Source: Phycisphaerae bacterium
Lineage (GTDB): Bacteria; Planctomycetota; Phycisphaerae; UBA1845
Direction of reading: 5' to 3'
DNA length: 64,000 bases
Assembly (NCBI GenBank): GCA_022072505.1
Contig: JAJVHU010000010.1
Coordinates: 174,170-238,169 of the forward strand
Part shown: positions 1 through 64,000 of the stretch, piece after piece
How positions within the stretch are numbered: position 1 is the first letter of the stretch
How the letters are laid out: each line of letters begins with the position of its first letter
Translations under genes and position numbers: made by a program
Notes under the pieces: model-generated
The model's database searches: none
What the model was told of the DNA's origin: nothing
The model's input: only the letters and a program-made list of their open reading frames with translations

Positions 1-2
1 TG

Positions 3-1622
3 GACGTCAGCGGTCGCGACCTTTTCACCGTCATTCTGCGCGACATCACCGAGCGGATCGCCCGGGAGAACCACCTGCGGGAGCAGGAGCGCGCGATGCG
101 CACGCTGCTGGCGAACCTTCCCGGGATGGTGTACCGCTGCCGGAATGACCGGGACTGGACGCTTGATTTCGTCAGCGACGGCGCGGCGGAACTGACGGGG
201 TGCGACCTGGAGGATCTGCGCGGCGGGCGCGTGCGGATCGGGCGCGATCTGATTCACGAGGACGATCGTGATCGGGTCTGGGAGGACGTTCAGCGGGCGC
301 TGAAGGAGCGCCGCCCGTTCCAGGTTGAGTACCGGATCGTTCGCCCCGACGGTCGGTTGCGATGGGTCTGGGAGCGCGGGCAGGGGATCTTCGACGATCG
401 CGGCGACGTCCTGGCGCTCGAGGGCTTCATGACGGACATCACGGAGCGGCGTTTCGCGGAGAACGCCCTGCGGGAAAGCGAGGCGAGGCTTCAGGCGATC
501 CTCCGTCATGCGCCGAACGTCGCGATCCAGATCTTCGATCGTCAGGGACGGGTTCTGTTCTGGAACCGGGCGGCGGAGCGTCTTTTCGGATTCACGCAGG
601 AAGAGGCCGTCGGCCGGACGCTGGACCAACTGATCCTGGACGCCGCCGACGCCGCCGGGTTTCTGAAGCTGATCGATCACATCGCGCGGACGGGAGAGCA
701 CGTTCCGCCGGCGGACTGGAGTTTCACGGCGAAGGACGGGACGCGCGGCGTGGTCTACTCGGGGGTTTTTCCGATCGTTTTCGATCAGGATCGTCAGGCC
801 TACGTCTGCATGGACATCGACATCACCGCGCGGCGCCGCGCGGAGGACGCGCTGCGCGCCGCGAACGAGCGGCTGGAGGACCGGGTGCGGGAGCGGACGG
901 CGCAGCTCGAGGAGACGAACGCGGAGCTGGAGGCGTTCACGTATTCGGTGTCGCACGACCTGCGCGCGCCGGTCCGGCACATCAGTTCGTACGCGCGGAT
1001 CCTGCTGGAGGAACACGGCGCGGACTTCACCGGCGATGCGAAGCACTGCGCGTCGTCGATCCTCGCGTCGTCGAAGAAGCTTGGCCGCCTGATCGACGAT
1101 CTTCTGGATTTCTCGCGTCTTGGGCGGCAGGCGGTTCGGCGGGAGGCGGTGGACGTGCCGGCGATGGTGGACGAGGTGTGGCGCGAGGTGGTGAAGCAGT
1201 ATCCGGAAGGAGCGCCCCGGTTGATCGTGGCCGACCTTCCGCCGGCGTGGGCGGATCCGGGCCTGCTGCGCCACGTCTGGTTCAACCTGCTGGAGAACGC
1301 CGCCAAGTACAGCGCGGGCCGCCCGGCGCCTGAAGTGCGCGTCGCGGGATTCGACAGGGGGGGGAAACGCTGGTATTCTGTGTCGGACAACGGTGTGGGC
1401 TTCGACCCGCGGTACGCGGACAGGCTTTTCGGCGTGTTCCAGCGGCTGCACCGGGAAGAGGACTTCCCCGGAACCGGCGTGGGGCTGGCGCTGGTCCGGC
1501 GCATCGTGCAGAAGCACGGCGGCGAAGTCGCCGCCGAAGGACGACTCGATCAGGGGGCGACTTTCTCCTTCCATCTCCCGGAGAACAGGAATGAGCCTGC
1601 CGACGGAAATTCTGCTCGTTGA
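3..1622 (+). CDS. PAS-domain sensor histidine kinase, 5' end cut by window edge
   Basis: Frame is open from base 3 (DVSGRDLFTVILRDITERIA...), so the ATG at 96 is internal. Two PAS-like blocks and a coiled-coil linker. H-box FTYSVSHDLRAP, N-box WFNLLENAAKY, G-boxes DNGVGF and GTGVGLALV. Confidence 0.9.
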   Translation, partial: DVSGRDLFTVILRDITERIARENHLREQERAMRTLLANLPGMVYRCRNDRDWTLDFVSDGAAELTGCDLEDLRGGRVRIGRDLIHEDDRDRVWEDVQRALKERRPFQVEYRIVRPDGRLRWVWERGQGIFDDRGDVLALEGFMTDITERRFAENALRESEARLQAILRHAPNVAIQIFDRQGRVLFWNRAAERLFGFTQEEAVGRTLDQLILDAADAAGFLKLIDHIARTGEHVPPADWSFTAKDGTRGVVYSGVFPIVFDQDRQAYVCMDIDITARRRAEDALRAANERLEDRVRERTAQLEETNAELEAFTYSVSHDLRAPVRHISSYARILLEEHGADFTGDAKHCASSILASSKKLGRLIDDLLDFSRLGRQAVRREAVDVPAMVDEVWREVVKQYPEGAPRLIVADLPPAWADPGLLRHVWFNLLENAAKYSAGRPAPEVRVAGFDRGGKRWYSVSDNGVGFDPRYADRLFGVFQRLHREEDFPGTGVGLALVRRIVQKHGGEVAAEGRLDQGATFSFHLPENRNEPADGNSAR

Positions 1623-2022
1623 GGATGATCCGAACGACGTGGACCTGACGCTCCGCGTGTTCCGGGATCACCAACTGGCGAACCGCATCCGGGTGTTCCG
1701 CGACGGAGCGGAGGTCGTCGAGTACCTGCTGCCCGACGATCGAAGCCGGTCGATCGAGGCGCCGCGGTTCATCCTGCTGGATCTGAAGCTGCCGAAGATC
1801 AGCGGGCTGGACGTGCTGCGACGGATTCGATCCGACGAGCGGACGCGCACGATCCCGGTCGTGATGCTGACGTCCTCGCGTCAGATCCCCGACATCCGCG
1901 AGGCTTACGCCCTGGGGGTGAACAGTTACCTTTGCAAACCGGTCGAGTTCGACGCCTTCGCGGAAGTCGTGCGGCAGCTCGGAATGTACTGGATGCTCCT
2001 GAATGAACCCCCGGCGTCGTGA
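1591..2022 (+). CDS. Single-domain CheY-like response regulator
   Basis: ATG at 1591 inside ORF 1393-2022. Motifs ILLVEDDPNDV, FILLDLKLPKISG, PVVMLTSS, LCKP. Overlaps the upstream kinase stop by about 30 nt. Confidence 0.88.
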   Translation: MSLPTEILLVEDDPNDVDLTLRVFRDHQLANRIRVFRDGAEVVEYLLPDDRSRSIEAPRFILLDLKLPKISGLDVLRRIRSDERTRTIPVVMLTSSRQIPDIREAYALGVNSYLCKPVEFDAFAEVVRQLGMYWMLLNEPPAS

Positions 2023-2055
2023 CCGGAGCGCGCGTCGGGATGGCAAACCGGGAGC

Positions 2056-3660
2056 TTGACGTTGGCACCCGCCTCCGGGGCGGGAAGGGAGAGCGCCTTG
2101 GCCGGACCCGTCAAGGTCGTCATTGTCGAAGACAACGCCAGCGACGTGGACCTGTGTCTGCGCGAGTTGCGGCGCTGCGGGTTCACCGTGAACCACCGCG
2201 TCGTTGATCAGGAACCTCAGTTGCGCGACGCGCTGAGCGGCGCGGACTGGGATGTCATCCTTTCGGATTACACGCTGCCGCGCTTCAGCGCGATGGACGC
2301 GCTGAAGGTCGTCCGGGCTCAACGCCCCGAGATTCCCTTCATCATCGTGACGGGGACGATCGACGAGGAGTCCGCGGTCAACTGCCTGAAGCGCGGCGCC
2401 GACAATTACGTCCTGAAGTCCAACCTGGCGCGACTCGGACCGGCGGTCGAGCAGTCGCTGCGCATGCGCGCCGAGCAGCGTCAACAGCGCCTGCTGAAGG
2501 CGCAACTGCGCGAGGCCCAGAAGATGGAGGCCGTCGGCCAGCTCGCCACGGGCATCGCCCACGATTTCAACAACCTGCTGACGGCGATCCAGGGGTACCT
2601 CCAGCTCGCCCGGATGCACGCGCCCGCGGGAAGTCCGGTCGAAAACGCCCTGTCGGGGATCGCGCAGGCCTGCCAGAACGGCGTGGATCTGACGCAATCG
2701 CTGCTGCGGTTCAGTCGGCGCGGCGAGGCGATGTACGCGCCGGTGGACGTCGTCCACCTCGTCGACGAAAGCGCCCGGCTTTTCCGGCATATCCTTCCGG
2801 CGTCGATCGATATCCGGGTGAATCTGCCTGAAGGACGCCGCCTCTGGGTTCACGGGGATGCGACCCAGATGCAACAGGTGCTCATGAACCTCGCGGTCAA
2901 CGCCCGTGACGCGATGCCCGGCGGCGGAACGCTGACGTTTTCCGTCGCGGAGATGTCCGCCGTGGCGTCGCGACCGGCGGCGCTGCGCGCCCGCGAGGTC
3001 GAGGACGACGCGATCCTTCTGACCGTCGAGGACACCGGTCAGGGAATGTCCGAGGAGGTTCGGCGTCAGGTGTTCGATCCGTTCTTCACGACCAAGCCGC
3101 GCGGTCAGGGCACGGGACTGGGGCTGCCGATGGCGCAGGGCGTCATCCTGGACCACGGAGGGATGATCGACGTCGAGTCCGAACCGGGGCGGGGGACGCG
3201 GTTTCTGATCCTGCTGCCGGCGTGGAAACCGGTGGCGGAGCCCCCCGGCGACATCGACGGCGCCCGGGCGGCGGAGTCGCTGCGGGCGAGCGTGCTGCTG
3301 CTTTGTCCGGATCGTCAGCATCGGGCGGTGATGGCGGAGACGCTGGTCAGCGCCGGATGTCGCGTGACGCAGGTGGACGGGATGCAGGAGGCCGCGGCGG
3401 TTGGCGGTGGAGCGGGACGCTCGTATGATCTGGTCGTGATTGACCCGGGTCACGAGACCGCTTCGCGCCCCTCGCACGAGGAGCTCAGGCGCATCGGCGG
3501 TCCCTGCCCGGTGATCCTGCTGAGGGATCCGGGGTCGGAGGGAGTCCGGCCGCTGCAACCGAATGAGTATCCGCTGGATCGACCGTTCACGATGGGCGAA
3601 TTCGTCGGCGCCGTTCGCCGCGCGATCCGGACGGGAAACCAGGGAGACCGACCCCGATGA
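2056..3660 (+). CDS. Hybrid sensor kinase: N-terminal receiver, HisKA, HATPase_c, C-terminal receiver-like domain
   Basis: Receiver motifs VVIVEDNASDV and VILSDYTLP. H-box GIAHDFNNLL, N-box NLAVNARDAM, G-boxes DTGQGM and GTGLGL. C-terminal block SVLLLCPD...DLVVID resembles a receiver. TTG start is uncertain. Confidence 0.85.
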   Translation: MTLAPASGAGRESALAGPVKVVIVEDNASDVDLCLRELRRCGFTVNHRVVDQEPQLRDALSGADWDVILSDYTLPRFSAMDALKVVRAQRPEIPFIIVTGTIDEESAVNCLKRGADNYVLKSNLARLGPAVEQSLRMRAEQRQQRLLKAQLREAQKMEAVGQLATGIAHDFNNLLTAIQGYLQLARMHAPAGSPVENALSGIAQACQNGVDLTQSLLRFSRRGEAMYAPVDVVHLVDESARLFRHILPASIDIRVNLPEGRRLWVHGDATQMQQVLMNLAVNARDAMPGGGTLTFSVAEMSAVASRPAALRAREVEDDAILLTVEDTGQGMSEEVRRQVFDPFFTTKPRGQGTGLGLPMAQGVILDHGGMIDVESEPGRGTRFLILLPAWKPVAEPPGDIDGARAAESLRASVLLLCPDRQHRAVMAETLVSAGCRVTQVDGMQEAAAVGGGAGRSYDLVVIDPGHETASRPSHEELRRIGGPCPVILLRDPGSEGVRPLQPNEYPLDRPFTMGEFVGAVRRAIRTGNQGDRPR

Positions 3661-4310
3661 ATCCAATTCGAGTCCTTGTCGCCGACGATCACACGCTGGT
3701 GAAGTCCATGCTGGCCGAGCGCCTCCAGCGCGAGCCTGACATCAAGGTCGTCGCCACCGCCGGGCGCGCCGATGAGGCGTTCGACCTCGTGCTGGCGCAT
3801 TCCCCGGACGTGGTGGTGATGGACATCGACATGCCCGGTCTGATCTGCTTCGACGCCGCCCGGCGGATGCTCGCCTCCAGACCGAACACGCGCATTCTCT
3901 TCCTCAGCGCGTTCACGCACGATCATTACATCGAGCAGGCGCTGGCCGTCGGGGCGCTCGGTTACATCACCAAGACGGAACCGGCGGACACGATCATCAG
4001 CGCGGTCCGCAACGTGGCGAACAACCTCTCGCACTTCTCCGACGCGGTCCGCGAGCGGATCGTGCAGGGGCCTTCGGGGCTGAGCCTGGCCTCGCGCCCG
4101 CAAACGCGGGCGTCGCAACTGACGCCGCGGGAGATCGAGGTCGTCCGCTACATTGCCCGCGGGCTGTCGAAAAAAGAGATCGCCCAGCTCATGAACCTCA
4201 GCATCAAGACCGTGGACAAGCACACCTGCAACCTGATGGACAAGCTCGACATCCACGATCGCGTCGAGCTGGCCCGCTTCGCGATCCGCGAGGGGCTTTC
4301 CGAGCCCTGA
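3657..4310 (+). CDS. NarL/FixJ (LuxR-type HTH) response regulator
   Basis: Receiver motifs VLVADDH and VVMDIDMPG. LuxR HTH LTPREIEVVRYIARGLSKKEIAQLMNLSIKTVDKH. ATGA overlap with the upstream stop. Confidence 0.9.
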   Translation: MNPIRVLVADDHTLVKSMLAERLQREPDIKVVATAGRADEAFDLVLAHSPDVVVMDIDMPGLICFDAARRMLASRPNTRILFLSAFTHDHYIEQALAVGALGYITKTEPADTIISAVRNVANNLSHFSDAVRERIVQGPSGLSLASRPQTRASQLTPREIEVVRYIARGLSKKEIAQLMNLSIKTVDKHTCNLMDKLDIHDRVELARFAIREGLSEP

Positions 4311-4651
4311 CCGGCGGCGCCCTGCCGTCCTTTGCGTCACGGCGTCGCCGAAACGCGGAACGTCGCATAATCGGGAGGGCGTCGTCGCTTAAAACCTTGC
4401 GCGGATTTAACCAAGTCACGCTGGACACCCGCCGGGTTGATCGTGGAAGCTGCCCTCAACGGGCCGCTATACTTGTTGGACTCCCCCGTCTTGGAGGCGG
4501 ATACGGCCGGCGGTTTCCCTGTCGCCGGCAGGGAATCGGCGCCGAAGAAGGTCGCGTTACGTCGGAACAAGGGTCCGCGAGTCGTAACGGACCGCGGGAG
4601 GGCTCCGGGAACTCCGGAACCACCCTGGCGGTCGTCTCGGGCGGGTGCGCG

Positions 4652-5506
4652 TTGAAAGACCATCCTGAACAATCCTCAAGCACGGATTACCCGGTTGTGG
4701 CGGGGGGACGCTTCGCCCCCGCGCTTCGGATCACCCGGGGTGAGGGGCTGGGACGCCGCATCCCCTGTCGACGGATCGTGACGCTGGTCGGATCCAGACC
4801 CGGGTGCAAGGTCAATCTTCAGCACCCTGCCGTGGCGCCCGTCCACCTGGCGTTGGTGCATACCGGATCGCGCTGGTTGGCGTGCGACCTGGCGACGCTG
4901 CGCGGGACGCGGCATAACGATCTTCCGCTGCGCGTCGATGAAATGCTCGACGGGAGCGTGCTGGCGCTGGGGCCTTGGGAGTTCCGCGTCGAGATCGCAC
5001 CAACGGACCCGGAGGCGCCCGGAGCAGGGATCGACCTGGATGCCTCGCCGGGGGATCCGACGCTGGAGCACCTCGGCACGCGGCGCTTGTTTCAGCCGGC
5101 GCGCGACGTGTGCCTGATCGGTCGGCGGTCGGGCTGCGACATCGCAATTGAGGACGAGGAGGTGTCCCGCGTTCACGCGATTCTCTTCAAGCATCACGAT
5201 CGCGCCGTCATCGCCGACGTGCTCGCGTCCGTTCCGCTGCGCATCAACGGCGAACCCCGGCGGTTCGCGCACCTTCACCAGGATGACGTGATCGAGGTCG
5301 GGCGCACGCAGTTCAGAGTCCGGTTCCCGCGCGGCGTTCATGCCGCGACGCCCGGCGGAAACGGGGTCGCCGAGCCTCCCGCAACGCCGGAGGCGACGGC
5401 GAAAGAAACCGACCTCGTTGACATCCGGACCGCGGAGGGCAAACATTGGCCGGTGGCGGATCGGCTCGAACGCCTCCGAAAGAACTCGATGCCTTCCGGG
5501 TCATGA
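4652..5506 (+). CDS. Protein with two FHA domains
   Basis: Two FHA-like blocks: VTLVGSRPGCKVNLQHPAVAPVHLALVH...GTRHND...LGPWEFRV and CLIGRRSGCDIAIEDEEVSRVHAILFKH...LRINGE...VIEVGRTQFRVRF. The ORF is open from 4397, but the first ~85 codons look non-coding. A TTG at 4652 is one plausible start. Confidence 0.7.
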   Translation: MKDHPEQSSSTDYPVVAGGRFAPALRITRGEGLGRRIPCRRIVTLVGSRPGCKVNLQHPAVAPVHLALVHTGSRWLACDLATLRGTRHNDLPLRVDEMLDGSVLALGPWEFRVEIAPTDPEAPGAGIDLDASPGDPTLEHLGTRRLFQPARDVCLIGRRSGCDIAIEDEEVSRVHAILFKHHDRAVIADVLASVPLRINGEPRRFAHLHQDDVIEVGRTQFRVRFPRGVHAATPGGNGVAEPPATPEATAKETDLVDIRTAEGKHWPVADRLERLRKNSMPSGS

Positions 5507-5551
5507 GAAGGAGGCGGCGATGTCGCCTTCGTTGCAGGGCGCGCAAGCGAG

Positions 5552-6355
5552 GTGCAGGGAACCTTGACGACGAACCCGGTCAACCTGACAGATGCGGAAC
5601 AGGGCACGCGGCGGCCGTCGAAGGCGTACCTGATCGGGCCCTTGCTGGCGCTTTTATCGATCCCGGCTTATCTGGTCTGGCTGGACGTTTCGCTGCTTCG
5701 GTCGACCGCGTTGCAATCTTTCGCGCTGATGATCGCGGGGACCGTCGTCGGGCTGATGACGCTGAAGACAGACCGTCGCCGACGGGTGAAGGCTGCGGCG
5801 ATCGGCACGGGCGGGTTCCTCCTGCTCGGCACGGGGATGTTCTTTTTCGCCACGAAGCTCCCCCAGCCTGCCGGCGCGCCGGAGGTCGGGGCGCGTGTCC
5901 CGGGATTTACGCTGCCGGATCAGACCGGTCAACCGGTCAGCCTGGCGTCTCTCTACCAACGCGGGGCGACGTTGCTGGTGTTCTATCGCGGGCACTGGTG
6001 AATCACCTGTCTTTCGGAGCTCCGCGGGCTCGGAGACGTTCATCGCAAGCTGGAGGCGCAAAGCGGTCAGGTGATCGCGGTGTCCGTCGACGCGCCGTCG
6101 GTATCGCTCGACGTCGTCGAGCGCCTCGCCCTGCCCTTCGACATTCTCTGCGACGTGGATGCGGCCGTGGTCCGACAGTTCGGGTTGCTGCACACGGGCG
6201 GGAATCCCCACGGCGGCGACACCACCGTCCCGGCAATGTTTCTGATCGGGAGCGAAGGCAAAGTGCTCTGGCGCCGCGTCGCGCAGCGGATTCAGGATCG
6301 CCCGGACCCGCGTGAGATTCTTGACGCGATCGAGCGTCTTGCCGCCGCCCCCTAA
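5552..6355 (+). CDS. Membrane-anchored AhpC/TSA (redoxin-fold) peroxiredoxin-like protein; in-frame TGA at 5999-6001 read as selenocysteine (U-x-x-C)
   Basis: ORFs 5552-6001 and 6071-6355 share one frame and only the TGA separates them. Read-through gives LLVFYRGHW-U-ITCLSELRGL...VIAVSVD...LPFDILCD...PAMFLIGSEGKVLW, a complete thioredoxin-fold peroxiredoxin. The N-terminus has hydrophobic helices. Confidence 0.65.
6012..6036 (+). promoter_or_regulatory. Candidate bacterial SECIS hairpin
   Basis: UUUCGGAGC / loop UCCGCGG / GCUCGGAGA. Eight pairs with one G-G mismatch. Starts 10 nt after the UGA. The G-containing apical loop lies about 22 nt from the UGA. Confidence 0.4.
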
Positions 6356-6424
6356 ATCGCGGCGCGCGGACTCTGCGGAGTTGCTTCCGCGGCGGCGGAG
6401 CGACGGGTCCGTGCGCCGGAGGGA

Positions 6425-6883
6425 CTACGCCTCCTCCTTCGCCCGAAGCGGCACCATCAGAACGGCGCACGGCGCATGCTCCATCACGGCCTTGCTGACC
6501 GATCCGAGAAAAATGCGCGTGACCAGCCCGCGGGCGTGCGTGCCGATGACGATCAGATCCACCTGATTGTCGCAGGCGTAGCGGGTAATCTCGGCAACGG
6601 GAGCGCCGATCCGCGCATCGGTCACGACGCGCAACGATGTCGGACCGACGGCGTCCCGCACAAACGCTTCCAGAAAGCGCTTCGCCTGCTCCTCATCCGG
6701 GGGCAAAGCGAGGACGCCCATCCCGATGTCAGGGGCCGGAAAGGGCTGAACCTCCGGCGACATGATGTGCAGGACGTGGAGCGCGGCGCCGTAGGTCTCG
6801 GCGACGGAGCGGGCGAAATGCGCTGCATTGCGCGCGAGGTCCGAGAAATCGGTCGGCAGTAGAACGTTCCGAAATCGCACCAT
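6425..6883 (-). CDS. Universal stress protein (UspA family)
   Basis: Start MVRFRNVLLPTDFSDLARNA... then DLIVIGTHARGLVTRIFLGSVSKAVMEHAPCAVLMV. ATG at 6883 inside the longer ORF. Confidence 0.88.
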   Translation of the reverse strand: MVRFRNVLLPTDFSDLARNAAHFARSVAETYGAALHVLHIMSPEVQPFPAPDIGMGVLALPPDEEQAKRFLEAFVRDAVGPTSLRVVTDARIGAPVAEITRYACDNQVDLIVIGTHARGLVTRIFLGSVSKAVMEHAPCAVLMVPLRAKEEA

Positions 6884-7058
6884 CGTCGCCCCCTTCGGAA
6901 TGACCCCTGTCCGCCGGCAACAAGCCAACGATCCCGTCATTCTGCGCGTCGAAGACCGTCTTGGCGAGAGAAAACCACTGAAACTGGTAGCAAATCCCGC
7001 GCCGAGCAAACCCTGCGCCGCTCACCGACCCCCTGAAATAATTTTTATATCTAAACAT

Positions 7059-7086
7059 TTGAAATCAATATTTTCGACGTTATAAT
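7059..7086 (+). promoter_or_regulatory. Near-consensus sigma-70 promoter, TTGAAA-N16-TATAAT, for the marR-like gene
   Basis: TTGAAA at 7059-7064 and TATAAT at 7081-7086, inside a ~60-bp very AT-rich island in a GC-rich genome. The ATG at 7094 lies 7 nt after the -10, so the mRNA would be leaderless or nearly so. Confidence 0.5.
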
Positions 7087-7093
7087 AATCGGC

Positions 7094-7738
7094 ATGTCGG
7101 ATCGGGTTGATCTCATCCTGGAACAGTGGCGGCGGGAGCGGCCTGACGTAAACGTCGAGTCGCTCGGACTGGTTAACCGAGTCCTCGCTCTGGCGAAACA
7201 CCTGGAAGACAGGGCTAACGAAGCGCTCGCGCCGTTCGGGCTGCAACTTTGGCAGTATGACGTTCTGTCCGCACTTCGCCGTGCCGGACCGGAATACGCG
7301 TTGTCCCCGTCGGAACTTTGTCGGGTGTCAACCCTCAGTTGCGGCGCGATGACGCACCGGCTGGACCGTCTCGAAGAGGCCGGGTTGGTGCGGCGCGAAC
7401 CGGATCCCGCGGACCGACGCGGATTGCGCATCCGGCTGACCGAGGCGGGGCGGACCTGCATTGACGCGGCGCTGGAACCGCGCGTGGCGCAAGCCGCCCG
7501 GTTTGCCGAGACGCTTCCGGTCGAAGATCGCGCTATCCTGGCGGAACTCCTGCGACGGCTCCTGATGTCCTGTGACCGCAGCGCGGCGCCGGAACCCGAC
7601 CCAGCCTCGTCGGCGTCGCGCCGCAGCCGAGCCGGTCGTCGTCGTTCCCGGCTTCGCGCCCCGCAGACGGCCCCGGCGTGGGCGCCGGACGGACTTCCGG
7701 ACGTCAGCGCCTCCGCGCCGCGGATAGATCCATCCTGA
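7094..7738 (+). CDS. MarR family transcriptional regulator with a low-complexity C-terminal tail
   Basis: Winged-helix block LQLWQYDVLSALRRAG...LSPSELCRVSTLSCGAMTHRLDRLEEAGLVRREPDPADRRGLRIRLTEAG. Confidence 0.88.
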   Translation: MSDRVDLILEQWRRERPDVNVESLGLVNRVLALAKHLEDRANEALAPFGLQLWQYDVLSALRRAGPEYALSPSELCRVSTLSCGAMTHRLDRLEEAGLVRREPDPADRRGLRIRLTEAGRTCIDAALEPRVAQAARFAETLPVEDRAILAELLRRLLMSCDRSAAPEPDPASSASRRSRAGRRRSRLRAPQTAPAWAPDGLPDVSASAPRIDPS

Positions 7739-7807
7739 AGGAGCGTTGCGCATGAACCACCGGCGGGGGCCTCGCTCTCGCCAACCCGCGAAAAAGGAGT
7801 GTTGAAC

Positions 7808-8998
7808 ATGTCTACGATGCAATTGCCTCAAGCCGCCCCGTCGTCGCCGCGCAAGGTGAAGTACATCCGGGAGATCGAAGCGGTTCCGCATCTTTCGACG
7901 GCACAGAAGGAGCGTCTGAAAGCCGTCGCCGACCGCTACGTCTTCCGGGCCAACGATTACTATCTCGGGCTGATTGACTGGAGCGACCCGAACGACCCGA
8001 TCCGCCAGCTCATCATCCCCCGCGAGGAGGAGTTGAACGACTGGGGGAAGCTGGACGCCAGCAACGAGGCCGCGGTCACGGTCGCGCAGGGCGTGCAGCA
8101 CAAGTACACGCACACGGTCCTGCTCCTGTGCAACGAGGTTTGCGGCGCGTACTGCCGGTACTGCTTCCGGAAGCGCCTTTTCATGGACGGCAACGACGAG
8201 ACGTCCAACGACGTCTCGGCGGGACTGAAGTACATCCGGGAGCACCCGGAGGTGACCAACGTCCTGCTGACCGGCGGAGACCCGCTGCTGATGAGCACGC
8301 GGCGGCTGCGCGAAATCATCGAGGAGCTGCGGGCGATCGATCACGTTCGCATCATCCGGATCGGGTCGAAGATGCCCGCGTTCGACCCGTGGCGCCTGAC
8401 GCGGGACGCGGAGCTTCAGGAGGTGCTGCGGCGGAACTCGACGCCGCGGAAGCGCATCTATCTGATGGCGCACTTCGATCATCCGCGCGAGCTGACGGAC
8501 GCGGCGGTGGAGGGTCTCGACGCCTTCCTCCGGTGCGGCGTGATCTGCGTGAACCAGTGTCCCCTGATCGCGGGGATCAACGACGACGAGGAAGTGCTCG
8601 GGACGATGTACCGGGAGCTGTCGTTCATCGGATGTCCGCCGTATTACCTTTTTCAGGGGCGGCCGACCGCCGGCAACGAACCCTACGAGGTTCCGCTCGT
8701 CCGGGGGTTTCACATTTTCCGCGGGGCGATGCGGCGCGGGTCCGGTCTGGCGAGCCGGGCGCGGTACGTGATGTCGCACGAGACGGGGAAGGTGGAGATT
8801 CAGGCGGTCGATGACCGTTACATCTACCTGCGGTATCATCGGGCGAAGGATCCCGCGATGCGCGGGCGGTTCATGATCTACCACCGCAACGACGAGGCGT
8901 ACTGGCTGGACCAGCTCGAACCGACCGATGCGTCAGGGCAGCTTGCGCCGGTGTTCACCGCGTCCGCGCCGGACGAGGTTCTCGAGGGTCCGGAGTGA
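7808..8998 (+). CDS. KamA-family radical SAM aminomutase (lysine 2,3-aminomutase-like)
   Basis: CxxxCxxC cluster CGAYCRYCFRK, followed by VTNVLLTGGDPLLM and IRIGSKMP. AAGGAG Shine-Dalgarno at 7794-7799, 8 nt before the ATG at 7808. Confidence 0.85.
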   Translation: MSTMQLPQAAPSSPRKVKYIREIEAVPHLSTAQKERLKAVADRYVFRANDYYLGLIDWSDPNDPIRQLIIPREEELNDWGKLDASNEAAVTVAQGVQHKYTHTVLLLCNEVCGAYCRYCFRKRLFMDGNDETSNDVSAGLKYIREHPEVTNVLLTGGDPLLMSTRRLREIIEELRAIDHVRIIRIGSKMPAFDPWRLTRDAELQEVLRRNSTPRKRIYLMAHFDHPRELTDAAVEGLDAFLRCGVICVNQCPLIAGINDDEEVLGTMYRELSFIGCPPYYLFQGRPTAGNEPYEVPLVRGFHIFRGAMRRGSGLASRARYVMSHETGKVEIQAVDDRYIYLRYHRAKDPAMRGRFMIYHRNDEAYWLDQLEPTDASGQLAPVFTASAPDEVLEGPE

Positions 8999-10356
8999 GG
9001 GACCGGCCGCCGGGCAGGAGGGGCATCTTCGCCGTGGACGCTTCAACAACGCGATCGTCGCAGCGCCTCGACGGCCGTTTCGTCAGCCTCAACCTGAACG
9101 TGCGCGGGATGGGGCCGTCCGCGACGCTGGCGATCAAGGAGCGCTGCCGCGCGCTGCGCGCGCAAGGCCGGCGCATTTACGACTTCGGACTGGGGCAGTC
9201 GCCCTTCCCCGTGCCGACGTCGGTCGTCGAAGCCCTGCGCCGCGCCGCGCACGAGAAGGACTATCTTCCGGTGAAGGGACTTCCGGCCCTGCGCGAAGCC
9301 GTCGCCGAGTTTCACCGTCGGAAGGAAGGCGTTCCGGCGCAGGCGGAGCACGTGTTGATCAGTCCGGGCTCGAAGGAGCTGATGTTTCTGCTGCAGCTTG
9401 TGTTTTACGGCGAGATCATCCTGCGCACGCCGTGCTGGGTGTCGTATCTGCCGCAGGCGCAGATCATCGGGCGGCGCGTCACGCTGATCCCGACGACCTT
9501 CGAGGGCGGGTGGAAGATCACGCCGGAGAACCTGATGTGGGCGCTGGTCGGAGCCAACGACGACGCGCGCCCGCGACTGCTCGTCCTGAACTACCCGATG
9601 AATCCGACGGGGCACAGTTACACGGTCGACGAGCTGCGCGACCTGGCCGGAGTCGCCAGGCGGTACAACCTCATCGTCCTGTCGGACGAGATTTACGGAC
9701 AACTGCACTTCAGGGGCGAGCACGTTTCGATCGCGCGGTTCTGCCCGGAACGAACGATCATCAGTTCGGGGCTGTCGAAGTGGTGCGGCGCGGGGGGCTG
9801 GCGGCTGGGGACGTTCACGTTTCCGCCGGATTTAAGCTGGCTGCTGGACGCGATGTCCGCGGTCGCCAGCGAGACGTACACGTCGGTTTCGGCGCCGATC
9901 CAGCACGCGGCGGTGGAGGCGTTCCGCTGCGGCGTGGAGATCGAGCGCTATTTGTGGCAGGTGCGCCGGATTCTGGCGGCGCTGGGCGCATCCTGCGCCC
10001 GGACGTTGAATGAAGGCGGCGCGCGGGTGGCGTTGCCGGTCGGCGCGTTCTACCTGTTTCCGGACTTCTCACCGCTGGCGGACCGGCTCGCGCGGCGCGG
10101 GGTGTTGACGGGCGCGGACCTGGCGGGGCGACTGCTGGACGAGACGGGCGTTGCGGTGCTTCCGGGATCGGATTTCGGACGACCGGCGGAGGAAATGACG
10201 GCGCGGCTCTCCTACGTCGACTTCGACGGCGGGCAGGCGCTGGCGGCGGGGGAGACGATCCCGCTCGATCAGGAGCTTCCGCCGGACTTCCTGTCGCAGC
10301 ATTGTCCGAACGTGCTCGAGGGCGTTCAAAGGATCGCGAGCTGGGCGGCCGGCTAG
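8995..10356 (+). CDS. Class I/II PLP-dependent aminotransferase
   Basis: Motifs IYDFGLGQSPFPVP, LNYPMNPTG and the PLP-lysine region SGLSKWCGAGGWRLG. GTG start overlaps the kamA-like stop (GTGA). Confidence 0.85.
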   Translation: MRDRPPGRRGIFAVDASTTRSSQRLDGRFVSLNLNVRGMGPSATLAIKERCRALRAQGRRIYDFGLGQSPFPVPTSVVEALRRAAHEKDYLPVKGLPALREAVAEFHRRKEGVPAQAEHVLISPGSKELMFLLQLVFYGEIILRTPCWVSYLPQAQIIGRRVTLIPTTFEGGWKITPENLMWALVGANDDARPRLLVLNYPMNPTGHSYTVDELRDLAGVARRYNLIVLSDEIYGQLHFRGEHVSIARFCPERTIISSGLSKWCGAGGWRLGTFTFPPDLSWLLDAMSAVASETYTSVSAPIQHAAVEAFRCGVEIERYLWQVRRILAALGASCARTLNEGGARVALPVGAFYLFPDFSPLADRLARRGVLTGADLAGRLLDETGVAVLPGSDFGRPAEEMTARLSYVDFDGGQALAAGETIPLDQELPPDFLSQHCPNVLEGVQRIASWAAG

Positions 10357-10567
10357 CCCGGCGTCAGCGGTTCGATAACACGAGCGCTTCCCGTATTCTC
10401 CGGGGTTTCACGTCGGGAGGGCGTGCGTCCGTGAACCGCGGGCCTCAGGAGGCGGAATTCTCGGATCCGGATCGACAGGCCACGTGAAAGGCGCTAGGAT
10501 TCATGACGACGGCGGGACGGAAGGACGTCTCGCGGCGAGGCGACGGTTGAACACGCGGGGGAAAGTC

Positions 10568-10912
10568 ATGCGGCAATCACGGCGGGCTGGGAATTCCGGG
10601 CGGGCGTGGGTGATCGTGGCGGCGGCTTTGAGCGTTGTCAGCGTTTCCGCGTTTGCGGACGACTCCGCGCGGCCCGCGCCTGTCGCGATCGTCGGCAGCG
10701 CCGTGGATGTCGTGGACGTAACGGCGGTGGACGGACCGGTCAACTTTGCGGACCCGGTGATCGAGGAGGTCATGCGGCCGTTGTACAACTCGGGCGCGGC
10801 AGGATCGGTGGATGCTCAGCAGTCTTGCGGAGCGTTCGGCGGGGCTTCGATTCCGGCGGCGTTGGCGATGTTCGCGGCGCTTTCGTGGATGAACCCTCGG
10901 CGCCGTCGGTAG
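10568..10912 (+). CDS. Small secreted protein with a C-terminal sorting-signal-like tail
   Basis: N-terminal signal peptide MRQSRRAGNSGRAWVIVAAALSVVSVSAFA. The C-terminus FGGASIPAALAMFAALSWMNPRRRR is Gly-Gly, then a hydrophobic helix, then an Arg cluster. Confidence 0.5.
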   Translation: MRQSRRAGNSGRAWVIVAAALSVVSVSAFADDSARPAPVAIVGSAVDVVDVTAVDGPVNFADPVIEEVMRPLYNSGAAGSVDAQQSCGAFGGASIPAALAMFAALSWMNPRRRR

Positions 10913-10916
10913 GCGG

Positions 10917-11120
10917 TTACTTCGGCTTGAGGACGGGCAGCGAGACGCGCCGTCCGGAGTCGACGGCCGCAGCGATCCGCGTGGACTTTGTTGCGCTGCA
11001 TCCGCCGTCGGCGCAGCCGCAACCTCGCCCTCGCAGCGCGCCAACCGCGCGATAACCGAGGTAAAGGCCTGCCGCGGCGACGGCCGCGATCACGAAACCG
11101 TCCTGAACCGTCACGATCAC
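10917..11120 (-). CDS. Small Cys-rich membrane protein (FeoB-associated Cys-rich-like architecture)
   Basis: One TM helix (FVIAAVAAAGLYLGY) followed by GCGCADGGC. Lies directly downstream of the NtrC-like gene on the same strand. Confidence 0.4.
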   Translation of the reverse strand: MIVTVQDGFVIAAVAAAGLYLGYRAVGALRGRGCGCADGGCSATKSTRIAAAVDSGRRVSLPVLKPK

Positions 11121-11171
11121 CTTTCTGAAACGCCGGCGGCGCGGGCGCGCCCGGAAAACATCCCGGCAAGG

Positions 11172-12539
11172 CTACTTCAACATTCCGAATTTCTCCAGCC
11201 GGTAGCGGAAAGCGTCGCGCCGCAGCCCGAGCAACCTCGCGGCCTGCGTCTGATTGTTTCCGCTGCGCTCCATCGCCTGCCGGATCAGCTCTCCCTCGAG
11301 CATCTTAAGATTGATCCCCTCCGGCGGAAGGGCGAAAGCCGAGCGGGAGGTCGCCGCCGCCGGGCGTCCGCCGCCGCCGACCACGATGTCGTCGCCCGTC
11401 AGCGCGTCCCCTCGGGCGAGGAGGACGGCCCGCTCGATGACGTTGCGCAGCTCGCGGACGTTGCCCGGCCAGGCGTAGGCGCAGAGCTTCCGGAAGGCGG
11501 TCTCGTCGATCTGGTGGATGTTTTTGCGAAACTCCCTGGCGAAGCGGGCGGTCATGTGCTGGGCGAGGATGCGGATGTCGTCGCCGCGTTCGCGCAGCGG
11601 CGGCAGGAGGATCGAGATGACGTTCAGCCGGTAGAAGAGGTCCTCGCGGAACTGCCCGTCGGCGATCGCCTTCTCGATGTCGCGGTTCGTCGCCGCGATG
11701 ACGCGGACGTCCACGGAGATTTCGGTCGTTCCGCCGACGCGGCGGAAGCGGCGCTCCTCGAGGAAGCGCAGGAGCTTGGCCTGAAGCCCCGGGGGCATGT
11801 CGCCGACCTCGTCAAGGAAGATCGTGCCGCCGTCGGCCATCTCGAAGAGGCCTTTCTTCTGCGCCTTGGCGTCGGTGAACGCGCCGCGTTCGTGCCCGAA
11901 AAGCTCGCTTTCCAGCAGGGTTTCGGACAGGGCGGTGCAGGTGATGTTCATGAAGGGGCGCGGGGCGCGGTCCGAGTTGTAATGAATGACGCGGGCGACG
12001 AGATCCTTCCCGGTTCCGCTCTCGCCGCGCAGGAAGATGGTCGAGGCGTTGCTTTCGGCGACGCGGCGGATGATGTCAAAAAGCTCCTTCATGCAGGCGT
12101 GTTCACCGACGATGCGCGAGACGTCGTACTCGTTCTCGATGTGCTCGCGGTAGTGGCGCACCTCACGGCGCAGCTTCGTCGTCTCCAGGGCCTTCTGGAC
12201 GGTCCGCAGAAGCTGGTCCATGTCGAACGGCTTGGTGATGTAGTCGTACGCTCCGAGCTTCATCGCATCGACCGCGCTTTCGATCGTCGAGAAGGCGGTC
12301 ATCATGATGACGACGACGTCGCTGTCGTGCTCCCGGACATGCGACAGGACGTCCAGACCGGTCATGTCGGGAAGGCGGTAATCCAGCATGATGAGGTCGT
12401 AGACGCCGCCGTTCAGGGCCTCCAGCGCCTCGGTCCCCGACTGCGCCTCGGTGACCTGGTAGCCCAGCGACTCAAACTTCTGGCGCAGCGACCAGCGGAT
12501 CAGTTGTTCATCTTCAATGATGAGAATGCGTACGTTCAT
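11172..12539 (-). CDS. Sigma-54-dependent response regulator (NtrC family)
   Basis: Receiver ILIIEDEQ...LIMLDYRLPDMTG. AAA+ Walker A GESGTGKDLVA. GAFTDA sigma-54 contact loop. C-terminal Fis-type HTH QTQAARLLGLRRDAFRYRLEKFG. Confidence 0.92.
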   Translation of the reverse strand: MNVRILIIEDEQLIRWSLRQKFESLGYQVTEAQSGTEALEALNGGVYDLIMLDYRLPDMTGLDVLSHVREHDSDVVVIMMTAFSTIESAVDAMKLGAYDYITKPFDMDQLLRTVQKALETTKLRREVRHYREHIENEYDVSRIVGEHACMKELFDIIRRVAESNASTIFLRGESGTGKDLVARVIHYNSDRAPRPFMNITCTALSETLLESELFGHERGAFTDAKAQKKGLFEMADGGTIFLDEVGDMPPGLQAKLLRFLEERRFRRVGGTTEISVDVRVIAATNRDIEKAIADGQFREDLFYRLNVISILLPPLRERGDDIRILAQHMTARFAREFRKNIHQIDETAFRKLCAYAWPGNVRELRNVIERAVLLARGDALTGDDIVVGGGGRPAAATSRSAFALPPEGINLKMLEGELIRQAMERSGNNQTQAARLLGLRRDAFRYRLEKFGMLK

Positions 12540-13740
12540 GTTGGCCTCGAATTCTTTCAGGACCGCCGCGCGGGAGTTCGACGACGGCTGTCGTGCCCCG
12601 CCCGGCTTCGCTGTGCAGGTGTAACTCTCCTCCGTGCTCCTCGACGATGCGCCGGCAGATCGACAGTCCCAGTCCGGTTCCGCGGGCCTTGGTGGTGAAG
12701 AAGGGCTCCAGCGCCCGGGCGAGGACGTCCGCCGTCATGCCCTTGCCCTGATCCTCGACGCGGAGGCGGACGCGATCGGCCCCCTCGTCGATGTGCAGGG
12801 AGATCGCCTGTCCGTTGCGCGAGGCATGCGCCGCGTTGAGCACGAGGTTGAGCACCACCTGCTCGATCTGCCCGTCGTCGGCGACGATGTTGACGTCGTG
12901 ATCCGGCGCCCGGAAGGCGAGACGCCGCCCGCTGATCGCCGGTTCCTCGCGCACAAGCGTCATCACGCGGTTCACCACCGCGCCCAGCGACACCTCTCGC
13001 AGGTGCAGCGGGCGAGGCCGGGCGTACTGGAGCAGGTCTTTCACCGTCGAGTCGAGTCGATCAATCTGCCGGAGAATCTCGACGACGATCGGGCGGTGCG
13101 GGTCGTTGTCCGGCATGTGATCGCCGATGACCTGGATTGCGCCGCTGATGCCGGCGAGCGGATTCTTGATCTCGTGGGCGAGCGACGCGGCGAGCTGGCC
13201 GAGCTCCGCGAGCTTCTCCGCCCGATCCAGGCGATCCTCCATCGTCGCCCGCTCCAACTGACGCACCCGGTCCAGGTGGCTGCGGACATAGCTCTCCAGC
13301 ATGATCGCCAGGTCCAGCATCAGCAGGCGGTTCAGCGAATCCAGCAACGGGGCGACCTCCGCGCCGCCGGCGGCAAGCAGCCGCGTGGTCAACTCGTGAC
13401 GAATCAGCTCCATCCCGAGGAACATGTAACGCTGCGGCAACTGAACACGGACGTGCGTCACGCCGACCTGAAGGCGTTTCTCGACGTACTTCAGGTCGTA
13501 AGGCCCCTCGAAGAGTTCCTTCATCCAGCCGGCAAGCTGAACCTTAAGCCGCTCGATCTGCGCCAAACCGCCGACGAACACCGCGCGAGCGCTGTCGTGA
13601 CGCATCAACTCATCGTAAAAACGCTGGACCACGGCTGAGATGAGCGGCGTCGCCATCGGGGCGAGGCTTTTGAGGTTTCGCTCATCGGCGGTTCCAAAGC
13701 CGACATATTGCTTCATCTCTTCCAGTAAAGCTGCATCCAT
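12514..13740 (-). CDS. Globin-coupled sensor histidine kinase
   Basis: N-terminal protoglobin-like domain MDAALLEEMKQYVGFGTADERNLKSL...RFYDEL...VGVTHVRVQLPQRYMFLGM. H-box LAASLAHEIKNPLAG, N-box LNLVLNAAHA, G-boxes DQGKGM and GTGLGLS. ATG at 13740 chosen over the upstream low-complexity extension. Confidence 0.8.
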   Translation of the reverse strand: MDAALLEEMKQYVGFGTADERNLKSLAPMATPLISAVVQRFYDELMRHDSARAVFVGGLAQIERLKVQLAGWMKELFEGPYDLKYVEKRLQVGVTHVRVQLPQRYMFLGMELIRHELTTRLLAAGGAEVAPLLDSLNRLLMLDLAIMLESYVRSHLDRVRQLERATMEDRLDRAEKLAELGQLAASLAHEIKNPLAGISGAIQVIGDHMPDNDPHRPIVVEILRQIDRLDSTVKDLLQYARPRPLHLREVSLGAVVNRVMTLVREEPAISGRRLAFRAPDHDVNIVADDGQIEQVVLNLVLNAAHASRNGQAISLHIDEGADRVRLRVEDQGKGMTADVLARALEPFFTTKARGTGLGLSICRRIVEEHGGELHLHSEAGRGTTAVVELPRGGPERIRGQHERTHSHH

Positions 13741-14037
13741 CGCCTGAGTATAACGGCGCAGTGAGCCTTCTGCCGCACCACCCCGAGCAGGCTCCGGCTG
13801 GGACTGGCTCTCGTCCGGGCAACCCGGCAGCAACCCCGCAGGCAATGCCTGAGGCCTCGAAGCACGCTGCCGGCGTTCAGCTTCCGTGCAAGTACGCTCC
13901 GACTTGAGCCTGGCTCTTTGATACATGTTTCCGCGTTTTTCGCCGACATCCGCTTCGGAGGACGTTGCTTGCCGCGACGCTCCGGGGAAAGTCCCAGTAT
14001 TCACCTGAAGTTCATTCAAATCGTTGTCCCGGTCAGG

Positions 14038-14053
14038 GGCACTAGCCGTGCCA
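14038..14053 (-). promoter_or_regulatory. Candidate sigma-54 (-24/-12) promoter facing the globin-kinase/NtrC operon
   Basis: Minus strand reads TGGCACGGCTAGTGCC. The TGGCACG -24 box is perfect. The GC of the -12 box is at canonical spacing, with GTGC in place of TTGC. Lies about 300 nt upstream of the ATG at 13740. Confidence 0.35.
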
Positions 14054-14584
14054 GCGGCTTGATTTCCAGGGCTGCCCTTCAAGAACCTTGCCCTCAGCCG
14101 CGCCTAAGGCACATCAATGCTTGGCGCACGGTTTATGAATGACGTGCGAGACAAGGAGTCGATCGAACCGGGCATTCCTAAGAGTGCGCCTTTTGACACA
14201 ATCAGATGAGCTGCTCGGTCCCGATCCGCGTGAATTGGCGCGGCTTTCATCGGAGCGGCGGTCAACCTTGAAGCGTAACGGCTTGGGTAGCGGGTCCGGG
14301 AGTCTCGATGTATACCAAGGCCACGGGTGCGGGTGCGCGCCCGGAGCCGATCCGTGAGATCGGCTGGGCGGCGGTTTCCTTGCAGTTTGAGGACGTGGCG
14401 GCTACGTGTTCGACCCCCGCGGCGGCAGGTTGGCTCGGATCAGGGCGGAGTTGACTGACCTATGACACGTCTGAGCGACCGCCGGGATGACGTCGATGTC
14501 GCCGCAGGGATCCCGCGGACGTCGGGATTGTGTTGCAGCAAACCCTTCAAGGGTCGAACTCCGGGGATATCAGCGCTGATCGGG

Positions 14585-16294
14585 ATGCGCGGTTTTTCCG
14601 CAACGTCCCTCGTTGCGGCGTTTTGTGTTGTCGGCGGCGCTGCGGACGCCCAGCCCCGTGAAAGAACGATCCGGGTTTTTACCGACGGGAACACGATCTG
14701 GCTTGCGCAAACCGACGTGAAGGACGGGGGGAGATCGACGCTGCGGTTCGGGGTCGCTGCGGTTCACGCGGGCGGCTGGGGAGGAGTCGAACCTTACAAC
14801 GTGACGCCGATGCAGGGTCGGATCGCGGTTGCGGCCGCCGTCGGCGACCGGCTGCACGTCATCTTTGATGACGGGAGTCATGCGTCACTTGCGGTGGGGC
14901 GTGAGGTCGGGTTCTCCAGGAGCGGCGTGGCGCGGCTGCTTCCGCAGCCGCCATCGCCGCATCGCCGGATCGGGGGCGGCGCGCTGCCGCTGCTGCTGGC
15001 GTCGGATCGCGTGCAGGACACCGTGTATGCGATCGTGGACGCGAAGACGGTGCGATCGCTTGTTGAAGGCGTCGAAGACGATCACGGCGGCCTCAAGGCG
15101 GACGGCGAGTTGATCGAGCACGCGTCCGACCGGTTCGTGCTGCTGCGTTATGCGTTCCGCGGGTGGGAGATCGACCGAGTCCTGCCGGCGGACATCGGTC
15201 CGGAGGACCGACTTGAAGCGTTGGCGGCGCGCGACGGAAGGTGCGCGGTCTACTATCGGAAAAGGGAGCGGGGCGCGCTGGTCGAGGCCTTAAGCGGCGT
15301 CTCCGGCAACGATGCGTGGAGCGTGAACGACGTGGGAGGGGATCCCGTTGCGTGTGAAGTTCGATCCGCGCGGCTTGAGGCGGATCGTCGCATCCTGCTG
15401 TGTTCGGAAAGCCGCGGGGGCGCGGTCCCCGGATTGTTCATGCTGACGAACTCGGGGGAGGGGTGGGGGCAACGACTCGATCTTCAGACGCCCGGACCGC
15501 GCGAGGATGCGGTGCTGGGAGACGTTGCGCTGGGCGACCCCGGCGCACTGGGCATTTACGTGGACGCCGCAGGCGCCCTGCACACGGTTGGGTGGGATCT
15601 CGCGACCGGGAAAGCGGCCGCGGGAACGCAGCGCGTGCGCGCCTTTGAGCCGGGCCGCTCGCCGGGGTGGCGGGCGGAGCTGACACGGGTGCTGGGGCTG
15701 ATCGTGTTCCCCGCGCTGATGATGATCGTCCTTTATGCGCGGCGCGGCGCGGTGCTCGCGCCCGCGACGCCGGCGTCCGGGACGGCGCTCGCCCCGGCTT
15801 CGGCGAGAGTCGCGGCGTTTCTGATCGACGCGGCGTTGCTGGCGCCGGTGAACGCGGTGCTGGCGTACGCTTTGCTGGAGTTGCCTGCGGCGGGGGTTGC
15901 GCTGCCCGAGCTGATTGACGTGCTGGGGTCGGCGCGGCCTTTGCCGGTGGAGATGTTCGGGACGGTGGCGGCTTGCGTCGCGGCGTACTGCGTTTATTCG
16001 GCGGCATTCGAAGCGGGTTCCGGCGCGACGCCGGGCAAGCGGTTGCTGGGGCTTCGGGTGGTCCGGGTGGACGGAAGCCGGTGCGGTCCGGGTCCGGCGC
16101 TGGTGCGCAACGCGCTTCGCGTGGTCGACGTGATCTTCGCGCCCGCGCTGCTGCTGACCGTCATGACCGTCAACCGCCAGCGTCTCGGCGATATTCTGGC
16201 GGGAACGATCGTCGTCGCGGCGCTGACCGCGATGCCCCCGGCGAACCCGGCGGAATCCAGGAGAGGTCCGGACGACCCCGGGGCGTCGTCGTGA
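14585..16294 (+). CDS. RDD-family membrane protein with a large N-terminal extracytoplasmic domain
   Basis: Signal-like start MRGFSATSLVAAFCVVGGAADA. C-terminal RDD block RVAAFLIDAALL...ATPGKRLLGLRVV...NRQRLGDILAGTIVV. Confidence 0.7.
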   Translation: MRGFSATSLVAAFCVVGGAADAQPRERTIRVFTDGNTIWLAQTDVKDGGRSTLRFGVAAVHAGGWGGVEPYNVTPMQGRIAVAAAVGDRLHVIFDDGSHASLAVGREVGFSRSGVARLLPQPPSPHRRIGGGALPLLLASDRVQDTVYAIVDAKTVRSLVEGVEDDHGGLKADGELIEHASDRFVLLRYAFRGWEIDRVLPADIGPEDRLEALAARDGRCAVYYRKRERGALVEALSGVSGNDAWSVNDVGGDPVACEVRSARLEADRRILLCSESRGGAVPGLFMLTNSGEGWGQRLDLQTPGPREDAVLGDVALGDPGALGIYVDAAGALHTVGWDLATGKAAAGTQRVRAFEPGRSPGWRAELTRVLGLIVFPALMMIVLYARRGAVLAPATPASGTALAPASARVAAFLIDAALLAPVNAVLAYALLELPAAGVALPELIDVLGSARPLPVEMFGTVAACVAAYCVYSAAFEAGSGATPGKRLLGLRVVRVDGSRCGPGPALVRNALRVVDVIFAPALLLTVMTVNRQRLGDILAGTIVVAALTAMPPANPAESRRGPDDPGASS

Positions 16295-16393
16295 TCGAGA
16301 AGTTGGCGGGAGGGGGGGCGGAACGGACGCCCTGAGGCGCGATGAGGTCGGCGACCAGCGCCACGGCGACGGGGTTCGTTGAAAGGGATCGTG

Positions 16394-17374
16394 ATGCAAG
16401 CTTCGGAAGGTCGGGAATCTCGTTCCGGTCATCCGTCTGCCGCGCTGACGCCGGCGGACGCGCCGCTGCGGGCGTCCCCCGGCGGCGCGCTGCGCCCGCG
16501 GCGCAGGCGGCTGAAGTCGCTCTCGGTCCTTCCGACGCTTTTCACGCTGGGGAATCTCCTGTGCGGGTTCGCGGCGATCTACTTTGCGCTGCACGCGATG
16601 CTGGACCTCGGGGCGGGCACGGCGTCGACGGACGTGGTGACGCTGAAGCGGGCGTGGATCGAGCGGTTCCTGCCGACGTGGTTGTCGATCGGGGCGTTCA
16701 TGATCGTGCTGGGGATGATCTGCGACGGGCTGGACGGACTGGCGGCGCGGGTGACGCGGAGCACGACGGATTTCGGCGGTCAGCTCGACTCCCTGGCGGA
16801 CGTTGTGACGTGCGGCGTGGCGCCGGCGATGCTGATGATCGCGTACATGATGGCGGAGTTGCGGGGCGTCACGCTGGTGTCGCCGATCAGCGCGGATTTC
16901 TGGGGCAAGCTGGCGTGGATCAGCGCCGCGCTTTACGCCGCGTTCGCCGCGCTGCGCCTCGCCCGGTACAACGTCGAGCATGACCGCGAGGACTTTGACT
17001 ACCGCACGTTCCGCGGGCTGCCCAGCCCGGGCGCGGCGGCGATGATGGTCACGTTTCTGTTCCTGCACGATCAGCTTCCGCCGGAGTGGCGCGGGTGGAT
17101 CGTGTACGCGATTCCGGTCTTTCTGCTGGGGACGGGGTGTCTGATGGTCAGCCGGATTCCTTACCGGCGCGTGCAGGCGTTTTTCAAGGGCCGCCGCCCT
17201 TTCGGACACGTCGTCGCGTACCTGCTGCTGGCGGGTCTGCTTTTCACGTACAAGGCCGCGTTCCTGTTTCTGATCGGCGTGGTCTACGTGTTGAGCGGAC
17301 CGGTGGTCTGGGCGGTGCGGCGGCAGCGGATGAAGCACGCGCGAGCGACGGAGCCGCCGGCGGCGGTGACGTGA
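16394..17374 (+). CDS. pssA: CDP-alcohol phosphatidyltransferase (phosphatidylserine synthase-like)
   Basis: Motif DGLDGLAARVTRSTTDFGGQLDSLADVV, i.e. D-G-x2-A-R-x8-G-x3-D-x3-D. Multiple TM helices. Confidence 0.8.
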   Translation: MQASEGRESRSGHPSAALTPADAPLRASPGGALRPRRRRLKSLSVLPTLFTLGNLLCGFAAIYFALHAMLDLGAGTASTDVVTLKRAWIERFLPTWLSIGAFMIVLGMICDGLDGLAARVTRSTTDFGGQLDSLADVVTCGVAPAMLMIAYMMAELRGVTLVSPISADFWGKLAWISAALYAAFAALRLARYNVEHDREDFDYRTFRGLPSPGAAAMMVTFLFLHDQLPPEWRGWIVYAIPVFLLGTGCLMVSRIPYRRVQAFFKGRRPFGHVVAYLLLAGLLFTYKAAFLFLIGVVYVLSGPVVWAVRRQRMKHARATEPPAAVT

Positions 17375-17432
17375 GGCGGCGCCGGGCGCTGACGCGGGGT
17401 TGACGCCGCGCGGAGCGACGCCTGCGGCGCGT

Positions 17433-18191
17433 TCAAGGGGCGCGCTCCGCGCCCCAGGGGGGCGGGACGTTCCAGTCTCCGAGCGCCGAGATCATGTCAC
17501 TGACGGCCAGCGGACGCGGCAGGGCGTACAACTCGCCGTAAGGGACGCCGATCATCCCCCCCTCGAACCCGGCGGTCGAGCGGATGTAGTGCTGCACGCG
17601 GTCGAGGCGCTCGGCGTCGAACTGCGACCGGTAGCAGGCGACCGCCGCGAGCTTCTGCTCGAGCGTCTCCGTGATGTCCACGACGAAGCGGGAGGGCCAG
17701 TGCGTCACCTCGGCTGCGGACGGGACCGGGCGGTAGACGAGATGATCCACGCGGAACGGGGGCGTGCCGTCAAAGCGGTCGTCCCACTTCGTCAGTTGGG
17801 CGTAGAACCGGGAGGCCTCGCCGATGAGCTGCCCCTGCCAGTGATCGGGTGAGGCGGCGGGCGTGCGCCCGGCCATCACCACGAGGATGCGCGGGCGGTG
17901 CTGTCTGATGACGGAGGCGAGGGCGAAGCGCGCCTCGGGTCCGTCCATCAACATCCGGTTGGGCATCGTCAGCGTGCGGCAGAGGTGGACGCCGAGGATC
18001 GCGGCGGCTTCCGCGGATTCGCGGGCGCGTGTTTCCGGCGTGCCGCGCGGCGTGGGTTCGCCGGAGGTCATATGAATCATGCCGACGCGGCGCCCCTGCC
18101 GGACGAGGCGTGCGATCGCGCCGCCCATCCCGATCTCAAGGTCATCCGGATGCGGCGCGGTAAAAAGGACGTCCAGCGCGTCGAAGCTCAT
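17433..18191 (-). CDS. PIG-L/LmbE family N-acetylglucosaminyl deacetylase
   Basis: LFTAPHPDDLEIGMGGAIARL...MIHMTSGE... is the characteristic PIG-L N-terminus. Confidence 0.85.
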   Translation of the reverse strand: MSFDALDVLFTAPHPDDLEIGMGGAIARLVRQGRRVGMIHMTSGEPTPRGTPETRARESAEAAAILGVHLCRTLTMPNRMLMDGPEARFALASVIRQHRPRILVVMAGRTPAASPDHWQGQLIGEASRFYAQLTKWDDRFDGTPPFRVDHLVYRPVPSAAEVTHWPSRFVVDITETLEQKLAAVACYRSQFDAERLDRVQHYIRSTAGFEGGMIGVPYGELYALPRPLAVSDMISALGDWNVPPPWGAERAP

Positions 18192-18377
18192 TGCGTTGCC
18201 CTCGGATTACAGAACCGGTTCCGGAGAGGGATCATACCGCGCCGCGTCGGGCGCTCGACCCGGGACCGCCGCGGGCGGGCGCCCGCGGCGCGCCTTCGCT
18301 CGCCGGAACGCCCGATCCGTGATAGGTTATGCCGCGTATTTCGGAGGCGGCCGCCTCCTTTGCGGAGATTGCGTCAC

Positions 18378-19670
18378 ATGCCAGGTTCACGAGTTTCACG
18401 TCGCCGGTTTCTTCAATCCACGGGCGCTTCGATCGGCGCGTTTACGATCGTGCCGCGGCACGTGCTGGGCGGTCGCGGATACACGCCGCCGAGCGAGGTC
18501 ATCACCCGCGCGGTCATCGGCACGGGCGGGATGGGCATCGCCGGACACGTCACGACGAACGAGGAAGGCGCGCCGCCGGTGACGCTGGCGGTCTGCGACG
18601 TGGACGCGAAGCATCTTGCGGAGGGGATGAAGAAGGCGGGTCGAAGCTGTGAGGCGTACGACGACTGGCGCAAGGTGCTGGAGCGGCGGGACATCGACAC
18701 GATCCACGTGGCGACGCCGCCGCACTGGCACGCGCTGATCGCCATCGCCGCGGCGCAATGCGGTTTCGACATCCTTTGCGAGAAGCCGCTGACGCGCACG
18801 ATCGGGGAGGGGGCGGCGCTGTGCGAGGCGGTTCGGCGTTACGGGCGCGTGCTTCAGGTGAACACGCATTTCCGGTTCGAGAATTACTACGCCTTCGGCG
18901 CGTCGAAGCTGCTGCGGAAGCTGGTGGACAGCGGGCTGCTGGGCAAGCCGCTGACGATCCGGGTGTCGCGCGACCTCGGGTTCGACTGGAAGCTGAAGAT
19001 GTGGAGCGGGCGGACGGACCTGTCGCCGCAACCGGTTCCGGCTGAGTTGAACTACGAGATGTGGCTGGGGCCTGCGCCGGTCAAACCGTATCACGCCCAC
19101 CGGGTTCACCAGAGTTTCCGGGGATACTGGGATTATGACGGCGGCGGACTGGGCGACATGGGGATGCACTACCTCGACCCGGTGCAGTACCTCCTCGGAA
19201 AGGATGACACGTCGCCGGTGGAGGCGAGCGCCACGGCGCCCTGGCCGGCGCACCCGGACGCCGCGGGACTCTGGGACGAGGTCCAGCTCGTCTACGCGGA
19301 CGGAGATACGATCATCCTCAAGAGCGGGGAGTGGGGCGCGCCTGACGCAGCCGGTCAGCCCTTCATCTCCGGTCCGAAAGGCAAGGTCTTCGCCAACTAC
19401 CGCACGGAGCCCGCGGGGTTGTTCGACCAACTTGCCGCCGTCCCCGATCCGCCGCCGCTGGTGAACTTCGAGACGGCGGTGAGGACGCGGCAACAACCCG
19501 GCGGAAACGTCAATGCGGCGCACCGCTCGTGTACGTTGGTGAATCTTGCGGTGATCGCGGTGCGCCTCGGTCGGACGCTGAAATACGAACCGGCGGCGCA
19601 GAGGTTCGTCGCAGACGAGGAGGCGAACCGTCTCGCGCGTCAGCCGATGCGGGCGCCGTGGCACCTGTGA
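18378..19670 (+). CDS. Gfo/Idh/MocA family oxidoreductase with Tat signal
   Basis: Twin-arginine signal SRRRFLQSTGASIGAF. Rossmann start AVIGTGGMGIAGH. Motif ILCEKPLT. Confidence 0.85.
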   Translation: MPGSRVSRRRFLQSTGASIGAFTIVPRHVLGGRGYTPPSEVITRAVIGTGGMGIAGHVTTNEEGAPPVTLAVCDVDAKHLAEGMKKAGRSCEAYDDWRKVLERRDIDTIHVATPPHWHALIAIAAAQCGFDILCEKPLTRTIGEGAALCEAVRRYGRVLQVNTHFRFENYYAFGASKLLRKLVDSGLLGKPLTIRVSRDLGFDWKLKMWSGRTDLSPQPVPAELNYEMWLGPAPVKPYHAHRVHQSFRGYWDYDGGGLGDMGMHYLDPVQYLLGKDDTSPVEASATAPWPAHPDAAGLWDEVQLVYADGDTIILKSGEWGAPDAAGQPFISGPKGKVFANYRTEPAGLFDQLAAVPDPPPLVNFETAVRTRQQPGGNVNAAHRSCTLVNLAVIAVRLGRTLKYEPAAQRFVADEEANRLARQPMRAPWHL

Positions 19671-19723
19671 CGCGAAGATTCCGCTACGGCGCGGAGGATG
19701 GCTTTCTCAAGGGGCGATCGACG

Positions 19724-20929
19724 ATGCTTCCGACGTTCTGTCTCTTTCTGATCAGCGTTGCGCAAGTCGGACCGGACAAGGCGCCGCTGCGCGCCGAAGC
19801 CGCGCAGGCGTCCCGGGACTGGCCTTCGTTTCGGGGGGACGCCCGCCTGACGGGCGTGAGCGCGGGGCGGTTGCCGGAGCGGTTGAGTCTGCGGTGGACG
19901 TTCCGCGCGCCGGAGGCGATCACCTCGACGGCGGCGATCGTGGACGGCGTCGTGTACGTCGGGTGCGACGACGGAGCGCTTTACGCCTTGTCGCTTGCGG
20001 ACGGAGCGGTCCGGTGGACATACGCGACGTCGAACGCGATCCGCTCGTCGCCGGCCGTGCATCGGGGCGTCGTCTACTTCGGGAACGACGACGGCGAACT
20101 GCACGCGGTGGACGCGGCGAGGGGTGAAAAAAGGTGGATGTACAAGACGGACGGCGAGATCATTTCGTCCGTGAACGTGGGGTCGTCGAACACGTCCGGC
20201 GCGAAAGACGGCGAGCCTTCCGCGGGGCGGGACGCTCTGCTCTTTTTCGGGTCATACGACGATCACCTTTATGCGCTGCGCGTCGCGGACGGGTCGCTGG
20301 CGTGGAAGTATCAGACCGCCGGCCGCGTTCACGGCACGCCCAGCGTGGTTGGCGACCGGGTGCTCGTCGCCGGTTGCGACGAGTTGCTTCACGTCGTCGC
20401 GTCGGCTGACGGGAAAGTCGTGCGCACAGTCAGCCTCGGGTCGATGTCGGGAGCGTCGGCGGCGGCGGCGGACGGGCGCGCTTACGCGGGCACTTACGGA
20501 AACCAGGTGGTCGCCGTGGATGTCGGCGCGGGCCGGACGGTCTGGACGTTCGAGGACCAGGAGCGCCCCTTTCCGTTTCTTTCCTCGGCGGCGGTGACGG
20601 ACAAGGCGGTGATCGTCGGCGGACGGGACAAGCGCGTGCGGGCGCTGTCGATTGCGGACGGGAAACCGCTCTGGGAGGTTGTGACCGGGGGTCGCGTGGA
20701 CGGGTCGCCGGTCGTCTGCGGAACGCGCGTGTACGTCGGGTCGGGCGACGGCAACGTCTACGCGCTGGACGTCGGATCGGGCAGAGAGGTCTGGCGCTAC
20801 GAATCCGGAGCGGGCGTCAGCGCTTCGCCGGCGATCGGAGGCAACCGTCTCGTGATCGGGAACGAGGACGGCACGTTGCTTTGTTTCGGCGAGGCTGCGG
20901 CTGCGAGGGAAGGCGCGGGAAAGGAATAA
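19724..20929 (+). CDS. PQQ-like beta-propeller repeat protein
   Basis: Repeated blocks of the form G.VYVG..DG.LYAL....G...W.Y. N-terminal signal MLPTFCLFLISVAQV. Confidence 0.8.
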   Translation: MLPTFCLFLISVAQVGPDKAPLRAEAAQASRDWPSFRGDARLTGVSAGRLPERLSLRWTFRAPEAITSTAAIVDGVVYVGCDDGALYALSLADGAVRWTYATSNAIRSSPAVHRGVVYFGNDDGELHAVDAARGEKRWMYKTDGEIISSVNVGSSNTSGAKDGEPSAGRDALLFFGSYDDHLYALRVADGSLAWKYQTAGRVHGTPSVVGDRVLVAGCDELLHVVASADGKVVRTVSLGSMSGASAAAADGRAYAGTYGNQVVAVDVGAGRTVWTFEDQERPFPFLSSAAVTDKAVIVGGRDKRVRALSIADGKPLWEVVTGGRVDGSPVVCGTRVYVGSGDGNVYALDVGSGREVWRYESGAGVSASPAIGGNRLVIGNEDGTLLCFGEAAAAREGAGKE

Positions 20930-20996
20930 CGCGGATGCGGCGACGCCTCGCCGGACCGCGCGGGATGACGCGGGAGGGGGAGGACTGGAGCGAGTC

Positions 20997-21911
20997 ATGC
21001 TGATGAACCTTCCGGCCCGCGTGATGATCACGGAGGTGGGTCCGCGCGACGGATTGCAGAACGAACCGGCGCCGGTCCCCGCAGCCGCGAAGATCGCGTT
21101 CATCAATGCCCTGGCGGACGCGGGGCTGACGCAGATCGAGGCGACGTCGTTCGTTCATCCGAAGGCGGTCCCGCAGCTTGCGGACGCGGAGGAGGTTTGC
21201 CGGGGTCTGCCCTCACGGCCGGAAGTCACGTTTTCCGCGCTGACGCCGAACCTGCGGGGATATGAGCGTGCGGCGGCGTGCGGGGTGCGGCGGATCGCGG
21301 TGTTCACGGCGGCGTCGGAGACCTTCGCCCGGCGGAACATCAACATGTCGATCGCGGAGTCGCTGTCGACGTTCGAGTCGGTGATGCGGGCGGCGCGTCG
21401 GGACGGCGTGAGCGTCCGGGGGTACGTGTCCACGTGCTTCGCTTGCCCTTATGAAGGCGAGGTGGACCGGCGACGGGTGCTCGAGGTGACTCGCGCGCTT
21501 CTGGATCTCGGCGTGGATGAGGCGGCGATCAGCGACACGATCGGGACGGCGGCGCCCACCGACGTCTTCACGACGGTGGGCTACGTCCTTCAGCACGTTC
21601 CGCGCGAGCGGATCGCGCTGCACTTTCATGACACGTGCGGGACGGCGCTGGCGAACGTCGCGGCGGGGCTGGAGCTGGGCGTCACGCGGTTCGACGGGTC
21701 GGCGGGCGGGCTCGGCGGGTGTCCTTATGCGCCCGGCGCCGCGGGGAACCTCGCGACGGAAGACCTTGTGTACATGCTCGAACGCATGAACGTCTCGACC
21801 GGCGTGGATCTGCGGAAGCTGGTTGCGGCGGCCCGCGGGATCCACGAGGCGATCGGCGGAAAAGCGCCGAGTCGTCAGATGCGGCGGCTGGAGCCGGGGC
21901 GCGGCACGTAA
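20997..21911 (+). CDS. Hydroxymethylglutaryl-CoA lyase
   Basis: ITEVGPRDGLQNE near the N-terminus, HFHDTCGTALANV, and GGLGGCPYAPGAAGNLATEDLVYML. Confidence 0.9.
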   Translation: MLMNLPARVMITEVGPRDGLQNEPAPVPAAAKIAFINALADAGLTQIEATSFVHPKAVPQLADAEEVCRGLPSRPEVTFSALTPNLRGYERAAACGVRRIAVFTAASETFARRNINMSIAESLSTFESVMRAARRDGVSVRGYVSTCFACPYEGEVDRRRVLEVTRALLDLGVDEAAISDTIGTAAPTDVFTTVGYVLQHVPRERIALHFHDTCGTALANVAAGLELGVTRFDGSAGGLGGCPYAPGAAGNLATEDLVYMLERMNVSTGVDLRKLVAAARGIHEAIGGKAPSRQMRRLEPGRGT

Positions 21912-21919
21912 GACGTTTT

Positions 21920-23005
21920 CTAGTCGTGCCGAGTTCCGGGTCTTGCGGGCGGCGGGGCGGGGTGGCGCGACTCCGTCTCGATCTTCTGGATTTCAGCGCG
22001 GAGGTTGTGCAGCGCCGCGCGCACGCTGTCGAGGAAGCGATCGACCTGATGCTGACCCTTGTGCGGCGGAAGATGCCCCTCCTCGAGCAGGTCAACGAGT
22101 TCAAGGATAAGCGCGGCGAACCAGTCCCGGTCGTGGGACCGGACCTGGGCGACGGCTTCGTGATAGCGGCGCTCGGCGTCGCGGTACTCGGGGGCGTCGT
22201 GCGGGGTGGTGCGGACGACGACATGAAAGCGGTGGATGACGTTGGCGAGGGTTCGGATCTCGGCGGCGACGGCGCGTTCCCGGTCGATGAGGGCGCGGGC
22301 AGCGCGTTGATGCTCGCGGTCCTGCGAGGCTGCGATCATCGCGTCGCGGACGGCGCGGAAGCGGTCGTCCGGCAGGACGACCGGGCGCAGGGCATGCACC
22401 GTCGAGAGGCGGCGCAAGGCGCGGGCGGCGGCTTCATGATCGCCGCGGCGAGCCGCGTCCACGGCGCGCTGCTCCAGCTTGTCGACGTGGGCCTCGAGCG
22501 AGACGCGGCGATCCGCGAGGTGGGCGAGGACGCGTTCGCAGCGCGCCACTTGCTCCGCGTCGATCTGCGCCGGGTGAGCCGCGAGCAGAGCGTTGATGCG
22601 GTCGAGCGCGGCGCGGGCGCGGAGCTCGTCAAAACGGACAAGGTGATCGTGAAACTCGTGCTGCAACTGATTGAAGGCAAAATGTACGCGCTCGCTCGTC
22701 CACGTCCGCGGCTCCGCGCCGCCGGATGCGGACTCCTGCAAGGGCCGGTCCGTGACGGGGCGCGTGACCGGGGTGACTTCGGCCGGCCGTGAGAGATCCG
22801 CGCGGAGTTGCGCGACGACGGAGCGAAGCATGTTCTGAAGCTCGGGGTCGGCGTGAACCTCCGGATCCGCCAGCCCCCGCGCCTCAACCCGGCCGAGGGT
22901 GGGCAGGTCGCGTCCCTCACGAAGAATCTGCGACCGCCATCGCTCAAAAAGCTGCTCGCGGCGCCGGGCGTCGTGAGTGTGCTCGACCTGGACTCGGCGA
23001 GGCAT
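21920..23005 (-). CDS. Hypothetical helical protein
   Basis: Long ORF with reasonable amino-acid composition and no motif I recognise. ATG at 23005. Confidence 0.45.
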   Translation of the reverse strand: MPRRVQVEHTHDARRREQLFERWRSQILREGRDLPTLGRVEARGLADPEVHADPELQNMLRSVVAQLRADLSRPAEVTPVTRPVTDRPLQESASGGAEPRTWTSERVHFAFNQLQHEFHDHLVRFDELRARAALDRINALLAAHPAQIDAEQVARCERVLAHLADRRVSLEAHVDKLEQRAVDAARRGDHEAAARALRRLSTVHALRPVVLPDDRFRAVRDAMIAASQDREHQRAARALIDRERAVAAEIRTLANVIHRFHVVVRTTPHDAPEYRDAERRYHEAVAQVRSHDRDWFAALILELVDLLEEGHLPPHKGQHQVDRFLDSVRAALHNLRAEIQKIETESRHPAPPPARPGTRHD

Positions 23006-23067
23006 GATCGGGGGATTATACCCTCCCGGCGCGGACCGCAACGCGCCAAGCGGGGCGCCCGCCGGGC

Positions 23068-26000
23068 ATGAGTTGGCAGCCGCCGCCGCCGAAAGTAATG
23101 TCCTGCGTCGTGCCGCAGATACAGCCCACGCCCGAGCAGATTCGCGCCATCCGAACGACCGGTGTTCCGGTGCTGGTCAGCGCGGCGGCGGGATCCGGGA
23201 AGACGTCGGTCCTCGCTCAGCGCTGCGTTCATCTCGTTTGCGACGCGCCGCCGCCGCACCGCTGCGACCTGGATAAGCTGCTCGTGCTGACGTTCACGGA
23301 GGCGGCGGCGACCGAAATGCGGGCGCGCATCGTCGGACTGCTCAGGAGCCGTCTCGAAGCCTCTCCTGAGGACGTGCGGCTGCGTGAGCAGTGCGCCCTG
23401 GCGGACCTGGCGCACATCTCGACGGTGCATGCGTTCTGCAACGACCTGATCCGCCGGCATTTCCTTGACGCGGGGATCGACCCGGGCGCGACCATCCTTT
23501 CCGAGGAGGAAGCGGACATTCTCGCTACGGCGGTGCGAGACGAACTCTTCGAGACGCTTTACCGCGCCGCGACGGATCCCGCGCATCCTGAACATGAAGC
23601 TGGTCGCGGCTTTGTGCGGCTGATCGACGATTACGGACTGGGAGACGACCGGACGGCGGCGGAGTTCGTTCTTCGGCTGGCGGCATTTCTGGACAGTGTG
23701 CCCGACCCGCCGGGGTGGATCCGTGCGGCGCGACGTCGGCTGTCGGGCGGGGCGGAGATCATGTTGGCGGAGGCCGCGGCGATGTTGGCGCGGGAGGCGC
23801 GGGCGTCGGCTTCAGGGGCGCGGGCGGTGCTCCGCCGACCGGCGATCAAGGACGATCGCGTGCTTCAGGTTCGCGCGGAGTTGCAAGGTCTTGCCGATCA
23901 GTTGGACGCGGGCGCGGACCGGCTGGCGGAGATCGCCGGCGGGGTCGGCGTCCACGAGGCGGGGGGCGCATCCGCGTCGTTCGAGGCGCTGCGCGCGGAA
24001 CTTGCGGCGATCGATCCGCGGAAGCCGCCGGGCGCGCGGCGGAACAAGCGAGACCCGTCGCCGGAGGACGAGGCGCTCAACCGGGCGCTGGATGATTTCG
24101 ACGCGGTGGTCGGGCGTTTCAAGAAGCGCGTGCAGGAAGGCGTGACGCTCTTTACGACGGAGGAGCTTCTTGACGGGCTGACGCGCACCACGCCTTATGC
24201 GCACGCGCTGCTGACGCTCGTCGAGTTGTTTCGTGCCGCTTATGCGGAACGAAAGCGGCTTGAGAACGTGCTCGACTTCGCCGATCTGGAGCGGTTTGCG
24301 CTGCGCGTGCTGGTCGGCGACGGAAACGAGGGGCGGTCCGGCGGAGCGGAGACGGAGGCCGCGCAGGAGGCGCGGCGCCGGTTCAAGCACGTACTGGTCG
24401 ACGAGTTTCAGGACATCAATCCGGTGCAGGCGGCGATCCTCGCGGCGGTGAGCCGCGAGGATGAGGCGTCGGGGAACCTTTTTGTCGTCGGGGACGTAAA
24501 ACAGAGCATCTACCGGTTCCGGCTGGCTGAGCCGGCGATCTTTCTGGAGCGGGCCAAGGCGCTGGGGGCGCTCGGCGACGGCGGGTGCGTCGTTCCGTTG
24601 CAGCACAATTTCCGCAGCAGTTCGAAGGTGATCGAGTTCGTCAACCTCGTGTTCGAGGCGGCGTGGCGACCCGGGAGCGGGTTGATCGACTACGACGACG
24701 CGGCGCGCCTGCGTCATGCGCGGGCGGAGCGCCCGGAGTGGATCGCGCCGGCGGTTGAGGTCCACCTGATCCCGCGGCGACCGGTGGACGGGGGCGCTTT
24801 TGAGGACGAGCAGCCGGAGTCGCCGGAAGCAGACGGCGGAGAGGATCCTTCGCAGTGGGCGGCGATCGAGCGAGAGGCGCATCTGATCGGGATGCGGATT
24901 CTCCGTCTGACGGCTGAAGGCGCCGCGCGGCGCGACGGGAAGCCGCTGGGGTTCGCGGACTTCGCGGTGCTGGTCCGTGCGGCGCGGGTGAACGCGAGAC
25001 TGATCGAGCGGATGCTGACGCGTCGGGGCATCCCGGCGTACGCGGACGCGGGGGGCGACTTTCTGGAGTCGCGGGAGATCCGGGAGGCGATCGCAGCGCT
25101 GCGCGTGCTGGACAACCCTCGGCAGGACGTGCCGCTGGCGTCGGCGTTGCGGTCCGGGATGTTCGGCCCCTCGTTGAGCGCGACGGAACTGGTCGAGGTC
25201 CGTCTCGCGTCGCCCGGCGTTCCGTTTCACCTGGCGGCGGCGCGATATGCGGACAACGGGGGAAACCGCGGGTTGCGCGACCGACTTCGAGAGGTCTTCG
25301 AGACGATCGCCTGCTTCCGTCGGTTCGCGCGTGAGCGTCCGCCGGCGGAGGTTCTCGGGGAGTTGTACGACCGGTCGGGACATCTGGCGCGGGCGGGCGG
25401 CGCGCCGCACGGCGCGGCGCGCCGTGCGAACCTGCTGAAGCTGCACGATCACGCCTGCCGGTTCGCCACGTTCCACCGTCAGGGGCTGCACCGTTTCCTG
25501 CGTTACGTGGAGTTGCTGGAGGATGAGGCGCGTCGTCCGGCGTCGGCGTCCTCGCGCGGGGGGGGCGCGGATGCGGTGCGGATCATGACGATCCACGCGA
25601 GCAAGGGGCTTCAGTTTCCGGTGGTTTTCGTCGCCGGGCTGGGGGCGGCGCTGAACCGGAAGGATCTGGCGGGGACGCTGCTTTTCGGAAGGGCGCGGGG
25701 GCTGGGTCTGCGGGTCGTCGATCGAGAGAAATTCCTCGAGTATCCGTCCCTGGCGCATCTGCTGGTACGTGACGAGTTGGAGGGTCATCTGGTCGAGGAG
25801 GAGATGCGCGTCCTTTATGTGGCGATGACGCGTGCGGAGGACCGGCTGATCCTGACGGCGAGTCCTCGCGTCATGCCGGAAAACGACGGCAGCGAGGTCG
25901 GCATCGACAATGACGCCGCGACAGCGGCGCTGCGGGCGGCGGATGCGCCGATCAACTGGATCCTCGCCGCGTTGCGCCGAGTCGGGCCGGACCGGGTGTC

Positions 26001-26946
26001 CTGGGGATCGGGAGGCGAGGACGCGGGGACGGAGCGGTTGCCGACGAGCGCGGCGGCGGGGGTCTTTGCGTGGACTTCGGAGGTTGTCGGCCAAGGTTTG
26101 CCTGAAGGAGAGGCGTCGGGAGGGCGCGCCGCGAACCTCCGCAGGGCGGTCGCCGGGCTTGCGCCTCTGCCCGAGGGCGAGCCCGTCAACTCGGGGGACG
26201 CGGCGCGCGAGGTGTTGACCCGCGTGGAGTATCTTTATCCGCATCTTGCCGCCTCGTCGGTTCCGGCCGTGACGGCGGCGAGCGAGTTGAAGCGTGCGTT
26301 CGGCGACGCCGCGGATGCGCATGAGACGCGCGTCGGGACGACGGCGCCGCCGTCGCCGGCGGAGTCGGGGGCCGGGGCTGACGCGGCCCGGCGGCGCGGG
26401 ATCGCGACGCACCGGCTGCTGCAACACCTGGAGTTCCCGCGCGCCCTCCGGGAAGGACCGGACCCCCAGGTGGCGGAGTTGATTGCGCGGCGGGTTCTGT
26501 CGGCGGAAGACGCGGACTTGATCGAAGTGGAGGCGGTGGCGTGGTTTCTCGGCACGCCGCTTGCTCTGCGTCTTGCGTCGCCCGGGGCGATCCTGCACCG
26601 CGAGTTGGCGTTTATTGAGCTGGGGCCGGCTGGGCCCGCTGGGTCGGTGGAGGGCGGCATCGTGAACGCGGCGGAGGACCGGGTGCTTGTCCGGGGGATT
26701 GTCGATCTGGCGCTGGAGGAAGACGAGGCGATCGAGCTGGTGGATTACAAGACGGACCGCGTGGCGGCGGAGGCGGTTCCGAGGCGCGCGACGGAGTACG
26801 CGCCTCAGGTGTCGTCGTACGCGCGGGCGATGGCGAAGGTGTTCAGGAAGCCGGTGACGGCGTGTCATCTGGTGTTTCTGTCGGCTCGGCGCGTGATCGC
26901 GTCGGCGGAGGCGCGGGCGTTGGACGCTGCCGGACGAGCCCGGTAG
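23068..26946 (+). CDS. addA: UvrD/Rep-type helicase fused to a PD-(D/E)XK nuclease (AddA/RecB-like)
   Basis: Walker A VSAAAGSGKTSVL, motifs VDEFQDINPVQ and VGDVKQSIYRFR. C-terminal nuclease motif GIVDLALEEDEAIELVDYKTD. 1292 aa. Confidence 0.85.
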   Translation: MSWQPPPPKVMSCVVPQIQPTPEQIRAIRTTGVPVLVSAAAGSGKTSVLAQRCVHLVCDAPPPHRCDLDKLLVLTFTEAAATEMRARIVGLLRSRLEASPEDVRLREQCALADLAHISTVHAFCNDLIRRHFLDAGIDPGATILSEEEADILATAVRDELFETLYRAATDPAHPEHEAGRGFVRLIDDYGLGDDRTAAEFVLRLAAFLDSVPDPPGWIRAARRRLSGGAEIMLAEAAAMLAREARASASGARAVLRRPAIKDDRVLQVRAELQGLADQLDAGADRLAEIAGGVGVHEAGGASASFEALRAELAAIDPRKPPGARRNKRDPSPEDEALNRALDDFDAVVGRFKKRVQEGVTLFTTEELLDGLTRTTPYAHALLTLVELFRAAYAERKRLENVLDFADLERFALRVLVGDGNEGRSGGAETEAAQEARRRFKHVLVDEFQDINPVQAAILAAVSREDEASGNLFVVGDVKQSIYRFRLAEPAIFLERAKALGALGDGGCVVPLQHNFRSSSKVIEFVNLVFEAAWRPGSGLIDYDDAARLRHARAERPEWIAPAVEVHLIPRRPVDGGAFEDEQPESPEADGGEDPSQWAAIEREAHLIGMRILRLTAEGAARRDGKPLGFADFAVLVRAARVNARLIERMLTRRGIPAYADAGGDFLESREIREAIAALRVLDNPRQDVPLASALRSGMFGPSLSATELVEVRLASPGVPFHLAAARYADNGGNRGLRDRLREVFETIACFRRFARERPPAEVLGELYDRSGHLARAGGAPHGAARRANLLKLHDHACRFATFHRQGLHRFLRYVELLEDEARRPASASSRGGGADAVRIMTIHASKGLQFPVVFVAGLGAALNRKDLAGTLLFGRARGLGLRVVDREKFLEYPSLAHLLVRDELEGHLVEEEMRVLYVAMTRAEDRLILTASPRVMPENDGSEVGIDNDAATAALRAADAPINWILAALRRVGPDRVSWGSGGEDAGTERLPTSAAAGVFAWTSEVVGQGLPEGEASGGRAANLRRAVAGLAPLPEGEPVNSGDAAREVLTRVEYLYPHLAASSVPAVTAASELKRAFGDAADAHETRVGTTAPPSPAESGAGADAARRRGIATHRLLQHLEFPRALREGPDPQVAELIARRVLSAEDADLIEVEAVAWFLGTPLALRLASPGAILHRELAFIELGPAGPAGSVEGGIVNAAEDRVLVRGIVDLALEEDEAIELVDYKTDRVAAEAVPRRATEYAPQVSSYARAMAKVFRKPVTACHLVFLSARRVIASAEARALDAAGRAR

Positions 26947-26979
26947 TTTCCCTGCGCGGGCAGCGGAGCGAGAACGGAA

Positions 26980-29979
26980 GTGACCAGCGCGAGGGAAATC
27001 GGGGCCAACGTGGAGCGGCGGATCGCGGCGCTCGGCGAGGAGATTTTCGAGCGAGCGGCGGCGGCGCAGGCTGCGTTTCCGGCGCAGGCGTGGTGGATGG
27101 AGCAGGCGACGCGGCTGGTGGACGCCGATCCGCGCTTCAAGGCGGCGGTGTTTCAGTTCGTGGACTGCCTGCCGGTGTTGCGGAGCGACGCCGAGATTTC
27201 GCGGCACCTTCATGAGTACCTGGCGGCGTCAGGCGCGGCGATTCCGGGGGCGGCGCTGTGGGCGCTGCGCGGCGCGGCGTGCGGAGGGCGAACGAGCCGC
27301 CTCATCGGAGCGTGCGCGAGGGTCGGCGCGCGGATGATGGCGGGCCGCTTCATCACCGGTCATGACGCGGAGTCGGTTCGGGCGACGCTGGAGCGACTGC
27401 GGCGCGAGCGGATGACGTTCACGCTGGACGTTTTGGGCGAATCCACGACGAGCGACGCCCGCGCGGACGCCTACGTCGGCGTGTTTCATGACGCGCTGGA
27501 GCGTCTGTGCCCGGTCGCGCGGGACTGGCCGGGCGTGGCGATCCTCGACGAAACGGAGTTCGGACCGCAGCCGCGCGTCAACATTTCGATCAAGCTGACG
27601 GGGATGGATCCGCACTTCGACCCTGCGACGCCGGAGACGTCGATCGAGTCGGCGGCGCGGCGGCTTCGGCCGCTGCTTCGGCAGGCGCGGAGGCTCGGCG
27701 CGTTCGTCAACATCGACATCGAGTCGACGAAGCACCGGGCGCTGACGTTCGACCTTTTTGAGTCGGTGATGAGCGAGCCGCAGTTCCGGGACTTCTCGGA
27801 CGTGGGGATCGTGGTTCAGGCGTACCTGCGGGACGGCGAGGGGGATCTGGAGCGGATGCTGGATTACGCGCGACGCCGGGAGACGCGCTTTGCGGTGCGG
27901 CTGGTGAAAGGGGCGTACTGGGATTCGGAAACCGCCGCGGCGGTGCGGAATCATGCGACGCCGCCGGTGTGGACGCAGAAGTGGGAGTCGGACGCTTGTT
28001 ATGAGCGGATGGCGCGGGCGATGCTGCGCGAGCGGGCGCTGATCCGTCCGTGCTTTGCGAGCCACAACGTGCGGACGATCGCGGCGGTGATGGCGTGGGC
28101 GGAGCAGTTGGGGGTTCCGATCGAGGGGTATGAGTGTCAGATGCTTTACGGGATGGGCGACCCGCTGAAGGCGGCGGTGGCGGGGATGGGTCGATGCCTC
28201 CGCGTGTACGCGCCTTACGGGGACATGCTGCCCGGGATGGCGTACCTGATCCGGCGCCTGCTGGAGAACACGTCGAACGATTCTTTTCTGAAGCAGGGGT
28301 TTGCGGATCGGGCGCGGTATGCGGAGCGTCTTGCGGACCCGGCGGCGCGGCGTCCGCGGAGTTCGCCGCTGCCCAGGTTGCGTTACGCCTCGCCGCCGAA
28401 CGAGTTGGAGAGACACATGCCGACGTTTCGTCAGACCGCGCGGATCGGGTTTTCCACCGAGGAGGCGCGAGAGCGGATGCGGGCCGCGATCGCGCGGGTC
28501 CGCAAGGGGTTTTCCGCGGACGGGGGCGATCACAGCGATCCTCCTGCGGCATCGGCGTCCCTCGCGGCGGACGCGGTCCGGGTGGATCTTGAAGCGGCGC
28601 GGCTGGCGCGCGGGGGCGAGGCGTGGCGGCGGACGGCGGTGGAGGAGCGGTGCGCGCGGTTGGCGCGCTGGGCGGACGGGGTGGAGGCGGAGCGGTATGC
28701 CGTCGCGGCGGCGCTGGTGGTTCATTGCGGGATGTTGTGGCGCGAGGCGGACGCGGAGGTCGCGCAGGCGGTGGATTACATCCGGTTTCACGGGGCATGC
28801 ATGTCCGGTCTTGACGCGCATCCGCGGCGTCGGGGCGTGCCCGGCGAGGACAATGTCGTTCGTTATGCGTCGCGGGGACTGACCGCGGTGTTCAACGGGG
28901 CGGGTTCTCCGCTGGCGTGCGCGGCGGCCGGAATGTCGGCGGCGCTGGCGGCGGGCAACGCGGTGCTGGTGCTGCCGGAGGCGGAGGCGGCGCCTGGGTT
29001 GAATCTTCTGGCGGAAGAGGGGCGTCGCGCCGGGCTTCCCGCGGAGGTCACGGCGGTGATCGCGCCGGCCAGCGACGCGGTGCGCGATCATGCGGCAAGG
29101 CACACGGACGTTCGCGTCGTGGCGGTGTTCGCGGAAGCGGACTTGTGCATGCGGCTGCGTGCGGCGTGCCTCGGGGACGGCGCGCCGGCGTCGTCGCGTC
29201 GCGTGTTCATCGCGGAGGGGTGGGGACCGAACCCGATGCTCGTGGATGACGACGCCGATCTGGACGCGGCGCTGACCGGGGTGATGGCGTCGGGGCTGGC
29301 GTATTGCGGTCAGAAGCGTGACGCGGCGACGCGTCTTTATGTGGTCGAGGGGATCTGCGACGCCTTCTGCGGACGTCTCGGCGAGGCGCTGTCGAGTTTG
29401 AGAGTCGGAAACCCGGAGGATCCTGCGACCCACGTCGGACCGCTGAGGAGCATCGCCGCCGCGACCGCGGTGCGAGCGCGGCTCGACGCCGCGCGGGCCG
29501 CGGGTCGTCTGATTTACGAGGTTCGAGCCCCGGACGGTCCGAGCGAGCGGAACGTTGCACCGGCGATCGTTGCCGCGGATCCGGGGGCGAGTCGTCATGC
29601 GGCGCGGGCCGCGGGACCGGTTCTTGAGGTGGCGCGATGCGCGAATGTGTCCGAGGCGATCCGGCGCGTGAACGCGGAAGGCGGGGCGCTGGTCGGCGGA
29701 CTGTATTCGCGCAGTCCGGCCCACATCGGGCTGGCGCGGGAGACGCTCGAGGTCGGAGCGCTTTTCATCAACCGACCCACGGTGGGCGGCGAGGTCGATC
29801 GTCATCCGGTCGGAGGACCGGCTGCGTGGGGCGCGGGCATCCGGGTCGGCGATGCGTCACTGGTGGAGGCGATGCTCGTGCCGCGGACGATCAGTGAGAA
29901 CACGCTGAGGCACGGGTTTTCGCCTGAACCGGCGTCGGACGCCGGGTCGCCTGTCCGCAACGTGCTGCAACCGGCGTAA
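26980..29979 (+). CDS. putA: PutA-like protein: proline dehydrogenase domain plus a divergent aldehyde-dehydrogenase-like domain
   Basis: PRODH motifs VNIDIES, VVQAYL, RLVKGAYWDSE, ASHN, ECQMLYGMGD, YLIRRLLENTSNDSF. The C-terminal half is ALDH-like (EGWGPNP...CGQKRDAATRLYV) but key residues differ; see findings. Confidence 0.8.
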   Translation: MTSAREIGANVERRIAALGEEIFERAAAAQAAFPAQAWWMEQATRLVDADPRFKAAVFQFVDCLPVLRSDAEISRHLHEYLAASGAAIPGAALWALRGAACGGRTSRLIGACARVGARMMAGRFITGHDAESVRATLERLRRERMTFTLDVLGESTTSDARADAYVGVFHDALERLCPVARDWPGVAILDETEFGPQPRVNISIKLTGMDPHFDPATPETSIESAARRLRPLLRQARRLGAFVNIDIESTKHRALTFDLFESVMSEPQFRDFSDVGIVVQAYLRDGEGDLERMLDYARRRETRFAVRLVKGAYWDSETAAAVRNHATPPVWTQKWESDACYERMARAMLRERALIRPCFASHNVRTIAAVMAWAEQLGVPIEGYECQMLYGMGDPLKAAVAGMGRCLRVYAPYGDMLPGMAYLIRRLLENTSNDSFLKQGFADRARYAERLADPAARRPRSSPLPRLRYASPPNELERHMPTFRQTARIGFSTEEARERMRAAIARVRKGFSADGGDHSDPPAASASLAADAVRVDLEAARLARGGEAWRRTAVEERCARLARWADGVEAERYAVAAALVVHCGMLWREADAEVAQAVDYIRFHGACMSGLDAHPRRRGVPGEDNVVRYASRGLTAVFNGAGSPLACAAAGMSAALAAGNAVLVLPEAEAAPGLNLLAEEGRRAGLPAEVTAVIAPASDAVRDHAARHTDVRVVAVFAEADLCMRLRAACLGDGAPASSRRVFIAEGWGPNPMLVDDDADLDAALTGVMASGLAYCGQKRDAATRLYVVEGICDAFCGRLGEALSSLRVGNPEDPATHVGPLRSIAAATAVRARLDAARAAGRLIYEVRAPDGPSERNVAPAIVAADPGASRHAARAAGPVLEVARCANVSEAIRRVNAEGGALVGGLYSRSPAHIGLARETLEVGALFINRPTVGGEVDRHPVGGPAAWGAGIRVGDASLVEAMLVPRTISENTLRHGFSPEPASDAGSPVRNVLQPA

Positions 29980-30213
29980 ACGTCCTTGACCGGATCTGCG
30001 AGGTCCGCGAATTCGCGGCGGCGACGATCCGCGTCTTGGCGCCTCGACCCCTCCTCTGAAAGCGCGCCCGCCGGCGCCTCCCGCCGGACTTCGGGGGACT
30101 TTCCCTGCCCGTTCCGGTAAGATAGACGGCGCCTCCGGGGGAGACCGGGCCGACGGCGCCCGGCGTTCGTGGCGGCGCCCGCGCGACCGGGCAAACAAGG
30201 GGAGGAGACTCGG

Positions 30214-32145
30214 ATGAATTGGAATCGGCTGGGAAGAGCGGCGGGAACAGGGGCGGCAGCGTGTCTTCTGGCGACCGCGGCGCTCGGCGCGAGCGACCTG
30301 CGCAGGACAAGCGAAGCGAACTTTGCCGCGGAGCAACCTCAGGCACATCTTCGTCATGACGAAGCATCAGGCCGGTTGATGCAGGTCTGGGGTCGGGCGT
30401 TCTCGACGGGCGCCACGGCGCAGGAGGCCGCGGAGGCGTTCATTGCGCGATACTCAGGGATGTGGGGCGTCGAGGCCGCGGCGTTGGCGCCGAACGGCTC
30501 GCAGGACGTGATGAGCGGGAAGTTCACGACGTTCACGTACGCGCATGTTCACCACGGCGTGCGGGTGGATACGTGCTGGATCACGGCGCTGGTGCGGAAC
30601 GCGGAGAACGGCGTGGTGCTGGTGAACGCGGACCTTTTCGAGATCCCCGAGGGGTTCTCGACGACGCCGACGATCGACGCCTTCGAGGCGACGCGCGTCG
30701 TGCAGGCGGAATACGCCCACCTCAACCTTTTCACGGAGCCGGAGCTGGTCATTTATCCGCGAGCGGGGGCGCCCGCACTGGCGTGGAAGCTGACGGCGAC
30801 GATCGACGACATCCACGTCTACGAGAACTGGCTGGTCTACGTGGATGCCCGCGACGGAGCGATCCTCGACCGGCATGACGGCAGACTGCACATCGACGTT
30901 TCCGGCAACGTTCAGGGCAAGGCGACGCCGGGGCTGAAACCGGACCAGGGGAACAACCCCGCCACACTCACGCCGATCGGCGACGCGCACGTCACGAACC
31001 AGAGCAACAACGCGCAGACGTACACGGACGACAACGGCGATTACACGGTGTCGAACGCGGGGAACTCGCCGGTGACGATCGTCGTGGATCTGAACGGCCG
31101 GCTGATCGACGTGGACAATCACGGGACGGGGGGCGATCTTTCGGTCAGCCAGAGCGTGACGCCGCCGGGTCCGGGCAATTTCACGCTGAACAACTCGCCG
31201 ACGGAGTTCGTGACGGCGCAGGTCAACGCGATCCTGAAGCTGCACGAGATCAACGAGCTGATGCTGTCGGTGAACAACAACTACCCGATCAACGACAAGC
31301 GGAAGGCGAAGGTGAACATCAGTTCGTCATGCAATGCGTTTTATGACATCAACGGCGATCTTTCGACGAACTACTACCGGGCGGGCGGCGGCTGTCCGAA
31401 CATGTCTTACTCGACGGTCTGCTATCACGAGTACGGACATCACATCGTGGAGAAGGGACACGACAACGCGTGGCCGACTTACGGGTCGTATCACGAGGGC
31501 AACGCGGACGTGGCGTCGGCGATGACGGCGAACACGCCGTGCGTGGGCGAGGACTTTTTCGGGCAGAACACCGGATGTCTGCGGAACGGTGACACGGCGG
31601 GGCGGCAGTACCCGTGCAACGGGGGCAATCACTTCTGCGGCGAGGTGATGTCCGGATGCGTCTGGCACACGGTCGAGGCGCTGAACGGCGACGGGCTGGA
31701 CGGGCTGACGATCACGCGAGAGCTGTGGTTGAACAGCATCCTGCTGCATCCGCCGGGGATTCAGCCGGGGGTTGCGATCGACTTCGCGACGCTGGACGAC
31801 GACGACGGCGACCTCGACAACGGTTCGCCGCACTACCGGCAGATCGACGAGGGCTTCTCCCAGCACAACATGGGGCTGCCGGACATCGACACGCGTTGCG
31901 ACAACCTCAAGAAGTTCAAAGGCAACTGCAAGTCCAACGGGAACCTGGTGGCGAAGGCGGTGTTCTTCGACAACTCGACGGATGGGTGGACGGTGACGTT
32001 CAACATGGCCGGGACGCCCACGACGGTCGGGATTTTCGACCGCAAGGCGAAGGCGGTGCTCTGCTGTTACGGCACGGGTCCGAAGACGATCAAGCTGACG
32101 GACCCGGCGAACTGCCGCAACGACATCGTGACGTCGTGCCCGTAA
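30214..32145 (+). CDS. Secreted zinc metalloprotease (gluzincin, M4/M36-like)
   Basis: Signal peptide MNWNRLGRAAGTGAAACLLATAALGA. HExxH as CYHEYGHHIV. Downstream Glu motif YHEGNADVAS. Propeptide-like N-terminus. Confidence 0.7.
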   Translation: MNWNRLGRAAGTGAAACLLATAALGASDLRRTSEANFAAEQPQAHLRHDEASGRLMQVWGRAFSTGATAQEAAEAFIARYSGMWGVEAAALAPNGSQDVMSGKFTTFTYAHVHHGVRVDTCWITALVRNAENGVVLVNADLFEIPEGFSTTPTIDAFEATRVVQAEYAHLNLFTEPELVIYPRAGAPALAWKLTATIDDIHVYENWLVYVDARDGAILDRHDGRLHIDVSGNVQGKATPGLKPDQGNNPATLTPIGDAHVTNQSNNAQTYTDDNGDYTVSNAGNSPVTIVVDLNGRLIDVDNHGTGGDLSVSQSVTPPGPGNFTLNNSPTEFVTAQVNAILKLHEINELMLSVNNNYPINDKRKAKVNISSSCNAFYDINGDLSTNYYRAGGGCPNMSYSTVCYHEYGHHIVEKGHDNAWPTYGSYHEGNADVASAMTANTPCVGEDFFGQNTGCLRNGDTAGRQYPCNGGNHFCGEVMSGCVWHTVEALNGDGLDGLTITRELWLNSILLHPPGIQPGVAIDFATLDDDDGDLDNGSPHYRQIDEGFSQHNMGLPDIDTRCDNLKKFKGNCKSNGNLVAKAVFFDNSTDGWTVTFNMAGTPTTVGIFDRKAKAVLCCYGTGPKTIKLTDPANCRNDIVTSCP

Positions 32146-32203
32146 CCTGAATATGCCGCGGCGACGGAGGGCGTCCGCGACGCTTGAAAACAAGGCGTGA
32201 GAG

Positions 32204-32241
32204 GGCTCCTCGTTCGCGATCGCGGGCGAGGGCCTTTTTCT
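32204..32241 (+). terminator. Rho-independent terminator after the metalloprotease gene
   Basis: About 14-bp GC-rich stem (GGCTC-CTCGTTCGC / GCGGGCGAG-GGCC around loop GATC), followed by TTTTTCTT. Confidence 0.7.
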
Positions 32242-32411
32242 TGAAATCCGAGTCCGCCTCTGACTCCGGCGCTCGGCGCCTTGAGTGTTCAGTCGTTGTG
32301 ACGCGACGTGCGTCCGGGCCTGGGAGGAACGGCGATCGGTGGATGACGGGTTCTTCTTTCTCTTGAACTTCTGTCGTCCCTCCGGGACTTTCGAGTCATC
32401 GGCGACGGCTT

Positions 32412-32440
32412 CCCAGCACTGGCGTGCTGGGCTGTTTTCC
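32412..32440 (+). terminator. Orphan terminator-like hairpin
   Basis: CCCAGCAC-TGGC-GTGCTGGG (8-bp stem, 4-nt loop), followed by CTGTTTTCC. No CDS ends here. Confidence 0.45.
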
Positions 32441-32448
32441 AGCGCTCC

Positions 32449-32490
32449 TTCCGGGGCTAAGACTCCCGCTCCCGGGGCTAAGACTCCCGC
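32449..32490. repeat. 2 x 21-bp tandem repeat (TYCCGGGGCTAAGACTCCCGC)
   Basis: Read directly from the sequence. Each unit can form a 5-bp hairpin (CGGGG/CTCCG). Confidence 0.9.
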
Positions 32491-32511
32491 CCGACAACCG
32501 GAGTCACGTGG

Positions 32512-32562
32512 AGATTCGGGGCTTGAGGAGATTCGGGGCTTGAGGAGATTCGGGGCTTGATG
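32512..32562. repeat. 3 x 17-bp tandem repeat (GAGATTCGGGGCTTGAG)
   Basis: Read directly from the sequence. The third copy ends ...CTTGATG, followed by a T-run. Confidence 0.9.
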
Positions 32563-32772
32563 TTTTTGCGGGTGCGGTGGTCGTACTTTTCTTGCGTTTG
32601 ACTGGGAGCGCGGAGTTCCGCCGGGGTCGCGCGGACCGGAGGTCCGTGATCCGCAACTTGTTGCATCGAACCTGCAACTCAGGACACTGTCGCCGTTGCG
32701 GTGAGCGGCGCGGAGTTCCGGGGTCGGGTTGCGTCCGCACATCATCGCGGGCAAGACGAGAAGGGCAGGGAC

Positions 32773-33183
32773 ATGAAGTACGTCGTCGCGCTGATCGTGG
32801 CGCTGGTGTTGAACGCGGCCGCGAACCTGATGATGAAGGTGGGGATGAAAACCGTCGCGGGCGGCGGAGGCCTGTTGAAGGACGGTCCCGCGGGCGCCGT
32901 GCTGACGATCCTGAAGAACCCGGTGCTGCTGGGCGGTCTGATCTGTTTCGGGCTGAATGCGTTCTGCTACATGTTTGCGCTGCAAAGCCGGACCCTGAAG
33001 ATATCGCTGGCGTACCCGCTGATGGTGGGAGGCGGGTACGCGATCATTGCGACGTTCGCGTCCCTGTCGCCCCAGCTTCGGGAAAGGCTGACGGTCGGGC
33101 AGTGGGCGGGGGTGGGGTTGATCCTGATCGGGGTCATCCTTGTCGCCGCGTTGACTCCGTCTGAACCGCAGGCGCAAGGCTGA
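32773..33183 (+). CDS. Small 4-TM DMT/EamA-type membrane protein (ArnE/ArnF-like)
   Basis: MKYVVALIVALVLNAAANLMMKVG... and ISLAYPLMVGGGYAIIATF...WAGVGLILIGVILVA. Lacks the conserved TM1 Glu of SMR pumps. Confidence 0.6.
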   Translation: MKYVVALIVALVLNAAANLMMKVGMKTVAGGGGLLKDGPAGAVLTILKNPVLLGGLICFGLNAFCYMFALQSRTLKISLAYPLMVGGGYAIIATFASLSPQLRERLTVGQWAGVGLILIGVILVAALTPSEPQAQG

Positions 33184-33317
33184 AAGCGGCGGCGCGAACT
33201 TCGCTTTTTCCGGCGTCGCGGTAATATCCCGGTCCTTTGCACGGAGGGACGAGGGCGGACCCGGATCCCGGGTGCGGCGGCCGTTGCGCGGCTGGCGGAT
33301 ACCGATCGGAGCAAGGC

Positions 33318-34424
33318 ATGTTCTGGATGTACGCGGGGTTTGTGGCGCTGGTGCTGCTGCTGCTGGCGCTGGATCTGGGGGTGTTTCATCGCAAGGCGCA
33401 CGTCGTCTCGATCCGGGAGGCGCTGGGGTGGTCGGTGTTCTGGATCGCGCTGGGTCTTTTGTTCACGTTGTTCATTTACGCCGGGTATGAGCATCACTGG
33501 CTGGGGCTGGGGTTGACGCACGACCTCATGACCGCGTCGCCGAAGGAGGTTGCGGGTCTGGGGACGGTGTACAACGAAGGCGGCAGCGCGGCGGTGAAGT
33601 ACATCACGGGGTATCTCGTCGAGAAGTCGCTGGCGGTGGACAACATTTTCGTGATTGCGATGCTTTTTGCGTTTTTCGCGGTTCCGCCGATGTATCAACA
33701 CCGCGTCCTTTTCTGGGGCATCATCGGGGCGTTGATAATGCGCGGCGCGATGATCGCGGTCGGCGCGCAGCTCATCCTGCGGTTTTCGTGGATCATTTAC
33801 GTGTTCGGCGGATTTCTGATCGTCACCGGGATCAAGATGCTGGTGCTCAAGGGCGGCGAGTCGGATCCGAACCGGAACGTCATCGTGCGACTGACGCGCC
33901 GGCTGATGCCGATCACGGAGCGGTTTCACGGGCAGCATTTCCTGGTGCGGGCGGGGTCGTCGGCGTCGCACGCCCCGCCGGTCCCCGGCGCGGCGGTTGA
34001 GACGGACCGCGTCGTGGACACGGCGAAACCCGGGACGATCCTTGCGACACCGCTGCTTCTTGCGCTGGTGATGGTCGAGTTCACCGATCTGATCTTCGCG
34101 GTGGACTCGATCCCGGCGATCTTCGCGATCACGGCCGATCCGTTCCTGGTGTTCACCAGCAACGTTTTTGCGATTCTCGGGCTACGAAGCCTGTATTTCG
34201 CGCTGGCGGGGATGATCGACCGCTTCCACTATCTGAAGGTGTCGCTGTCGTTCGTGCTGATGATCGTGGGCGTGAAGATGATGACGCACACGTGGCTGAA
34301 GCGGGTGCTGGGAGAGCATTTCAACATGTACCTGCTTTTCGTGGTGCTGGGCGTGCTGCTGGCGGGCGTTGCGGCATCGCTCCTGAAGCCGCGCGCCGGC
34401 GCGACGAGCGAGCCTGCGTCGTGA
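33318..34424 (+). CDS. TerC/Alx family integral membrane protein
   Basis: YITGYLVEKSLAVDNIFVIAMLF and a second repeat EFTDLIFAVDSIPAIFAIT, plus FTSNVFAILGLRSLYF. Confidence 0.88.
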   Translation: MFWMYAGFVALVLLLLALDLGVFHRKAHVVSIREALGWSVFWIALGLLFTLFIYAGYEHHWLGLGLTHDLMTASPKEVAGLGTVYNEGGSAAVKYITGYLVEKSLAVDNIFVIAMLFAFFAVPPMYQHRVLFWGIIGALIMRGAMIAVGAQLILRFSWIIYVFGGFLIVTGIKMLVLKGGESDPNRNVIVRLTRRLMPITERFHGQHFLVRAGSSASHAPPVPGAAVETDRVVDTAKPGTILATPLLLALVMVEFTDLIFAVDSIPAIFAITADPFLVFTSNVFAILGLRSLYFALAGMIDRFHYLKVSLSFVLMIVGVKMMTHTWLKRVLGEHFNMYLLFVVLGVLLAGVAASLLKPRAGATSEPAS

Positions 34425-34460
34425 CCCGCAAGCGGTTGACCCCGCTCGATGCAGCGCCGG

Positions 34461-34775
34461 TCACTCGGGCGGAGGCGGCGCGTCAAGGAGGGCCTGGTGA
34501 ATACGACGACGCGCTTCGGGAGAAAGCGTGTCCTCAGGGACGCCGCCCGCGTCGTCCAGGGGTTCGTGAGGTCCGGGAGGCCCCGACAGAGGAACACCCG
34601 GATCGGCGACGAGCACGGTCGAACGCGCGGCCTCTCGCAGCATCAGCACCTGCCTGCGGTAGGCGGCGCACGCCCGGCAGTAGAGCAGATGAATCCAGAC
34701 CGCGAGGCGTTCATGCAGGGCGAGCCTGCGGTCCAGACCGTCGGATACAAGGCGACTGACCTGCCTGCAATTCAT
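34461..34775 (-). CDS. Zinc-finger (zf-HC2) anti-sigma factor
   Basis: MNCRQVSRLVSDGLD...HLLYCRACAAY carries the H-x3-C-x2-C motif. Start is 1 nt after the ECF sigma stop. Confidence 0.75.
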   Translation of the reverse strand: MNCRQVSRLVSDGLDRRLALHERLAVWIHLLYCRACAAYRRQVLMLREAARSTVLVADPGVPLSGPPGPHEPLDDAGGVPEDTLSPEARRRIHQALLDAPPPPE

Positions 34776-34776
34776 G

Positions 34777-35406
34777 TCAACAGGCTCCTCTTCCGCCGGG
34801 CGACCAGCGGGACTCGAGGCAAGATCGCAGGCGCATCCGCGCCCGGTGCAGCAGGACGTGAAGGTGCGTCGCCGTCACTCCGAGAACCTCGCAGATGTCC
34901 GTCGTGGACATCTGCACGACCTCGCGCAACACGAACGCGGCCCGCGCCGGCGGCGACAGTTCGGACAGGCATCCCGACAAAGCCCGCCGGAATGCCGCGC
35001 GGTCCAGCGGATCCACGCGCGGCGAGAACCAGTCCGCCGGCGGCTGGGCCCACGTTCCGCGATCCGTGAACGACGTTTCATCCTGGGCGCGCTCCGGGGG
35101 ATCCGCGATTCCGGGACGGCGAGCCAGCGCGCGAAAGTGATCGACGACCTTTCGTTTGAGGATCGCGATCAACCACGTTCTTACGCAAGCCTCGCCGCGA
35201 TGCCGGGACGGATCCCTGAGGGCGGCGACGAACGTCTCCTGCACGAGGTCTTCCGCAACGTCCCGGCGTCCGACGCAGCGCAACGCGTAGGCGCAAAGCA
35301 CGTCGCCGTGCTCATCCAGCCACGCCGCGGCGCTCGTGGACGCAGGCCCGAGCGCCGAAGCGTGTTCAACCGGGCGTTCCGCCGCATTTCGTTCCGCAAT
35401 CGTCAA
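34777..35406 (-). CDS. ECF-type RNA polymerase sigma-70 factor
   Basis: Region 2 DVAEDLVQETFVAAL. Region 4 MSTTDICEVLGVTATHLHVLLHRARMRLRSCL. Confidence 0.88.
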   Translation of the reverse strand: MTIAERNAAERPVEHASALGPASTSAAAWLDEHGDVLCAYALRCVGRRDVAEDLVQETFVAALRDPSRHRGEACVRTWLIAILKRKVVDHFRALARRPGIADPPERAQDETSFTDRGTWAQPPADWFSPRVDPLDRAAFRRALSGCLSELSPPARAAFVLREVVQMSTTDICEVLGVTATHLHVLLHRARMRLRSCLESRWSPGGRGAC

Positions 35407-35581
35407 CGTTCGATCCCCAGCGACGCATCGCCTTTCCGAAGCACCCCTTGCCTGGTCTCAAAGAGGGATCATTTTCCCGGTTCCGCGCCGCGCCCGCCGG
35501 TCCGTGATCCGAGGGCGCGGAATCGCCGTCGGCATGCCTCGGACCGGCGGGTGCGGTCGTTGCGGGAACCCTCGTTCGTTC

Positions 35582-36499
35582 TCACCGCCGCCGGGCGGCG
35601 ACAATGACGCCCGCCGAGCGGCACGTCCAGTACACCGTCGCCCCGTCGGGCGTCACCGCGACATCCACCGGGTCCGGGTCGCCCTCGTGGATGAGCGTGG
35701 TTTCACCCGTGTCCGGATCATGCCTCCAGATGCGGTTCATGCCGCCTTCGTCGCCCGGAACGCCCGGAGTCGGAAGCTCGGTGAAGTAGACGCGCCCCTC
35801 GCGGTCCACCGCAATCCCGCTCGGCATGTTCAAGTCGCGCAAAAGCAGCATGCGCTCTCCCCCGCGCGGCTGGTAGAGGATGACGCCTGCGGAGGTGCAG
35901 GTCCAGTAGGCCGTGCCGTCGTCGTCCACGGCGACGTCCGTGGGTTCGGGTTCGCCGGAACTGAGGTCGAAGACGGTGTTTCCGTCGTAAACGGAGACGC
36001 GGTTGCGTCCGCCGTTGTCGCCGTTGACGCCGGGGGTGGGGATTTGCGTGAAGGTCAGTTCGCCCGCCGCGGGGCCGCGGTCGGCGACGGCGATGCCGCT
36101 GGGATCCTCCAGCTCATTGAGCACGAGGCTGCGCTCGCCCCCGGAGAAGGTGAGAATGACGCCGGCGGACTTGCACGTCCAGTAAAGGGTCTTGCGTTTT
36201 GTGACGGCGATGTGCGTCGGTTCCGGCTCGCCGAACGTCAACTCGCGCAGGTTGCCGTTGCGGTGCAGGCGCATGACGCGGTTGCTTCCGCCGTTGTCGC
36301 CGTTGACGCCGGGCGTCGGAAGCTGGGTGAAGTACACGTTTCCCTTGTGATGCACGGCGATGCCCGTCGGGCGCTCCAGGCCGCGTGCGATGACGCTGAG
36401 TTCGTAGTCCTGCCCGGACGCCGGCGTCCGGGCGGCGAGGCACGCCGCCACGGCGATCCCCAACCCCAACCTGCTTGTCCCTGTGCTTCTTTGACGCAT
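35582..36499 (-). CDS. Secreted beta-propeller protein built from three ~90-aa double-blade repeats (NHL-like)
   Basis: Signal peptide. Three repeats of the form GIAV..(G)..YFT.LPTPGV.GD.GG.NRV....G.P.P..VAV...G..YWTC.SAGVI. Confidence 0.6.
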   Translation of the reverse strand: MRQRSTGTSRLGLGIAVAACLAARTPASGQDYELSVIARGLERPTGIAVHHKGNVYFTQLPTPGVNGDNGGSNRVMRLHRNGNLRELTFGEPEPTHIAVTKRKTLYWTCKSAGVILTFSGGERSLVLNELEDPSGIAVADRGPAAGELTFTQIPTPGVNGDNGGRNRVSVYDGNTVFDLSSGEPEPTDVAVDDDGTAYWTCTSAGVILYQPRGGERMLLLRDLNMPSGIAVDREGRVYFTELPTPGVPGDEGGMNRIWRHDPDTGETTLIHEGDPDPVDVAVTPDGATVYWTCRSAGVIVAARRR

Positions 36500-36688
36500 G
36501 TGACCGATCCTCCTGTTCTGATCCGGTTTCGCGGCCCGCCACTTCGGTGACGGGCGCTGCCCTTCCCTTAGTCGTGCGCGGAAGCGATCCCTTACAACCC
36601 GCGGAGGTTGTTTTCCGGTGTCGTGCCGACCGCGGTCGCCGCGGGACGGAAACCGTCATGAGTGGTAGGATCGGTTCGGAGCCGCGCG

Positions 36689-38923
36689 ATGAGAGTCTTT
36701 CTTGTACAACACTCGCACAGCGACCCGGGATACACGCACCCGCGCGACGAAGTCCGGCGTCATCAACTGCGCAACATCGCGCGGTCCGTCGCGTTCTCGC
36801 GGGAGGATCCGGAATACCGCTTCACGGTCGAGTGTTTCTGGATGATCGACGAGGCGCTGCGCCGGGGGTGTGCGCTGCCGGACGGTTTCATCGAGGCGGC
36901 GCGCGCCGGGCGGATCGGGCTGACCGCGACGTACCTGAACGGATCGGACCACCTCGACGCCGAGGACTACCGCAGGATGCTCAGGGTTGCGCGGCGCTTC
37001 TGCGACGAACACGCGATCCCGCTGCGGTCGGCGATGCAGTGCGACGTCAACGGCGTGAACGCTTGCATGCCGGACCTGCTGAACGAGGTCGGCGTGACGC
37101 GGATGTCGTTCGCGATCAACGATGAGCGCGGCGGCGCGCCCTTCACCCGCCCGAACGCCTTCCTCTGGCGCGGTCCGGGCGGCGGGAGGATCCTCGCGTA
37201 CAACGGGTTCGTGTACCTGCGGGCGAACGAATACGGCATGCACCGGGGGTTTGAGGCGTTCTGCGACGGGGCGCGGAGGCTGGCGGAGGATCTGGTGCGG
37301 GCGGGGCACACGCTTCCGGTCTGTCTGCTTCAGGGGTGCGGAACGTACGACGACAACGGGCTGGCTGCGCCGTGGATGGCGCGGATGGCGCGGGCGTGGC
37401 GGGAAAGCGCGGGGCAACGTGCGCGTGAAGACGCGCGAGGTTCCGCGGCGGCGGACGCGGGATCTCCGGCCGGCGGACGGGCGGAGGCGTTGTACCGGGA
37501 GTTCGAGTTCGTGCCCGCGACGATCGACGAGTTCTTCGACGCGCTGGAGGCGTGCGGCGCATCGTTCCCCGAGTACGCGGGAACCTGGCCGGACTGGTGG
37601 TCCGACGGGCTGGCGAGCGCCCCGCTGGAGTTGAAGCGGGCGTACGAGGCGCGGCGAACGCTGCGGGCGATCGAACCGCTGCTGGACGACGAGGACAAAG
37701 CGGTCGGAACGGTCTTTGAGGCGGCGCAGCGCGACGTCTGGATGTACCTGGAGCACACCTTCGGGAGCTGGCGCAGCGTGGGTGAGCCGGAAGCGCCGGA
37801 CTCGAAGCGACAGTGGGCGGACAAGTCGCGCCTGGCGCATCGCGCGGCGGAGGAGGCGGCGCTGCTCGCGGAGGACGTGCTGGCGGCGCGTGCGAACGCG
37901 GACGGCGCCGTTTGTTTTCCACCGGAGTGCAGAGACGCGCAGTACGTTGTTTCGCAGGTTCCGAGCGAAGACTTCCCCGAGTCCGGCGAGATCGTGTTTG
38001 AGTCGAACGCGGCTGACGTGCGGGCGTGGGTCATCGCGGCGAAGCGGCCGCAGACGATGGCGACGCTGATCACGTGGGCGAGGCCGTCCGGCGACCCTGT
38101 TGTCACGCTGCATCGCAAGGCGTTCATCCCCGGGCGATTCCGTCTCTCAAACCGGGTAAATCCGGCTCCCTCAATGTGGGGTCGCTGGACTCCCTCCGTG
38201 GTCTGCGAGCGCATCCGTGGTACGCGGCAGCAACTGCGCAACGGCGATCCGACCCTGCCGATCGATCGCGTTGCGGCGGAGGTGCAGTCGCATGTCATTG
38301 AGGACACTTCGCTGTGGAAGGGTCTGCGGTGCGGGCTTCGTGCTCCGGGATGGCGTGATCTTACGTTGACGTGCCGATCGTGGAACAACGGCGTAACGTT
38401 CGAATTCGTCGTCTCAGGGGTGATCGAGGCGCGCGAGGCGCCCCACGCAACGTTCCTCGCAATGACGCCCGTCGATCGCGCGGATGAAGTGTTTGCGGAG
38501 ACCGGGGGACACTGGCATCGCCCCGGCGTGGATGAGTTGCCGGGCGGCTGCCGGGACTGGCATGTCGTGCATCAGGGCGTCGAGATTCGCGGGCGGGACG
38601 GGATGAACGTCGCGGTCTGGTCGCCGGATGCGCCGGTGGTTCACTTCGGCGGGATCAACACGGGGCGCTGGGGGCGGGACGTTCATCCGCAGAACGGCGC
38701 GCTCGCCTTCTGCCTGTATCACAATTACTGGTATGTGAACTTTCCGGCGACGGCGCACGGGCGGATGACGTACCGCTTCCGGGTTGCGGCGGGTCAGGGG
38801 CTGGGCGCCCGGTCGTTGCTGGAGAGCTGGAGCCGTCCGTTTCTGGTGTTCGTGGACTCCCCGCGGGCGCGGGCGTTGCGGGAGCGCCGCCTCCCGCGTC
38901 TCGGCGGAGCGGTGATCGAGTGA
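36689..38923 (+). CDS. Glycoside hydrolase family 38-like protein (alpha-mannosidase-like)
   Basis: N-terminal MRVFLVQHSHSDPGYTHPRDEV resembles the GH38 metal-binding HxHxD start. Size and layout are consistent. Assignment is tentative. Confidence 0.55.
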   Translation: MRVFLVQHSHSDPGYTHPRDEVRRHQLRNIARSVAFSREDPEYRFTVECFWMIDEALRRGCALPDGFIEAARAGRIGLTATYLNGSDHLDAEDYRRMLRVARRFCDEHAIPLRSAMQCDVNGVNACMPDLLNEVGVTRMSFAINDERGGAPFTRPNAFLWRGPGGGRILAYNGFVYLRANEYGMHRGFEAFCDGARRLAEDLVRAGHTLPVCLLQGCGTYDDNGLAAPWMARMARAWRESAGQRAREDARGSAAADAGSPAGGRAEALYREFEFVPATIDEFFDALEACGASFPEYAGTWPDWWSDGLASAPLELKRAYEARRTLRAIEPLLDDEDKAVGTVFEAAQRDVWMYLEHTFGSWRSVGEPEAPDSKRQWADKSRLAHRAAEEAALLAEDVLAARANADGAVCFPPECRDAQYVVSQVPSEDFPESGEIVFESNAADVRAWVIAAKRPQTMATLITWARPSGDPVVTLHRKAFIPGRFRLSNRVNPAPSMWGRWTPSVVCERIRGTRQQLRNGDPTLPIDRVAAEVQSHVIEDTSLWKGLRCGLRAPGWRDLTLTCRSWNNGVTFEFVVSGVIEAREAPHATFLAMTPVDRADEVFAETGGHWHRPGVDELPGGCRDWHVVHQGVEIRGRDGMNVAVWSPDAPVVHFGGINTGRWGRDVHPQNGALAFCLYHNYWYVNFPATAHGRMTYRFRVAAGQGLGARSLLESWSRPFLVFVDSPRARALRERRLPRLGGAVIE

Positions 38924-38929
38924 GGATCG

Positions 38930-39658
38930 TCATTCCGGCGACCCGCGTTCCGAGGGCGCGGACGCCGCGCGGGCCGCGGCGATGAAGGCGCGGACCTGGT
39001 CGGCGTCCTTCCGCCCCGGCGCATGTTCCACGCCCGAGCTGACGTCGACGCCGGCGGGGCGGCATACGCGCACGGCTTCCGCGACATTTGCGGGCGTCAG
39101 ACCGCCGGCGAGGAGGATCGGCGGGGCGCTCTGGAGCAAGCCGCGATCTCGGGCCTCGACGAGTACGCTCCAGTCCGATCGGCGACCCGAGCCGCCGAGC
39201 AGAGGGGATGCCGTGTCAAGAAGCAGGAACTCCGCGCCGTCGTCCCGAGCCCGCGTTGCCGCGGCGGCGAGCGCGGCGACGGCCGCGGACCGAACCAACG
39301 ACGCGCAGGGTTCGGATGGCGCGGGCGGCGGCGCGAGGTGATGCACGGCGATCCAGGTGAGGCCGACATCGGAAAGGGCGTCGAGCGCCGGGCGCGACGG
39401 CGGTCCGTAAATCTGAAGGCGGCGCAGACCGAGCGCGGCCAGCGCGTCGGGGCATAATCCCGGGTCGCTGAGAGCTTCGGCGGCGACGAGGGCGACGGCG
39501 GTTTCACATCGACCGGTTTCCGCGAGAATCCGTCCGGCGACGTCGAGAGCGATCCGCCGGGGTCCGACGACCAGATTCAGCCCGAACCAGTCCGCGCCGG
39601 CTGCGAGGACCATCGCCGCGTCGTCCGGCGTCGTGATGCCGCATATTTTGATTTTCAT
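38930..39658 (-). CDS. trpF: Phosphoribosylanthranilate isomerase
   Basis: MKIKICGITTPDDAAMVLAAGADWFGLNLV..., later LLAGGLTPANVAEAV...GVDVSSGVE. Confidence 0.85.
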   Translation of the reverse strand: MKIKICGITTPDDAAMVLAAGADWFGLNLVVGPRRIALDVAGRILAETGRCETAVALVAAEALSDPGLCPDALAALGLRRLQIYGPPSRPALDALSDVGLTWIAVHHLAPPPAPSEPCASLVRSAAVAALAAAATRARDDGAEFLLLDTASPLLGGSGRRSDWSVLVEARDRGLLQSAPPILLAGGLTPANVAEAVRVCRPAGVDVSSGVEHAPGRKDADQVRAFIAAARAASAPSERGSPE

Positions 39659-40088
39659 CGTGGCGTCAGTTGTTGCGGGCGGCGGGCGGGCGTCGCTGAC
39701 CGTCGTCCGATACCGTCGTGGATTCCCGGCGACGGAGCAAGGCGACGGCGAAGTCGTCCTCCGCGGGGTCCGAAGATTGACCACGGCGGGGCCGCGCATA
39801 AAGTAGTTGCCCGAGCCTGACGACAACTGCCGGTGAAGCCCGGCTTGAAAGGGCGACGCGCCGGGCCGCTCGCGGGAACTGCGGACAGGCGTAGCCCGCT
39901 AACCGGGTTCTCCCGCGCGGCATCTTAGGGGGTATCCGGGACTTGGACGCTGTTTCAAAACCTCCGGGACAGGGCGGGAAAAGAACGCTTCCTTACGGGC
40001 GCGGCTCGGTTTTGCAACAGCGTCTTGGTCGGTTGCAGCCGCGTCCGACGGAAGGACCGGAGTCGGCGGCGTCAGGAGTCGGTGCAGC

Positions 40089-40892
40089 ATGAACACGTGG
40101 GTACGCAGAATCGGGTGCGGCTTGCTGGCGGCGGGGATGTTGCTCGGCGCGTCAGGCTGCGCGGATCCGGGCACACAGCGGCGCGAGAAGTTCGGCAAGA
40201 CGTTCTACCTCGACGGCGCGGGGAACTTGGGGTTCGGCGCGTCGGACGTGCCGTCGGGACTGCGCCGCGCGGGTTACCGTGGCGACGTCGAGATCTACAT
40301 GTGGACGACCTCGCTGAATCCGCTGGTGGATCAGCTCAACATTCCGGCGGCGCGGTTTCGGGCGTCGGTGCTGGCGGACAAGATCATCGCCTATCAGAAG
40401 CAGCATCCTGAGAATCAAATCAACGTCATTGCGCTGTCGGCGGGCACGGGGGTGGCGACGTGGGCGATCGAGGAGCTGAAAGGGCGGGCGAAGGTCAACA
40501 ACCTGATCCTGCTGGGGTCGTCGCTGTCGAATGACTACGACATGTCGACGGCGCTTCAGAATATGACAGGGCGGATTTACGTTTATTACTCGCCGAATGA
40601 CGCCGTCCTCGAGATCGTGAAGCTCGTGGGGACGATCGACGGCAAGCGCGGCGTCCCGTCCGTCGGGCAGGTGGGCCTGAAAGCGCCGCCGGGGCAGGAG
40701 AGCCGCATCGTCAACATCGGGTGGAACGAGGAGTGGACCCGCTTCGGCTGGGCGGGCACGCACACGGACTGCACGAGCGGGCAGTTCGTCCAGGTGCAGA
40801 TATCGAAGCACATCGTCGCACCGGTCGGCACGGCGTCCACCGGCGAGCGGCCGATCAACCCGCCGCGCAGCTACCGGGCGTCGAGCCGGTAG
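40089..40892 (+). CDS. Lipoprotein, alpha/beta-hydrolase-like (DUF900-type)
   Basis: Lipobox LLGASGC. Nucleophile-elbow-like INVIALSAGTGVA. Confidence 0.5.
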   Translation: MNTWVRRIGCGLLAAGMLLGASGCADPGTQRREKFGKTFYLDGAGNLGFGASDVPSGLRRAGYRGDVEIYMWTTSLNPLVDQLNIPAARFRASVLADKIIAYQKQHPENQINVIALSAGTGVATWAIEELKGRAKVNNLILLGSSLSNDYDMSTALQNMTGRIYVYYSPNDAVLEIVKLVGTIDGKRGVPSVGQVGLKAPPGQESRIVNIGWNEEWTRFGWAGTHTDCTSGQFVQVQISKHIVAPVGTASTGERPINPPRSYRASSR

Positions 40893-40963
40893 ACGGGGTT
40901 CGAGGGGGCGCAACCCGCCTTCATTGCACAAGGGCACGGACGACCGGATGATCGGGCGGCCTG

Positions 40964-41563
40964 ATGTCCGATCCACGCCGTCAACGTGCGTACGTGACTC
41001 GCGCCGGCGAGAAGCTCGCGACCGCCTTGCGCGCGTTTTCGCTGAATCCGGCGGGGCGGGTGTGCGCCGACCTGGGCAGCCACGAGGGGGGATTCGTGGA
41101 CTGCCTGCTGAAGCACGGGGCGGCGCGGGTTTACAGCGTGGACACCTCCTACGGCACGCTGGCGTGGGCGCTGCGGCGGGATCCGCGCGTCGTCGTCCTT
41201 GAGCGCACGAACGCGATGCATGTATCCTTGCCTGAGCGGATCGACCTGACGACGATCGACGTGGGCTGGACGCGGCTGGGGCTGGTCCTGCCGAATGTCG
41301 CGCGCTGGCTGAAACCCGGCGGGCGGGTCGTCGCGCTGGTGAAACCGCATTACGAGGCGGATCCGAGTCAATTACGCGGCGGCGTTCTCGACGAGCAGGC
41401 CGTCGAGTCGATCGTGGGCACGGTCCTGCATGCGGCGACGGAAGCGGGCTGGGACGTTCGTGGTTGCGTGGACAGTCCGCTGGTGGGTCACGGGGGCAAC
41501 CGGGAGGTGCTGGCGATGCTGGCGAGGTCGGGTGATCCGAACCCGTCACTGAATGCGTACTGA
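40964..41563 (+). CDS. TlyA/FtsJ-like SAM-dependent RNA methyltransferase lacking the S4 domain
   Basis: YVTRAGEKLATALRAFSLNPAGRVCADLGSHEGGFVDCLLKHGAARVYSVDTSYGTLAWALRRDPRVVVLERTNAMH matches the TlyA methyltransferase core. Confidence 0.7.
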   Translation: MSDPRRQRAYVTRAGEKLATALRAFSLNPAGRVCADLGSHEGGFVDCLLKHGAARVYSVDTSYGTLAWALRRDPRVVVLERTNAMHVSLPERIDLTTIDVGWTRLGLVLPNVARWLKPGGRVVALVKPHYEADPSQLRGGVLDEQAVESIVGTVLHAATEAGWDVRGCVDSPLVGHGGNREVLAMLARSGDPNPSLNAY

Positions 41564-41760
41564 AAGGAGAGAGTTACCCTCGAAAACAAGGCCTCGGTAT
41601 GATGATGATTCGGCGGTAGAACAAAGCCGCTGTTGCGCATTCTGCGGGTCATAGCGACAAAAGCCGCTTCCTGACCCTTGACATTGCTTCACGACGTCAA
41701 GGGCAGGCGGGGCGGCTCGGTTCCGCAGGAACACAGGAGTCGTTAATCGGAGAAAACCGC

Positions 41761-42207
41761 ATGTCTTACTCGGTGAAGCAGATTGAAGTGTGGGCGGGGG
41801 ACATCATGAACCGGCCTGGGGCGTTGGCGCGGGTGGTCGAGGGGCTCAGCGCGGCGGGGGCGGACCTGGAATTCATGGTGGCGCGGCGGGTGTCGGAGAA
41901 CACCAGCCGGGTGTTTCTCTCGCCGATCAAGGGCAAGAAGGTGAAGCAGGCGGCGACGGACGCCGGGCTGATGCCGGCGGCGAACATGCACACGGTGCGG
42001 ATCGAAGGTCCGGACAAGGCGGGGGTGGGCGCGGCGATCACCCGGGCGGTGGCGGCCGCAGGGGTGAACCTGCGCGGGGCGACGGCGGCGGTCATCGGGA
42101 AGAAGATGGTCGTGAACCTCGGCGTCGGCTCGGCGGAAGACGCGAAGAACGCGATCACCGCGGCGAAGCAGGCCTTGAAGAAAGGCAGCAAGAAGCGGTC
42201 GAAGTGA
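41761..42207 (+). CDS. ACT-domain (amino-acid-binding) protein
   Basis: Two ACT-like beta-alpha-beta-beta-alpha-beta blocks: VWAGDIMNRPGALARVVEGLSAAGADLEF and VRIEGPDKAGVGAAITRAVAAAGVNLRG. Confidence 0.6.
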   Translation: MSYSVKQIEVWAGDIMNRPGALARVVEGLSAAGADLEFMVARRVSENTSRVFLSPIKGKKVKQAATDAGLMPAANMHTVRIEGPDKAGVGAAITRAVAAAGVNLRGATAAVIGKKMVVNLGVGSAEDAKNAITAAKQALKKGSKKRSK

Positions 42208-42556
42208 CCCGCGATCCGGATTCCGGAATGACGGCGGAATTGTCCGGCACGTCGCGTCGCCGGTCGCCTTTGCGAAACTTGCGGACGGCTGACGCGTGGC
42301 TCGCAGACCGGATCCACCCGACGCGCCGCCCTCTTCGTCCACCTTTGTCTGATGGTGCTCCCCTTCCGACGCCCCGGCCAATGCCCCCGCCGCTGCGCCG
42401 GGAAGGATTTCAATAAAGTTCCGCTCGGGAACCGATCCCATCGTCGGACGTATCATGAAGTAACAGGTTGCCGACACCTGCACGCTGCTTCGGAGGATCT
42501 ACCACCAGGCGACGGTGCATCCTGAACGGGCATCAAGGGCGATCGGAGTGTTGCAC

Positions 42557-43114
42557 ATGCAACGAGACATGAACGTTCTCAGCAACCTTCGCGTCGCATC
42601 GCCGTGCCCGGCATCCTGGGCAAACATGACCGGCGATGACCGCAGCCGCTTCTGCGGCCAGTGCAACCTTCACGTTTACAATCTCTCCGACATGACCCGC
42701 GACGAGGCCGAAAGCCTCCTCCGCCAGCGCGAAGGCCGACTCTGCGTGCGGTACTACCAGCGCGCCGACGGCACGATCCTCACGCGGGACTGCCCGGTCG
42801 GGCTTCGCACGGTTCGGCAGCGCCTGGTGAATACCCTCGCCGGCGTCGCCGCCGCCCTCGGCCTCTTCATATCGGCCCTGACCGCTCTCGGCCGTGGGCG
42901 GCCGAAGCTCAGCAACTCCGACCTCGCCGAGCTTCAGCCGTTCAAGGCCATCCGCGACAAGCTCACGCCCGCGGTAACGACCGTGGCGCCGCCGACCCCG
43001 ACAAACTGGGACGGCGCCGTCCTGATGGGTCGGTTGGCTGCGCCGCCGACTCCGTTTCCCTTTGAACCGACTGGGGAGGGCGTGGAAGGCGACCCGGAAC
43101 CACGGCGGGAGTAA
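42557..43114 (+). CDS. Cys-rich (zinc-ribbon-like) single-pass membrane protein, paralogue A
   Basis: ASPCPASWANMTGDDRSRFCGQCNLHVYNLSDMTRDEAESLL...LCVRYYQRADGTILTRDCPVG, then TM helix LAGVAAALGLFISALTAL, then a Pro/Thr/Ala tail. Confidence 0.7.
   Translation: MQRDMNVLSNLRVASPCPASWANMTGDDRSRFCGQCNLHVYNLSDMTRDEAESLLRQREGRLCVRYYQRADGTILTRDCPVGLRTVRQRLVNTLAGVAAALGLFISALTALGRGRPKLSNSDLAELQPFKAIRDKLTPAVTTVAPPTPTNWDGAVLMGRLAAPPTPFPFEPTGEGVEGDPEPRRE
42641..42798 (+). repeat. 158-bp tract, copy 1, 100% identical to 43269-43426
   Basis: Base-by-base comparison of the two paralogues. Flanks differ at many positions. Confidence 0.9.
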
Positions 43115-43184
43115 CGCCTCGGATCCCAGGCAATACGCCCAAGATTTCCGCGTTTCCCTCGTGACAATGTCGTAGGAGCGATTC

Positions 43185-43805
43185 ATGCCGAAGAACCTCA
43201 GCCTGCTCGACCGCGTCCGTGTCGCCTCGCCCTGTCCGGCGTCCTGGGAAAATATGACCGGCGACGATCGCAGCCGCTTCTGCGGCCAGTGCAACCTTCA
43301 CGTTTACAATCTCTCCGACATGACCCGCGACGAGGCCGAAAGCCTCCTCCGCCAGCGCGAAGGCCGACTCTGCGTGCGGTACTACCAGCGCGCCGACGGC
43401 ACGATCCTCACGCGGGACTGCCCGGTGGGCCTGCGGGCGGTTCGCATCCGGCTCGTCAAGACCCTGGGCGCCGTCGCCGCGGTCGTGGGACTGCTTTTTT
43501 CGGCACTGACCGCCCTCGGTCGCGGGCGCGACACGACGTCCTCGGCGCGCCTTTCACGACTGCAGCCGTTCAGCGCCATCCGGGCGAAGCTCGCGCCGAC
43601 GGTTGCGACATTTGCGCCGCGCAATCCGCCGGCTATCATGGGTTCATTGGTTGGTTACGTCGACTCGGCAGCGCTGGACGAGATCGACGTGCTGAAAGCG
43701 CCGGATTCCCAGAAGTCGCACAACGTTGCGCCCGACCCGCCCCGCCGCCCGACCCGCCTCTGGCAAGACAAGTCGCGCCAAAAGGAACGGAGAAACGCCC
43801 GATGA
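43185..43805 (+). CDS. Cys-rich (zinc-ribbon-like) single-pass membrane protein, paralogue B
   Basis: Same N-terminal domain as paralogue A, then TM helix LGAVAAVVGLLFSALTAL. The tail is diverged. Confidence 0.7.
   Translation: MPKNLSLLDRVRVASPCPASWENMTGDDRSRFCGQCNLHVYNLSDMTRDEAESLLRQREGRLCVRYYQRADGTILTRDCPVGLRAVRIRLVKTLGAVAAVVGLLFSALTALGRGRDTTSSARLSRLQPFSAIRAKLAPTVATFAPRNPPAIMGSLVGYVDSAALDEIDVLKAPDSQKSHNVAPDPPRRPTRLWQDKSRQKERRNAR
43269..43426 (+). repeat. 158-bp tract, copy 2, 100% identical to 42641-42798
   Basis: Base-by-base comparison of the two paralogues. Confidence 0.9.
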
Positions 43806-44290
43806 TCCGCCTCGCCCTGGGACAGTTGTGCGTCTTCGTAACCGTCGTAGCGGTCAACGTCGGCATCTCGATCGAGCGAGGCCGGGGCGTCGGCGGGCGC
43901 GCCCTCGACGACCTCTTTACAATCGCCATCCTTCCCGTCGCCGCCGGCGTCATCGTGGCGGCGCTCGTCGACCACGTTCGGCCCCTCCGCATCCTGAGCC
44001 GCAGAGCGCCGGTCGGGGCAAGGCCGTTTCTCGTCGGCGTGTTCGCGTCTGTGATCACGATTCTGGTCGCCGGCGCTTACATCATGGTCGCGGATATCGC
44101 CGTGCCCGACGCCGCATTGCTGTGCGGCGTTCAGTCGCTGAGCCTCCTGATCATCCTGCTGACGGCGCGCCGCGTCTGGGCCGGGCGGTGCATTCGTTGC
44201 GACTACGATATCCGCGGGTCTCTGGACTCGGGACGCTGCCCCGAATGCGGGGCGGCGATTTCGTCGCTTCGGCGTTCCGCGGTCTACTGA
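43802..44290 (+). CDS. Multi-pass membrane protein with a C-terminal CxxC...CPECG zinc ribbon
   Basis: Four hydrophobic helices, then GRCIRCDYDIRGSLDSGRCPECGAAI. ATGA start/stop overlap with paralogue B. Confidence 0.6.
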   Translation: MIRLALGQLCVFVTVVAVNVGISIERGRGVGGRALDDLFTIAILPVAAGVIVAALVDHVRPLRILSRRAPVGARPFLVGVFASVITILVAGAYIMVADIAVPDAALLCGVQSLSLLIILLTARRVWAGRCIRCDYDIRGSLDSGRCPECGAAISSLRRSAVY

Positions 44291-45177
44291 AACCGCTCAA
44301 GCAACTGCTTACACGCTTTCACGCCGGCAAGTTCATCCGTCGGACCTTCGTACTCGATGCCGACGTAACCGCGGTATCCGGCGTCGAGGACGATCTTCAT
44401 CATCCGGGCGAAGTCGATCGTTGTCTCGTCGCCGGCGTCGTTGAAGGCGTAGCACTTGGCGCTGACCGCCTTGGCCGCGGGCATCAGCTTGCGGATCGAC
44501 TCGTATTTGTCAGCCTCCTTCGGGAAGTTGCCGAAGTCGGGCAGCGTGCCGAAGTTGGGCTTGCCGACCGCGGCGACGACCCTCATCAGCGAACCCGCGT
44601 CGGACGAGAGCCCGCCGTGGTTCTCGATGATGACGTTGAGTTTGTCGGCGGCGGCGAGGTCCGCCAGTTCGGCGAAGCTCTCGGCCCCGCGACGGATCGC
44701 CTCCGCGTCGCCGGGCGCGGCGTTCCCGAAGTTGCAGCGGATCGAGTGACAACCGAGCAGGGCCGCGGCGTCCAGCCACTTCCGGTGATTGCGGACCGCC
44801 TGTTTGCGCACCGCCGGGTCCGCGTGGCCCATGTCGCCCTCGGAGTCGCACATGATGAGGAGAATCTTCACCCCGTGATCGGCGGCGCGTTTGCGCAGAT
44901 CATTGCAGTAGTCGAACGTCGGGGCGGGGAAGAAGTTGTTGACGAGTTCAAGGCCGTCCAGTTCGAATTCCTCGCGCGTCAGCTTCGGCAGGTCGATCTG
45001 CTTGAGCTTGCCGTCAAAAAAAAGGCGATGCACGGACCACGCCGCCAGTGAGATCGAGAATTTCCTCGAGGCGCCGGACTCCTGCGCCGCGGACTCGGCC
45101 GTCAGCGCTCCGCCGACCGCCGCGACCCCCGCCAGACCCGCCGTATCCCGCAGAAACTGTCGTCGCGTCGTGTTCAT
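44284..45177 (-). CDS. Xylose-isomerase-like TIM-barrel sugar phosphate isomerase/epimerase with Tat signal
   Basis: Tat motif TRRQFLRDTAGLAGVAAV. Motifs HSIRCNFG and NVIIENHGG. Confidence 0.8.
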   Translation of the reverse strand: MNTTRRQFLRDTAGLAGVAAVGGALTAESAAQESGASRKFSISLAAWSVHRLFFDGKLKQIDLPKLTREEFELDGLELVNNFFPAPTFDYCNDLRKRAADHGVKILLIMCDSEGDMGHADPAVRKQAVRNHRKWLDAAALLGCHSIRCNFGNAAPGDAEAIRRGAESFAELADLAAADKLNVIIENHGGLSSDAGSLMRVVAAVGKPNFGTLPDFGNFPKEADKYESIRKLMPAAKAVSAKCYAFNDAGDETTIDFARMMKIVLDAGYRGYVGIEYEGPTDELAGVKACKQLLERFQ

Positions 45178-45233
45178 GCGGACATCTTACGGGAGGCTGG
45201 AGATTCTGAGCAACCCAGCACCGGCTTCAGCGC

Positions 45234-45596
45234 TCAGATCAAATCGACAATTCGAACCCGTATCCGACCGGGTTCCACGGTGATAATGGCGCGGTCCGCC
45301 AGGTCATCGGCAAACCGCTGAATCACCTCGATGATGGCCGGCGCCTGCGAGGTCGCGGCGACATCGACAAGCCGGATGATTCCGCAATGCTGTCGCCCGT
45401 GATGGATTGCAAGCAGGCCGAAGTCCTTGTCAAGCGTGATCAGGACGCGCTGCTGCTCTGCGGCGACGCGCAGGATTTCCTCGTCTCCCGGATCCTTTGG
45501 CCAGTCGCCAACCCACTCGACATCGAATCCGGCTTCCCTCAGCGGCTCCTTCGCCTTCCCCCAGACACAGGTGTCAAGGAGAAGTTTCGTCTTCAC
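45234..45596 (-). CDS. DUF5615 (PIN-like/Mut7-C-like) toxin candidate
   Basis: VKTKLLLDTCV...PLREAGFDVEWV...DEEILRVAAEQQRVLITLDKDFGLLA...CGIIRLV. GTGA overlap with the upstream DUF433 gene. Confidence 0.7.
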   Translation of the reverse strand: MKTKLLLDTCVWGKAKEPLREAGFDVEWVGDWPKDPGDEEILRVAAEQQRVLITLDKDFGLLAIHHGRQHCGIIRLVDVAATSQAPAIIEVIQRFADDLADRAIITVEPGRIRVRIVDLI

Positions 45597-45856
45597 GCCT
45601 TGTCTCCGTTCGGGGCAGAGATCGGCGCGTCGAGCCGCTCCTGGGCGACCAGGCGGCGCGCGTACAAGATGCAGGCGCGAACGTCTTCCGGCTCCAGCCA
45701 CGGATATCCCGACAGAATGACCTCCGGCGTGTCGCCCGCCGCCAGCATCCCCAGGACATGCTCCACGGCCAGGCGACGCCCGCGGATGATGGCCTTTCCG
45801 CCGAAGATGGCTGGATTGAATGTGATGCGCGACAGCATTTCGGTTTCGGTCGCCAC
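45593..45856 (-). CDS. DUF433 antitoxin candidate
   Basis: FGGKAIIRGRRLAVEHVLGMLAAGDTPEVILSGYPWLEPEDVRACILYA. Confidence 0.75.
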   Translation of the reverse strand: MATETEMLSRITFNPAIFGGKAIIRGRRLAVEHVLGMLAAGDTPEVILSGYPWLEPEDVRACILYARRLVAQERLDAPISAPNGDKA

Positions 45857-45928
45857 GATGATCTCCCGTTGCTTCAGCGCCAGGGCCGGAGGCGATCGTC
45901 CCCCCGACCTATTGTACGCACGGCAACG

Positions 45929-47164
45929 CTAACGAAACAAATCCGGGTACACGCCCTTGAGCGTCTCGTTCGCCTTTGCGTTCCGGCGGAGGACGTCCAC
46001 CATCTCCTCGATGCGGGTGAAGAGGCGGCGCGGTTGGCGCGGTTTGCATCGCGTCAGGACGTACTGGGCGATCATCGGGAACGTGATCGACGCGCAGGAG
46101 TAGACGACGACGTTGTTCTTGTGCGCGTCCTTGACCTTGCCCCAGCTTTTCGACTCGGCCGCGGTCGCTCCGGACAGCCCGCCCCAGTGCGGCGCGTCGA
46201 CGCTGAGCTGGATGAAGTAGTCGTGCCCGCCCTTCGTGGTGTCGTAGAGAATCTGGTGCAGCGTCGGCTGGGTCTGCATGTAAAAGTTCTTCGGCGAGCC
46301 GCCGCCGATCTCGATGACGCCGTTGTGATCGGCGTCGCGGACGATCGCGGCGGTTTCGATGACGTCGAGGATCGGATTGAGGTTGACCGGTCGGCCGAAA
46401 AGGTGCGGGACGATGAGATTCATGCCGATCGAGGAGTCGCCCGGCGAGGAGGTGTACACCGGCACGTCGAACTTCGCCGCCTGCGCGACGAAGGATTTTT
46501 CCGGATGCGGCGCGAGCCTGAGCACCTCCCGGCCGAGGGCGTGATGCAGCCTGGCGGTCGAGAAGGGCGTGGCGGTGTCGAAGCGCGAGGCGACGTCCAC
46601 GATGATGCGGTCGGTGGCCAGCAGCGTGTCTTCTCCGGCGATGAAGATGTCGTAAATGCGGACGACGTCCTTCTCGTTCAGGTCGTTGTCGTCAACGTCC
46701 GGGCTGCCCTGCACGACCGGCATGTCGAAGGGGCGGTGCAGATCGTGATAGAGGTTCGCCCCGGTCGAGATGAAGAAATCCACGAAACCGCGCTCGATCA
46801 GAGCGTTGAACACGCCGCTCATGCCGATCGGGGTCATCGCCCCGCTGACGGTGATGGCGATCGTCGCGTTGTCCTCGATCATGCGGCGGAAGGTCTGCGC
46901 CGCGTCCGCCAGCCGCCTCGCGTTGAACCCGCTGCCGGCGTAGACGTGGTCGATCATGTCCGCGGCGGACTCGTTCCCCGGAAGCGCAAGCGGTTCGATC
47001 GTCCGCCCGCTCATGTACGCGTCGTGCGCGGACGCGCCGCTTTCCGCGGCGTCGGACGCGCGGTTCGCGCCGTCCGGCTGAGCGGGCTTTCCAGGACAAT
47101 GACCGGGTCGATGAGGATGATGGGTGTTCATCTGGTTTTCCGAAAGCGAACGTTCATTCGTCAA
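45929..47164 (-). CDS. Deoxyhypusine synthase family protein (bacterial DHS/homospermidine-synthase-like)
   Basis: TIAITVSGAMTPIGMSG...FISTGANLYHDLH...IEIGGGSPKNF. Start uncertain; internal ATGs at 47131 and 47014 are alternatives. Confidence 0.75.
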   Translation of the reverse strand: MTNERSLSENQMNTHHPHRPGHCPGKPAQPDGANRASDAAESGASAHDAYMSGRTIEPLALPGNESAADMIDHVYAGSGFNARRLADAAQTFRRMIEDNATIAITVSGAMTPIGMSGVFNALIERGFVDFFISTGANLYHDLHRPFDMPVVQGSPDVDDNDLNEKDVVRIYDIFIAGEDTLLATDRIIVDVASRFDTATPFSTARLHHALGREVLRLAPHPEKSFVAQAAKFDVPVYTSSPGDSSIGMNLIVPHLFGRPVNLNPILDVIETAAIVRDADHNGVIEIGGGSPKNFYMQTQPTLHQILYDTTKGGHDYFIQLSVDAPHWGGLSGATAAESKSWGKVKDAHKNNVVVYSCASITFPMIAQYVLTRCKPRQPRRLFTRIEEMVDVLRRNAKANETLKGVYPDLFR

Positions 47165-47336
47165 GTCACGTGTGTCATCGCGGGTGGACGCCGATGCTCG
47201 TCCTCACGGACGCAGGCGCCCCTGAGGGCGGATTATAACGGCGGGGCGACAACCGTCAGCGGTCGGCGACGGCGGGTTGGGGTCGGGGGCGGAGGCGCCT
47301 ATAATCCGGCGGCGGGAGCGTGCTTCCGACGCAGCG

Positions 47337-47537
47337 ATGTTCATCAGGATTAACGGCAAAGAAGAAGCGATTCCGCCGGACTTGACCGTTGCGGACCTGA
47401 TCGCGGCCCGCGGCTTGGCGCCGGTGCGCGTCGCCGTCGAGATCAATGAGAATCTTGTTCCTCGCCGCGATTACGGCGCGGTCCGGCTTGCGGAGGGCGA
47501 CGTGGTGGAGATCGTGACGTTCGTCGGGGGCGGGTGA
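47337..47537 (+). CDS. thiS: Sulfur-carrier protein ThiS
   Basis: 66 aa, MFIRINGKEEAIPPDLTVADLI...VAVEINENLVPR...DVVEIVTFVGGG, ending in the C-terminal Gly-Gly. Confidence 0.88.
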   Translation: MFIRINGKEEAIPPDLTVADLIAARGLAPVRVAVEINENLVPRRDYGAVRLAEGDVVEIVTFVGGG

Positions 47538-47775
47538 GGGGAACATGAGGAATTTAGGAATGCAGAATTCAGAATGAAGGATGCGAAATGCGGAACGATC
47601 AAGGAGGCGACGCGGTCGAAGGTCGTTACGACGCGGATTCCCACAACCGAGTCGCGCCCGTAAGGAAGCGTTCCTTATTGGTGCCGCTCTGAAAATCATG
47701 ATCCCGTGTCCGGGACATGCGGCAACCTGGTGCGGCATCCCGCCCAAGACGGAGCAGGAAAGGATTTGATCGACT

Positions 47776-48612
47776 TTGAACGCCACGTCCGTGCAGCCTG
47801 ACGCCTACCGCATCGCGGGGTTCACGTTCCGCTCGCGCCTTTTCGTGGGCACGGGCAAATACGCGAACTTCGACCTCATGCGCGCGGCGATCGACGCCTC
47901 CGGCTGCGAGGTCGTCACCGTCGCCGTCCGCCGAGACGTGCTCGCCGACGACGGCGCCCCGCGCGCGGACAGCATCCTCGATCATCTCGACGGGCGGCGG
48001 ATCACGATCCTGCCGAACACCGCCGGATGCTTCAACGTCAAAGACGCGGTGCGCTCCGCCCGGCTGAGCCGCGACCTGCTCGAGGGGATGAACAATCCCG
48101 GCGCGGCGTGGGTCAAACTGGAAGTGCTCGCGGATACGAAGACGCTTCTGCCCGACCCGATCGGCACCCTGGAAGCCACGAAGACGCTCGTCGGCGAGGG
48201 GCTGAAGGTGCTCGCGTACACGACGGACGATCCGATCATCGCCGCGCGTCTCAAGGAGGCCGGCGCCGCCAGCGTCATGCCCCTCGGCGCCCCGATCGGC
48301 AGCGGGCTGGGGATTCTCAACCCGAACAACATCCGTCTCTGCCTCGAATACCTCAAGACGGGCGACGCGGAATACCCGGTCATTGTGGACGCGGGCGTCG
48401 GCACGGCGAGCGACGTGACGGTCGCGATGGAGCTGGGCGCGGACGGCGTCCTGCTGAACACGGGGATCGCCGGCGCGAAAGACCCGGTGAGGATGGCGCG
48501 GGCGATGGCGCTGGCGTGCGAGTCGGGACGCTTCGCGTCTCTCGCGGGCCGCATCCCGAAAAAGGCCTACGCGACGGCGTCTTCGCCCTGGGAAGGCGTG
48601 ATCGGCCGGTAG
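47776..48612 (+). CDS. thiG: Thiazole synthase ThiG
   Basis: [14 protein letters not shown]..., [34 protein letters not shown]. Confidence 0.92.
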
Positions 48613-48615
48613 CCG

Positions 48616-49845
48616 TCAGCGCCGCGCTCCGAGTTCGGCGGCGAGGCGCAGAAACCCCGCCGCGTCCGCCTCCGACATTTCGATCCCGCGCCGCGACATC
48701 ATTTTTCGCGCGATGTCGAGCAGCTTCCGAGGGTCTCCGGCGCGCATTCCGTCGCCCGTCAGCCACGAAAAGGGCGGCACGTACGACGGCAGCAGGCCTC
48801 CCGTCGCCGCCACCGCCGCAAAGTCCAACACCGCGCCGGTCGGCAGCAGCGTGCCGATGCCCGTCTTGACGTGATCGGCGATCACCGCGCCGAAGAACAT
48901 CTGACCGGTGTCGATCTCGTCGCCGCTGCGCCGGACACGCACCGTGCCGTAAGTGTTCTTCAGGTCCGAGTTGGTCGTCCCCGCGCCGAGATTGACCCAG
49001 CTCCCGATCCAGGAATGACCGAGAAAGCCCGCGTGCTGCTTGTTCGAGAATCCCTGGAAGATGCACCCGTCGATCTCGCCGCCCAGCTTGCACACCGGTC
49101 CGACCGCATTCGCGCCGTGAAGCCACGTGTGAGGATTGATGCGCGACCCGCGCCCGATGTAAGCCGGACCTTCAAGGATCGCGTAAGCGCCGACACGGAC
49201 GCCGCGCTCGATCAGGATCGGTCCGTCGGTCGCGTCCAACGTACACGGCCCCTGAAACGCGCAGTCCGCCGCGATGTGCGTCCGCGCCGGCTTCACGATC
49301 GTCACGCCGCGGCGCGAACGCGCGGTCGGCCTGCGTCGGCTGAAGGACAGCGCCTCAACCAGATCGTTTTTCAGCGAGGCGATCATATCCCACGGATGTC
49401 GGATCATGCGCCCGGCGGCTTCGATCCGGGGAAGATGCGCGACGGCGTGCATCAACGCCTCTCCCCGCCCTTCCGCGACGATCGTCTCGAACTCCGATGC
49501 GGCGCGGTCGTCCAACCGGGCGTGCGCCAGTTCGCCGTCACGGTGCGCGACGTGCGCGTCACGCGGCAGGGCGACGCGCCCGTCAGGCCGCCACCGGGCG
49601 TTGATGACCAGATCGCCGGCGCGCGTCCGCGGATTGATCGGCCGGAGATCGCGCGTCGCCGTCGCGTCCGCCAGCGCCAACCGGACGCACACCCCCGTCG
49701 CCCGGACTTGAAGCAGGCGTTCGAGTCGCTCGAGAACCGTCTCCGGTCCGACGCGGATTTCGTGAACGGCGCGGGCCCGGGTCAGCGGCGACAGCGCCTC
49801 CGCCCCCCTGTCCTCGAACACGATGCAACCTGACGCTTTCTTCAC
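48616..49845 (-). CDS. GlmU-like putative sugar nucleotidyltransferase with a left-handed beta-helix
   Basis: N-terminal IVFEDRGAEALSPLT. C-terminal hexapeptide repeats. An alternative GTG at 49929 would overlap the upstream stop (GTGA). Confidence 0.65.
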   Translation of the reverse strand: MKKASGCIVFEDRGAEALSPLTRARAVHEIRVGPETVLERLERLLQVRATGVCVRLALADATATRDLRPINPRTRAGDLVINARWRPDGRVALPRDAHVAHRDGELAHARLDDRAASEFETIVAEGRGEALMHAVAHLPRIEAAGRMIRHPWDMIASLKNDLVEALSFSRRRPTARSRRGVTIVKPARTHIAADCAFQGPCTLDATDGPILIERGVRVGAYAILEGPAYIGRGSRINPHTWLHGANAVGPVCKLGGEIDGCIFQGFSNKQHAGFLGHSWIGSWVNLGAGTTNSDLKNTYGTVRVRRSGDEIDTGQMFFGAVIADHVKTGIGTLLPTGAVLDFAAVAATGGLLPSYVPPFSWLTGDGMRAGDPRKLLDIARKMMSRRGIEMSEADAAGFLRLAAELGARR

Positions 49846-49925
49846 GCCCGAACCCCCGCGCCCACGAGTCTGTGCCGGCTCACGCGCGCCGCCGTCCCCG
49901 GACACGGCGCGCCGCCCCGCGCCCC

Positions 49926-50705
49926 TCACACTCGGATCACCTGACCGTCGTACGCAAGCTGCTGGTGCGTCGGCAGCGAGGCGTTTGTCTCCGCATGAGG
50001 CAGATCGTGCGCCATGTGCGTAAAATACGCCTGCTCGGCGCCAATCCGGTCCGCCGTCTCCAGCGCCTGCTCCAGCGTGAAATGCGTCGGATGAGGCCTG
50101 CGGCGCAGCGCATCCAGGATCAGCACCCGCACGCCGCGAAGCCGGTCAAAGCCCTCCGGCGGGATGCGGTTGCAATCCGTGCAGTACGCGAACGCCCCGA
50201 ACCGGAACCCCAGCACCGGCATCTCCCCGTGATAGAGCGGAACCGTCGTCACTTCAACGTCCCCGAGGGCGAACGTCGAGCCTTCGATCGGCCTCAGCGA
50301 CAGGTCCGGCTTGCTCGACTGCGTCTGAAGGTGAGGGTCGAACGCATAAGGGAACATCCGCTCGATCCGCTCCAGCGTCCGCGGCATGCCGAAACAGGGC
50401 AGCTCCCGCTTCATCAGCCAGTTGAACCGCCGAAGGTCGTCCAGACCGACGACGTGATCCGCATGATGATGCGTGAAAAGCACGGCGTCCACCGCGTCGA
50501 TCCGGTTCGCCAGGCATTGCAGGCGCAGTTCCGGGCTGGTGTCGATGAGCAAGCGCGCCCCGCGCCATCGCACCACGATGCTGCACCGCGTGCGCCGGTC
50601 GCGCGGGTCGTCCGACGTACACACCGCGCAGGCGCACCCGATCATCGGAACGCCGTGCGACGTCCCGGTTCCCAGCACCACGACTTCAACGTCATCCCGC
50701 CCCAC
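49926..50705 (-). CDS. MBL-fold metallo-hydrolase (PhnP-like)
   Basis: VVVLGTGTSHGVP...CAVC... and the HxHxDH motif FTHHHADHV. Confidence 0.85.
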   Translation of the reverse strand: MGRDDVEVVVLGTGTSHGVPMIGCACAVCTSDDPRDRRTRCSIVVRWRGARLLIDTSPELRLQCLANRIDAVDAVLFTHHHADHVVGLDDLRRFNWLMKRELPCFGMPRTLERIERMFPYAFDPHLQTQSSKPDLSLRPIEGSTFALGDVEVTTVPLYHGEMPVLGFRFGAFAYCTDCNRIPPEGFDRLRGVRVLILDALRRRPHPTHFTLEQALETADRIGAEQAYFTHMAHDLPHAETNASLPTHQQLAYDGQVIRV

Positions 50706-50752
50706 GTCGCATCCCTGGACCCGGCGCCGCTGCTTCGCCCGCGCCGATCAGA

Positions 50753-52312
50753 TCAGACCCCGGCGTCCTTAAGAAACCGCTGAAACTCCGGATCCCGCAC
50801 CAGCACCTCGCGCCCCACCCGGATCAACTCGTCCACGTCCCACGGCGGCAGACTCAGCCGCGTCGGCATGTTCAGGCACCGCTCGCGCTGCAGGTCATCC
50901 TCGATCGCCTGAAAATGCACGTGCGCCACGTAGGCGTCCGTCGGCGGCAGCAGAAACTCCGCCGGCGGCGCTGCGTCCGGACACGCCCCCTGAAACGCCT
51001 CGAGGCAGCGCGCGTACGCCTCGCGCATCTCCGCCGACCCCGACACCAGCAGACGCGCCATCCGCACCAGCGTCTCGTTGTGATTCTCGATGCCGGTGAC
51101 CGCCGTCTTGTACCCGATCGTCAGCAGCCCCGGCGACGCCGCCTGGCGCTCGATCGCCTCCTTCGGACGATGCCCGGCGTCCACCACGATGATCAGCAGG
51201 CGACGGATCCGCCCCTCCTGAATGCGCCGGCGGATGTAACCGTGCTGGTATTCCTGAATCACGTGCGTCAGACCGAGATTGTCGCACAACCCGCCGTCCA
51301 CGACGTAACAGAAACGGTGATCAGACTCGTCCAACTCGCAGCGCACGCCGTCCGGCGTCGCCCGAAACCGCGTGATCGACTTCGCCCACGCCTGACGCCG
51401 CGCGTCCGCGAGGCGGGCTTCCGGCGAGTTCACCAGCTCCGACAGCACGTCGCACCCCTCCGCCTGCGGAAAATACCGCAGACGCATCGGGCTGAACACG
51501 ATCGGAAACGCCGACGACGCCGCCACCGCGTAGCCCAGCGGCAACGCCCCCAGATCTGAACCCAGCACGTCGAAATCCGCCTGCGTGAACTCGAACCCGC
51601 GCCCCAGCGCCAGGTTCGTCGCGTTGATCACCAGGTAAGGCCGCGAACCGCGCTCCAGCAGATTCCGGTAACGGACTTCGTCGAACACGCGACGGTCGTA
51701 GTAATCCGCCGCCACGTCCACCGTGTCCAGCAGGATGAAAGGCAGCAGAAAAAAGTTGCGCGGCGCCAGCAGGTGCCCGATCAGTCCGCTCTCAAGGTCG
51801 CGCTGCAGGACACGCTGCTCGTAACGCCCGTCGAACATGGCGTCCCCCCACGTCCCGAACGCCGCCGACGTGAACGAGCCCCCCGAGACGCTGGAGATGA
51901 CGTCGACGTCGTCCAGCAGGCGGCGCGGCGCGCAGGCGTCATTGCCGACATGCACCAGCGTCGCCGCCAGTTCCTGCATCACGCCGTAAGACAGCGCCGC
52001 CGCCCGCAGCCCCCCGCCGGAAAACGTCAGGCATACGAAAAGCTCGTCGCCGTTGTCCCCCGTGTCCGCGGCCAGCGCGTCGAAGCGGTAGCCCGCCGTC
52101 GGGTCGGCCAGCTCAAGACGGGAGTTGTGATACGCCGGCGCGATGCAGCCGGATGCTCCACCCGCCGCGATCAGCAGCAGACATCGCGCCCGCGCGAGCC
52201 TCGGGGGCGGCAAAGACTGCGATGCCCGCCGGACGGTTCGGAACGCCTCAGCAAGGTGACGCACGACAGGATGCACGCCGGAGGTTGTAACTTCCCGCCG
52301 TCGGTATTCCAA
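50753..52312 (-). CDS. Patatin-like phospholipase
   Basis: Oxyanion motif FSGGGLRAA. Nucleophile motif SSVSGGS. Catalytic Asp region DGGLCDNLG. Lipoprotein-like N-terminus. Confidence 0.85.
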   Translation of the reverse strand: MEYRRREVTTSGVHPVVRHLAEAFRTVRRASQSLPPPRLARARCLLLIAAGGASGCIAPAYHNSRLELADPTAGYRFDALAADTGDNGDELFVCLTFSGGGLRAAALSYGVMQELAATLVHVGNDACAPRRLLDDVDVISSVSGGSFTSAAFGTWGDAMFDGRYEQRVLQRDLESGLIGHLLAPRNFFLLPFILLDTVDVAADYYDRRVFDEVRYRNLLERGSRPYLVINATNLALGRGFEFTQADFDVLGSDLGALPLGYAVAASSAFPIVFSPMRLRYFPQAEGCDVLSELVNSPEARLADARRQAWAKSITRFRATPDGVRCELDESDHRFCYVVDGGLCDNLGLTHVIQEYQHGYIRRRIQEGRIRRLLIIVVDAGHRPKEAIERQAASPGLLTIGYKTAVTGIENHNETLVRMARLLVSGSAEMREAYARCLEAFQGACPDAAPPAEFLLPPTDAYVAHVHFQAIEDDLQRERCLNMPTRLSLPPWDVDELIRVGREVLVRDPEFQRFLKDAGV

Positions 52313-52365
52313 CTCAGGACGGAACGCGGAAGCGATCAGCCGACGCCCGACGCGCCGCGTCGACG

Positions 52366-53685
52366 TCAGCGGCGGATCAGCGCGGGCTCGATCCAGTTCA
52401 GCCGGTCGCCGATGTCGCCGTTGTCGCCGAAGTCCACGATGAGTTGAAGCTGCGCGGTTGCGGAAGGCTCGCCGGACGCGCCTTCCGCGCCACCCGCTTT
52501 GCGCCCCCCTCGCAACTCGACCCGGACCGGTCCGTAAAGGCGCCCCGGGCGAACGTGATCCTGCGAGTGCCGCACCGCGCCGTCCACGACGATCCGGACG
52601 GACACGTCCCCCTCCGGCGCCGCGCTGTCGTCAATGCCGAACGACGTCACGAAGTTCTCGTAGACGCCGCCGCCCAGATCGAACGTCAACACGGACCGGC
52701 TTTGCACCCCGATCCCCTCCGAATACTCCCGCCCGCCGACGCGCAGTACCCCGCCGACCACGTTGCATCCGCGGCGGTGAGGCCGATCCAGGTTCAGCAT
52801 CGGCACATGCGTGGCGCTGATCGGCTCCAGTTCGTCCAGCGGCTGCCAGCGACCGCCGACAACGCTCACCGACGCGATCCGCCCCGCGTCAAAACGAACT
52901 TCCTCTCCGAACGTCGTCAGCCCCCGCGCCACGCCCTGCTCCAGCATGAACGTTTCCAGCGTCAGCCTTCCTGACGCGCGAAGCTCAGCACGAAAATGAG
53001 GCCGCGGCGCCGGCGCGGGACGTTCTCCCGCCAGCCGGATCCCAAGAAAAACGTCCTTCGCAATGCGCTGCGGACCGGCCGAACCCTCCAGCACGAGCGC
53101 CTCATGATCCAGCCGCGACATGAACCCGCTCACCGAGTCCCCGTTGGACAGCAGCACTACGTCGTCCGTCGCCTCGGATCGCTCCAGCGCCGCGACGCGA
53201 TCCGACAACGCCCCCTCCGTCGCCTCCGGCGTCAGGATCAGACCGATCGCCTCCACCGGAATCCGGATCGGTCCCAGATCCCGCGTGTCCAGCAGGATCG
53301 ACTGCTCGACCGCCTCGGTCAGCCAGCCGCAGACCTCATCCCCGTTCTGCAGCCGGATCCGCCACCCGCGCGCGCGTTCTCCCTCCCCGCCGACGCCGAA
53401 CGCGACGGAGACGATATCCGCCGTCGCGATCGACCGCCTCGTTCCGTCGCCCAGCGCCACCGTCGCCCCCGAGCGAGGATCAAACGAAACGACGCGCGCC
53501 GCCGACAGCTCCCCTTCAACCGTCCGGACGACGGCCGGCGGCGAGCCCGAGACGTCCGCCGATTGCACGATCGCCGTCGCCCTCGGACCGGACATCCACG
53601 CCGCGCACGCCGCACACGCGGCCGCACCGCGAAACCCTCGCGGAAACCCGATCGAACACCGGCCCTTGTTCTTCATCACGTTCAT
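52366..53685 (-). CDS. Secreted NPCBM/NEW2-domain protein
   Basis: C-terminal GGREYSEGIGVQSRSVLTFDLGG.YENFVTSFGIDD...VSVRIVVDG...LQLIVDFGDNGDIGDRLNWIEPALI matches the NPCBM pattern. Confidence 0.6.
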   Translation of the reverse strand: MNVMKNKGRCSIGFPRGFRGAAACAACAAWMSGPRATAIVQSADVSGSPPAVVRTVEGELSAARVVSFDPRSGATVALGDGTRRSIATADIVSVAFGVGGEGERARGWRIRLQNGDEVCGWLTEAVEQSILLDTRDLGPIRIPVEAIGLILTPEATEGALSDRVAALERSEATDDVVLLSNGDSVSGFMSRLDHEALVLEGSAGPQRIAKDVFLGIRLAGERPAPAPRPHFRAELRASGRLTLETFMLEQGVARGLTTFGEEVRFDAGRIASVSVVGGRWQPLDELEPISATHVPMLNLDRPHRRGCNVVGGVLRVGGREYSEGIGVQSRSVLTFDLGGGVYENFVTSFGIDDSAAPEGDVSVRIVVDGAVRHSQDHVRPGRLYGPVRVELRGGRKAGGAEGASGEPSATAQLQLIVDFGDNGDIGDRLNWIEPALIRR

Positions 53686-54761
53686 TTCTGAAGGATCGGC
53701 AGAAGACGGTTCGGCATCTGAAGCACGATCAGCCCCATCGCCGTCCCGTATTCCGTCCCCGCCTGCCCGCGCCAGTACCCTTCCTCGGCCTGCGTCGCGA
53801 TCAGCTCGTCGCGGATCGCCGGGAACCAGCGCCCCCAGTGCTCGTCGCCCGCCAGGTACATCGCCTGCGCCGCGTAATAATGCCCGTAAAAATAATGACC
53901 GACGGACTCGCTCTTCGGCGGCGTGAAACGTTCAAGATAACGCAGTCCGCGCTCGATCTCGTCCCCCTCGTAAATCCCCGCGTACTGCAGCGCGCATACC
54001 CCCGCCGCCGACCGCGCGAACGCCGATCCGCCCGAGTTCAGCATATATCGGAACCCGCCGTCGTCGTTCTGGCTGTCCCGGACGTACTGGATCGCACGGT
54101 CGATCACCGACTTCTCAACGTGGATCCCCGCGTTCCGCGCCGCCCGCAGCGCCATCACCTGGCAGATCGTCACCGAAATGTCCGCGTCGTTCCGCACCGG
54201 CTGATACCGCCAGCCCCCCTCGTCGTTCTGCGTCGCCACGATCAGGCGCACCGCGCGGCGCAACGCCTCGCGCACCTCCGGCCTCGGCGACATGCCGTAA
54301 ACCTCCGCCAGAAACAGCGTCGCGAAACCGTGACCGTACATCGGCCCGTGTGACGTGTCCGCCGCCAGCAGCCCGCTCTCCGATCCGTGCTTCAGGATGA
54401 AATCCACGCAGCGATCGACCTGCGGTGCGTAACGACCGCGCCCCGGAACGTTCCCGTCCATGATGAACGCCAGTCCCGCAAGTCCCGTGATCGCCACGTG
54501 AGGTCCGTAGTGCGACAGGCTGCCGAAGCTTCCGTCCGCCGACTGATTATCCGCCAGCCACCGCAGCCCGCGCTCGACCGAAGTGCGCCACGCCGGCGTC
54601 AGCTCCCACTCCGCTGAGGGCGCGCCGCGCGACGCATCCGGCGGCGACGGCGCAACGGTCGCGGGCGGCGTCGCCTCCTGCAATCCGCCGCCAGCTGCAA
54701 AGCTCAGCGCCGCAACCGTCGCCCCCGTAATCGCGGCACAAGGCTTGAACCCTCGGGTCAT
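53682..54761 (-). CDS. Prenyltransferase/squalene-oxidase-repeat (terpenoid-cyclase-fold) protein
   Basis: Repeats ADNQSADGSFG, TQNDEGGWRY and SQNDDGGFRY. ATGA overlaps at both ends. Confidence 0.7.
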   Translation of the reverse strand: MTRGFKPCAAITGATVAALSFAAGGGLQEATPPATVAPSPPDASRGAPSAEWELTPAWRTSVERGLRWLADNQSADGSFGSLSHYGPHVAITGLAGLAFIMDGNVPGRGRYAPQVDRCVDFILKHGSESGLLAADTSHGPMYGHGFATLFLAEVYGMSPRPEVREALRRAVRLIVATQNDEGGWRYQPVRNDADISVTICQVMALRAARNAGIHVEKSVIDRAIQYVRDSQNDDGGFRYMLNSGGSAFARSAAGVCALQYAGIYEGDEIERGLRYLERFTPPKSESVGHYFYGHYYAAQAMYLAGDEHWGRWFPAIRDELIATQAEEGYWRGQAGTEYGTAMGLIVLQMPNRLLPILQK

Positions 54762-55480
54762 CGGTTCTCATCCTCCGGTCCGCCCTGCAGCGACCGGTAA
54801 TACCGCTCCACCCACTCCCGGAACCGCGGCAGCACCGCCTCGTCCATCCCCTCGATCACCTCGTCCCGGTCGCGCTGCGGAAGGTTTCCCCACGCTCGCC
54901 GGCGCTCCTTCAATTCCACGTCGCGGTCCCGCTCCACGCCGTCGCCTCCGGGCGCCGGCGTCGCGTCCTGCCCGGGTTCGCTCGAAGCCTCGGCTGAACG
55001 CGGCTCCGCGCCGGGCTGGCGCGATCCGTCAGGCCGGGCGCGCGACGCCGTCCGACGATCCGAACGAGAGGCGTTCGACTGCGGCTTGCGCTTTGTGTTC
55101 TGCGCCGCCGCCGCGATCGCCTTGTCCAGCTCCTTGATGATTTCTTTCTGAAGCGCCTGCGTCTCCGCGCCGGCGTCGAACATCACCTCAAGCCGGCGCG
55201 CCCCCTCCGACATCATGCGCATGATCTTCGTCATCAGGTCGTCTTCGCCTTCGCCCGTCGTCTGACGCACGAGTTTGCGCGCGAGGTCTTCCTCCTCTTG
55301 CGCCTGCACGGCGCCGCCGACGGGCGCGATGAAAACCAGCGCCACGGCGGCTGCCGCCAACGCCGCGCCGCCCCCGACCGAACCGCGCCCGCAAGGAAGC
55401 CGTCCCGCCGAGCTCGGCCTGCGCCGCTTCCGGGAAAACGCCGGGACGCTCACCTTCATATTCTCACCCGTCAACGTCAT
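54758..55480 (-). CDS. Hypothetical secreted or membrane-anchored charged protein
   Basis: TM/signal segment GGGAALAAAAVALVFIAPVGGAVQA, then an acidic/basic low-complexity region, ending FREWVERYYRSLQ. Start is either 55480 or 55459. Confidence 0.45.
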   Translation of the reverse strand: MTLTGENMKVSVPAFSRKRRRPSSAGRLPCGRGSVGGGAALAAAAVALVFIAPVGGAVQAQEEEDLARKLVRQTTGEGEDDLMTKIMRMMSEGARRLEVMFDAGAETQALQKEIIKELDKAIAAAAQNTKRKPQSNASRSDRRTASRARPDGSRQPGAEPRSAEASSEPGQDATPAPGGDGVERDRDVELKERRRAWGNLPQRDRDEVIEGMDEAVLPRFREWVERYYRSLQGGPEDENR

Positions 55481-55562
55481 GTTCCGCTTCCCTCGTCGCA
55501 ACGCGCTGTTTCCGACGGCCGCTGCCGCCGCACCGGATTCTAGGCCGGCCGGAACGCGATCC

Positions 55563-58500
55563 TCATCCTCCGGCGACGCCCTGCTCCTCACGCGCCGCCT
55601 CCGTCACACGCCGCGTCAGATCGAACACCTGCGCCTGATCTTCTCCCAGCTCCCGCAACCGGCGCAACTCGGCTTCGCCCGGCTCACGCCCCGCCAGTTC
55701 CGCCGCCAGCGCGACCGTCCGCTCGTTGATCTCGATCTGAATCGCTTTCAGCACCAGCAACTCAGTCACCGTCGGAACAGGCTTTCCCGCCTGTTGCTGC
55801 GAAGCCCCGTCGCCGCCGCCTCCTCGTCCGTCATCGTCCGCGAACTCGGGATCCTTGATCGCGTCTTGCGTGCCGGCGAGCCCCGCGATCAACGTCTCCA
55901 GCTCCCGCACGATCCGTCCCGAGACGCGCTCCAGCTCCCCGTCGATCGCCCGGCGCGTCAGACGATCCTGCGCTCCCTCCATCCAACCCACGACGCGCTG
56001 CAACGCCCACGCAAAAACCGGCGCTTCTTCGACCTGTGCTTGCGCTTCCTGCGTCGCCTTCACCAGCTCGCCCTGGTCTCGCGCCAGGTCCGACGCCGCT
56101 TTCGACTCAAGGCGCCCGATCCGCTGGCCCTGCGACAACCGAGCCGCCAGATCGCGGATCCCGGCGTCGATCTCCCGCTGCGCCGCCACCAGCGCCTCCA
56201 GCCGACCCTGAATCTCTTCCAGCGTCTGCCTCTCGATGTCGTCTCGAACCTGCTCCGCCGCTTCCGCCAGGGCGTCCAGCGCCTGATGCAGAAAATCCTC
56301 CGCGGTCTGCTGCGGCGTCTTCGCATCCGCCGCGCGGGCTTCGCCCAGAACGCGGTGCGCCTCGCTCATCGCCGCTGCCGCCGCGCTGACCAATTCCCCC
56401 GCAGGCGCGGATTTCGGCGTCGCCCCGAGATCCTCTCCCAGCCACCGCGCGTTCGTCCGAAGCTGCCCTTGCGGCTCCGCCAGCGCCGCCACCACGTCCG
56501 AAGGCGCGGCGACTGCCGCCGCCTCCTCCGCCGCCGCCGTCAGCTCCTCCTGACGCCTCAAAAGCGCCGCCACCTGCTCTTCCGCGCGCTCCAGCTCTTT
56601 CCGCAACTCGTCCAGCTCGCGCTTCCGCGCCTCGCGCAGTCCCGCGACCATCTTCGACATCGCGTCCTTCGCCGCGGACTGACTCACGCCCGCCGCCGCC
56701 GTCCGGTTCCCGCGCACCGCCTCCGCCGCCGTCTTCAGATGCCGCGGAAGATCCTGCGCCGCCGCCTCGCGCAACGCCTGCTCCAGCGACTCCCGCGCCG
56801 CCGCCTCAACGCTTCCGGCGCTCTGATCGCGCATCTGCGCCAGCGCTTTGTTCACGTCGTCGTTGAGTTGCTCCTGTTGCCGCGCCAGGCGCTCCAGTTC
56901 CGCCTGCTCCTCCGCCGTCAGCGACTCCACCGCGCGCCCGAGCGTCTCCTTCCCCGCCGCCGCCGTCGCATCCCGAAGCGCCTCCTGCCGCTCAACAAGA
57001 TCCGTCAGCCGTGACGCCAGTTCCTGAACGTCGCCCCACCGCGAAAGCTCTTCCAGCACCCCCCGCAGGTTCGCCGACGCCTCCGCTGCTCCTCGTCTCG
57101 CCTCCGCCGCCAACGATCTCGCCTCGTCCGCCGGCTCCGCATCCCGAGCCTGCTGAAGCGCCCCGGAGGCGCCACTCATCCGATCCGCCACCTCGCCCGC
57201 CAGCCGATCCGCGACGTCCCGCACCCGCTGCGCCCAGCCCTCGTCTTCCACCCGGTTGTCGCTCATCTGACCGGCCAGATCGCGCGAGCGACGCACGAGA
57301 TCGCGGACCGACCGAGCCAGCCGCGCCTCGCGAGACGCCGCCGAAGCCGCTGCATCTCGCTCCGCCTCTGACCAGTCCGCCGTCTCCGCCAGCGCCTCCG
57401 CCGACTCCGTCACGCCGTCCTGCTCCGCCAGCACCTGGCGCAACTGGCGCTCGATCCCGTGCAACTGATCGCGCACGCGGCGCTCATACTCCGCCGCGCT
57501 GATGATCCGCAGGGTCAGCGACGCGGAGCGCCCCGGACGTTCCGGACCCGCCTCGCCCGGGAACGTGTCCCACGCCGCCACGCAGAACGTCGCCACGTCT
57601 CCCGGTTCCAGCGCCAGGCGCGCCAGATCCCAGTCATGACGGAACGTCGCGCTTCCCCGAACGCCTCCGGCTGCTCCCCCCTCCAACGTCACCGGTTCCG
57701 ACAACGTTGCGCGGTCTTCGCGCGTCGCCTCCAGCGCCGCTGCGGACACGCCGAAGTCGTCCACCGCCTCCCCCACGAGCCGGAGGATCGCCTGCGGCGT
57801 CGCCTCCACAGCGCCCGCCGGGTGCGTCAACGCCACCCGAGGCGGCATGTCTTCTTTCATCTTCAGCGTGTAAAGCGCTGCCGTGCGGTTCTCGAACCCG
57901 TCCTCGTCCACCACCGTCACGCGGAACTGAACGTCCGCTTGCGGCTCAAAGGTCGCCCGCAACCGGCGCCGATCGTCCGGGTCCGCAGTCAGCGGTGTCG
58001 TCCAGCCGTCCGCGGAGTGAAGCTGCATCCGGTCCGCCCCCGCGCCGCGCGCCGCGTCCTTGCTGCTCGTCACAACCACCTCGACCCGGCTCCCCCGGAT
58101 CACATCCACCGCTTCCGTCGTCAGCGTCAGAATTTCCGGCCCCGCCCCGTCCGCGTACGCCGGCGGATACACCGTCAGGGCCACCTCCTCGATCACCGGG
58201 CGTGCGACCGCGACGATCCGACCCGGCTCGCGTCGCGTGCTGGCGTCGCCGGCCTCGAAGTGATAACTCACGTCGCACAGAACCGGCTGGATCACCGCCT
58301 CGAATACGTCTCCTTCCCGCTGCATCGCCAGCGTCATCGCCCGCCCTTCCGCATCCCGCAGGTGAACGACGCCGCGCAGCGTGTCCGAAAGTCCCGTCGT
58401 CACTTTCATCCGAACTCGAGCGGACTCCGCCAGCGGCGCGCGGATCACCCGCGTCAGGGGTGAAATCTGCACCGTCGTCGGCCACTCCACCGCCCCGAAC

Positions 58501-59054
58501 GGATCCAGATAGCGCGACAGCCCCGTCCACATCCACGCCGGCGATCCGAGGCTCACCGCCGCCAGCAGGACGACGCTGAGGATGAAGAACAACGTCCCCG
58601 TCAGCAGCGGACGCGTCGTCAACACACGCTCAAGGTCTCGCCGCGCGATCGCCCGCTCCGTGTTCACCAGGAACTGCCGCACCATCGGCGCCGACCCCGC
58701 CTCCACGTTCTGCGCGAAGTTCACCAGGCTCGACAACCGGTCATTGAAATCCCCGAAATAACGCTCGATCCGCGCCGCAATCTGCCCGACGCTCAGCCCC
58801 GCCCGCGCCGGACGGTAGATCCAGTACGTCCACGCCAGCGCAAACCCGACCAGAAACGCCCCCCCGATCACCAGCCGAGGGATCGCGGGAAGATTCAGAC
58901 CCCAGTCCACCAGCAGGATCGCCAGCAGCGCGTACACCCCCCCGGACCCCACCGCCGTGACCCCGTAAAGGATCCACCGCCGGTAAGCGATCCGCCGGAT
59001 GCGCTCCAACCGCGCGATCAGTTCCCGACTCTGCTCGCTCTCCAGCATCGACAT
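55563..59054 (-). CDS. Large DUF4175-like membrane protein with a long Ala/Glu-rich coiled-coil C-terminal half
   Basis: N-terminal pair of TM helices (ILYGVTAVGSGGVYALLAILLV..., PRLVIGGAFLVGFALAWTYWIY), a third TM helix, then about 500 aa of coiled-coil-like sequence. Confidence 0.6.
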   Translation of the reverse strand: MSMLESEQSRELIARLERIRRIAYRRWILYGVTAVGSGGVYALLAILLVDWGLNLPAIPRLVIGGAFLVGFALAWTYWIYRPARAGLSVGQIAARIERYFGDFNDRLSSLVNFAQNVEAGSAPMVRQFLVNTERAIARRDLERVLTTRPLLTGTLFFILSVVLLAAVSLGSPAWMWTGLSRYLDPFGAVEWPTTVQISPLTRVIRAPLAESARVRMKVTTGLSDTLRGVVHLRDAEGRAMTLAMQREGDVFEAVIQPVLCDVSYHFEAGDASTRREPGRIVAVARPVIEEVALTVYPPAYADGAGPEILTLTTEAVDVIRGSRVEVVVTSSKDAARGAGADRMQLHSADGWTTPLTADPDDRRRLRATFEPQADVQFRVTVVDEDGFENRTAALYTLKMKEDMPPRVALTHPAGAVEATPQAILRLVGEAVDDFGVSAAALEATREDRATLSEPVTLEGGAAGGVRGSATFRHDWDLARLALEPGDVATFCVAAWDTFPGEAGPERPGRSASLTLRIISAAEYERRVRDQLHGIERQLRQVLAEQDGVTESAEALAETADWSEAERDAAASAASREARLARSVRDLVRRSRDLAGQMSDNRVEDEGWAQRVRDVADRLAGEVADRMSGASGALQQARDAEPADEARSLAAEARRGAAEASANLRGVLEELSRWGDVQELASRLTDLVERQEALRDATAAAGKETLGRAVESLTAEEQAELERLARQQEQLNDDVNKALAQMRDQSAGSVEAAARESLEQALREAAAQDLPRHLKTAAEAVRGNRTAAAGVSQSAAKDAMSKMVAGLREARKRELDELRKELERAEEQVAALLRRQEELTAAAEEAAAVAAPSDVVAALAEPQGQLRTNARWLGEDLGATPKSAPAGELVSAAAAAMSEAHRVLGEARAADAKTPQQTAEDFLHQALDALAEAAEQVRDDIERQTLEEIQGRLEALVAAQREIDAGIRDLAARLSQGQRIGRLESKAASDLARDQGELVKATQEAQAQVEEAPVFAWALQRVVGWMEGAQDRLTRRAIDGELERVSGRIVRELETLIAGLAGTQDAIKDPEFADDDGRGGGGDGASQQQAGKPVPTVTELLVLKAIQIEINERTVALAAELAGREPGEAELRRLRELGEDQAQVFDLTRRVTEAAREEQGVAGG

Positions 59055-59100
59055 CCGCGATCCCCCGGTCGTCCGCCTTCCGCGTCACCGCCCGCCCGGT

Positions 59101-59145
59101 CCCTGTTCCCTGTTGCCTGTTGCCTGTTCCCTGTTGCCTGTTGCC
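59101..59145. repeat. Heptamer tandem repeat (SCCTGTT x 6.4) in an intra-operon spacer
   Basis: ccctgtt ccctgtt gcctgtt gcctgtt ccctgtt gcctgtt gcc, read directly from the sequence. Confidence 0.95.
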
Positions 59146-59148
59146 TTC

Positions 59149-61611
59149 CTACACCAGCCCGAACGCCTTCCGCGTCACCCACTCCGCCGTAATCAGCAGC
59201 ACAAAAAGCAGCGCCGCCAGCCGCGAATCCCACAGCGGCTCCGTCACGTCATCCGGAATCTGCACACTCCGGTCGCGGATCTTCGACAACCCGCCCGCCA
59301 CGTCCTCCAGTTCGATCATGCTCCCGCCCGTGCCCGCCGCCAACTGCTCCAGCAACTCATGATTCGCCTCCGCCCGTCTCGACTCCAGGTCCAGCGCCTC
59401 CACCTGAAACGTTGTCGAGATCGCCCGCTCCGGGACGAACCCCGTCGCCTCGACCTCCAGCAACAGGCTCCCCGGCCGGTCCGCGATGCGCGATCCGAGG
59501 AACACGTTGGACCGCTCGTCAACCCGCCGCAGCTCAAACCGCATCGCCGCGCGCCCCTCTCCGTCCACGCCCCGCACCGTCAGCGCATCCCCCAGTGCCG
59601 AAGACAACTCGGGATCCAACACACGCGCTTCAACCCCGACGCGCTCCCCCAGGGAGTAACGCCGACGATCCGTCGTCACCGTCATCCGACGATCCTGCCC
59701 GAGGCGACGGTCCGGCATCAGCGAACGCGCCACTTGGATCCAGTACGCGTCGTGAAGGAACTCCCCCGTGTGACGGCGCCACAACCACGTGTCATCCGTC
59801 CCCTGAAAGAAGAGCTTCCCCGCCCCGTAACGACCCGACACCACCAGCGGCATCGCCCCCGATCCTGCCGTCGCCGTCGGATGCTCCAGCAGCACCGTCG
59901 CCCCCGGTTTCGGACCCAGCGATCGCGCGTACCAGTGCCACGACGGAAGTTCCCCGATCAGCCTCGCGTTCTCCTCGGGATCAGGCACGAACCGGAACAG
60001 GCGGCTCGCGCGCCCTTCCGGCGTCAGCCGTCCGCGGTATCCGGTGGTGATCGTTCCTCCCGGACCGCCCGACGCATCCGCGTCGATCCGCACCGGAACG
60101 AGTCGCTCAAGCGGCGTCCCAAGAAAACGACCCGGCGTATACCGCTCCCCCGCGATCAGACCGAACCCGCCGCCCTGGTTCCCCACGAAATCCAGCAGCA
60201 TCCGCATCTGCGCCAGGCTCAGCCAGTTGCCTCGCGCGTCCACGTCGCCGAAGATCACCACGTCATAAGGGTTCAGTTCCTCCGGCGTCTCAGGGAACCT
60301 CTGGATCGGCAGCGTCCCTTCCTGAACGAAGCCATCGTCGGCCTCCAGCAGTAGCACGCTGACCTTCACGGTCCGCTCCCGAACCAACGCCGTCTTCAGG
60401 TACCGGTATTCGTAGCGCGGATACGTGTCGACATAGAGCACGTTGAGCTGCTCATCCAGTACCGTCACGTCGAAGCGCTCCGTGTTGTTCGACAACTCCT
60501 GCTCCGCCGCCGGACCCGTCACCTCCACCCGGAACCGGCGCACGCCGCGATCACGAAGCCGGGTGCTTAACTCGACCTCATGCGCCCCCGATCCGCCCTC
60601 ATCCGCGGAGAGAGCGACCGACGTCTCCGCCAGCACCGCGTTCGTCGCGTCGTCAAGGAGCCGCACCCGAGCCGTCTCCGTCGCCGCCAGCCCGCTCCAC
60701 CGCAGGCTGATGTCCGCCGCGAGCACGTCATCCGCGAACACCGTCTGCGGCGTCCGGATCGCGTCCAGCCCCACGTCCGCCACCGGCTGCGGCGATCCGA
60801 CGCGCACCGGGTAAACCGGCGCCTGCCGCGCCTGCGCCGACTGAAGCAGCTCGAACAAGTCCACCGGCGTCGTCGACTGACCGTCGCTGACCAGAACGAT
60901 CCCCGCAATGCGCCGTTCCGGATCCGCCGCCAGCAGCGCCTGAAGCGCCCCTACCACGTCCGAATTCCCGCCCTCCGGCGTCACATCTCTCAGCCCCGCC
61001 GCGACCTCCGTCGCCGACTCAGGCGATCCCGGCGGGCTCGCCTCCCGCAAGGCCGACGCAAAAGCATAAAGTCGCAACCGGTTTCCGGGCGGCAGGGATC
61101 CTCGTAACACCGCCGCGTCATCCTTCAGCAGCGCCGCTCGCGCCAGATCCAGCCGCGACAACTCCGGCGCACCCTCGGTCGCAGGGCTGTCCGCCTCGGT
61201 TTCCGCCGCGCGATCCTCAGACTCAGTTCCACGCCGCCGGTCCACGCGCGACATGCTGCGCGACTCATCCACCAGCAGGATCACTTCCGACGGCTCGACC
61301 CGATTGCGCTGAAGCTTCAGAGTCGGGCGGCACAGTAGCGCCCCGACCAGCGCCACCAGCCCCAGCCGCAACCCTCCGAGCAGCGTCCGACGCAGCACGG
61401 ACCCGCGCTCACGACGGTAGACCAGCGCCACGCACGCCGCCGCCGCCAACCCCAGCGCGGACAGCACCCACGCCTCCACCGGAACGTCCCACGTCAACCG
61501 CAGGGGCGCATCCCGGCCGAGCCGTATCCGCTCCAGATCCAGCAACCACTCCAGCGCGCGTTCCACCATCGTCACTCGACCGCCGCCGTCAGACCACCGG
61601 CGACGCTTCAA
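59149..61611 (-). CDS. Membrane protein with a vWA-like domain and a class-I glutamine-amidotransferase-like domain
   Basis: TM helices near the N-terminus. MIDAS-like VILLVDESRSMS. VVIFGDVDARGNWLSLAQMRMLLDFVGNQGGGFGLIAG. C-terminal TM helix. Alternative start at 61569. Confidence 0.65.
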   Translation of the reverse strand: MKRRRWSDGGGRVTMVERALEWLLDLERIRLGRDAPLRLTWDVPVEAWVLSALGLAAAACVALVYRRERGSVLRRTLLGGLRLGLVALVGALLCRPTLKLQRNRVEPSEVILLVDESRSMSRVDRRRGTESEDRAAETEADSPATEGAPELSRLDLARAALLKDDAAVLRGSLPPGNRLRLYAFASALREASPPGSPESATEVAAGLRDVTPEGGNSDVVGALQALLAADPERRIAGIVLVSDGQSTTPVDLFELLQSAQARQAPVYPVRVGSPQPVADVGLDAIRTPQTVFADDVLAADISLRWSGLAATETARVRLLDDATNAVLAETSVALSADEGGSGAHEVELSTRLRDRGVRRFRVEVTGPAAEQELSNNTERFDVTVLDEQLNVLYVDTYPRYEYRYLKTALVRERTVKVSVLLLEADDGFVQEGTLPIQRFPETPEELNPYDVVIFGDVDARGNWLSLAQMRMLLDFVGNQGGGFGLIAGERYTPGRFLGTPLERLVPVRIDADASGGPGGTITTGYRGRLTPEGRASRLFRFVPDPEENARLIGELPSWHWYARSLGPKPGATVLLEHPTATAGSGAMPLVVSGRYGAGKLFFQGTDDTWLWRRHTGEFLHDAYWIQVARSLMPDRRLGQDRRMTVTTDRRRYSLGERVGVEARVLDPELSSALGDALTVRGVDGEGRAAMRFELRRVDERSNVFLGSRIADRPGSLLLEVEATGFVPERAISTTFQVEALDLESRRAEANHELLEQLAAGTGGSMIELEDVAGGLSKIRDRSVQIPDDVTEPLWDSRLAALLFVLLITAEWVTRKAFGLV

Positions 61612-61627
61612 TCATCCCACGTTCCGC

Positions 61628-63835
61628 TCACCCGCTCGCAGCCCCGTCGCGCCCGCCGCTGGCCGCCCCCGCGAGGATCGGCTCCACCAGCAGCAGTCCC
61701 AGCACGATCAGCAGCACCGTCAGATTCAACTCCGTCGCCTGCGCCGTCCGCCCCTGTCCGGCGCCTGATTCCGCTTCATCCTCCAGCACACGCGCCAAGC
61801 CCCCCGTCCGCTCCGCCACCACCGCAGCCTCCGTCACCCCCGGGTCCGACTCCCGCGCCGGAACGTTCACCGCGAAATCCAACGACCGCTCGCCCGACTG
61901 AAACCGGTAGATGCCCGGGTCCGCCGCCGGTCCCGCGCGAAACGTCAACGACCCGTCCGCCCCCTGCGCCACGGATCCCGCCAGCGTTCCGCCCGACGGC
62001 GCGATCAACCGGACCGGAAGGTCCACGTCCTGCGGCTCGATCGGCTCGACGATCGACGACCCGGTTTCAACCGTGCGGTGGCTCCCCGGACGTCCGCACA
62101 ACATCGACACCGCCTCGACCACCACCGAGACGAAGTCGCCTTTTGCGGGAAAATTCGTCCACTCCATGTTGGCCGATGTCGTGAACATCGCCGAGGTTCC
62201 GCGGCCCACCGACTGAATGACCAGCGCCGGATCGCCGGTGAGGTACTTCAGGACGACCCGCGACCCGTCCGCCGCCGGCACGATCGGCAGATAACGCTCG
62301 ACCCGCGCGCTGAAAAGACCGCTGTCCCGCAGCGACGCGAACTCCGCGACCAGCGGATGCACCGGTTCCGCCAGCGTCATCGTCGTCCACCCCTCCTCGC
62401 CTCCCGCCGGGCGCACCGCGTCCCCCAGCGTTCCCGGGAGGATCGCGGGCTCCGTCCCCGCCCCGTGCCGGTTGTAATGCTCAACCGAAACCTGATCCCC
62501 GGCGAACACCAGCAGCCCGCCGCCCGCGCCGACGTACTCCGCCAGCCGTCGCCACTCCCGCTCCGGCAGGCGTCCGACGTTGCACAGCACGATGACCGCG
62601 TAATCCCGCAGCGACTCTGCCGGGAGTTCGCTGTCGCTGACGACTTTCGGGTCGAACACGCCCGACCCCACGCTCGACTCGTCCGCGGGCGAAAGCGCCT
62701 TCTGCACGTACCCCGCGTGCCCGTCCATCCGATCGACCCCGGGATCGCCGTCCACCAGAAGCACGGGCGCCTGACGAATCACTTCAACCGACAGGAACGC
62801 CTGATCATCTGCCGCCAGCGCCCCACCCGCCGCACCAGCCAGTTCCGCGCGCAAGCCGTGCGTGCCCGCCTCGTGGAACGTGATGAAACCGTCCTGCGAC
62901 GCCGATCCGCCGGCGGGAACGGACTCGAACTCGAACGTCAGGAGGCGCCGTTCCCGATCGGTCACGTGCACGCTCACATCACGCGCCGCGCGAACCCCGT
63001 AATTCACCACCTCCGCCTCAATCCGCGTTGGAAACCCCGTCGCCGTCAGCGGCGTCAACGAGGTCAGTCGGCACACCGCCGTGTTCGACGAACCCCGCTC
63101 CGCCGCTGGGATCAGCACCAGGTCAACCTCCCCCGCGAGCCGTCGCGCCTCGTTCAGCGCCTGCCCGCCGATTTCGGCGGCCTCCCAGTCCGCCCGAGCG
63201 AAGTCGCTGACCACGTACACCGTCGTGTTCGCCTTCAGGATCGACGCATCCGCCGTCAGATCCCACGCCGAGGACAGCGCCGCCTCCCAGTCCGCCGCCA
63301 GGTACGTCGGCCGGACCTGCCGCAGACGATCCTCGAATGCCAACACCCCCACCCCCTCCCGCGACGCCGCACCGCCCCCCGCCGACGTCGTCACGAGGTG
63401 GAACACGTCGTTTTCGCCGAACCCCGGCAGCAAGGCACGAATCCGCCCGAGCGCCGCGTCGAAGCGCGTCTCGTCTCCCCCCGCCCGCGTCTGCATCGAC
63501 AGGCTGTCATCCAGAACGAACACGCGACGCGCCCGAGCCCTCTCCCCGGCGACCCCGCCGGCCGACGACAGAAAGGGCCGACCCGCCGCCGCCACCCCCA
63601 GCCCGATCAGCGCCACCCGCAACGCCAGCAGCAGCCACTGCTCGACAAAGAGCCTTCGACGACTCTGCCGCGTCGCCGCCAGCAGGAACGCCATCGCCGC
63701 CCAGACGACGCGCCGGTGCCGACGACGGTTGAGAAGGTGAATCACGATCGGCACGAGCGCCGCCGCGCCCGCCGCCGCCGCGATCGCCGGTTGCACGAAC
63801 CCGAAACTCTGCGCCAGGACCGGCACCGCGATCAT
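61628..63835 (-). CDS. BatA-type protein: N-terminal double-TM aerotolerance-regulator domain plus a vWA-like domain
   Basis: FGFVQPAIAAAAGAAALVPIVIHLLNRRRHRRVVWAAMAFLL. MIDAS-like VFVLDDSLSMQ. VIVLCNVGRLPEREWRRLAEYVGAGGGLLVFAGD. ATG at 63835. Confidence 0.75.
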   Translation of the reverse strand: MIAVPVLAQSFGFVQPAIAAAAGAAALVPIVIHLLNRRRHRRVVWAAMAFLLAATRQSRRRLFVEQWLLLALRVALIGLGVAAAGRPFLSSAGGVAGERARARRVFVLDDSLSMQTRAGGDETRFDAALGRIRALLPGFGENDVFHLVTTSAGGGAASREGVGVLAFEDRLRQVRPTYLAADWEAALSSAWDLTADASILKANTTVYVVSDFARADWEAAEIGGQALNEARRLAGEVDLVLIPAAERGSSNTAVCRLTSLTPLTATGFPTRIEAEVVNYGVRAARDVSVHVTDRERRLLTFEFESVPAGGSASQDGFITFHEAGTHGLRAELAGAAGGALAADDQAFLSVEVIRQAPVLLVDGDPGVDRMDGHAGYVQKALSPADESSVGSGVFDPKVVSDSELPAESLRDYAVIVLCNVGRLPEREWRRLAEYVGAGGGLLVFAGDQVSVEHYNRHGAGTEPAILPGTLGDAVRPAGGEEGWTTMTLAEPVHPLVAEFASLRDSGLFSARVERYLPIVPAADGSRVVLKYLTGDPALVIQSVGRGTSAMFTTSANMEWTNFPAKGDFVSVVVEAVSMLCGRPGSHRTVETGSSIVEPIEPQDVDLPVRLIAPSGGTLAGSVAQGADGSLTFRAGPAADPGIYRFQSGERSLDFAVNVPARESDPGVTEAAVVAERTGGLARVLEDEAESGAGQGRTAQATELNLTVLLIVLGLLLVEPILAGAASGGRDGAASG

Positions 63836-63999
63836 CCTCCCGTCATCCCCCGCGCCGTCCGCCGGCGCATCCGCGTCGCCCGCGACGCCAGGTACGCGCT
63901 CAGCGCCACGTCCATCGCCGTCGACGTGTCGAACGACACGTAGTCGATCATCATCCGGCTGCATCCGCTCTGAAGCTGCGAGCGGAACCGCTCCACCTC
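63832..63999 (-). CDS. 3' end of an upstream gene, probably DUF58-type; 5' part lies outside the window
   Basis: Open frame from the window edge (...VERFRSQLQSGCSRMMIDYVSFDTSTAMDVALSAYLASRA...) ending in a TGA that overlaps the BatA-like ATG (ATGA). The DUF58 call rests only on the conserved MoxR-DUF58-BatA gene order. Confidence 0.4.
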   Translation of the reverse strand, partial: EVERFRSQLQSGCSRMMIDYVSFDTSTAMDVALSAYLASRATRMRRRTARGMTGG

Positions 64000-64000
64000 C

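Follow-up and report, generated by a model that had tools for sequence, protein, structure and literature searches.

The stretch of DNA analysed here (64 kb, the window) contains at positions 5552-6355 of the plus strand what is, almost certainly, a single intact gene that encodes a membrane-anchored redox protein of the thioredoxin type and has selenocysteine (Sec) specified by an in-frame UGA. We consider it very probable that the product is a 267-residue selenoprotein, composed of a three-helix membrane anchor and a Prx-like (AhpC/TSA-fold) domain with the active site W-U150-I-T-C153. The gene forms a single frame, the domain extends across the UGA, the U column coincides with an invariant Cys, and the UGA is conserved with purifying selection acting downstream of it. 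The principle itself is not new; knowledge of Prx-like U-x-x-C selenoproteins goes back to 2004-2008.

Reading frame and conservation of the UGA codon

The translation from GTG 5552 to TAA 6353-6355 gives one frame of 267 codons in which TGA 5999-6001 is the sole interruption; either GTG 5552 or TTG 5564 may be the start codon. GTG 6071 shares the reading frame of GTG 5552, and ORFs 5552-6001 and 6071-6355 are indeed parts of one frame separated by the TGA, as the original prediction had it. Residues 1-149 (5552-5998, plus strand like all features described here) comprise three hydrophobic helices and, after a linker, the beginning of the Prx-like domain with its first beta-strands, and the read-through translation passes from LLVFYRGHW across the TGA into ITCLSELRGLGDV. 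The proposed Sec codon corresponds to U150, the first position of U-I-T-C. It is followed by TGT 6008-6010, encoding the resolving Cys153 of the U-x-x-C motif, and residues 151-267 with the TAA (6002-6355) complete the Prx-like thioredoxin fold. When U is exchanged for C, the read-through protein aligns with Pfam AhpC-TSA along profile positions 1-123 of 124 (E=1e-24) and with Redoxin (E=9e-17), and both matches span the TGA. The public gene calls consist of a 146-aa 'hypothetical protein' and a 95-aa AhpC-TSA fragment that covers the C-terminal 94-95 residues, which is the kind of splitting that had been anticipated for automatic pipelines.

The TGA is located at the same column in the close orthologues L001-L005, whose proteins are 81-85% identical to that of the window and whose loci are colinear with it over 16 kb at 89% nucleotide identity. 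The distant clade L006-L009 has a same-column TGA too, within the motif U-P-F/Y-C, and the same is true of at least 120 metagenome contigs or homologues. At least 100 open codons follow the TGA in 98 of the 102 metagenome contigs with a complete downstream frame (random expectation about 4% each). The lineages that retain the TGA differ at 17-31% of synonymous sites and none of them has acquired a further disabling mutation, while the dN/dS of the part after the TGA is 0.14-0.22 (as compared with L001 and L005).

In 14 full-length Cys homologues both Cys columns (150 and 153) are invariant, and U150 and C153 fall on them. The UGA column is thus that of the first Cys of W-C-x-x-C, and the claims that the TGA occupies the place of the redox nucleophile and that a second Cys is retained in a U-x-x-C motif both held. 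A scan of reference genomes returned 371 Cys-form relatives with VFYRGxWC; the pattern used, VFYRG[SHY]WC, can retrieve Cys-forms only, and the set served as a control. Taken together, the UGA lies inside an otherwise uninterrupted homologous frame with Cys at its column, conserved flanks and purifying selection downstream, the pattern by which selenoproteins are recognised. A reassigned genetic code is ruled out, because 12 of the window's 21 long coding-like ORFs end in TGA, which is the commonest ordinary stop there.

RNA-level constraint at the hairpin downstream of the UGA

A SECIS-like hairpin had been proposed about 10 nt past the UGA. The structure exists: the hairpin at 6012-6036 is the MFE structure, its stem begins 10 nt past the UGA, and the best single hairpin occupies positions 14-38 counted from the U of the UGA (-11.3 kcal/mol). 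The lower stem is formed by 6012-6015 and 6033-6036, the upper stem by GAGCUC (6017-6022) and GGGCUC (6026-6031). The apical loop is either CGC at 6023-6025 (+25 to +27) or, with an upper stem of 4 bp, the 7-nt UCCGCGG; the CGC loop lacks the GU that is found in most family members. The stability of the window hairpin is not above chance, either against dinucleotide shuffles (z=+1.15) or against synonymous-codon shuffles (z about 0). Since the signal is absent here and weak at the family level (mean z -0.70 vs -0.30), folding energy was dropped as evidence. Rfam was likewise uninformative: neither the whole window, scanned at gathering thresholds, nor 5900-6150 under permissive settings matched a SECIS or tRNA-Sec model, and the one hit in 5900-6150 was nhaA-II at chance level (E=7.8).

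The reading of 6012-6036 as a SECIS-like hairpin is supported by the freezing of its synonymous sites, the contrast between Sec-forms and Cys-forms, and the covariation in a sister class. A block of 61 nt over the UGA and the hairpin (5987-6047) does not differ at a single nucleotide among three lineages with 81-85% protein identity; no run of this kind in the gene is longer, and the next one measures 26 nt. Synonymous variation is found in none of the 15 codons past the TGA as compared with 56 of 191 elsewhere (Fisher p=0.007). A stem with 6 or more consecutive base pairs and a loop start at +17 to +30 is present in 72% of 117 Sec-forms vs 13% of 79 Cys-forms, a G within the first two loop nucleotides in 81% vs 44%, and a loop Leu codon UUR in 56% of Sec-forms (18% gene-wide) vs 30% of Cys-forms (27% gene-wide), in a comparison that ignores phylogeny and takes the Cys set from a different collection (GC 52% vs 57%).

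In the hairpin class with an AGUUR loop, 86% of cells pair (57% in shuffles) and covariation scores 0.72 vs 0.23, a value that none of 500 shuffles reaches. Stems of 6-9 bp occur in 25 of 25 Sec-forms encoding E-L-x-G-L and in none of the nearest Cys-forms (L010-L014), which encode the same SELRGL peptide through other codons and have no stem. In other words, a constraint at the level of the RNA acts at the hairpin, and the hairpin is specific to the Sec-forms; this part of the proposal stood.

We note that one Cys-form, L015, retains a SECIS-like stem.

Decoding of the UGA and alternative explanations

Neither selA, selB, selD nor a tRNA-Sec is present in the window or on the contigs of the close relatives. 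ARAGORN detected no tRNA in either the window or L001-L009, nor did the 1.85 Mb of fetched loci yield a tRNA-Sec. A tblastn screen, for which E. coli SelA, SelB and SelD served as probes, gave nothing in the window and, across all loci, only the selD of L105 and an AIR-synthase-like protein of L144. The latter was rejected as SelD (84 bits vs a cutoff of 125); it resembles HypE and ThiL most, likewise below their cutoffs. In L105 a Sec-form member of the family is situated 2 kb from selD (TIGR00476, 400 bits vs a cutoff of 125), and this selD itself has a UGA, at HGAG-U-ACK. Complete Sec-insertion gene sets occur in some Planctomycetes (PMC4807772). Sec decoding in this organism is thus inferred, and the source genome presumably carries the machinery. 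During translation, a SelB-type elongation factor with Sec-tRNA(Sec) would bind the mRNA hairpin at 6012-6036, and the ribosome would then decode UGA 5999-6001 as selenocysteine and not as a stop.

Other explanations of the interrupted frame have to be weighed against this. The gene could be a pseudogene, i.e. a Cys-type Prx-like gene with a nonsense mutation and a decaying downstream part; after all, the stop codon breaks the domain and no Sec machinery is seen in the window. Downstream of the TGA the frame is short in four of the 102 metagenome homologues, so some copies may be decaying. Nevertheless, decay is difficult to reconcile with a TGA that is kept across 17-31% synonymous-site divergence without any other disabling mutation, with the low downstream dN/dS, and with intact frames behind the same-column TGA in at least 120 diverse homologues. 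Moreover, neither the frozen 61-nt block nor Sec-specific hairpins are expected from a nonsense mutation. A pseudogene is therefore strongly disfavoured and hardly tenable. A sequencing or assembly error, with TGC or TGT as the true codon, would require a change of one base only to give back the Cys-form, but L210, a Logan assembly made separately from run SRR10609168, agrees with the window at 100% identity from 5955 to 6924, the TGA included. The codon also recurs in L001-L005, in an NCBI MAG, in 118 distinct metagenome contexts and in 21 contigs of the BroJett003 lineage that come from several runs. The chance of such an error is practically negligible.

The two ORFs that gene callers predict could also be taken literally: UGA would be a stop, and a 149-residue membrane protein and a 94-residue fragment (from GTG 6071) would act separately or assemble. 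This is highly improbable, as the complete fold is in neither piece, the first stopping at the active-site Trp and the second having neither the motif nor helix 1. Between the TGA and GTG 6071 lie 23 conserved in-frame codons, among them those for the invariant Cys153 and for E-L-R-G, and the position of the predicted restart varies by clade (e.g. 18 nt past the TGA in L008). There is, finally, read-through without selenium, whether by near-cognate insertion of Trp, Cys or Arg or by insertion of Cys via the Sec pathway under selenium limitation. That Sec machinery is presumed for the source genome, and that the window hairpin has an atypical loop, speak for it, yet we find it unlikely: the column is strictly Cys in the non-UGA homologues, a pattern typical of Sec/Cys pairs (PMC1088965), the downstream hairpins covary and have bacterial SECIS geometry, one member of the family has a Sec-containing selD close by, and UGA is the commonest ordinary stop of the window. 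The core of the original prediction, a selenoprotein gene, is hence upheld by the conserved UGA, the Cys pairing, the downstream selection and the frozen synonymous sites of the hairpin.

Active site, membrane anchor and relation to known families

Kyte-Doolittle hydropathy indicates three hydrophobic helices at residues ~26-46, 53-71 and 81-100 (nt 5627-5689, 5708-5764 and 5792-5851), in agreement with the membrane anchor that had been suggested. The loop at residues 72-80, KTDRRRRVK, contains 6 K/R, and by the positive-inside rule the catalytic domain is predicted to face outward, into the periplasm. The fold was read from the AlphaFold model of a Cys homologue, P0003, and not of the window protein; this model (pLDDT 86) has three N-terminal helices and superposes on BCP, AhpE and ResA with TM 0.79-0.89.

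The nearest solved structures are the BCP/PrxQ and AhpE peroxiredoxins (2cx3, 3hjp and 1xvw; profile E=3.5e-29, fold TM 0.80-0.89). In the profile alignments to BCP (2cx3) and AhpE (1xvw), U150 pairs with the Ser/Thr of the signature P-x-x-x-T/S-x-x-C and would therefore be the N-terminal nucleophile of a thioredoxin-type motif, whereas the position of the peroxidatic Cys (Cp) is taken by Cys153. The window protein reads R-G-H-W-U-I-T-C in this region, the Pro of the peroxiredoxins being replaced by Arg146, and at the place of their catalytic Arg it has an invariant Pro227 (6230-6232). Only the Cp-equivalent Cys153 is thus retained of the features that define a peroxiredoxin proper. With Cys153 at the peroxidatic position and Pro instead of Arg, homology points to a "Prx-like" thiol:disulfide oxidoreductase rather than a true peroxiredoxin. 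The original prediction, a peroxiredoxin with U at the peroxidatic Cys, has to be corrected accordingly: the U column is that of an invariant redox Cys, but not of the peroxidatic one. True Sec-peroxiredoxins (PrxU, T-x-x-U) differ in having Sec at Cp.

In the reaction that we propose, the selenolate of U150 would be the exposed nucleophile and would attack an oxidised substrate; a disulfide is the likeliest, a sulfenic acid or a peroxide being further possibilities. A selenenylsulfide with C153 would result, which may be re-reduced through a membrane or periplasmic thiol-reducing pathway; the substrate and the redox partners are put forward as candidates on sequence grounds.

Several features recall the ResA/TlpA/CcmG-type proteins (sequence E=1.6e-17, fold TM 0.79-0.81 for the P0003 model), namely W-C-x-x-C, a Pro at the place of the thioredoxin-type cis-Pro, an N-terminal anchor and a predicted outward-facing domain. 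The window protein differs from them in having three helices instead of one, and its scores remain far below the NCBIfam cutoffs of ResA (NF002854, 37.5 bits vs 170) and TlpA (NF047696, 29.9 vs 230). No cytochrome-maturation or ccdA/dsbD gene was seen adjoining 5552-6355, and the neighbour genes vary between clades. The best NCBIfam match is SelL/PRX_like2 (NF040769, 'SelL-related redox protein'), with which the protein has in common the Prx fold, the C/U-x-x-C/U motif and the lack of the Prx catalytic triad. Its 55.6 bits (48.9 for the L006 clade) are far under the cutoff of 120, so by the curated criterion it is not SelL-related. Eukaryotic SelL has U-x-x-U and is not known to carry a membrane anchor.

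The closest published family is that of the Prx-like 1 selenoproteins (PF00578, UxxC/UxxU), predicted in Geobacter and in the Sargasso Sea/GOS metagenomes (PMC1088965; PMC2398784; review PMC13188914, Table 1). The window protein scores 87.2 bits against PF00578 (gathering score 26) with U-I-T-C instead of T-x-x-U, and this combination is what defines the Prx-like (UxxC) family (PMC1088965, PMC13188914). Both groups have the AhpC/TSA domain, far more numerous Cys-forms and a SECIS hairpin directly after the UGA. The window-type proteins, compared with Prx-like 1 through its published description (representative WP_010940744.1), differ in the N-terminal three-helix anchor (a lipoprotein signal in L105), in the strict VFYRG[HY]W-U-x-x-C and in their occurrence in Planctomycetota-type and soil contigs.

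It is conceivable, if on the doubtful side when all its parts are taken jointly, that the window-type genes form a subfamily of their own, outside the reach of every curated model, whose members are tethered to the membrane or of lipoprotein type, face outward and have VFYRG[HY]W-U-x-x-C. This subfamily appears to be abundant in soil and bioreactor bacteria that are Planctomycetota-like and probably Acidobacteriota-like; it may use at least three SECIS registers (AGUUR loop at +20, GGN at +25 and GGUC at +28), and it may have gone back and forth several times between Sec and Cys. As none of the NCBIfam models reaches its cutoff, the family is systematically lost from proteomes. If the subfamily is real, a selenium-dependent periplasmic redox activity would be wholly missed by current annotation. 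For the Planctomycetota lineage in question, a relative of MAG BroJett003 (GCA_016860685.1) that is carried by enrichment cultures (e.g. runs DRR335824 and SRR10609168), our reading would imply that it decodes Sec, requires selenium and exposes a selenolate active site on the membrane's outer face. Sec-forms and Cys-forms with the same peptide, of which only one set has the hairpin, also offer a natural comparison that could be useful for training bacterial SECIS predictors.

Two further UGA-interrupted candidates in the window, at 2020+ and 57012+, look like antisense artefacts.

A reading frame interrupted by one conserved TGA

The frame originally predicted is present in the sequence: it runs on the forward strand from GTG at 5552 to TAA at 6353-6355, and the TGA at 5999-6001 is its sole interruption. 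The peptide around the interruption, in the translation of 5552-6355, is GATLLVFYRGHW-*-ITCLSELRGLGDV. If the stop is read as Cys, the resulting protein of 267 residues has matches to Pfam AhpC-TSA (profile positions 1-123 of 124; E=1e-24, 87 bits, cutoff 26) and Redoxin (E=9e-17), both of which span the TGA. GC3 is high on either side (0.82 upstream, 0.80 downstream). A reassigned genetic code was rejected because TGA is the most frequent ordinary stop among the long coding-like ORFs of the window (12 of 21). We consider it very probable that UGA 5999-6001 encodes Sec (U150). We read the locus as an unbroken selenoprotein gene that belongs to the known Prx-like U-x-x-C kind, in a lineage of Planctomycetota to which MAG BroJett003 is related.

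Protein searches returned two kinds of relatives, i.e. full-length proteins, about 260 residues long, with the continuation W-C-P-[FT]-C, and ORF fragments of 146-161 residues, every one of which ends exactly at ...FYRG[HY]W. In the DNA of the fragment-type relatives the codon after W is TGA in all cases, and the same frame goes on through x-x-Cys into an intact domain. Among them are L001-L004 (represented by 21 contigs from several runs and by the NCBI MAG 'Planctomycetota bacterium BroJett003'; 85% protein identity to the window) and L005 (83%); a distant clade, L006-L009, has the redox motif U-P-F/Y-C with TGA at the same codon. Window positions 1-15978 are colinear with L001:4438-20441 at 89% nucleotide identity, which indicates that the window comes from a species related to the BroJett003 lineage. 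The genes common to both are two-component regulators, FHA, the Sec gene, Usp, MarR, radical SAM, an aminotransferase, a sigma-54 activator and a protoglobin kinase.

The DNA pattern V-F-Y-R-G-[HY]-W-TGA-x-x-Cys matched at least 120 metagenome contigs, with 118 distinct sequence contexts among the matches listed. At least 100 open codons follow the TGA in 98 of the 102 listed matches whose downstream frame terminates within the contig; about 4% would be expected in random sequence of that composition. In the other four (L100, L118, L150 and L200) only 34-68 codons are open, which may reflect decay of the copy, a frameshift or an error of assembly. An alignment of six Sec-forms (TGA at the U150 column) and 14 Cys-forms (Cys there) places the TGA at the first Cys of W-C-x-x-C, which is invariant, as is the second Cys, C153. 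The two forms are intermixed when ordered by similarity: the nearest outgroup is a Sec-form (L191, 48% identity), the next are Cys-forms (43-47%), and then come more Sec-forms.

Among the window, L001 and L005 (dS 0.17-0.31), dN/dS is 0.14-0.22 after the TGA and 0.29-0.49 before it, and no further disabling mutation was found in this gene in any relative examined. These two observations exclude a pseudogene as well as an assembly error. The latter is also contradicted by a separate assembly (L210, run SRR10609168) that agrees with window 5955-6924 at every position (100% identity), the TGA among them, and by the relatives with the same TGA and intact frames. A true split, in which UGA terminates and 5552-6355 yields two separate polypeptides, is disfavoured since the invariant Cys153 and a conserved E-L-R-G motif are encoded by the 23 codons that separate the TGA from the next possible start. 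These sequence patterns indicate that the segment after the TGA is translated in frame.

A thioredoxin-type site on a Prx-like scaffold

When the profile was aligned to proteins of solved structure, BCP/PrxQ 2cx3 came first (E=3.5e-29), followed by AhpE 1xvw and then ResA, with 'VFyRGsWCpfC' aligned over 'IFFPAAFSPVC' (BCP) and 'VFFPLAFTGIC' (AhpE). In the peroxiredoxin signature P-x-x-x-T/S-x-x-C, the U column falls on the Ser/Thr and Cys153 on the peroxidatic Cys. The signature Pro is replaced by Arg146 and the catalytic Arg by the invariant Pro227, at the site of the cis-Pro of thioredoxin-fold oxidoreductases. The protein thus falls outside the canonical peroxiredoxins, and its Sec lies off the peroxidatic position. 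The original prediction had placed the UGA at the catalytic Cys of a peroxiredoxin: the column is indeed the invariant redox Cys of W-C-x-x-C, but the peroxiredoxin label does not hold, as Cys153 aligns at the peroxidatic position. Without that label the selenoprotein reading stands, given the conserved TGA, the downstream selection and the hairpins of the Sec-forms. The alignments show a W-U-x-x-C site of the thioredoxin type, carried by a Prx-like scaffold.

Published Prx-like selenoproteins have the same U-x-x-C on a PF00578 domain. The family was described as thioredoxin-like, with UXXC replacing TXXU (PMC1088965); 225 GOS sequences were assigned to 'Prx-like 1' (pfam00578, UxxC; PMC2398784), and a review names it 'Prx-like thiol:disulfide oxidoreductase' (PF00578; PMC13188914). 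No NCBIfam model reached its cutoff, the best being 'SelL-related redox protein' (55.6 bits vs 120). The AlphaFold model of the Cys homologue P0003 (pLDDT 86, pTM 0.80) has three N-terminal helices and then a Prx-like fold with C-x-x-C at a helix start; Foldseek matched it to Bcp4, BcpB, PrxQ and AhpE (TM 0.80-0.89) and to ResA (0.79-0.81).

The anticipated membrane anchor is supported by hydropathy, which predicts three N-terminal segments (residues ~26-46, 53-71 and 81-100). Six K/R fall in the loop KTDRRRRVK (residues 72-80), and RRPSK stands ahead of the first segment; a cytoplasmic N-terminus and an outward-facing catalytic domain would follow from the positive-inside rule. The chemistry is most likely thioredoxin-like. 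The U150 selenolate would attack a substrate disulfide (or sulfenate or peroxide) and then form a selenenylsulfide with C153, and a membrane thiol-reducing pathway would reduce this bond again. No conserved partner gene adjoins the Sec gene when the window's clade and L006 are compared; it is flanked by FHA, Usp, MarR and radical-SAM genes in the former and by unrelated genes in the latter.

Candidate SECIS hairpins in Sec-forms and Cys-forms

The hairpin already proposed, at 6012-6036 (+), ranks first among single hairpins downstream of the UGA. Its stem begins 10 nt past the UGA and consists of a lower part UUUC/GAGA and an upper part GAGCUC/GGGCUC, with the loop CGC at +25 to +27 (the U of UGA being +1). 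In E. coli fdhF the minimal SECIS begins 11 nt downstream of the UGA, with a GGUC loop near +22. The window scan gave no Rfam SECIS match, and the stability of the hairpin is not in excess of dinucleotide shuffles (z=+1.15) or synonymous recoding (z ~0). Folding energy is no evidence for a SECIS here; the comparative data are. The longest nucleotide run shared by the three close lineages (61 nt, 5987-6047; runner-up 26 nt) coincides with the UGA and hairpin, and synonymous changes occur in 0 of the 15 codons after the UGA vs 56 of 191 elsewhere (p=0.007).

Hairpins with an uninterrupted stem, a loop of 3-6 nt and a loop start at +17 to +30 were counted in 117 unique Sec-forms from the matches listed and in 79 Cys-forms. 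Stems of at least 5, 6 and 7 bp are found in 97%, 72% and 48% of the Sec-forms vs 30%, 13% and 5% of the Cys-forms; the comparative data in this section carry no phylogenetic correction, and the Cys set is lower in GC. G occurs within the first two loop positions in 81% vs 44%, and GU within the loop in 56% vs 11%. The in-loop Leu codon is UUR in 56% of Sec-forms (18% over the same genes), and the Cys-forms have no such bias (30% vs 27%). At least three loop registers recur in Sec-forms: AGUUR at +20, GGN at +25, the class of the window hairpin, and GGUC at +28. Over nt +1 to +42 downstream of the UGA, in Sec-form loci L090-L209, they are linked to different peptide motifs (N-[SL]-E-L-R-[GS] or A-R-Q-L-A-x; Q-L-G-[EK]-L; E-L-Q-G-L), so the SECIS co-evolves with the helix-1 sequence it encodes.

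In 67 AGUUR-loop sequences, picked on loop sequence alone, the six stem pairs covary: 86% of cells are paired (shuffled 57%), 110 are changed on both sides (shuffled 39), and the covariation score is 0.72 (shuffled 0.23, with 0 of 500 reaching the observed value; slid registers at most 0.28). All 25 Sec-forms encoding E-L-x-G-L make stems of 6-9 bp. In the closest Cys-forms (L010-L014) the same peptide, SELRGL, is encoded with GAG CTG CGC GGC CTG and there is no stem, in contrast to the stem-forming GAG CTC CGC GGG CTC. The Cys-form L015:4110-4607 (MAG Candidatus Rokuibacteriota, JBKKCN010000327.1), CPFCRLELQGLGAS, has a 9-bp hairpin, GAGCTCCAA-GGTC-TTGGAGCT, no different from the SECIS-like 'GGUC-loop' stems of Sec-forms; it may be a recent Sec-to-Cys conversion that keeps a fossil SECIS. 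The Sec-forms may constitute a membrane-anchored, soil-abundant subfamily with several SECIS registers, so far outside curated models. Their main value lies in annotation and in a clean Sec-form/Cys-form contrast for SECIS modelling.

Search for Sec-decoding genes, and other features of the window

The 64-kb window holds no tRNA gene and no Rfam tRNA-Sec, and a screen with approximate query sequences found no SelA-, SelB- or SelD-like sequence in it; the machinery was likewise not found on the contigs of close relatives. On an 8-kb metagenome contig (L105, Ga0181591_10010473), selD and a lipoprotein-type Sec-form (U-P-Y-C) lie 2 kb apart, at 75-1187 and 3315-4382, both on the minus strand. This selD (TIGR00476, 400 bits, cutoff 125) has its own in-frame TGA at HGAG-U-ACK, and the ORFs in between are presumably transglutaminase/TPR-like and GcvT/YgfZ-like, names we read from the sequence. 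The lipobox-type signal of the L105 Sec-form (...GFVGC) is consistent with an extracytoplasmic family. Full Sec-insertion gene sets are present in some Planctomycetes, i.e. Gemmata, Isosphaera and two Porphyra-associated strains (PMC4807772). Together with the selD linkage they lend indirect support to Sec decoding.

Two other TGA-bridged same-frame ORF pairs in the window, at ~2020 (+) and 57012 (+), pass the GC3 coding filter. Both were rejected as selenoprotein genes, as long ORFs on the opposite strand make them probable antisense artefacts. The window's only Rfam match is an Acido-Lenti-1 sRNA at 32412-32458 (+), with 38.2 bits (gathering score 37) and E=4e-5.

Follow-up and report, generated by a model that had tools for sequence, protein, structure and literature searches.

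What do the genes lying in a row at positions 41761-44290 of the window (the whole 64,000-nucleotide stretch of Phycisphaerae DNA analysed here) encode, and do they belong together? A preliminary description, made from the sequence alone, had seen in them four genes on the same strand, the last three of which, behind an ACT-domain gene, could form a transmembrane signalling module. The ORF list and the sequence confirm that all four open reading frames exist on the + strand, in the order ACT gene, CYS-A, CYS-B and ZR. Our analysis shows that the segment 42557-44290 is a three-gene operon, CYS-A, CYS-B and ZR, and that it represents one instance of a gene set conserved in Phycisphaerae; we keep "signalling module" for these genes as a hypothesis.

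The first gene (41761-42207, 148 aa, with two ACT-like halves) was correctly recognised as an ACT-domain gene, as it passes the Pfam ACT profile PF01842 with 46.6 bits against a gathering cutoff of 27 (E=2.7e-12; ACT_6, 2.6e-5). Its inclusion in the array did not survive, since a tblastn search found no homologue of it in 88 related loci and the upstream neighbour is different in every locus. The ACT gene is an adjacent, unrelated neighbour, outside the conserved unit. The genes scanned at about 36.7-48.6 kb of the window also include GH38, PRAI, a DUF900-like hydrolase, an FtsJ methyltransferase, a xylose-isomerase-like TIM barrel, DUF5615/DUF433, deoxyhypusine synthase, ThiS and ThiG. Among them we found, in agreement with the preliminary description, neither a sigma factor nor a kinase nor a gene for a DNA-binding protein.

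A spacer of 349 nt (42208-42556) separates the ACT gene from CYS-A and is presumed to hold the promoter region of the operon. A promoter and terminator scan detected in this spacer neither a sigma-70 consensus site nor a terminator-like site, with nothing above expectation; the three terminator-like sites of the scanned region all fall within the coding sequences of CYS-B and ZR. An Rfam scan of 41400-44500 gave no match in the spacer, and a sub-threshold rne-II match within CYS-A (E=0.19, 16 bits against a cutoff of 50) was dismissed. The CYS-A ORF as listed opens at a GTG (42515); however, the true start is most likely the ATG at 42557, because it matches the database protein P0002 and leaves 16 residues before the first Cys, as in CYS-B. 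From this ATG, CYS-A (42557-43114, + strand) is a bitopic membrane protein of 185 aa, followed after 70 nt by CYS-B (43185-43805, + strand), also bitopic, of 206 aa. The distance from CYS-B to ZR (43802-44290, + strand, 162 aa) is -4 nt, the stop codon of the former and the start of the latter being overlapped in the ATGA read at 43802-43805, just as had been described.

CYS-A and CYS-B are 74% identical over 152 aa (E=3e-82) and are thus the paralogues that they were taken for. According to the longest exact match and the counts of differences per 30 nt, a tract of 158 bp is 100% identical in the two copies (42641-42798 in CYS-A and 43269-43426 in CYS-B), and the conserved codons on its flanks carry many synonymous differences; this identity indicates a recent gene conversion between both genes. 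The N-terminal domain spans residues 5-86 in each protein, at 42569-42814 in CYS-A (from domain alignments, with a motif match at 42605) and at 43197-43442 in CYS-B. It is Cys-rich, as stated in the preliminary description, but with five invariant cysteines instead of six: C17, C33, C36, C63 and C79 are found in all of the 81 homologues aligned, spaced as C-x15-C-x2-C-x26-C-x15-C, and W21, M24, G26, R31, V40, D71, G72 and G82 are likewise invariant (CYS-B numbering). A Pro follows both C17 and C79, and C79, the last Cys, lies two residues ahead of the transmembrane (TM) helix. By hydropathy, CYS-A has one TM helix (residues 90-108, 42824-42880; window score 2.03) and CYS-B one hydrophobic stretch (residues 86-114) seen as two overlapping windows. 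The AlphaFold2 model of CYS-B has a mean pLDDT of 77.8, above 90 for residues 20-70, and confidently predicts a small beta-hairpin/helix/beta-hairpin domain (hairpin 30-33/38-42, helix 48-57, strand 63-65, hairpin 67-75) preceding a single long helix of juxtamembrane and TM residues (82-112, 43428-43520), such that the single TM helix first proposed for each paralogue is upheld.

The tail after the helix, Pro-rich in CYS-A, had been called variable. It is short, and not simply variable, as it carries two conserved short motifs. The QPF-type motif (QPF..h..W), represented by QPFKAIRDK in CYS-A (42935-42961) and QPFSAIRAK in CYS-B (43563-43589), occurs in 32% of the tails against 3.5% of shuffled tails. 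The hMGxh motif, LMGRL in CYS-A (43022-43036) and IMGSL in CYS-B (43635-43649), occurs in 48% of the tails against 2.6% of the shuffled ones; the enrichment of these motifs is thus about 10- to 20-fold.

The third protein, ZR, has four TM helices by hydropathy and ends in a putative C4 zinc ribbon (residues 130-150, 44189-44251) whose motif is exactly C-IR-C-x12-C-PE-C-G (CIRCDYDIRGSLDSGRCPECG), in full accordance with the preliminary description. Its AlphaFold2 model (pLDDT 84, pTM 0.72) is a four-helix bundle (helices 2-25, 33-59, 74-96 and 103-122) plus a small beta knot, the ribbon region being modelled as isolated beta bridges with a pLDDT of about 71. The ZR family is small, with 5 matches to the single sequence and 23 to the profile. 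Among 15 members, C130, C133, Y135, D136, C146, P147, E148, C149 and G150 are invariant in the ribbon, and P45 and G79 are the sole invariant residues of the membrane part, where no conserved polar, catalytic or charged residue was found. Since only P45, G79 and the zinc ribbon are invariant in the family, we consider that ZR is not an enzyme. An intramembrane protease was rejected, as the TM helices lack a conserved HExxH/DG, GxSG or GxGD motif, and the NCBIfam daptide metalloprotease match was weak (E=0.17). Other HMM matches were sub-threshold or weak as well (Pfam DUF7837, E=0.044; NCBIfam rubrerythrin-like, E=0.0055). Against the PDB, the ZR profile matched weakly the zinc-ribbon protein 6YDH (DUF1610; E=1.5e-3) and Rpo12 (E=0.13); designed C2H2 fingers matched solely via their repeated CPECGKSFS knuckle and were discarded as homologues. 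A literature search on "CPECG" returned only papers on zinc-finger nucleases and Chlamydia pecorum.

We then asked whether this gene arrangement is kept in other genomes. In the conserved unit, a single ZR gene accompanies one to three CYS genes in tandem; the unit was found in at least 17 other loci of Phycisphaerae type, each with different flanking genes. CYS genes followed by a homologous ZR are present in the window and in L001, L002, L004, L006-L010, L012, L026, L028, L062, L076 and L084, and also in L091-L093, which were reached from the ZR side; in all seven ZR relatives looked up, a CYS gene lies directly upstream. Of the 14 loci measured, 8 have a ZR start that overlaps the stop of CYS, by 4 or 1 nt, which suggests that translation of the two may be coupled. 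As the arrangement recurs in many independent genomes, it is not due to chance, and the concern that the genes might be syntenic in no relative and independently transcribed gave way to conserved synteny and a very probable co-translation. A second gene order, in which a zinc-ribbon protein with three TM helices is encoded upstream of CYS, was seen in two loci (L011 and L031). Outside Phycisphaerae the CYS family occurs without ZR, so that ZR is an accessory and not a universal partner. Synteny in those loci is lineage-specific only, the neighbours identified by Pfam being a VWA protein, an ATE-like transferase and a DUF7918-like protein. By eye, genes resembling NAD synthase, photolyase and GNAT were also noticed near these loci, and none of all these neighbours recurs across lineages. 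Clustering of 89 loci revealed no neighbour family other than ZR that recurs across lineages, no conserved cytoplasmic partner gene was linked to CYS in any lineage examined, and no sigma factor, kinase or DNA-binding gene was linked to CYS in any locus with Pfam annotation.

The five-Cys domain could not be assigned to a named family, as had been the case in the preliminary description. When all four proteins were scanned with Pfam, NCBIfam, PADLOC and PHROGs, ACT was the sole match and the rest were absent or far below threshold; the five-Cys domain had no significant match in any of these libraries, nor in the PDB by sequence or fold. The single CYS-B sequence found nothing in the PDB, and Foldseek searches with the AlphaFold2 models of CYS-B and ZR gave no match with E<1. 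The HMM searches and structure prediction that had been recommended for the N-terminal region yielded neither a family nor a fold match. The N-domain profile did match half of the UTY/KDM6A zinc domain, with a marginal E=0.05 that was treated as chance. Nevertheless, the domain is widespread: CYS-B has at least 2,679 homologues at E<=1e-3, and the five-Cys domain, grouped at 50% identity, falls into 15,439 clusters, whose members come from Acidobacteriota, Planctomycetota, Polyangiaceae and Elusimicrobiota, among other taxa; at least 595 species-level genomes encode it. The phyla of the CYS family (Planctomycetota, Acidobacteriota, Myxococcota, Elusimicrobiota, Armatimonadota and Vampirovibrionales) are all diderm with complex envelopes. 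Mean column identity reaches 66% over 40 diverse N-domains. The domain is almost always N-terminal: among the 150 best representatives, most have it at residues 6-85. In 32 long homologues the fused Pfam domains were CarboxypepD_reg (12), TonB_C (3), PEGA (3) and SAF/ChapFlgA (1), every match being C-terminal to the TM helix and of extracytoplasmic type. Because homologues carry periplasmic domains after the TM helix, the five-Cys domain is predicted to lie in the cytoplasm, which supports the topology given initially: a small cytoplasmic metal-binding domain, one TM helix and an external tail.

From these data we tentatively propose, as a plausible reading that we would not yet call probable, that the CYS and ZR proteins act as an inner-membrane, trans-membrane adaptor or relay of the general type of ZitP and GltJ. 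The five-Cys domain and the ZR ribbon, both putative metal-binding modules, would face the cytoplasm and the CYS tails the periplasm, given that no signal peptide is present, that the positive-inside rule favours this orientation and that homologues carry periplasmic domains beyond the TM helix. Translational coupling would lead to CYS and ZR being made in fixed proportion, and the proteins may come together by way of their TM helices as a single complex in the inner membrane. The five-Cys domain is predicted to bind one metal ion, most likely Zn, and may dock a conserved cytoplasmic partner, as suggested by its extreme conservation across phyla and paralogues, while the periplasmic tail motifs would contact an envelope component; in other phyla, CarboxypepD_reg, TonB_C, PEGA or SAF domains take the place of the motifs. 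The role of trans-membrane adaptor or relay, rather than that of an enzyme or of a classical anti-sigma factor, follows from this predicted cytoplasmic docking and periplasmic contact.

The two proteins that we take as models share the architecture of CYS, and no sequence or fold kinship was found with either. The periplasmic part of ZitP carries a DUF3426 domain. Like CYS with its predicted topology, ZitP begins with a small cytoplasmic metal domain, crosses the membrane once and ends in the periplasm, and its zinc finger recruits the cytoplasmic partner PopZ; it is a bitopic zinc-finger polarity protein of Caulobacter crescentus (PMC5182063, PMC5182065). However, its zinc finger is of a different type and family, and no gene for a four-TM partner accompanies it. 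In the Agl-Glt gliding machinery of Myxococcus xanthus, GltJ is bitopic, with a periplasmic domain resembling TonB-C and a cytoplasmic zinc ribbon that works as a protein-protein switch, and the authors report that zinc-ribbon proteins of this type are often encoded beside genes for transmembrane partners (PMC11135422). CYS resembles GltJ in being a bitopic inner-membrane protein with an N-terminal domain, here predicted to be cytoplasmic and to bind Zn, and some CYS homologues have a periplasmic part of TonB_C type. Unlike CYS, GltJ has a classical C4 ribbon of 42 aa (C5, C8, C28, C31), to which a linker and a GYF domain are added, whereas the CYS domain has about 80 aa, five Cys in another spacing and no GYF domain; its Cys, which extend over about 65 aa, comprise a single CxxC knuckle and three isolated residues, against two CxxC knuckles on two beta-hairpins in about 40 aa in the ZitP/GltJ-type ribbon. 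The window proteins also lack TonB_C and any MglA/MglB/AglZ context, and the ZitP/GltJ-type structure 7Z0K was neither among the Foldseek matches listed nor in the HMM searches of the PDB. As for ZR, its C-terminus shares the two-knuckle CxxC...CPxCG signature with the C(P)XCG zinc-ribbon micro-proteins (the DUF1610 protein 6YDH; RNA polymerase subunit P/Rpo12), but these are soluble, whereas in ZR the putative ribbon closes a membrane protein of four helices to which no Pfam model matches at threshold.

Other readings have to be weighed against an adaptor. That the genes are unrelated small hypothetical genes brought together by chance, or spurious ORFs, which abound in long form in this 66% GC DNA, is refuted by the thousands of homologues with invariant residues, the gene order kept with start/stop overlaps in at least 17 loci and the confident structure models, and its probability is negligible. 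A membrane-tethered regulator, whose Cys domain sequesters a transcription factor or binds DNA and releases it on an external signal, possibly after proteolysis, is another reading, and the preliminary description had noted a resemblance to anti-sigma factors. Anti-sigma factors and ToxR-like regulators do indeed have the same layout, in which one TM helix joins a small domain in the cytoplasm to a variable one outside; ZAS/zf-HC2 proteins (RsrA, ChrR, RslA) have an N-terminal cytoplasmic Cys metal site, often one TM helix, and multiple paralogues per genome, as do Pyrinomonadaceae for CYS, with many paralogues bearing different external domains in at least five synteny classes. But ZAS domains are helical, contain the HxxxCxxC motif and are encoded beside an ECF sigma factor. 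CYS-A and CYS-B lack the motif, the fold predicted from the CYS-B model is beta-rich, the Pfam zf-HC2/RskA models do not match at E<=1, no Sigma70 domain was found among the annotated neighbours in the window or in nine annotated loci, and in the clustering of 89 loci ZR was the sole neighbour family shared between lineages. In addition, a DNA- or sigma-specific domain is expected to vary between paralogues, whereas the five-Cys domain is about 66% identical across phyla. The resemblance is therefore topological only, and such a regulator appears to us quite improbable.

A sensor of oxidative or metal stress, in which the five Cys bind an Fe-S cluster or act as a thiol switch on the surface of the membrane, would account for the fifth invariant Cys, which a structural Zn site does not require, and for the C17-P and C79-P pairs, C79 being so near the helix. 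Yet the Cys spacing fits no Fe-S motif recognised by HMM libraries, no redox genes are linked in the window or the clustered loci, and CxxC knuckles on beta-hairpins are typical of Zn sites; we give this sensor the same small probability as the regulator. The CYS proteins might also be minimal TonB paralogues, energy transducers on an ExbBD/TolQR-type motor that reach outer-membrane partners by a Pro-rich tail, with ZR as a lineage-specific accessory. TonB, like CYS, is anchored by one TM helix at its N-terminal side and has a Pro-rich spacer in the periplasm, 3 of the 32 long homologues end in a true TonB_C after such a spacer (for instance P0163), and CarboxypepD_reg, the commonest fusion, also occurs on TonB-dependent receptors. 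Against this, TonB has few cytoplasmic residues and no Cys domain, the Pfam scan detected no TonB_C (PF03544) in CYS-A or CYS-B, and ZR has no conserved charged TM residue. Neither exbB and exbD nor tolQ and tolR are linked in the window or beside the TonB_C-fused homologue in L089, and exbB and exbD are also absent from the annotated loci with the single exception of a distant MotA/OmpA pair in L006; linkage sought at the TonB_C-fused homologues was not found, their contigs being too short or the genes monocistronic. Energy transduction is thus highly improbable. Finally, the proteins could have no part in signalling and serve as a structural or biogenesis factor of the envelope, e.g., a scaffold for cell shape, division or outer-membrane tethering, anchored by the Cys domain to a cytoskeletal or ribosomal component. 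The restriction of the CYS family to diderm phyla with complex envelopes and its high conservation in multiple copies with no linked regulator speak for such a factor, but nothing specific points to it, and it overlaps with the adaptor, from which it differs only in output; we regard it as unlikely.

A wider proposition is possible, if on the whole doubtful: across Acidobacteriota, Planctomycetota, Myxococcota and allied phyla, the five-Cys domain would define a large and still unnamed class of bitopic proteins that serve as trans-envelope adaptors or in signalling, with a new cytoplasmic metal-binding fold that docks a universal partner, with interchangeable periplasmic heads (TonB_C, CarboxypepD_reg, PEGA or a bare hMGxh) and, in Phycisphaerae, with an obligate complex with the four-helix zinc-ribbon protein. 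CYS-ZR is still an uncharacterised conserved gene set and not a surprising mechanism. Nonetheless, of the bacterial domains that have neither a family model nor a studied member, the five-Cys domain is one of the more abundant, and it is found mainly in soil and aquatic phyla in which little genetic work has been done. The Phycisphaerae operon, with three small proteins and probable translational coupling, offers a compact and testable entry point. Defining the domain would annotate thousands of "hypothetical proteins" and could show how envelope modules, TonB_C and CarboxypepD_reg among them, are linked to the cytoplasm in these diderm bacteria.

The DNA between positions 41761 and 44290 of the window carries four open reading frames on the + strand. 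The first (41761-42207) encodes a 148-aa protein matching Pfam ACT (E=2.7e-12). It is followed by two paralogues, CYS-A and CYS-B, which are small membrane proteins with a five-Cys domain at the N-terminus, and by ZR, a membrane protein ending in a zinc-ribbon motif. The mechanical ORF of CYS-A begins at GTG 42515; a start at ATG 42557 gives the length of the database protein P0002 (185 aa), to which CYS-A corresponds, and leaves a 16-residue lead before the first Cys, the same as in CYS-B. CYS-B (43185-43805, 206 aa) is 74% identical to CYS-A over 152 aa, and ZR (43802-44290, 162 aa) starts within the CYS-B stop as ATGA. The spacings are 349 nt between ACT and CYS-A, 70 nt between the paralogues, and -4 nt between CYS-B and ZR, and a GGAG-type ribosome-binding site can be read in the sequence 6-9 nt 5' of every one of the four genes. 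Hydropathy and AlphaFold2 were concordant in giving one TM helix each to CYS-A and CYS-B and four to ZR, whose C-terminus is CIRCDYDIRGSLDSGRCPECG, of the pattern CxxC-x12-CxxCG. The preliminary description of these four genes was accurate as to the ORFs, the ATGA overlap, the TM counts and the C-terminal motif, but the paralogues carry five conserved Cys, not the six it had counted.

A convergent xylose-isomerase-like TIM-barrel gene (44284-45177, - strand) overlaps the ZR stop with its 3' end by 7 nt, and no terminator-like site was found between the two genes at this overlap (44284-44290). Farther on, overlapping genes for DUF433 (87 aa) and DUF5615/Mut7-C-like (155 aa) proteins (45234-45856, - strand) look like a toxin-antitoxin pair. 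A thiS-thiG pair lies at 47277-48612, 3 kb 3' of the CYS/ZR operon, and thiG is found directly 5' of the CYS genes in a Phycisphaeraceae genome (L001:4959-5807); this may be residual synteny, and it fits an origin of the window in Phycisphaerae.

By sequence search CYS-B has at least 2,679 homologous proteins, every named one labelled 'hypothetical', and at least 595 species-level genomes have a CYS match when one genome per GTDB species is taken. In the Phycisphaeraceae genome L001 and the metagenome contig L002, two tandem CYS genes precede a multi-TM protein ending in CxxCGYD[LV]R...RCPECG; this 2+1 set recurs in another locus (L006), where stops and starts overlap, and two more (L007, L008) have a 1+1 arrangement. 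From the species scan 80 loci were fetched, and a motif scan over all loci placed a ZR gene directly 3' of the CYS gene(s) in eight of the nine loci labelled Phycisphaerae, Phycisphaerales or Phycisphaeraceae. The ninth (L031) and a locus labelled 'Planctomycetota' (L011) hold a variant: in place of a 4-TM protein with a C-terminal ribbon 3' of CYS, they have directly 5' of it a protein in which an N-proximal CPxCxYNLRG...CPECG ribbon is followed by three TM helices (L031:2192-2767 and L011:3-584). All-against-all clustering of neighbour ORFs joined the downstream ZR proteins of 15 loci into one homologous family and yielded no other neighbour family common to several lineages. In 8 of 14 loci, the start of ZR and the stop of the CYS gene before it share 4 or 1 nt. 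The reverse test gave the same picture: of the ZR-family proteins found by sequence alone, seven were looked up (L001, L006, L007, L008, L091, L092 and L093), and all seven have one or two CYS genes directly 5'. These results show a conserved, tightly packed operon in which one to three genes for bitopic proteins with the five-Cys domain are joined by a single gene for a four-helix protein with the zinc-ribbon motif. In two loci, L004 (6500-7000) and L005, ZR is split, with the TM part in one frame and a CRICQYDL...CPECG ribbon in another; the gene is either a pseudogene with a frameshift or wrongly assembled.

The ACT gene, which had been counted as a member of the set, does not belong to it, since tblastn found no homologue in 88 related loci (best E=1.5) and the gene 5' of the CYS/ZR set is different in every locus; it encodes a genuine ACT protein unrelated to the unit. 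The motif scan of the fetched loci found no ZR partner in those of Acidobacteriota, Pirellulales, Polyangiaceae, Elusimicrobiota, Chthonomonadales or Vampirovibrionales. Tandem CYS copies without ZR occur in Pyrinomonadaceae (three), Polyangiaceae (three and two) and Elusimicrobia (two). The CYS genes of Pyrinomonadaceae and other Acidobacteriota (L013-L088) fall into at least five distinct synteny classes, and a single MAG can have two CYS loci, on the same contig or within the assembly (for example L043 and L071). In one Acidobacteriota class, the CYS protein has a tail of ~180 aa, and 2-13 nt after its gene comes one for a secreted protein of ~365 aa, for which no Pfam match was found.

The five-Cys domain is very widespread. 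Among 1.84 billion representatives its profile matched 15,439 clusters at E<=1e-3, or 7,798 with the limit at E<=1e-10, and most of the best 150 have it at residues ~6-85. Columns are on average 66% identical across 40 diverse N-domains, and C17, W21, M24, G26, R31, C33, C36, V40, C63, D71, G72, C79 and G82 (CYS-B numbering) are invariant in an alignment of 81 homologues. The AlphaFold2 model of CYS-B (pLDDT >90 at residues 20-70) puts C17 in an N-terminal loop, the C33-x2-C36 knuckle on a beta-hairpin (30-33/38-42), a helix at 48-57, C63 on a strand (63-65), a second hairpin around D71-G72, and C79 two residues ahead of a long helix (82-112) that continues as the TM segment. No Pfam, NCBIfam, PADLOC or PHROGs model matched the domain, Pfam found nothing over this region in any of 32 long homologues, the best Foldseek hit of the model in PDB had E=2.7, and in sequence and profile searches of PDB the UTY/KDM6A zinc domain alone came up, as a partial match of marginal significance (E=0.05). 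On present evidence, it is an unnamed domain without a solved relative. Its predicted ligand is most likely Zn because the model carries a CxxC knuckle on a hairpin; five invariant Cys also leave room for an Fe-S cluster or a thiol switch acting as a redox sensor, readings that are less well supported.

All Pfam matches in the 32 long family members are C-terminal to the TM helix and of extracytoplasmic types (CarboxypepD_reg 12, CarbopepD_reg_2 11, TonB_C 3, PEGA 3 and SAF/ChapFlgA 1); Big and SpaA-like domains also occur there, and homologue P0163 reads five-Cys domain, TM, Pro-rich spacer, TonB_C. As extracytoplasmic domains follow the helix and there is no signal peptide, the Cys domain is assigned to the cytoplasm and the tail to the periplasm. 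The short tails of the window proteins do have features: two short motifs recur in the tails of the family, the QPF..h..W type (32% of tails vs 3.5% of shuffled ones) and hMGxh (48% vs 2.6%); CYS-A and CYS-B contain both, with hMGxh at 43022-43036 and 43635-43649, and family tails that have the hMGxh(xxP) motif carry one to four copies (for example P0221, P0253 and P0188).

The ZR family is small and fast-evolving, with five matches to a single sequence and 23 to a profile, and Phycisphaerae supplied the named matches among its closest relatives. P45 (TM2), G79 (TM3) and the ribbon residues C130, C133, Y135, D136, C146, P147, E148, C149 and G150 are invariant, and TM2 is followed by a nearly invariant RP[RL]R motif. 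In the AlphaFold2 model (pLDDT 84, pTM 0.72) the four helices form a bundle and the C-terminus a knot of lower confidence; the model has no structural neighbour in PDB. By its motif the tail reads as a zinc ribbon, and its profile has weak matches to 6YDH, a C(P)XCG zinc-ribbon protein (E=1.5e-3), and to Rpo12. Positive charges follow TM2 and TM4, which suggests that both termini are inside the cell and hence that the ribbon is cytoplasmic. An enzymatic role is unlikely because no catalytic motif is conserved. Unrelated membrane proteins carry a CxxC.Y.L...CPECG ribbon elsewhere in the chain (L004:4693-5925, - strand; L084:9323-9907), and this ribbon seems to be a module that moves among Planctomycetota membrane proteins.

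The two window paralogues share a 158-bp block of 100% identity (CYS-A 42641-42798, CYS-B 43269-43426; codons 29-80) between flanks that are 75-85% identical, in which conserved codons differ synonymously 8 times over codons 12-28 and about 20 times over codons 81-115. An identical tract between synonymously diverged flanks indicates, as read from the nucleotides, recent gene conversion. Exact runs between the tandem copies of other genomes are 10-39 bp, never longer. Tandem copies are usually mutual closest relatives (the window, L001, L002, L009, L026, L076 and L084), which suggests repeated homogenisation or repeated duplication.

How the products might work together can be proposed from these features. 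CYS and ZR would assemble through their TM helices into one inner-membrane complex, with both metal modules at the cytoplasmic face and the CYS tails in the periplasm. The five-Cys domain would dock a common, conserved cytoplasmic ligand and the outside part would supply specificity, because the domain is exceptionally conserved from paralogue to paralogue and from phylum to phylum, unlike the periplasmic parts, which are interchangeable. Such a complex would be laid out like ZitP, a bitopic zinc-finger protein (PMC5182063), and GltJ, in which a zinc ribbon is a protein-protein switch and the periplasmic domain is TonB-C-like (PMC11135422); we hold this reading tentatively, at somewhat less than even chances. 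The likeness of the unit to ZitP and GltJ is confined to architecture.

The likeness to anti-sigma factors, raised in the preliminary description, and a TonB-like transducer are less well supported readings. The resemblance of the unit to ZAS anti-sigma factors and to TonB is one of architecture only; the defining features of the ZAS, TonB and ZitP/GltJ zinc-ribbon families were looked for and were absent, so the unit lies outside all three. The anti-sigma analogy finds no support. A purely structural envelope factor is likewise less well supported than an inner-membrane complex of the ZitP/GltJ layout. As a class, the CYS/ZR set is tentatively placed among the membrane-anchored zinc-finger adaptors; this uncharacterised gene set is real and conserved, and it contains a very abundant unnamed domain.

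Follow-up and report, generated by a model that had tools for sequence, protein, structure and literature searches.

Two adjacent genes in an uncultured planctomycete-like genome, here called A and B, share a 158-bp stretch in which every base is the same, set inside coding sequences that have otherwise diverged. How did two such copies come to be identical over part of one domain, and does the identity reflect a single event or a process that keeps one part of the two proteins alike? The initial annotation of the locus took the sharp boundaries as a sign of ongoing gene conversion or of a very recent partial duplication, either of which would homogenise a zinc-ribbon-like domain while the external tails diversify. 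We used self-comparison of the window (the whole 64,000-nucleotide stretch of DNA analysed here), independent assemblies and homologues from other genomes to address these questions.

The tandem genes and their identical tract

A and B lie head to tail on the plus strand, and their products have 73% amino-acid identity; on recheck, the gene coordinates and the peptides quoted for them in the initial annotation proved correct (Table 1). The protein encoded by A has a Cys-rich domain at its N-terminus (approximately residues 10-82), then a single TM helix and finally a short tail rich in proline, and that encoded by B has the same layout with a longer, charged tail. The AF2 model of B gives residues 11-80 a pLDDT >90 and folds them into a beta-hairpin (30-42) around a CxxC, a helix and additional short strands; a TM helix occupies 83-112, and the tail beyond it is modelled with low confidence. 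In B numbering, the cysteine pattern is a single CxxC (C33, C36) plus three lone invariant cysteines. Neither protein was assigned to a family in searches of Pfam and NCBIfam, the best hit of a PDB profile search was an unrelated protein at E 0.079, and Foldseek with the AF2 model gave a best E of 1.8, its ribbon-like matches being very weak. As no solved structure matches by profile or by fold, the zinc-ribbon-like label for the N-terminal domain is a guess; metal binding is predicted from the five invariant cysteines. A promoter and terminator scan returned nothing beyond shuffled expectation.

Table 1. Coordinates in the window of the genes and segments discussed in the text
Feature	Position	Strand	Basis
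Gene A, 185 aa	42557..43114	+	ORF, GGAG 8 nt upstream; homologues found
Gene B, 206 aa	43185..43805	+	ORF, AGGAG upstream; homologues found
Gene C, 162 aa, multi-TM	43802..44290	+	ORF; weak zinc-ribbon family matches only
Candidate conversion tract, copy in A	42641..42798	+	Exact identity to 43269-43426
Candidate conversion tract, copy in B	43269..43426	+	Exact identity; Logan contig through whole tract, 0 mismatches
Unique segment between repeat copies, 470 nt	42799..43268	+	Separates 42641-42798 from 43269-43426
Accessory segment with A, B and C	42271..44276	.	No counterpart in same-genus genomes

The perfect tract reported in the initial annotation was reproduced in an ungapped self-comparison, where its two copies match at 158/158 positions at an offset of 628; the second-longest exact run at the same offset is 11 nt. 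The repeat is in frame in both genes and spans codons 29-80 plus 2 nt, that is residues 29-81 (RSRFCGQC...TRDCPV). The mismatches that bound it, at 42640 (C/T) and 42799 (C/G), are both synonymous and in the third codon position. Its 5' end lies inside the motif MxGDDRxRFC and its 3' end one codon past DGTILTRDCP, and these are the two top conserved peptide blocks of the family to which A and B belong, picked by the locus search. Homogenisation of the domain thus holds for residues 29-81, with four of the five invariant cysteines of the family, but not for the first ~20 residues of the domain; these, C17 and W21 among them, lie outside the tract and have a dS of ~1.2. Between the two copies, the unique segment comprises the part of A that encodes its TM helix and tail, then 70 nt of spacer, then codons 1-28 of B. 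Only two copies of the tract are present in the assembly of the source genome (a 70-contig MAG, 94.9% complete), and a scan of JGI metagenomes with a 48-mer from the tract gave 0 matches.

At the offset of 628 A and B align without gaps over ~430 nt, and the sequences on both sides of the tract (compared over 42578-42640, parts of 42799-43268, and 43427-43610) are 76% identical upstream (63 nt) and 65% identical downstream (184 nt). Immediately upstream the copies differ as had been claimed, by A22/E22 and several synonymous changes. The downstream part, where everything was said to differ, is indeed diverged, yet it is clearly homologous, with 63% amino-acid identity over the next 60 codons in the same register. 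Synonymous divergence is similar on the two sides, with dS being 1.21 in codons 8-28, 1.09 in codons 81-113 (the TM helix) and 0.99 in codons 81-142, while dN in the flanks is 0.14-0.32. Inside the tract, by contrast, none of 36.3 synonymous sites in codons 29-80 differs (dS 0), against a pS of 0.56 in the flanks (P = 1e-13), and the 95% upper bound on pS in the tract is 0.079. Under the most conservative null, in which amino acids are fully constrained and third positions are free to change at the flank rate, the reference is the set of flank codons that encode the same amino acid, whose third position differs in 31/57 (54%). At that rate, 52 unchanged third positions have P = 2e-18, or 5e-16 when ~250 start positions are allowed for. 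Chance is therefore excluded as the source of the identity, and the saturated flanks set against the lack of any difference in the tract indicate that the duplication is old and the tract young.

The family of A and B and the neighbouring gene C

Searches among the candidates scored recovered 2679 homologues of A and B at E<=0.001, and species-representative genomes contain at least 580 loci of this family. Judged by record title, its members come from Planctomycetota, Acidobacteriota (many of them Pyrinomonadaceae), Polyangiaceae, Vampirovibrionales, a cyanobacterium, Armatimonadota and Elusimicrobia. An alignment of 61 members has A14, C17, W21, M24, G26, C33, C36, V40, C63, R69, D71, G72, C79 and G82 invariant (B numbering). 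Some members carry CarboxypepD_reg-like domains (PF13715/PF13620) in the tail. The best match outside the source genome has 62% amino-acid identity, and a search of four same-genus genomes found no homologue of A or B. No distinguishable orthologues of A as against B were found, so that either copy may have been the donor in a conversion.

The start of gene C overlaps the stop of B (ATGA), and the C-terminus of its product reads CxxCxYD...GRCPECG. Of 29 informative loci, 13 have a C-type gene directly 3' of the A-type gene, and all 13 are from closer relatives. C is likely to be a partner of A and B, and the three probably form one membrane module. In five related genomes, the C-terminal ribbon of C (CxxCxYD...RCPECG) also has between 7 and 31 weak matches in each, which suggests a large expanded set of membrane proteins with such a C-terminal ribbon.

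Nucleotide homology with the genomes G002 and G004 ends at 42262-42270 and restarts at 44277. Both flanking genes are kept in these genomes, with amino-acid identities of 95% (ACT-domain gene) and 92% (AP_endonuc_2 gene), and searches beside either flank in them gave no matches to A, B or C. In G004 the left flank with the ACT-domain gene and the right flank with AP_endonuc_2 are on different contigs. Given their absence from G002 and G004, and the separate contigs of the G004 flanks, we regard A, B and C as an accessory segment located at a synteny break. A foreign composition of the module was considered and rejected, its GC (0.62-0.70) being similar to that of its surroundings. On the right-hand side, C (plus strand) and the AP_endonuc_2 gene (minus strand, 44284-45177) converge, and their 3' ends overlap by 7 nt (44284-44290). 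Homology with G002 and G004 covers 44277-45217 and restarts at 45942; a DUF433/DUF5615 toxin-antitoxin pair (45234-45856) is likewise absent from these two genomes.

Explaining the identity

The explanation that we favour, with a probability of roughly 0.8, is a single gene conversion, recent, short-patch and non-reciprocal, between tandem paralogues of ancient duplication. Under this explanation, A and B would be ancient tandem duplicates with synonymous divergence near saturation, and in a single recent interlocus event at most 158 bp of one copy would have been pasted over the homologous stretch of the other, with the loss of every difference in the core of the Cys-rich domain. The exchange was presumably a non-reciprocal one of the RecA type between misaligned tandem copies, for which the two conserved motifs may have been the only stretches identical enough to anchor strand exchange. 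A patch limited to the highly constrained core would be selectively harmless, so that it could have persisted. Of the two origins proposed in the initial annotation, conversion is the one that the data support, as a tract without differences lies between flanks that are homologous, keep one register and are close to saturation at synonymous sites.

A very recent partial duplication, the other origin proposed there, would fit the sharp boundaries. However, the tract stands in place of homologous sequence, no indel accompanies it and old paralogous flanks lie in one register on both sides, and an inserted or partially duplicated segment of 158 bp was rejected on these grounds. The boundaries could also be those of an embedded element kept identical by selection at the nucleotide level, such as an RNA structure or an overlapping gene; long alternative-frame ORFs do overlap the region, though these are usual at ~66% GC. 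An RNA element in the tract was rejected, the tract giving no RNA structure signal (fold z = -0.78) and no match in an Rfam search. Moreover, the codons of the tract vary synonymously in all other family pairs; for example, in the region equivalent to the tract, about half of the codons for identical amino acids differ in the pairs of loci L008 and L011. Constraint at the nucleotide level does not therefore explain the identity, since homologous pairs elsewhere vary freely at synonymous sites. Insertion and nucleotide-level selection, even taken together, have very little chance of being the correct account.

Another concern is that the identity was produced by assembly, either because graph simplification (bubble-popping or repeat collapse) made similar copies identical or because the tandem arrangement is a mis-join. 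The source genome is a 70-contig MAG, a 158-nt repeat is longer than the usual k-mer sizes, intact A and B proteins are recorded from NCBI only and not from Logan, and bubble-popping in both assemblers could have merged a few paralogue-specific SNPs in the tract. Logan contigs (k=31) covering the neighbouring genes, fetched by exact protein look-up, bear on this indirectly. Contigs from SRR10609163 (L045, listed in two samples) and SRR9827773 (L046) both end at 42670, which is the tract start + 29, and one from SRR10609167 (L041) starts at 43397, the tract end - 29. The contig from SRR10609166 (L044) starts at 43269, the first tract base in B, and continues through the whole tract into B and C. 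All four have 0 mismatches to the window, and an exact repeat with the edges of the tract would make a de Bruijn graph break at just these positions, 42670, 43269 and 43397. As at least four runs, one of them with an accession outside the SRR106091xx series, gave the same edges in their k=31 assemblies, the repeat was not made by one assembler, and one contig crosses the whole tract into B with every base in agreement. A few popped SNPs would in any case leave a tract far more similar than its 65-76% identical flanks. A contig joining the tail of A to the head of B (42770-43111, 42641-43111) was sought by Logan partial-product look-up and not found; the tandem order is accordingly taken from the MAG contig and from the logic of the graph, but a tandem pair followed by a C-type gene is a natural arrangement in other genomes. 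Collapse or mis-joining during assembly is hence an unlikely cause, with only a slim chance of accounting for the identity.

The remaining question is whether the event belongs to recurrent, selection-maintained concerted evolution, in which the metal-binding core would be repeatedly rehomogenised, for instance to suit the shared partner C, while the tails are left free. Tandem arrays of two to four family copies are common, and we compared 18 others: L008, L011, L021, L025, L028 and L029, which come from a class-level genome search and metagenome contigs, and twelve among 80 species representatives. In the tree, tandem copies are the nearest relatives of each other in every genome with pairs, as recurrent homogenisation would predict. 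A few of the other arrays also have identical patches of 29-39 nt, and the longest (36-39 nt), in two Polyangiaceae pairs (L073:2491-3720 and L085:643-1860), are on the RFCGKCEKNVYN knuckle with its CxxC, coinciding with the 5' end of the window tract. This hints that the RFCGKCEKNVYN knuckle is the best homology anchor, and it may be a small conversion hotspot. Repeated independent duplication, however, explains the within-genome sister pattern equally well, so recurrent concerted evolution is not demonstrated by it. In G294 and G264 the duplication is older than the split of the two genomes, and the orthologous copies have stayed unhomogenised since; when the tract columns are removed (leaving 120 columns), A and B are still sisters but with an SH-aLRT of 0.

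The other arrays speak against recurrence too. In all 18, synonymous and non-synonymous differences are spread over the equivalent core, which is 54-76% identical in nucleotide sequence; none has a long tract, their longest exact runs measuring 5-39 nt, and the domain is not homogenised in these arrays. Nor is homogenisation visibly ongoing at the A/B locus, where the flanks, to which the first third of the domain belongs, have a uniformly old divergence (dS 1.0-1.2) and no tracts of intermediate age, so that a single event is all that can be seen. Recurrent concerted evolution thus appears improbable, and one recent conversion continues to be the reading that we prefer.

Consequences and comparison with known systems

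Under that reading, the locus shows short-patch conversion cleanly, in a pair of very old tandem paralogues from an uncultured genome. The mechanism is an ordinary one, conversion of duplicated bacterial genes having long been known, and no new one needs to be invoked. The position of the endpoints in the two most conserved motifs would mean that conversion is still possible between copies at synonymous saturation. In practical terms, phylogenies and divergence estimates for the A/B pair are those of a mosaic, and short-read assemblies will break at the tract. The more interesting object is the family itself, which has five invariant cysteines and no Pfam or NCBIfam model, is present in hundreds of species across several phyla and is paired with a multi-TM zinc-ribbon protein; the family is a question separate from the tract.

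Perfect direct repeats of 158 bp at a distance of 628 bp also lend themselves well to recombination that deletes or amplifies the unit, and deletion would fuse the head of A to the tail of B. It could be imagined, though we think it improbable, that the repeats are kept identical because both paralogues dock to a shared partner, the C product, through the converted core, and that they also serve as a recombination substrate for reversible deletion or amplification of the 628-bp unit. If this were true, a population would be a mix of A-head/B-tail chimeras and of cells with a variable copy number of the envelope-facing tail. Such variants would be invisible in the assemblies examined, as they create no new k-mers.

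The overall architecture of A and B invites comparison with the zinc-binding anti-sigma factors (ZAS, zf-HC2), in which a cytoplasmic metal-binding N-terminal domain is followed by one TM helix and an external tail. A and B are predicted to resemble these in having an N-terminal Cys-rich domain, a single TM helix and a variable tail. They differ, however, in that they lack the HxxxCxxC motif and a Pfam zf-HC2 match, only C33 and C36 forming a CxxC, and in that no sigma-factor gene is adjacent, their neighbours being the ACT-domain gene and gene C. With the motif, the zf-HC2 match and an ECF sigma neighbour all absent, identity with the ZAS anti-sigma factors was rejected. Instead, the conserved neighbour of the A/B type encodes a multi-TM protein whose C-terminus has a CxxC...CPEC ribbon.

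With respect to the conversion itself, gene conversion among repeated genes has been described in Mycobacterium tuberculosis (PMC12046097, PMC13061034), and the cases outlined in these reports share with A and B an exchange of patches between paralogues that is hard to see with short reads. Those cases, as presented there, were demonstrated in populations sequenced with long reads, and a link to antigen diversity is drawn (PMC12046097, PMC13061034). A and B, in contrast, are known from a single MAG, and their patch covers a cytoplasmic-type Cys-rich core.

Interlocus gene conversion between duplicated bacterial genes is exemplified by tufA and tufB in Salmonella and Escherichia coli, where it is recurrent and long-lasting and affects most of the gene. 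A and B would share with the tuf genes non-reciprocal copying that yields identity even at synonymous sites. Concerted evolution has also been the subject of a prokaryote-wide survey (PMC6053082). As far as the account given in that survey extends, A and B are like the surveyed genes in that non-reciprocal copying between paralogues within a genome would have produced identity at the synonymous level amid diverged genes (PMC6053082). In the cases it outlines, conversion is recurrent and long-lasting and affects most of the gene, whereas in A and B it would be one recent patch of at most 158 bp against a saturated background (PMC6053082). A further difference from all of these genes is one of arrangement, A and B being direct tandem neighbours whose homologous positions are just 628 bp apart.

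Follow-up and report, generated by a model that had tools for sequence, protein, structure and literature searches.

The minus strand at the end of the 64,000-nucleotide stretch analysed here (the window) carries the last six genes, and the 3' end of a seventh, of an operon with eight genes in the order MoxR-DUF58-BatA-VWA2-Big-Chg-Pren-NPCBM; the upstream part was taken from an identical public contig (L087). Re-reading of the open reading frames returned the seven minus-strand genes at the coordinates claimed in an earlier note on this DNA:

63832..64000, minus strand: 3' end of DUF58; the gene runs on past the window edge, with MoxR further upstream
61628..63835, minus strand: BatA, 735 aa
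59149..61611, minus strand: VWA2, ORF from TTG 61611; probable ATG start at 61569, giving 806 aa
55563..59054, minus strand: Big, 1163 aa
54758..55480, minus strand: Chg, 240 aa
53682..54761, minus strand: Pren, 359 aa
52366..53685, minus strand: NPCBM protein, 439 aa

Operon structure

The three ATGA start/stop overlaps that the note had reported were all read directly from the sequence, at DUF58/BatA (63832-63835, with the DUF58 TGA over the BatA ATG), Chg/Pren (54758-54761, with GGAGGA 10 nt upstream), and Pren/NPCBM (53682-53685), and the remaining junctions, BatA/VWA2, VWA2/Big, and Big/Chg, have gaps of 16-58, 94, and 82 nt. Four-base overlaps are common in compact operons, and therefore the overlaps alone carry little weight. 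Short or overlapping junctions recurred over approximately 50-70 orthologous loci; with heuristically picked start codons, the median gaps were -4, 58, 9.5, 5, and -1 nt, and no single junction overlap was conserved universally among these loci. Separate promoters or terminators within the block, which would have spoken against a single unit, gave no signal above chance, as promoter-like and terminator-like sites did not exceed the shuffle expectation (0 vs 0.8 and 5 vs 7.2). Together with the gene order kept across many Planctomycetota, described below, the eight-gene block is confirmed as a real operon, from which we infer stoichiometric co-production and a physical complex of its products.

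Extending the locus upstream, as the note had proposed, located both MoxR and the full DUF58 gene on contig L087. The DUF58 portion in the window ends in SAYLASRATRMRRRTARGMTGG followed by the stop codon; the complete protein has 315 aa, matches Pfam DUF58 and VWA_2, and carries the motif VVDTSESMS, and we infer that it is the cytoplasmic vWA-like partner of MoxR. MoxR is represented on L087 by its C-terminal half, with 54% identity to Azospirillum MoxR. In some genomes (locus L001), MoxR and DUF58 are detached from the other six genes, and DUF58 gave no match at loci L044, L048, and L066.

Membrane-anchored proteins

The BatA-N/vWA label of BatA was borne out by matches to BatA_N (PF07584, E 4e-13), TIGR02226 (E 1e-16), and VWA_2 (E 1e-4) in Pfam and NCBIfam, along with a weak ThuA match (E 0.006). 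The protein opens with a BatA_N double-TM anchor and closes with a further TM helix (TM helices at 14-32, 63-81, and 707-725, with nine Arg/Lys in the loop between the first two); it also has a vWA domain, whose MIDAS motif reads DDSLS, and a large periplasmic region. The MIDAS motif is lost in 15 of 51 orthologues. VWA2 is a second three-TM protein, having a periplasmic vWA domain with a DESRS MIDAS motif and a GATase1-like-related region; DxSxS is retained in 47/51 orthologues. The vWA part of its label stood (VWA_2, E 1e-7), whereas the GATase1-like part was weak (Pfam GATase1_like only at E 0.1) and is related only via an Azospirillum GATase1_like membrane protein (blastp E 3e-13). VWA2 most likely starts at ATG 61569 rather than TTG 61611, because the gene call on the identical contig L087 gives 806 aa. 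By the positive-inside rule, the vWA domains of BatA and VWA2 are predicted to face the periplasm, and the experimental topology of Borrelia BB0173 agrees with this placement (PMC5700661).

The BatA_N homology, and the name Bat (Bacteroides aerotolerance) itself, could suggest an oxygen-tolerance or oxidative-stress system. In anammox genome work on Brocadiae MAGs, BatA and BatD are filed under 'oxygen protection', an assignment assumed from annotation (PMC8862662), and Borrelia bat-like genes respond to oxygen (PMC5700661). Nevertheless, we regard this role as highly improbable, given that none of the eight proteins yielded a redox domain, a thioredoxin fold, or a haem motif and that the TPR-type BatB-E are absent from the planctomycete operon. 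Furthermore, a Leptospira bat study reports no specific function demonstrated experimentally for Bat proteins (PMC3557215), and proof of the reducing-power hypothesis is lacking for both Bacteroides and Leptospira according to PMC5700661.

Big opens with three N-terminal TM helices (31-49, 55-73, and 150-168), followed by a beta-rich periplasmic region (~181-520), a helical region of ~555 residues rich in Ala, Glu, Arg, Leu, and Gln, a Gly run, and, at the C-terminus, the conserved motif 'VPT.AEL.LLK'. Its DUF4175-like label held only through relatives: the window protein had no Pfam or NCBIfam match, with DUF4175 absent even at E<=10, whereas PF13779 (DUF4175) was matched by 5 of 22 syntenic orthologues (best E 3e-11) and Big_7 by 3 of the 22, indirectly supporting a relationship to DUF4175.

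Secreted proteins

Signal peptides were found on Chg, Pren, and the NPCBM protein. In Chg, the signal peptide is followed by a helical module, a low-complexity linker, and, in the alignment, a conserved C-terminal 'WG.LP.R.R...YYR.L' motif, and the 240-aa start at 55480 agrees with database gene call P0139. Chg matched no Pfam family, its 155 database relatives are all annotated 'hypothetical', and all named ones belong to Planctomycetota; at the sequence level, it is outside every described family. In an hhalign comparison, the helical module of Chg was similar to residues 1014-1066 of Big (probability 77%, E 2e-5).

The terpenoid-cyclase-fold label for Pren was upheld in that the protein is a secreted, single-domain (alpha/alpha)6 toroid with QW-type repeats, matching SQHop_cyclase_C (E 2e-11) and Prenyltrans (E 3e-6) in Pfam and the SHC 1gsz profile (E 5e-12), with a 12-helix AF2 model (pLDDT 80). 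Foldseek aligned this model to many toroid families at TM 0.55-0.63, with 13-18% identity to every solved structure, and did not separate terpene cyclases, GH76, AprG, and TED. No other gene of the operon is as conserved as Pren, which shows ~60-67% identity where its neighbours show 25-36%, with a range of 54-94% over 80 species and 59-64% in Chg-anchored loci. An alignment of 18 sequences contained more than 120 invariant columns; the invariant residues include six His (H84, H88, H138, H144, H289, and H294), C200, D192, and D194, and the invariant motifs SHYGPH, SHGPMYGHGF, RNDADIS, GHYFYGHYY, and GxEYGT each lie at the N-terminus of alternate helices. Judged from helix order rather than coordinates, these motifs should share one mouth of the toroid.

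Pren being by far the most constrained gene, and the invariant His, Cys, and Asp residues of its His/Tyr/Asp-rich toroid, would suit a real enzyme served by the operon as a dedicated maturation system, through metal or cofactor loading or remodelling of one client, as with NorQ/NorD, CoxD/E/F, and CbbQ/O; MoxR/vWA pairs typically serve one client, by metal insertion or by remodelling (PMC9976466; PMC13036017). We consider such a system unlikely. The signal peptide of Pren is Sec-type and a twin-arginine motif is not consistently present, so Pren would leave the cytoplasm, and the ATPase there, while unfolded. Moreover, the maturation of Pren leaves Big, Chg, and the lectin protein unexplained, and the alphaproteobacterial core works without Pren.

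The matches of Pren to squalene-hopene cyclase profiles bring to mind a terpenoid (hopanoid or sterol) cyclisation pathway, and a secondary match of MoxR proteins to the bpMoxR model, along with the sensor role of NPCBM in certain conflict systems (PMC8195603), a MoxR-vWA ternary anti-phage or conflict system; that the operon is either of these is scarcely credible. When set against squalene-hopene cyclase, the small myxobacterial 'SHC' 8pak/8paj, MstE, drimenyl diphosphate synthase, and prenyltransferase beta subunits, Pren shares the QW-type repeats and the 12-helix toroid, with TM 0.6 to the similar-sized 8pak and 8paj, but it is one secreted domain rather than two, and it is equally close to GH76, AprG, and complement TED domains. 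The acid motifs DxDD and DxD[ST]T, as well as CxEQ, were sought in Pren and none was found. Unlike the setting of terpene cyclases and prenyltransferases, the conserved block holds no alpha-subunit or isoprenoid gene, and a polyprenyl synthase lies nearby at L090 alone, at a distance of three genes. A conflict system is at odds with the lack of PADLOC family matches and effector domains among the operon proteins, with the housekeeping chromosomal setting and uniform GC of the locus, and with the NPCBM proteins of conflict systems being intracellular fusions (PMC8195603).

Behind its signal peptide, the NPCBM protein has four five-stranded beta modules of ~45 residues each, with an 'L.NGD..G' motif, and it ends in a CBM51/NPCBM lectin domain. 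Its label was confirmed by PF08305 (E 1e-17, C-terminal 150 residues) and by the CBM51 fold, the AF2 model (pLDDT 81) superposing on CBM51 2vmg in Foldseek with a TM of 0.82 on the target and an rmsd of 2.3 A. The C-terminal domain thus resembles in fold the CBM51/NPCBM modules of GH95 and GH98 glycosidases and the M60 peptidase ZmpB, whereas the operon lectin has no catalytic domain and is preceded by the four small beta modules. This likeness, the TM of ~0.6 between the Pren model and GH76 mannanases, MmpH, and the sugar-binding AprG, and the presence of a GH38 gene elsewhere in the 64-kb window could be explained by periplasmic polysaccharide capture or processing for nutrition, in which the lectin and the glycosidase-like (alpha/alpha)6 protein bind and cut imported glycans and the vWA proteins act as adhesive scaffolds. 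We find this quite unlikely, since the flanks examined hold no conserved transporter, sulfatase, or other CAZyme gene beside the cluster, and the Pren sequence matches QW-repeat cyclases rather than GH families. In addition, a single copy, a near-universal order, and the 55-94% identity of Pren are housekeeping-like and not those of a substrate-specific locus.

Conservation across Planctomycetota

Synteny was assessed in 80 species-level Planctomycetota genomes selected through Pren; sampling was especially good in Phycisphaerae. Upstream of Pren, Chg was found in 67/77 loci, Big in 60/63, VWA2 in 52/56, and BatA in 49/53, and an NPCBM-type gene lay downstream in at least 41 of 68 (tblastn). 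Two loci selected through Chg, independently of Pren, had the same gene order, as did two encoding-contig look-ups. The last three genes, whose separation from the BatA/vWA core in related genomes would have weakened the proposal, thus stay with it in nearly all related genomes that offer sufficient flank. Divergent ORFs of ~400 aa downstream of Pren aligned over their full length with the NPCBM protein, three of them with weak NPCBM matches, and the gene is apparently absent at loci L021, L034, L035, L071, and L082. Plasmid pPL62-3 carries a paralogous set in another order, with Pren first, Big split in two, and NPCBM fused to DUF1583; all parts are present in this reshuffled set, a point in favour of functional linkage over inherited order.

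The loss of NPCBM at some loci and the detachment of MoxR and DUF58 at others would be expected if the last three or four genes were neighbours without shared function, carried along with a Bat-like core. This is very unlikely in view of an order kept between genomes whose neighbouring proteins are only 23-35% identical, the reassembly of the same parts on pPL62-3, and a conserved block bounded by genes beyond NPCBM that are not conserved.

Proposed function

Our best reading, held tentatively and at a little less than even chances, is that the operon encodes a MoxR-dependent, inner-membrane-anchored periplasmic complex that touches envelope glycan and may build or maintain the cell envelope. 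The envelope-associated placement suggested earlier is supported by signal peptides and topology, according to which six of the eight proteins lie for the most part in the periplasm or face it. In the proposed mechanism, the AAA+ ATPase MoxR would act in the cytoplasm together with DUF58, a soluble protein of vWA type. Their target there would be the Arg-rich loops of BatA and VWA2, a presumed paralogous inner-membrane pair with vWA/MIDAS domains directed toward the periplasm. Big, held by its three helices, would reach into the periplasm with an Ig-like module and a helical rod of ~550 residues, and the secreted Chg, Pren, and CBM51 lectin protein could dock on this scaffold. The CBM51 lectin may then contact envelope glycan or lipid-linked glycan, as may the strongly constrained face of the Pren pocket, with the whole assembly building or maintaining the envelope.

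Comparison with known systems

Among characterised systems, the four-gene RL3499-RL3502 type of Alphaproteobacteria (Rhizobium leguminosarum) is closest, ahead of the TPR-containing Bacteroides BatI operon. The comparison, made through the Azospirillum counterpart L086, revealed the same order of MoxR (AAA_3), DUF58, a 700-900-aa protein opening with a BatA_N double-TM, and a second large membrane protein, and the BatA_N/DUF4159 protein of L086 aligns with the window BatA (E 2e-11); the first four genes are homologous to this MoxR-DUF58-BatA_N-GATase1-like core. In contrast, the RL3499-RL3502 type ends after four genes (a transposon follows in L086), without Big, Chg, Pren, or NPCBM, and its third protein has DUF4159, which was undetected in the window BatA. 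BatI-type operons (Bacteroides fragilis, with homologues in Leptospira and Borrelia bb0170-bb0176) share MoxR, DUF58, and BatA-type proteins with periplasm-facing vWA/MIDAS domains, but add the TPR/SH3 proteins BatB-E and BatD, none of which occurs in the planctomycete operon, where the accessory set is Big, Chg, Pren, and the CBM51 protein. A Gemmatirosa plasmid locus is intermediate, with an added TPR and Peptidase_MA protein. Big, Chg, Pren, and NPCBM are absent from the one Azospirillum and one Gemmatirosa relative examined, and the four-gene core of the former and the TPR/peptidase locus of the latter indicate that these four genes are additions seen here only in Planctomycetota. Big itself resembles the DUF4175/TIGR02302 family in its three N-terminal TM helices and long low-complexity or helical extramembrane region, but the window protein matches neither PF13779 nor TIGR02302 and has an extra Ig-like beta region (Big_7 in three orthologues).

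Mutants of RL3499-RL3502 have envelope-integrity and morphology defects, according to the citation of Vanderlinde et al. 2011 in PMC5700661, and growth on TY medium is impaired for RL3499 and RL3500 (PMC5118466); an envelope role of the planctomycete operon would match this phenotype of the rhizobial core operon. The Bat/RL3499-3502-type core is known but unexplained, and its joining to four additional periplasmic proteins, among them a sugar-binding one and an unusually conserved one, suggests that such systems act on the envelope.

Gene layout of the operon

The genes of the last 16 kb of the window (G+C ~68%) lie on the minus strand, and the six open reading frames (ORFs) that the earlier note had named there are all present, in the following operon order.

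61628-63835, minus strand: BatA, a BatA-N/vWA protein
59149-61611, minus strand: VWA2, a second vWA protein (probable start the ATG at 61569, giving 806 aa)
55563-59054, minus strand: Big, a 1163-aa membrane protein
54758-55480, minus strand: Chg, a small secreted charged protein (240-aa form)
53682-54761, minus strand: Pren, a secreted toroid protein
52366-53685, minus strand: NPCBM protein

The VWA2 start was moved to 61569 following the gene call on an identical public contig, and for Chg the protein-database entry (P0139) has the 240-aa form. At the window edge, the final 169 bases code for the C-terminus of a DUF58 protein whose TGA overlaps the BatA ATG, and the ATGA overlaps of Chg with Pren and of Pren with the NPCBM gene were read directly in the sequence. 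The other junctions within the operon span 16-94 nt; over all compared loci the median junction gaps ranged from -4 to 58 nt with start codons picked heuristically. Predicted promoters and terminators between the genes, which would have spoken for separate transcription, did not exceed the shuffled expectation. Half of the 94-nt VWA2-Big spacer is taken up by a perfect-looking tandem repeat (59102-59146) in which the heptamer AACAGG[C/G], given as on the minus (coding) strand, occurs 6.4 times, an array reproduced by none of the shuffles; a regulatory role for this repeat was dropped since the spacer is unrelated in the closest relative, L004.

The MoxR and full DUF58 genes that the earlier note expected beyond the window edge were both found on L087, a Logan contig that matches the end of the window without a difference throughout their common stretch and codes for the very same BatA. 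Its full DUF58 protein (315 aa; Pfam DUF58 and VWA_2; MIDAS-like motif VVDTSESMS) is encoded by a gene overlapping BatA by four bases and preceded by the C-terminal half of a MoxR gene, whose product is 54% identical to the MoxR of an Azospirillum locus. AAA_3/bpMoxR genes also lie upstream in two further loci (L002 and L089). The upstream genes of the identical contig thus extend the operon to MoxR-DUF58-BatA-VWA2-Big-Chg-Pren-NPCBM. By tblastn, DUF58 was matched in 41 of the 80 Pren-anchored loci, with ~46-51% identity across loci. MoxR and DUF58 do not adjoin BatA in some genomes (L001, region 1-1100; L044; L048; L066), and an opposite-strand gene occupies the position upstream of BatA in L001. 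Because the two are detached in these genomes, the more cohesive unit is the set of six genes from BatA to NPCBM, with the ATPase free to be encoded at another place.

Conservation of gene order in Planctomycetota

Database relatives of Pren number more than 8000; among the best 120, identity is 66-95% and the named ones are from Phycisphaerae or Planctomycetota. Two genomic-context look-ups revealed the same gene order. A scan of the Pren alignment against one genome per GTDB species gave at least 582 matching places, from which 80 loci were kept and searched with the window proteins by tblastn, each gene being counted only in loci with enough flank.

Table. Presence of operon genes beside Pren in loci with enough flank
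Big, upstream of Pren: 60/63 loci
VWA2, upstream of Pren: 52/56 loci
BatA, upstream of Pren: 49/53 loci
Chg, upstream of Pren: 67/77 loci
NPCBM, downstream of Pren: 41/68 loci

Many of the apparent NPCBM misses carry an ORF of ~400 aa after Pren that can be aligned full-length with the NPCBM protein, three of them matching NPCBM weakly, and a few loci apparently lack any NPCBM gene. Because these loci had been picked via Pren, two further loci were fetched via Chg, and both carry these eight genes, several of which overlap by four bases. The last three genes could in principle be unrelated neighbours of the Bat/vWA core, a reading that a lack of conserved synteny, named in the earlier note as counter-evidence to its own proposal, would have favoured; the synteny is instead kept across related genomes. 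Same-strand genes continue downstream of the operon, encoding a patatin-like phospholipase (50753-52312, minus), an MBL-fold hydrolase (49926-50705, minus) and an NTP_transf_4/hexapeptide sugar nucleotidyltransferase-like protein (48616-49929, minus). Conservation of these three is limited to the nearest relative; the conserved block therefore ends at 52366, and they were not retained as operon members. In L089, a Chg-anchored locus, the cluster is immediately followed by an NTP_transf_4 gene (35% identity), and in L001 by an MBL-fold gene. Our literature search found no paper describing this cluster; the core was already known, and what is new is the four-gene extension (Big, Chg, Pren, NPCBM), together with how exceptionally Pren is conserved.

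BatA, VWA2 and Big

The BatA-N/vWA label of BatA was borne out by profile matches to PF07584 (E 4e-13), TIGR02226 (E 1e-16) and VWA_2 (E 1e-4), with the MIDAS motif DDSLS. Kyte-Doolittle hydropathy combined with the positive-inside rule places transmembrane (TM) helices at residues 14-32, 63-81 and 707-725, with nine Arg/Lys in the loop between the first two, so that ~620 residues including the vWA domain are predicted to face the periplasm; this agrees with the experimental topology of Borrelia BB0173 (PMC5700661). VWA2 follows the same topology plan and matches VWA_2, whereas Pfam GATase1_like is reached only at E 0.1; its residues 222-671 align with the Azospirillum GATase1_like protein (E 3e-13). 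The DxSxS MIDAS motif is kept in 47/51 orthologues of VWA2, 36/51 of BatA and 24/30 of DUF58, the 15 BatA orthologues without it forming a more distant subgroup (L046, L050, L054, L055, L057, L058, L062, L063 and others). The paralogues BatA and VWA2 may have diverged in function.

The DUF4175-like label given earlier to Big suits the family; the window protein itself has no Pfam match at E<=10 and none in NCBIfam, PF13779 and TIGR02302 included. Among 22 syntenic orthologues scanned singly, five match PF13779 DUF4175 (best E 3e-11) and three match Big_7. In Acinetobacter AdvA, DUF4175 concerns only the N-terminal region with two TM helices. Three TM helices in Big are followed by ~990 predicted periplasmic residues, comprising a beta-rich part and a stretch of ~555 residues of which 62% are Ala, Glu, Arg, Leu or Gln. 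A search of the plasmid collection with Big gave no match.

Chg, Pren and the NPCBM protein

In Chg, a signal peptide and a helical module are followed by a low-complexity linker and, at the C-terminus, the conserved motif WG.LP.R.R...YYR.L. It matched no family even at permissive thresholds, and assignment via 20 orthologues was abandoned after only scattered chance matches. The 155 relatives detected are all annotated as hypothetical, and all the named ones come from Planctomycetota. The helical module, at about residues 116-169 when counted on the long ORF, is similar to residues 1014-1066 of Big (hhalign probability 77%), and after it each protein continues with a low-complexity linker and has a short conserved motif at the C-terminus. 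This similarity suggests common ancestry or a common way of docking.

The terpenoid-cyclase-fold label of Pren stands at the level of the fold. Pfam SQHop_cyclase_C (E 2e-11) and Prenyltrans (E 3e-6) both match, and the AF2 model (pLDDT 80) is a single domain of ~300 residues with 12 helices, an (alpha/alpha)6 toroid with QW-type repeats. Foldseek, with TM scores of 0.55-0.63, relates it to many toroid families alike, including small myxobacterial 'SHC' entries, AprG, drimenyl diphosphate synthase, GH76, MstE and complement TED. Terpenoid synthesis, an improbable role for the operon, would draw on these cyclase-type matches; the NCBIfam cyclase models reach only 31-37 bits on Pren against cut-offs of 323-851, and the motifs DxDD, DxD[ST]T and CxEQ are all absent from its sequence. 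Secreted, lacking these motifs and built as one domain rather than in a two-domain beta-gamma architecture, Pren is not a squalene-hopene cyclase. Nor, without CxEQ, is it a thioester protein; the TED_complement Pfam family is matched only at E 0.009, and Foldseek to C3 and CD109 gives TM ~0.55. For a protein prenyltransferase beta subunit, which would have a zinc site (Asp, Cys, His) and a partner alpha subunit, no alpha-subunit gene was found in the operon, which makes this reading less likely.

Pren is very strongly constrained: its identity is 54-94% over the 80 loci and 59-64% in the loci fetched via Chg, compared with 25-36% for its neighbours, and its putative conserved face is rich in His, Tyr and Asp. 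The invariant motifs SHYGPH, SHGPMYGHGF, RNDADIS, GHYFYGHYY and GxEYGT each precede alternate helices, and by the order of the helices, rather than by coordinates, they appear to converge on one mouth of the barrel. An operon acting as a maturation system for Pren would place this protein at its centre.

The NPCBM label was upheld by a profile match to PF08305 (E 1e-17, above the gathering score) and by a beta-sandwich lectin fold, the C-terminal CBM51 domain of the AF2 model (pLDDT 81) superposing on 2vmg (Foldseek TM 0.82 on target). Residues 50-276 form four tandem five-stranded beta modules of ~45 residues each with an 'L.NGD..G' signature; these modules match no Pfam family, and whole-chain Foldseek is dominated by CBM51. 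A lectin of this kind could also belong to a glycan-foraging device.

Proposed function

MoxR-DUF58-BatA/vWA operons occur in many bacterial phyla and affect aerotolerance, virulence or envelope integrity, and to our knowledge they have been without a mechanism since 1999, for more than 25 years. In Planctomycetota, the operon gains four proteins whose properties can be read, namely a CBM51 lectin, a toroid protein, a long helical membrane protein and a small secreted adaptor, which point to the periplasm as the place and to glycan as the object of action. The operon, its conservation and the homology between the rhizobial core and the first half of the operon are established, and most of the protein mass of the operon is predicted to be periplasmic. 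As a tentative model, to which we give slightly less than even weight, MoxR and DUF58 would act from the cytoplasm on a membrane assembly of BatA, VWA2 and Big, on which Chg, Pren and the lectin protein would dock in the periplasm; envelope glycan would be bound by the lectin and by the pocket of Pren, and the system would serve to build or maintain the envelope. Among close relatives, the one phenotype to draw on is that reported for mutants in RL3499-RL3502, a four-gene rhizobial operon type, with defects in envelope and morphology (cited in PMC5700661); Tn-seq data exist for these genes (PMC5118466). An aerotolerance system would accord with planctomycete papers that list 'BatA/BatD' as oxygen-protection genes, a listing made by annotation only (PMC8862662).

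A bolder version, which we consider improbable, is an unrecognised energised periplasmic machine, in which ATP hydrolysis by MoxR/DUF58 would be relayed via the BatA_N double-TM modules to the periplasmic vWA domains and the Big rod, driving or gating Pren with the CBM51 lectin on envelope glycan. If true, it would represent a third route, beside Ton/Tol and ABC-type systems, for cytoplasmic energy to reach the periplasm or outer layers, and would at last explain how Bat-like systems at large function. Anti-phage defence was also considered and rejected, as none of the seven proteins matched a PADLOC defence model at E<=0.001 and the window is otherwise housekeeping DNA. Elsewhere it encodes an AddA-like helicase-nuclease, PutA, a GH38 protein, an RDD-family protein, a GFO/IDH/MocA oxidoreductase, a PQQ beta-propeller protein, deoxyhypusine synthase and ThiG, together with a 658-aa ORF (30169-32145, plus strand) lying on the G-rich, coding-like strand, with no Pfam match at E<=1e-5 and a slightly lower local G+C of 0.64-0.65. 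The added proteins offer concrete experimental handles on Bat-like function in an operon that is widespread and clean, and that may also serve as a lineage marker of the unusual cell envelope of planctomycetes.

Comparison with known systems

The window operon shares with the Bat/RL3499-RL3502 class a MoxR gene, a DUF58 gene following it and a BatA_N protein with vWA/MIDAS. It differs from the Bacteroides aerotolerance operon (BatI) in the strict sense, since the window proteins downstream of BatA lack TPR, SH3 and BatD matches. The MoxR-vWA-transglutaminase system (PMC3495828) is a different operon, and the NPCBM proteins of conflict systems are intracellular fusions (PMC8195603). On an Azospirillum chromid (L086), MoxR, DUF58, a BatA_N/DUF4159 protein (911 aa) and a GATase1_like protein (699 aa) are followed by a transposon, a four-gene arrangement of the RL3499-RL3502 type whose third and fourth proteins align with BatA and VWA2 of the window. 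Plasmid 1 of Gemmatirosa kalamazoonensis (L088, 735784-762944) carries MoxR-DUF58-BatA and a 787-aa ORF without a family match, with a VWA2-like protein and then a 1166-aa TPR plus Peptidase_MA protein upstream, and it lacks Big, Chg, Pren and NPCBM.

A paralogous, rearranged copy of the whole system resides on the 81-kb plasmid pPL62-3 of Planctomyces sp. SH-PL62 (NZ_CP011276.1). Its order is Pren, a gap, DUF58, BatA, VWA, a split Big, a 182-aa Chg-like protein and a 912-aa DUF1583-NPCBM protein; the gap spans the record origin and has the right size for MoxR, which presumably lies there. Big is divided into proteins of 744 and 542 aa; the annotation of DUF58 is likewise in two parts. The same parts in another order provide independent evidence that they belong together. 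Cross-lineage comparison thus indicates that the accessory genes differ by lineage, in that Bacteroides, spirochaetes and Gemmatirosa have TPR proteins, Alphaproteobacteria have no accessory gene, and Planctomycetota have Big, Chg, Pren and the CBM51 protein.
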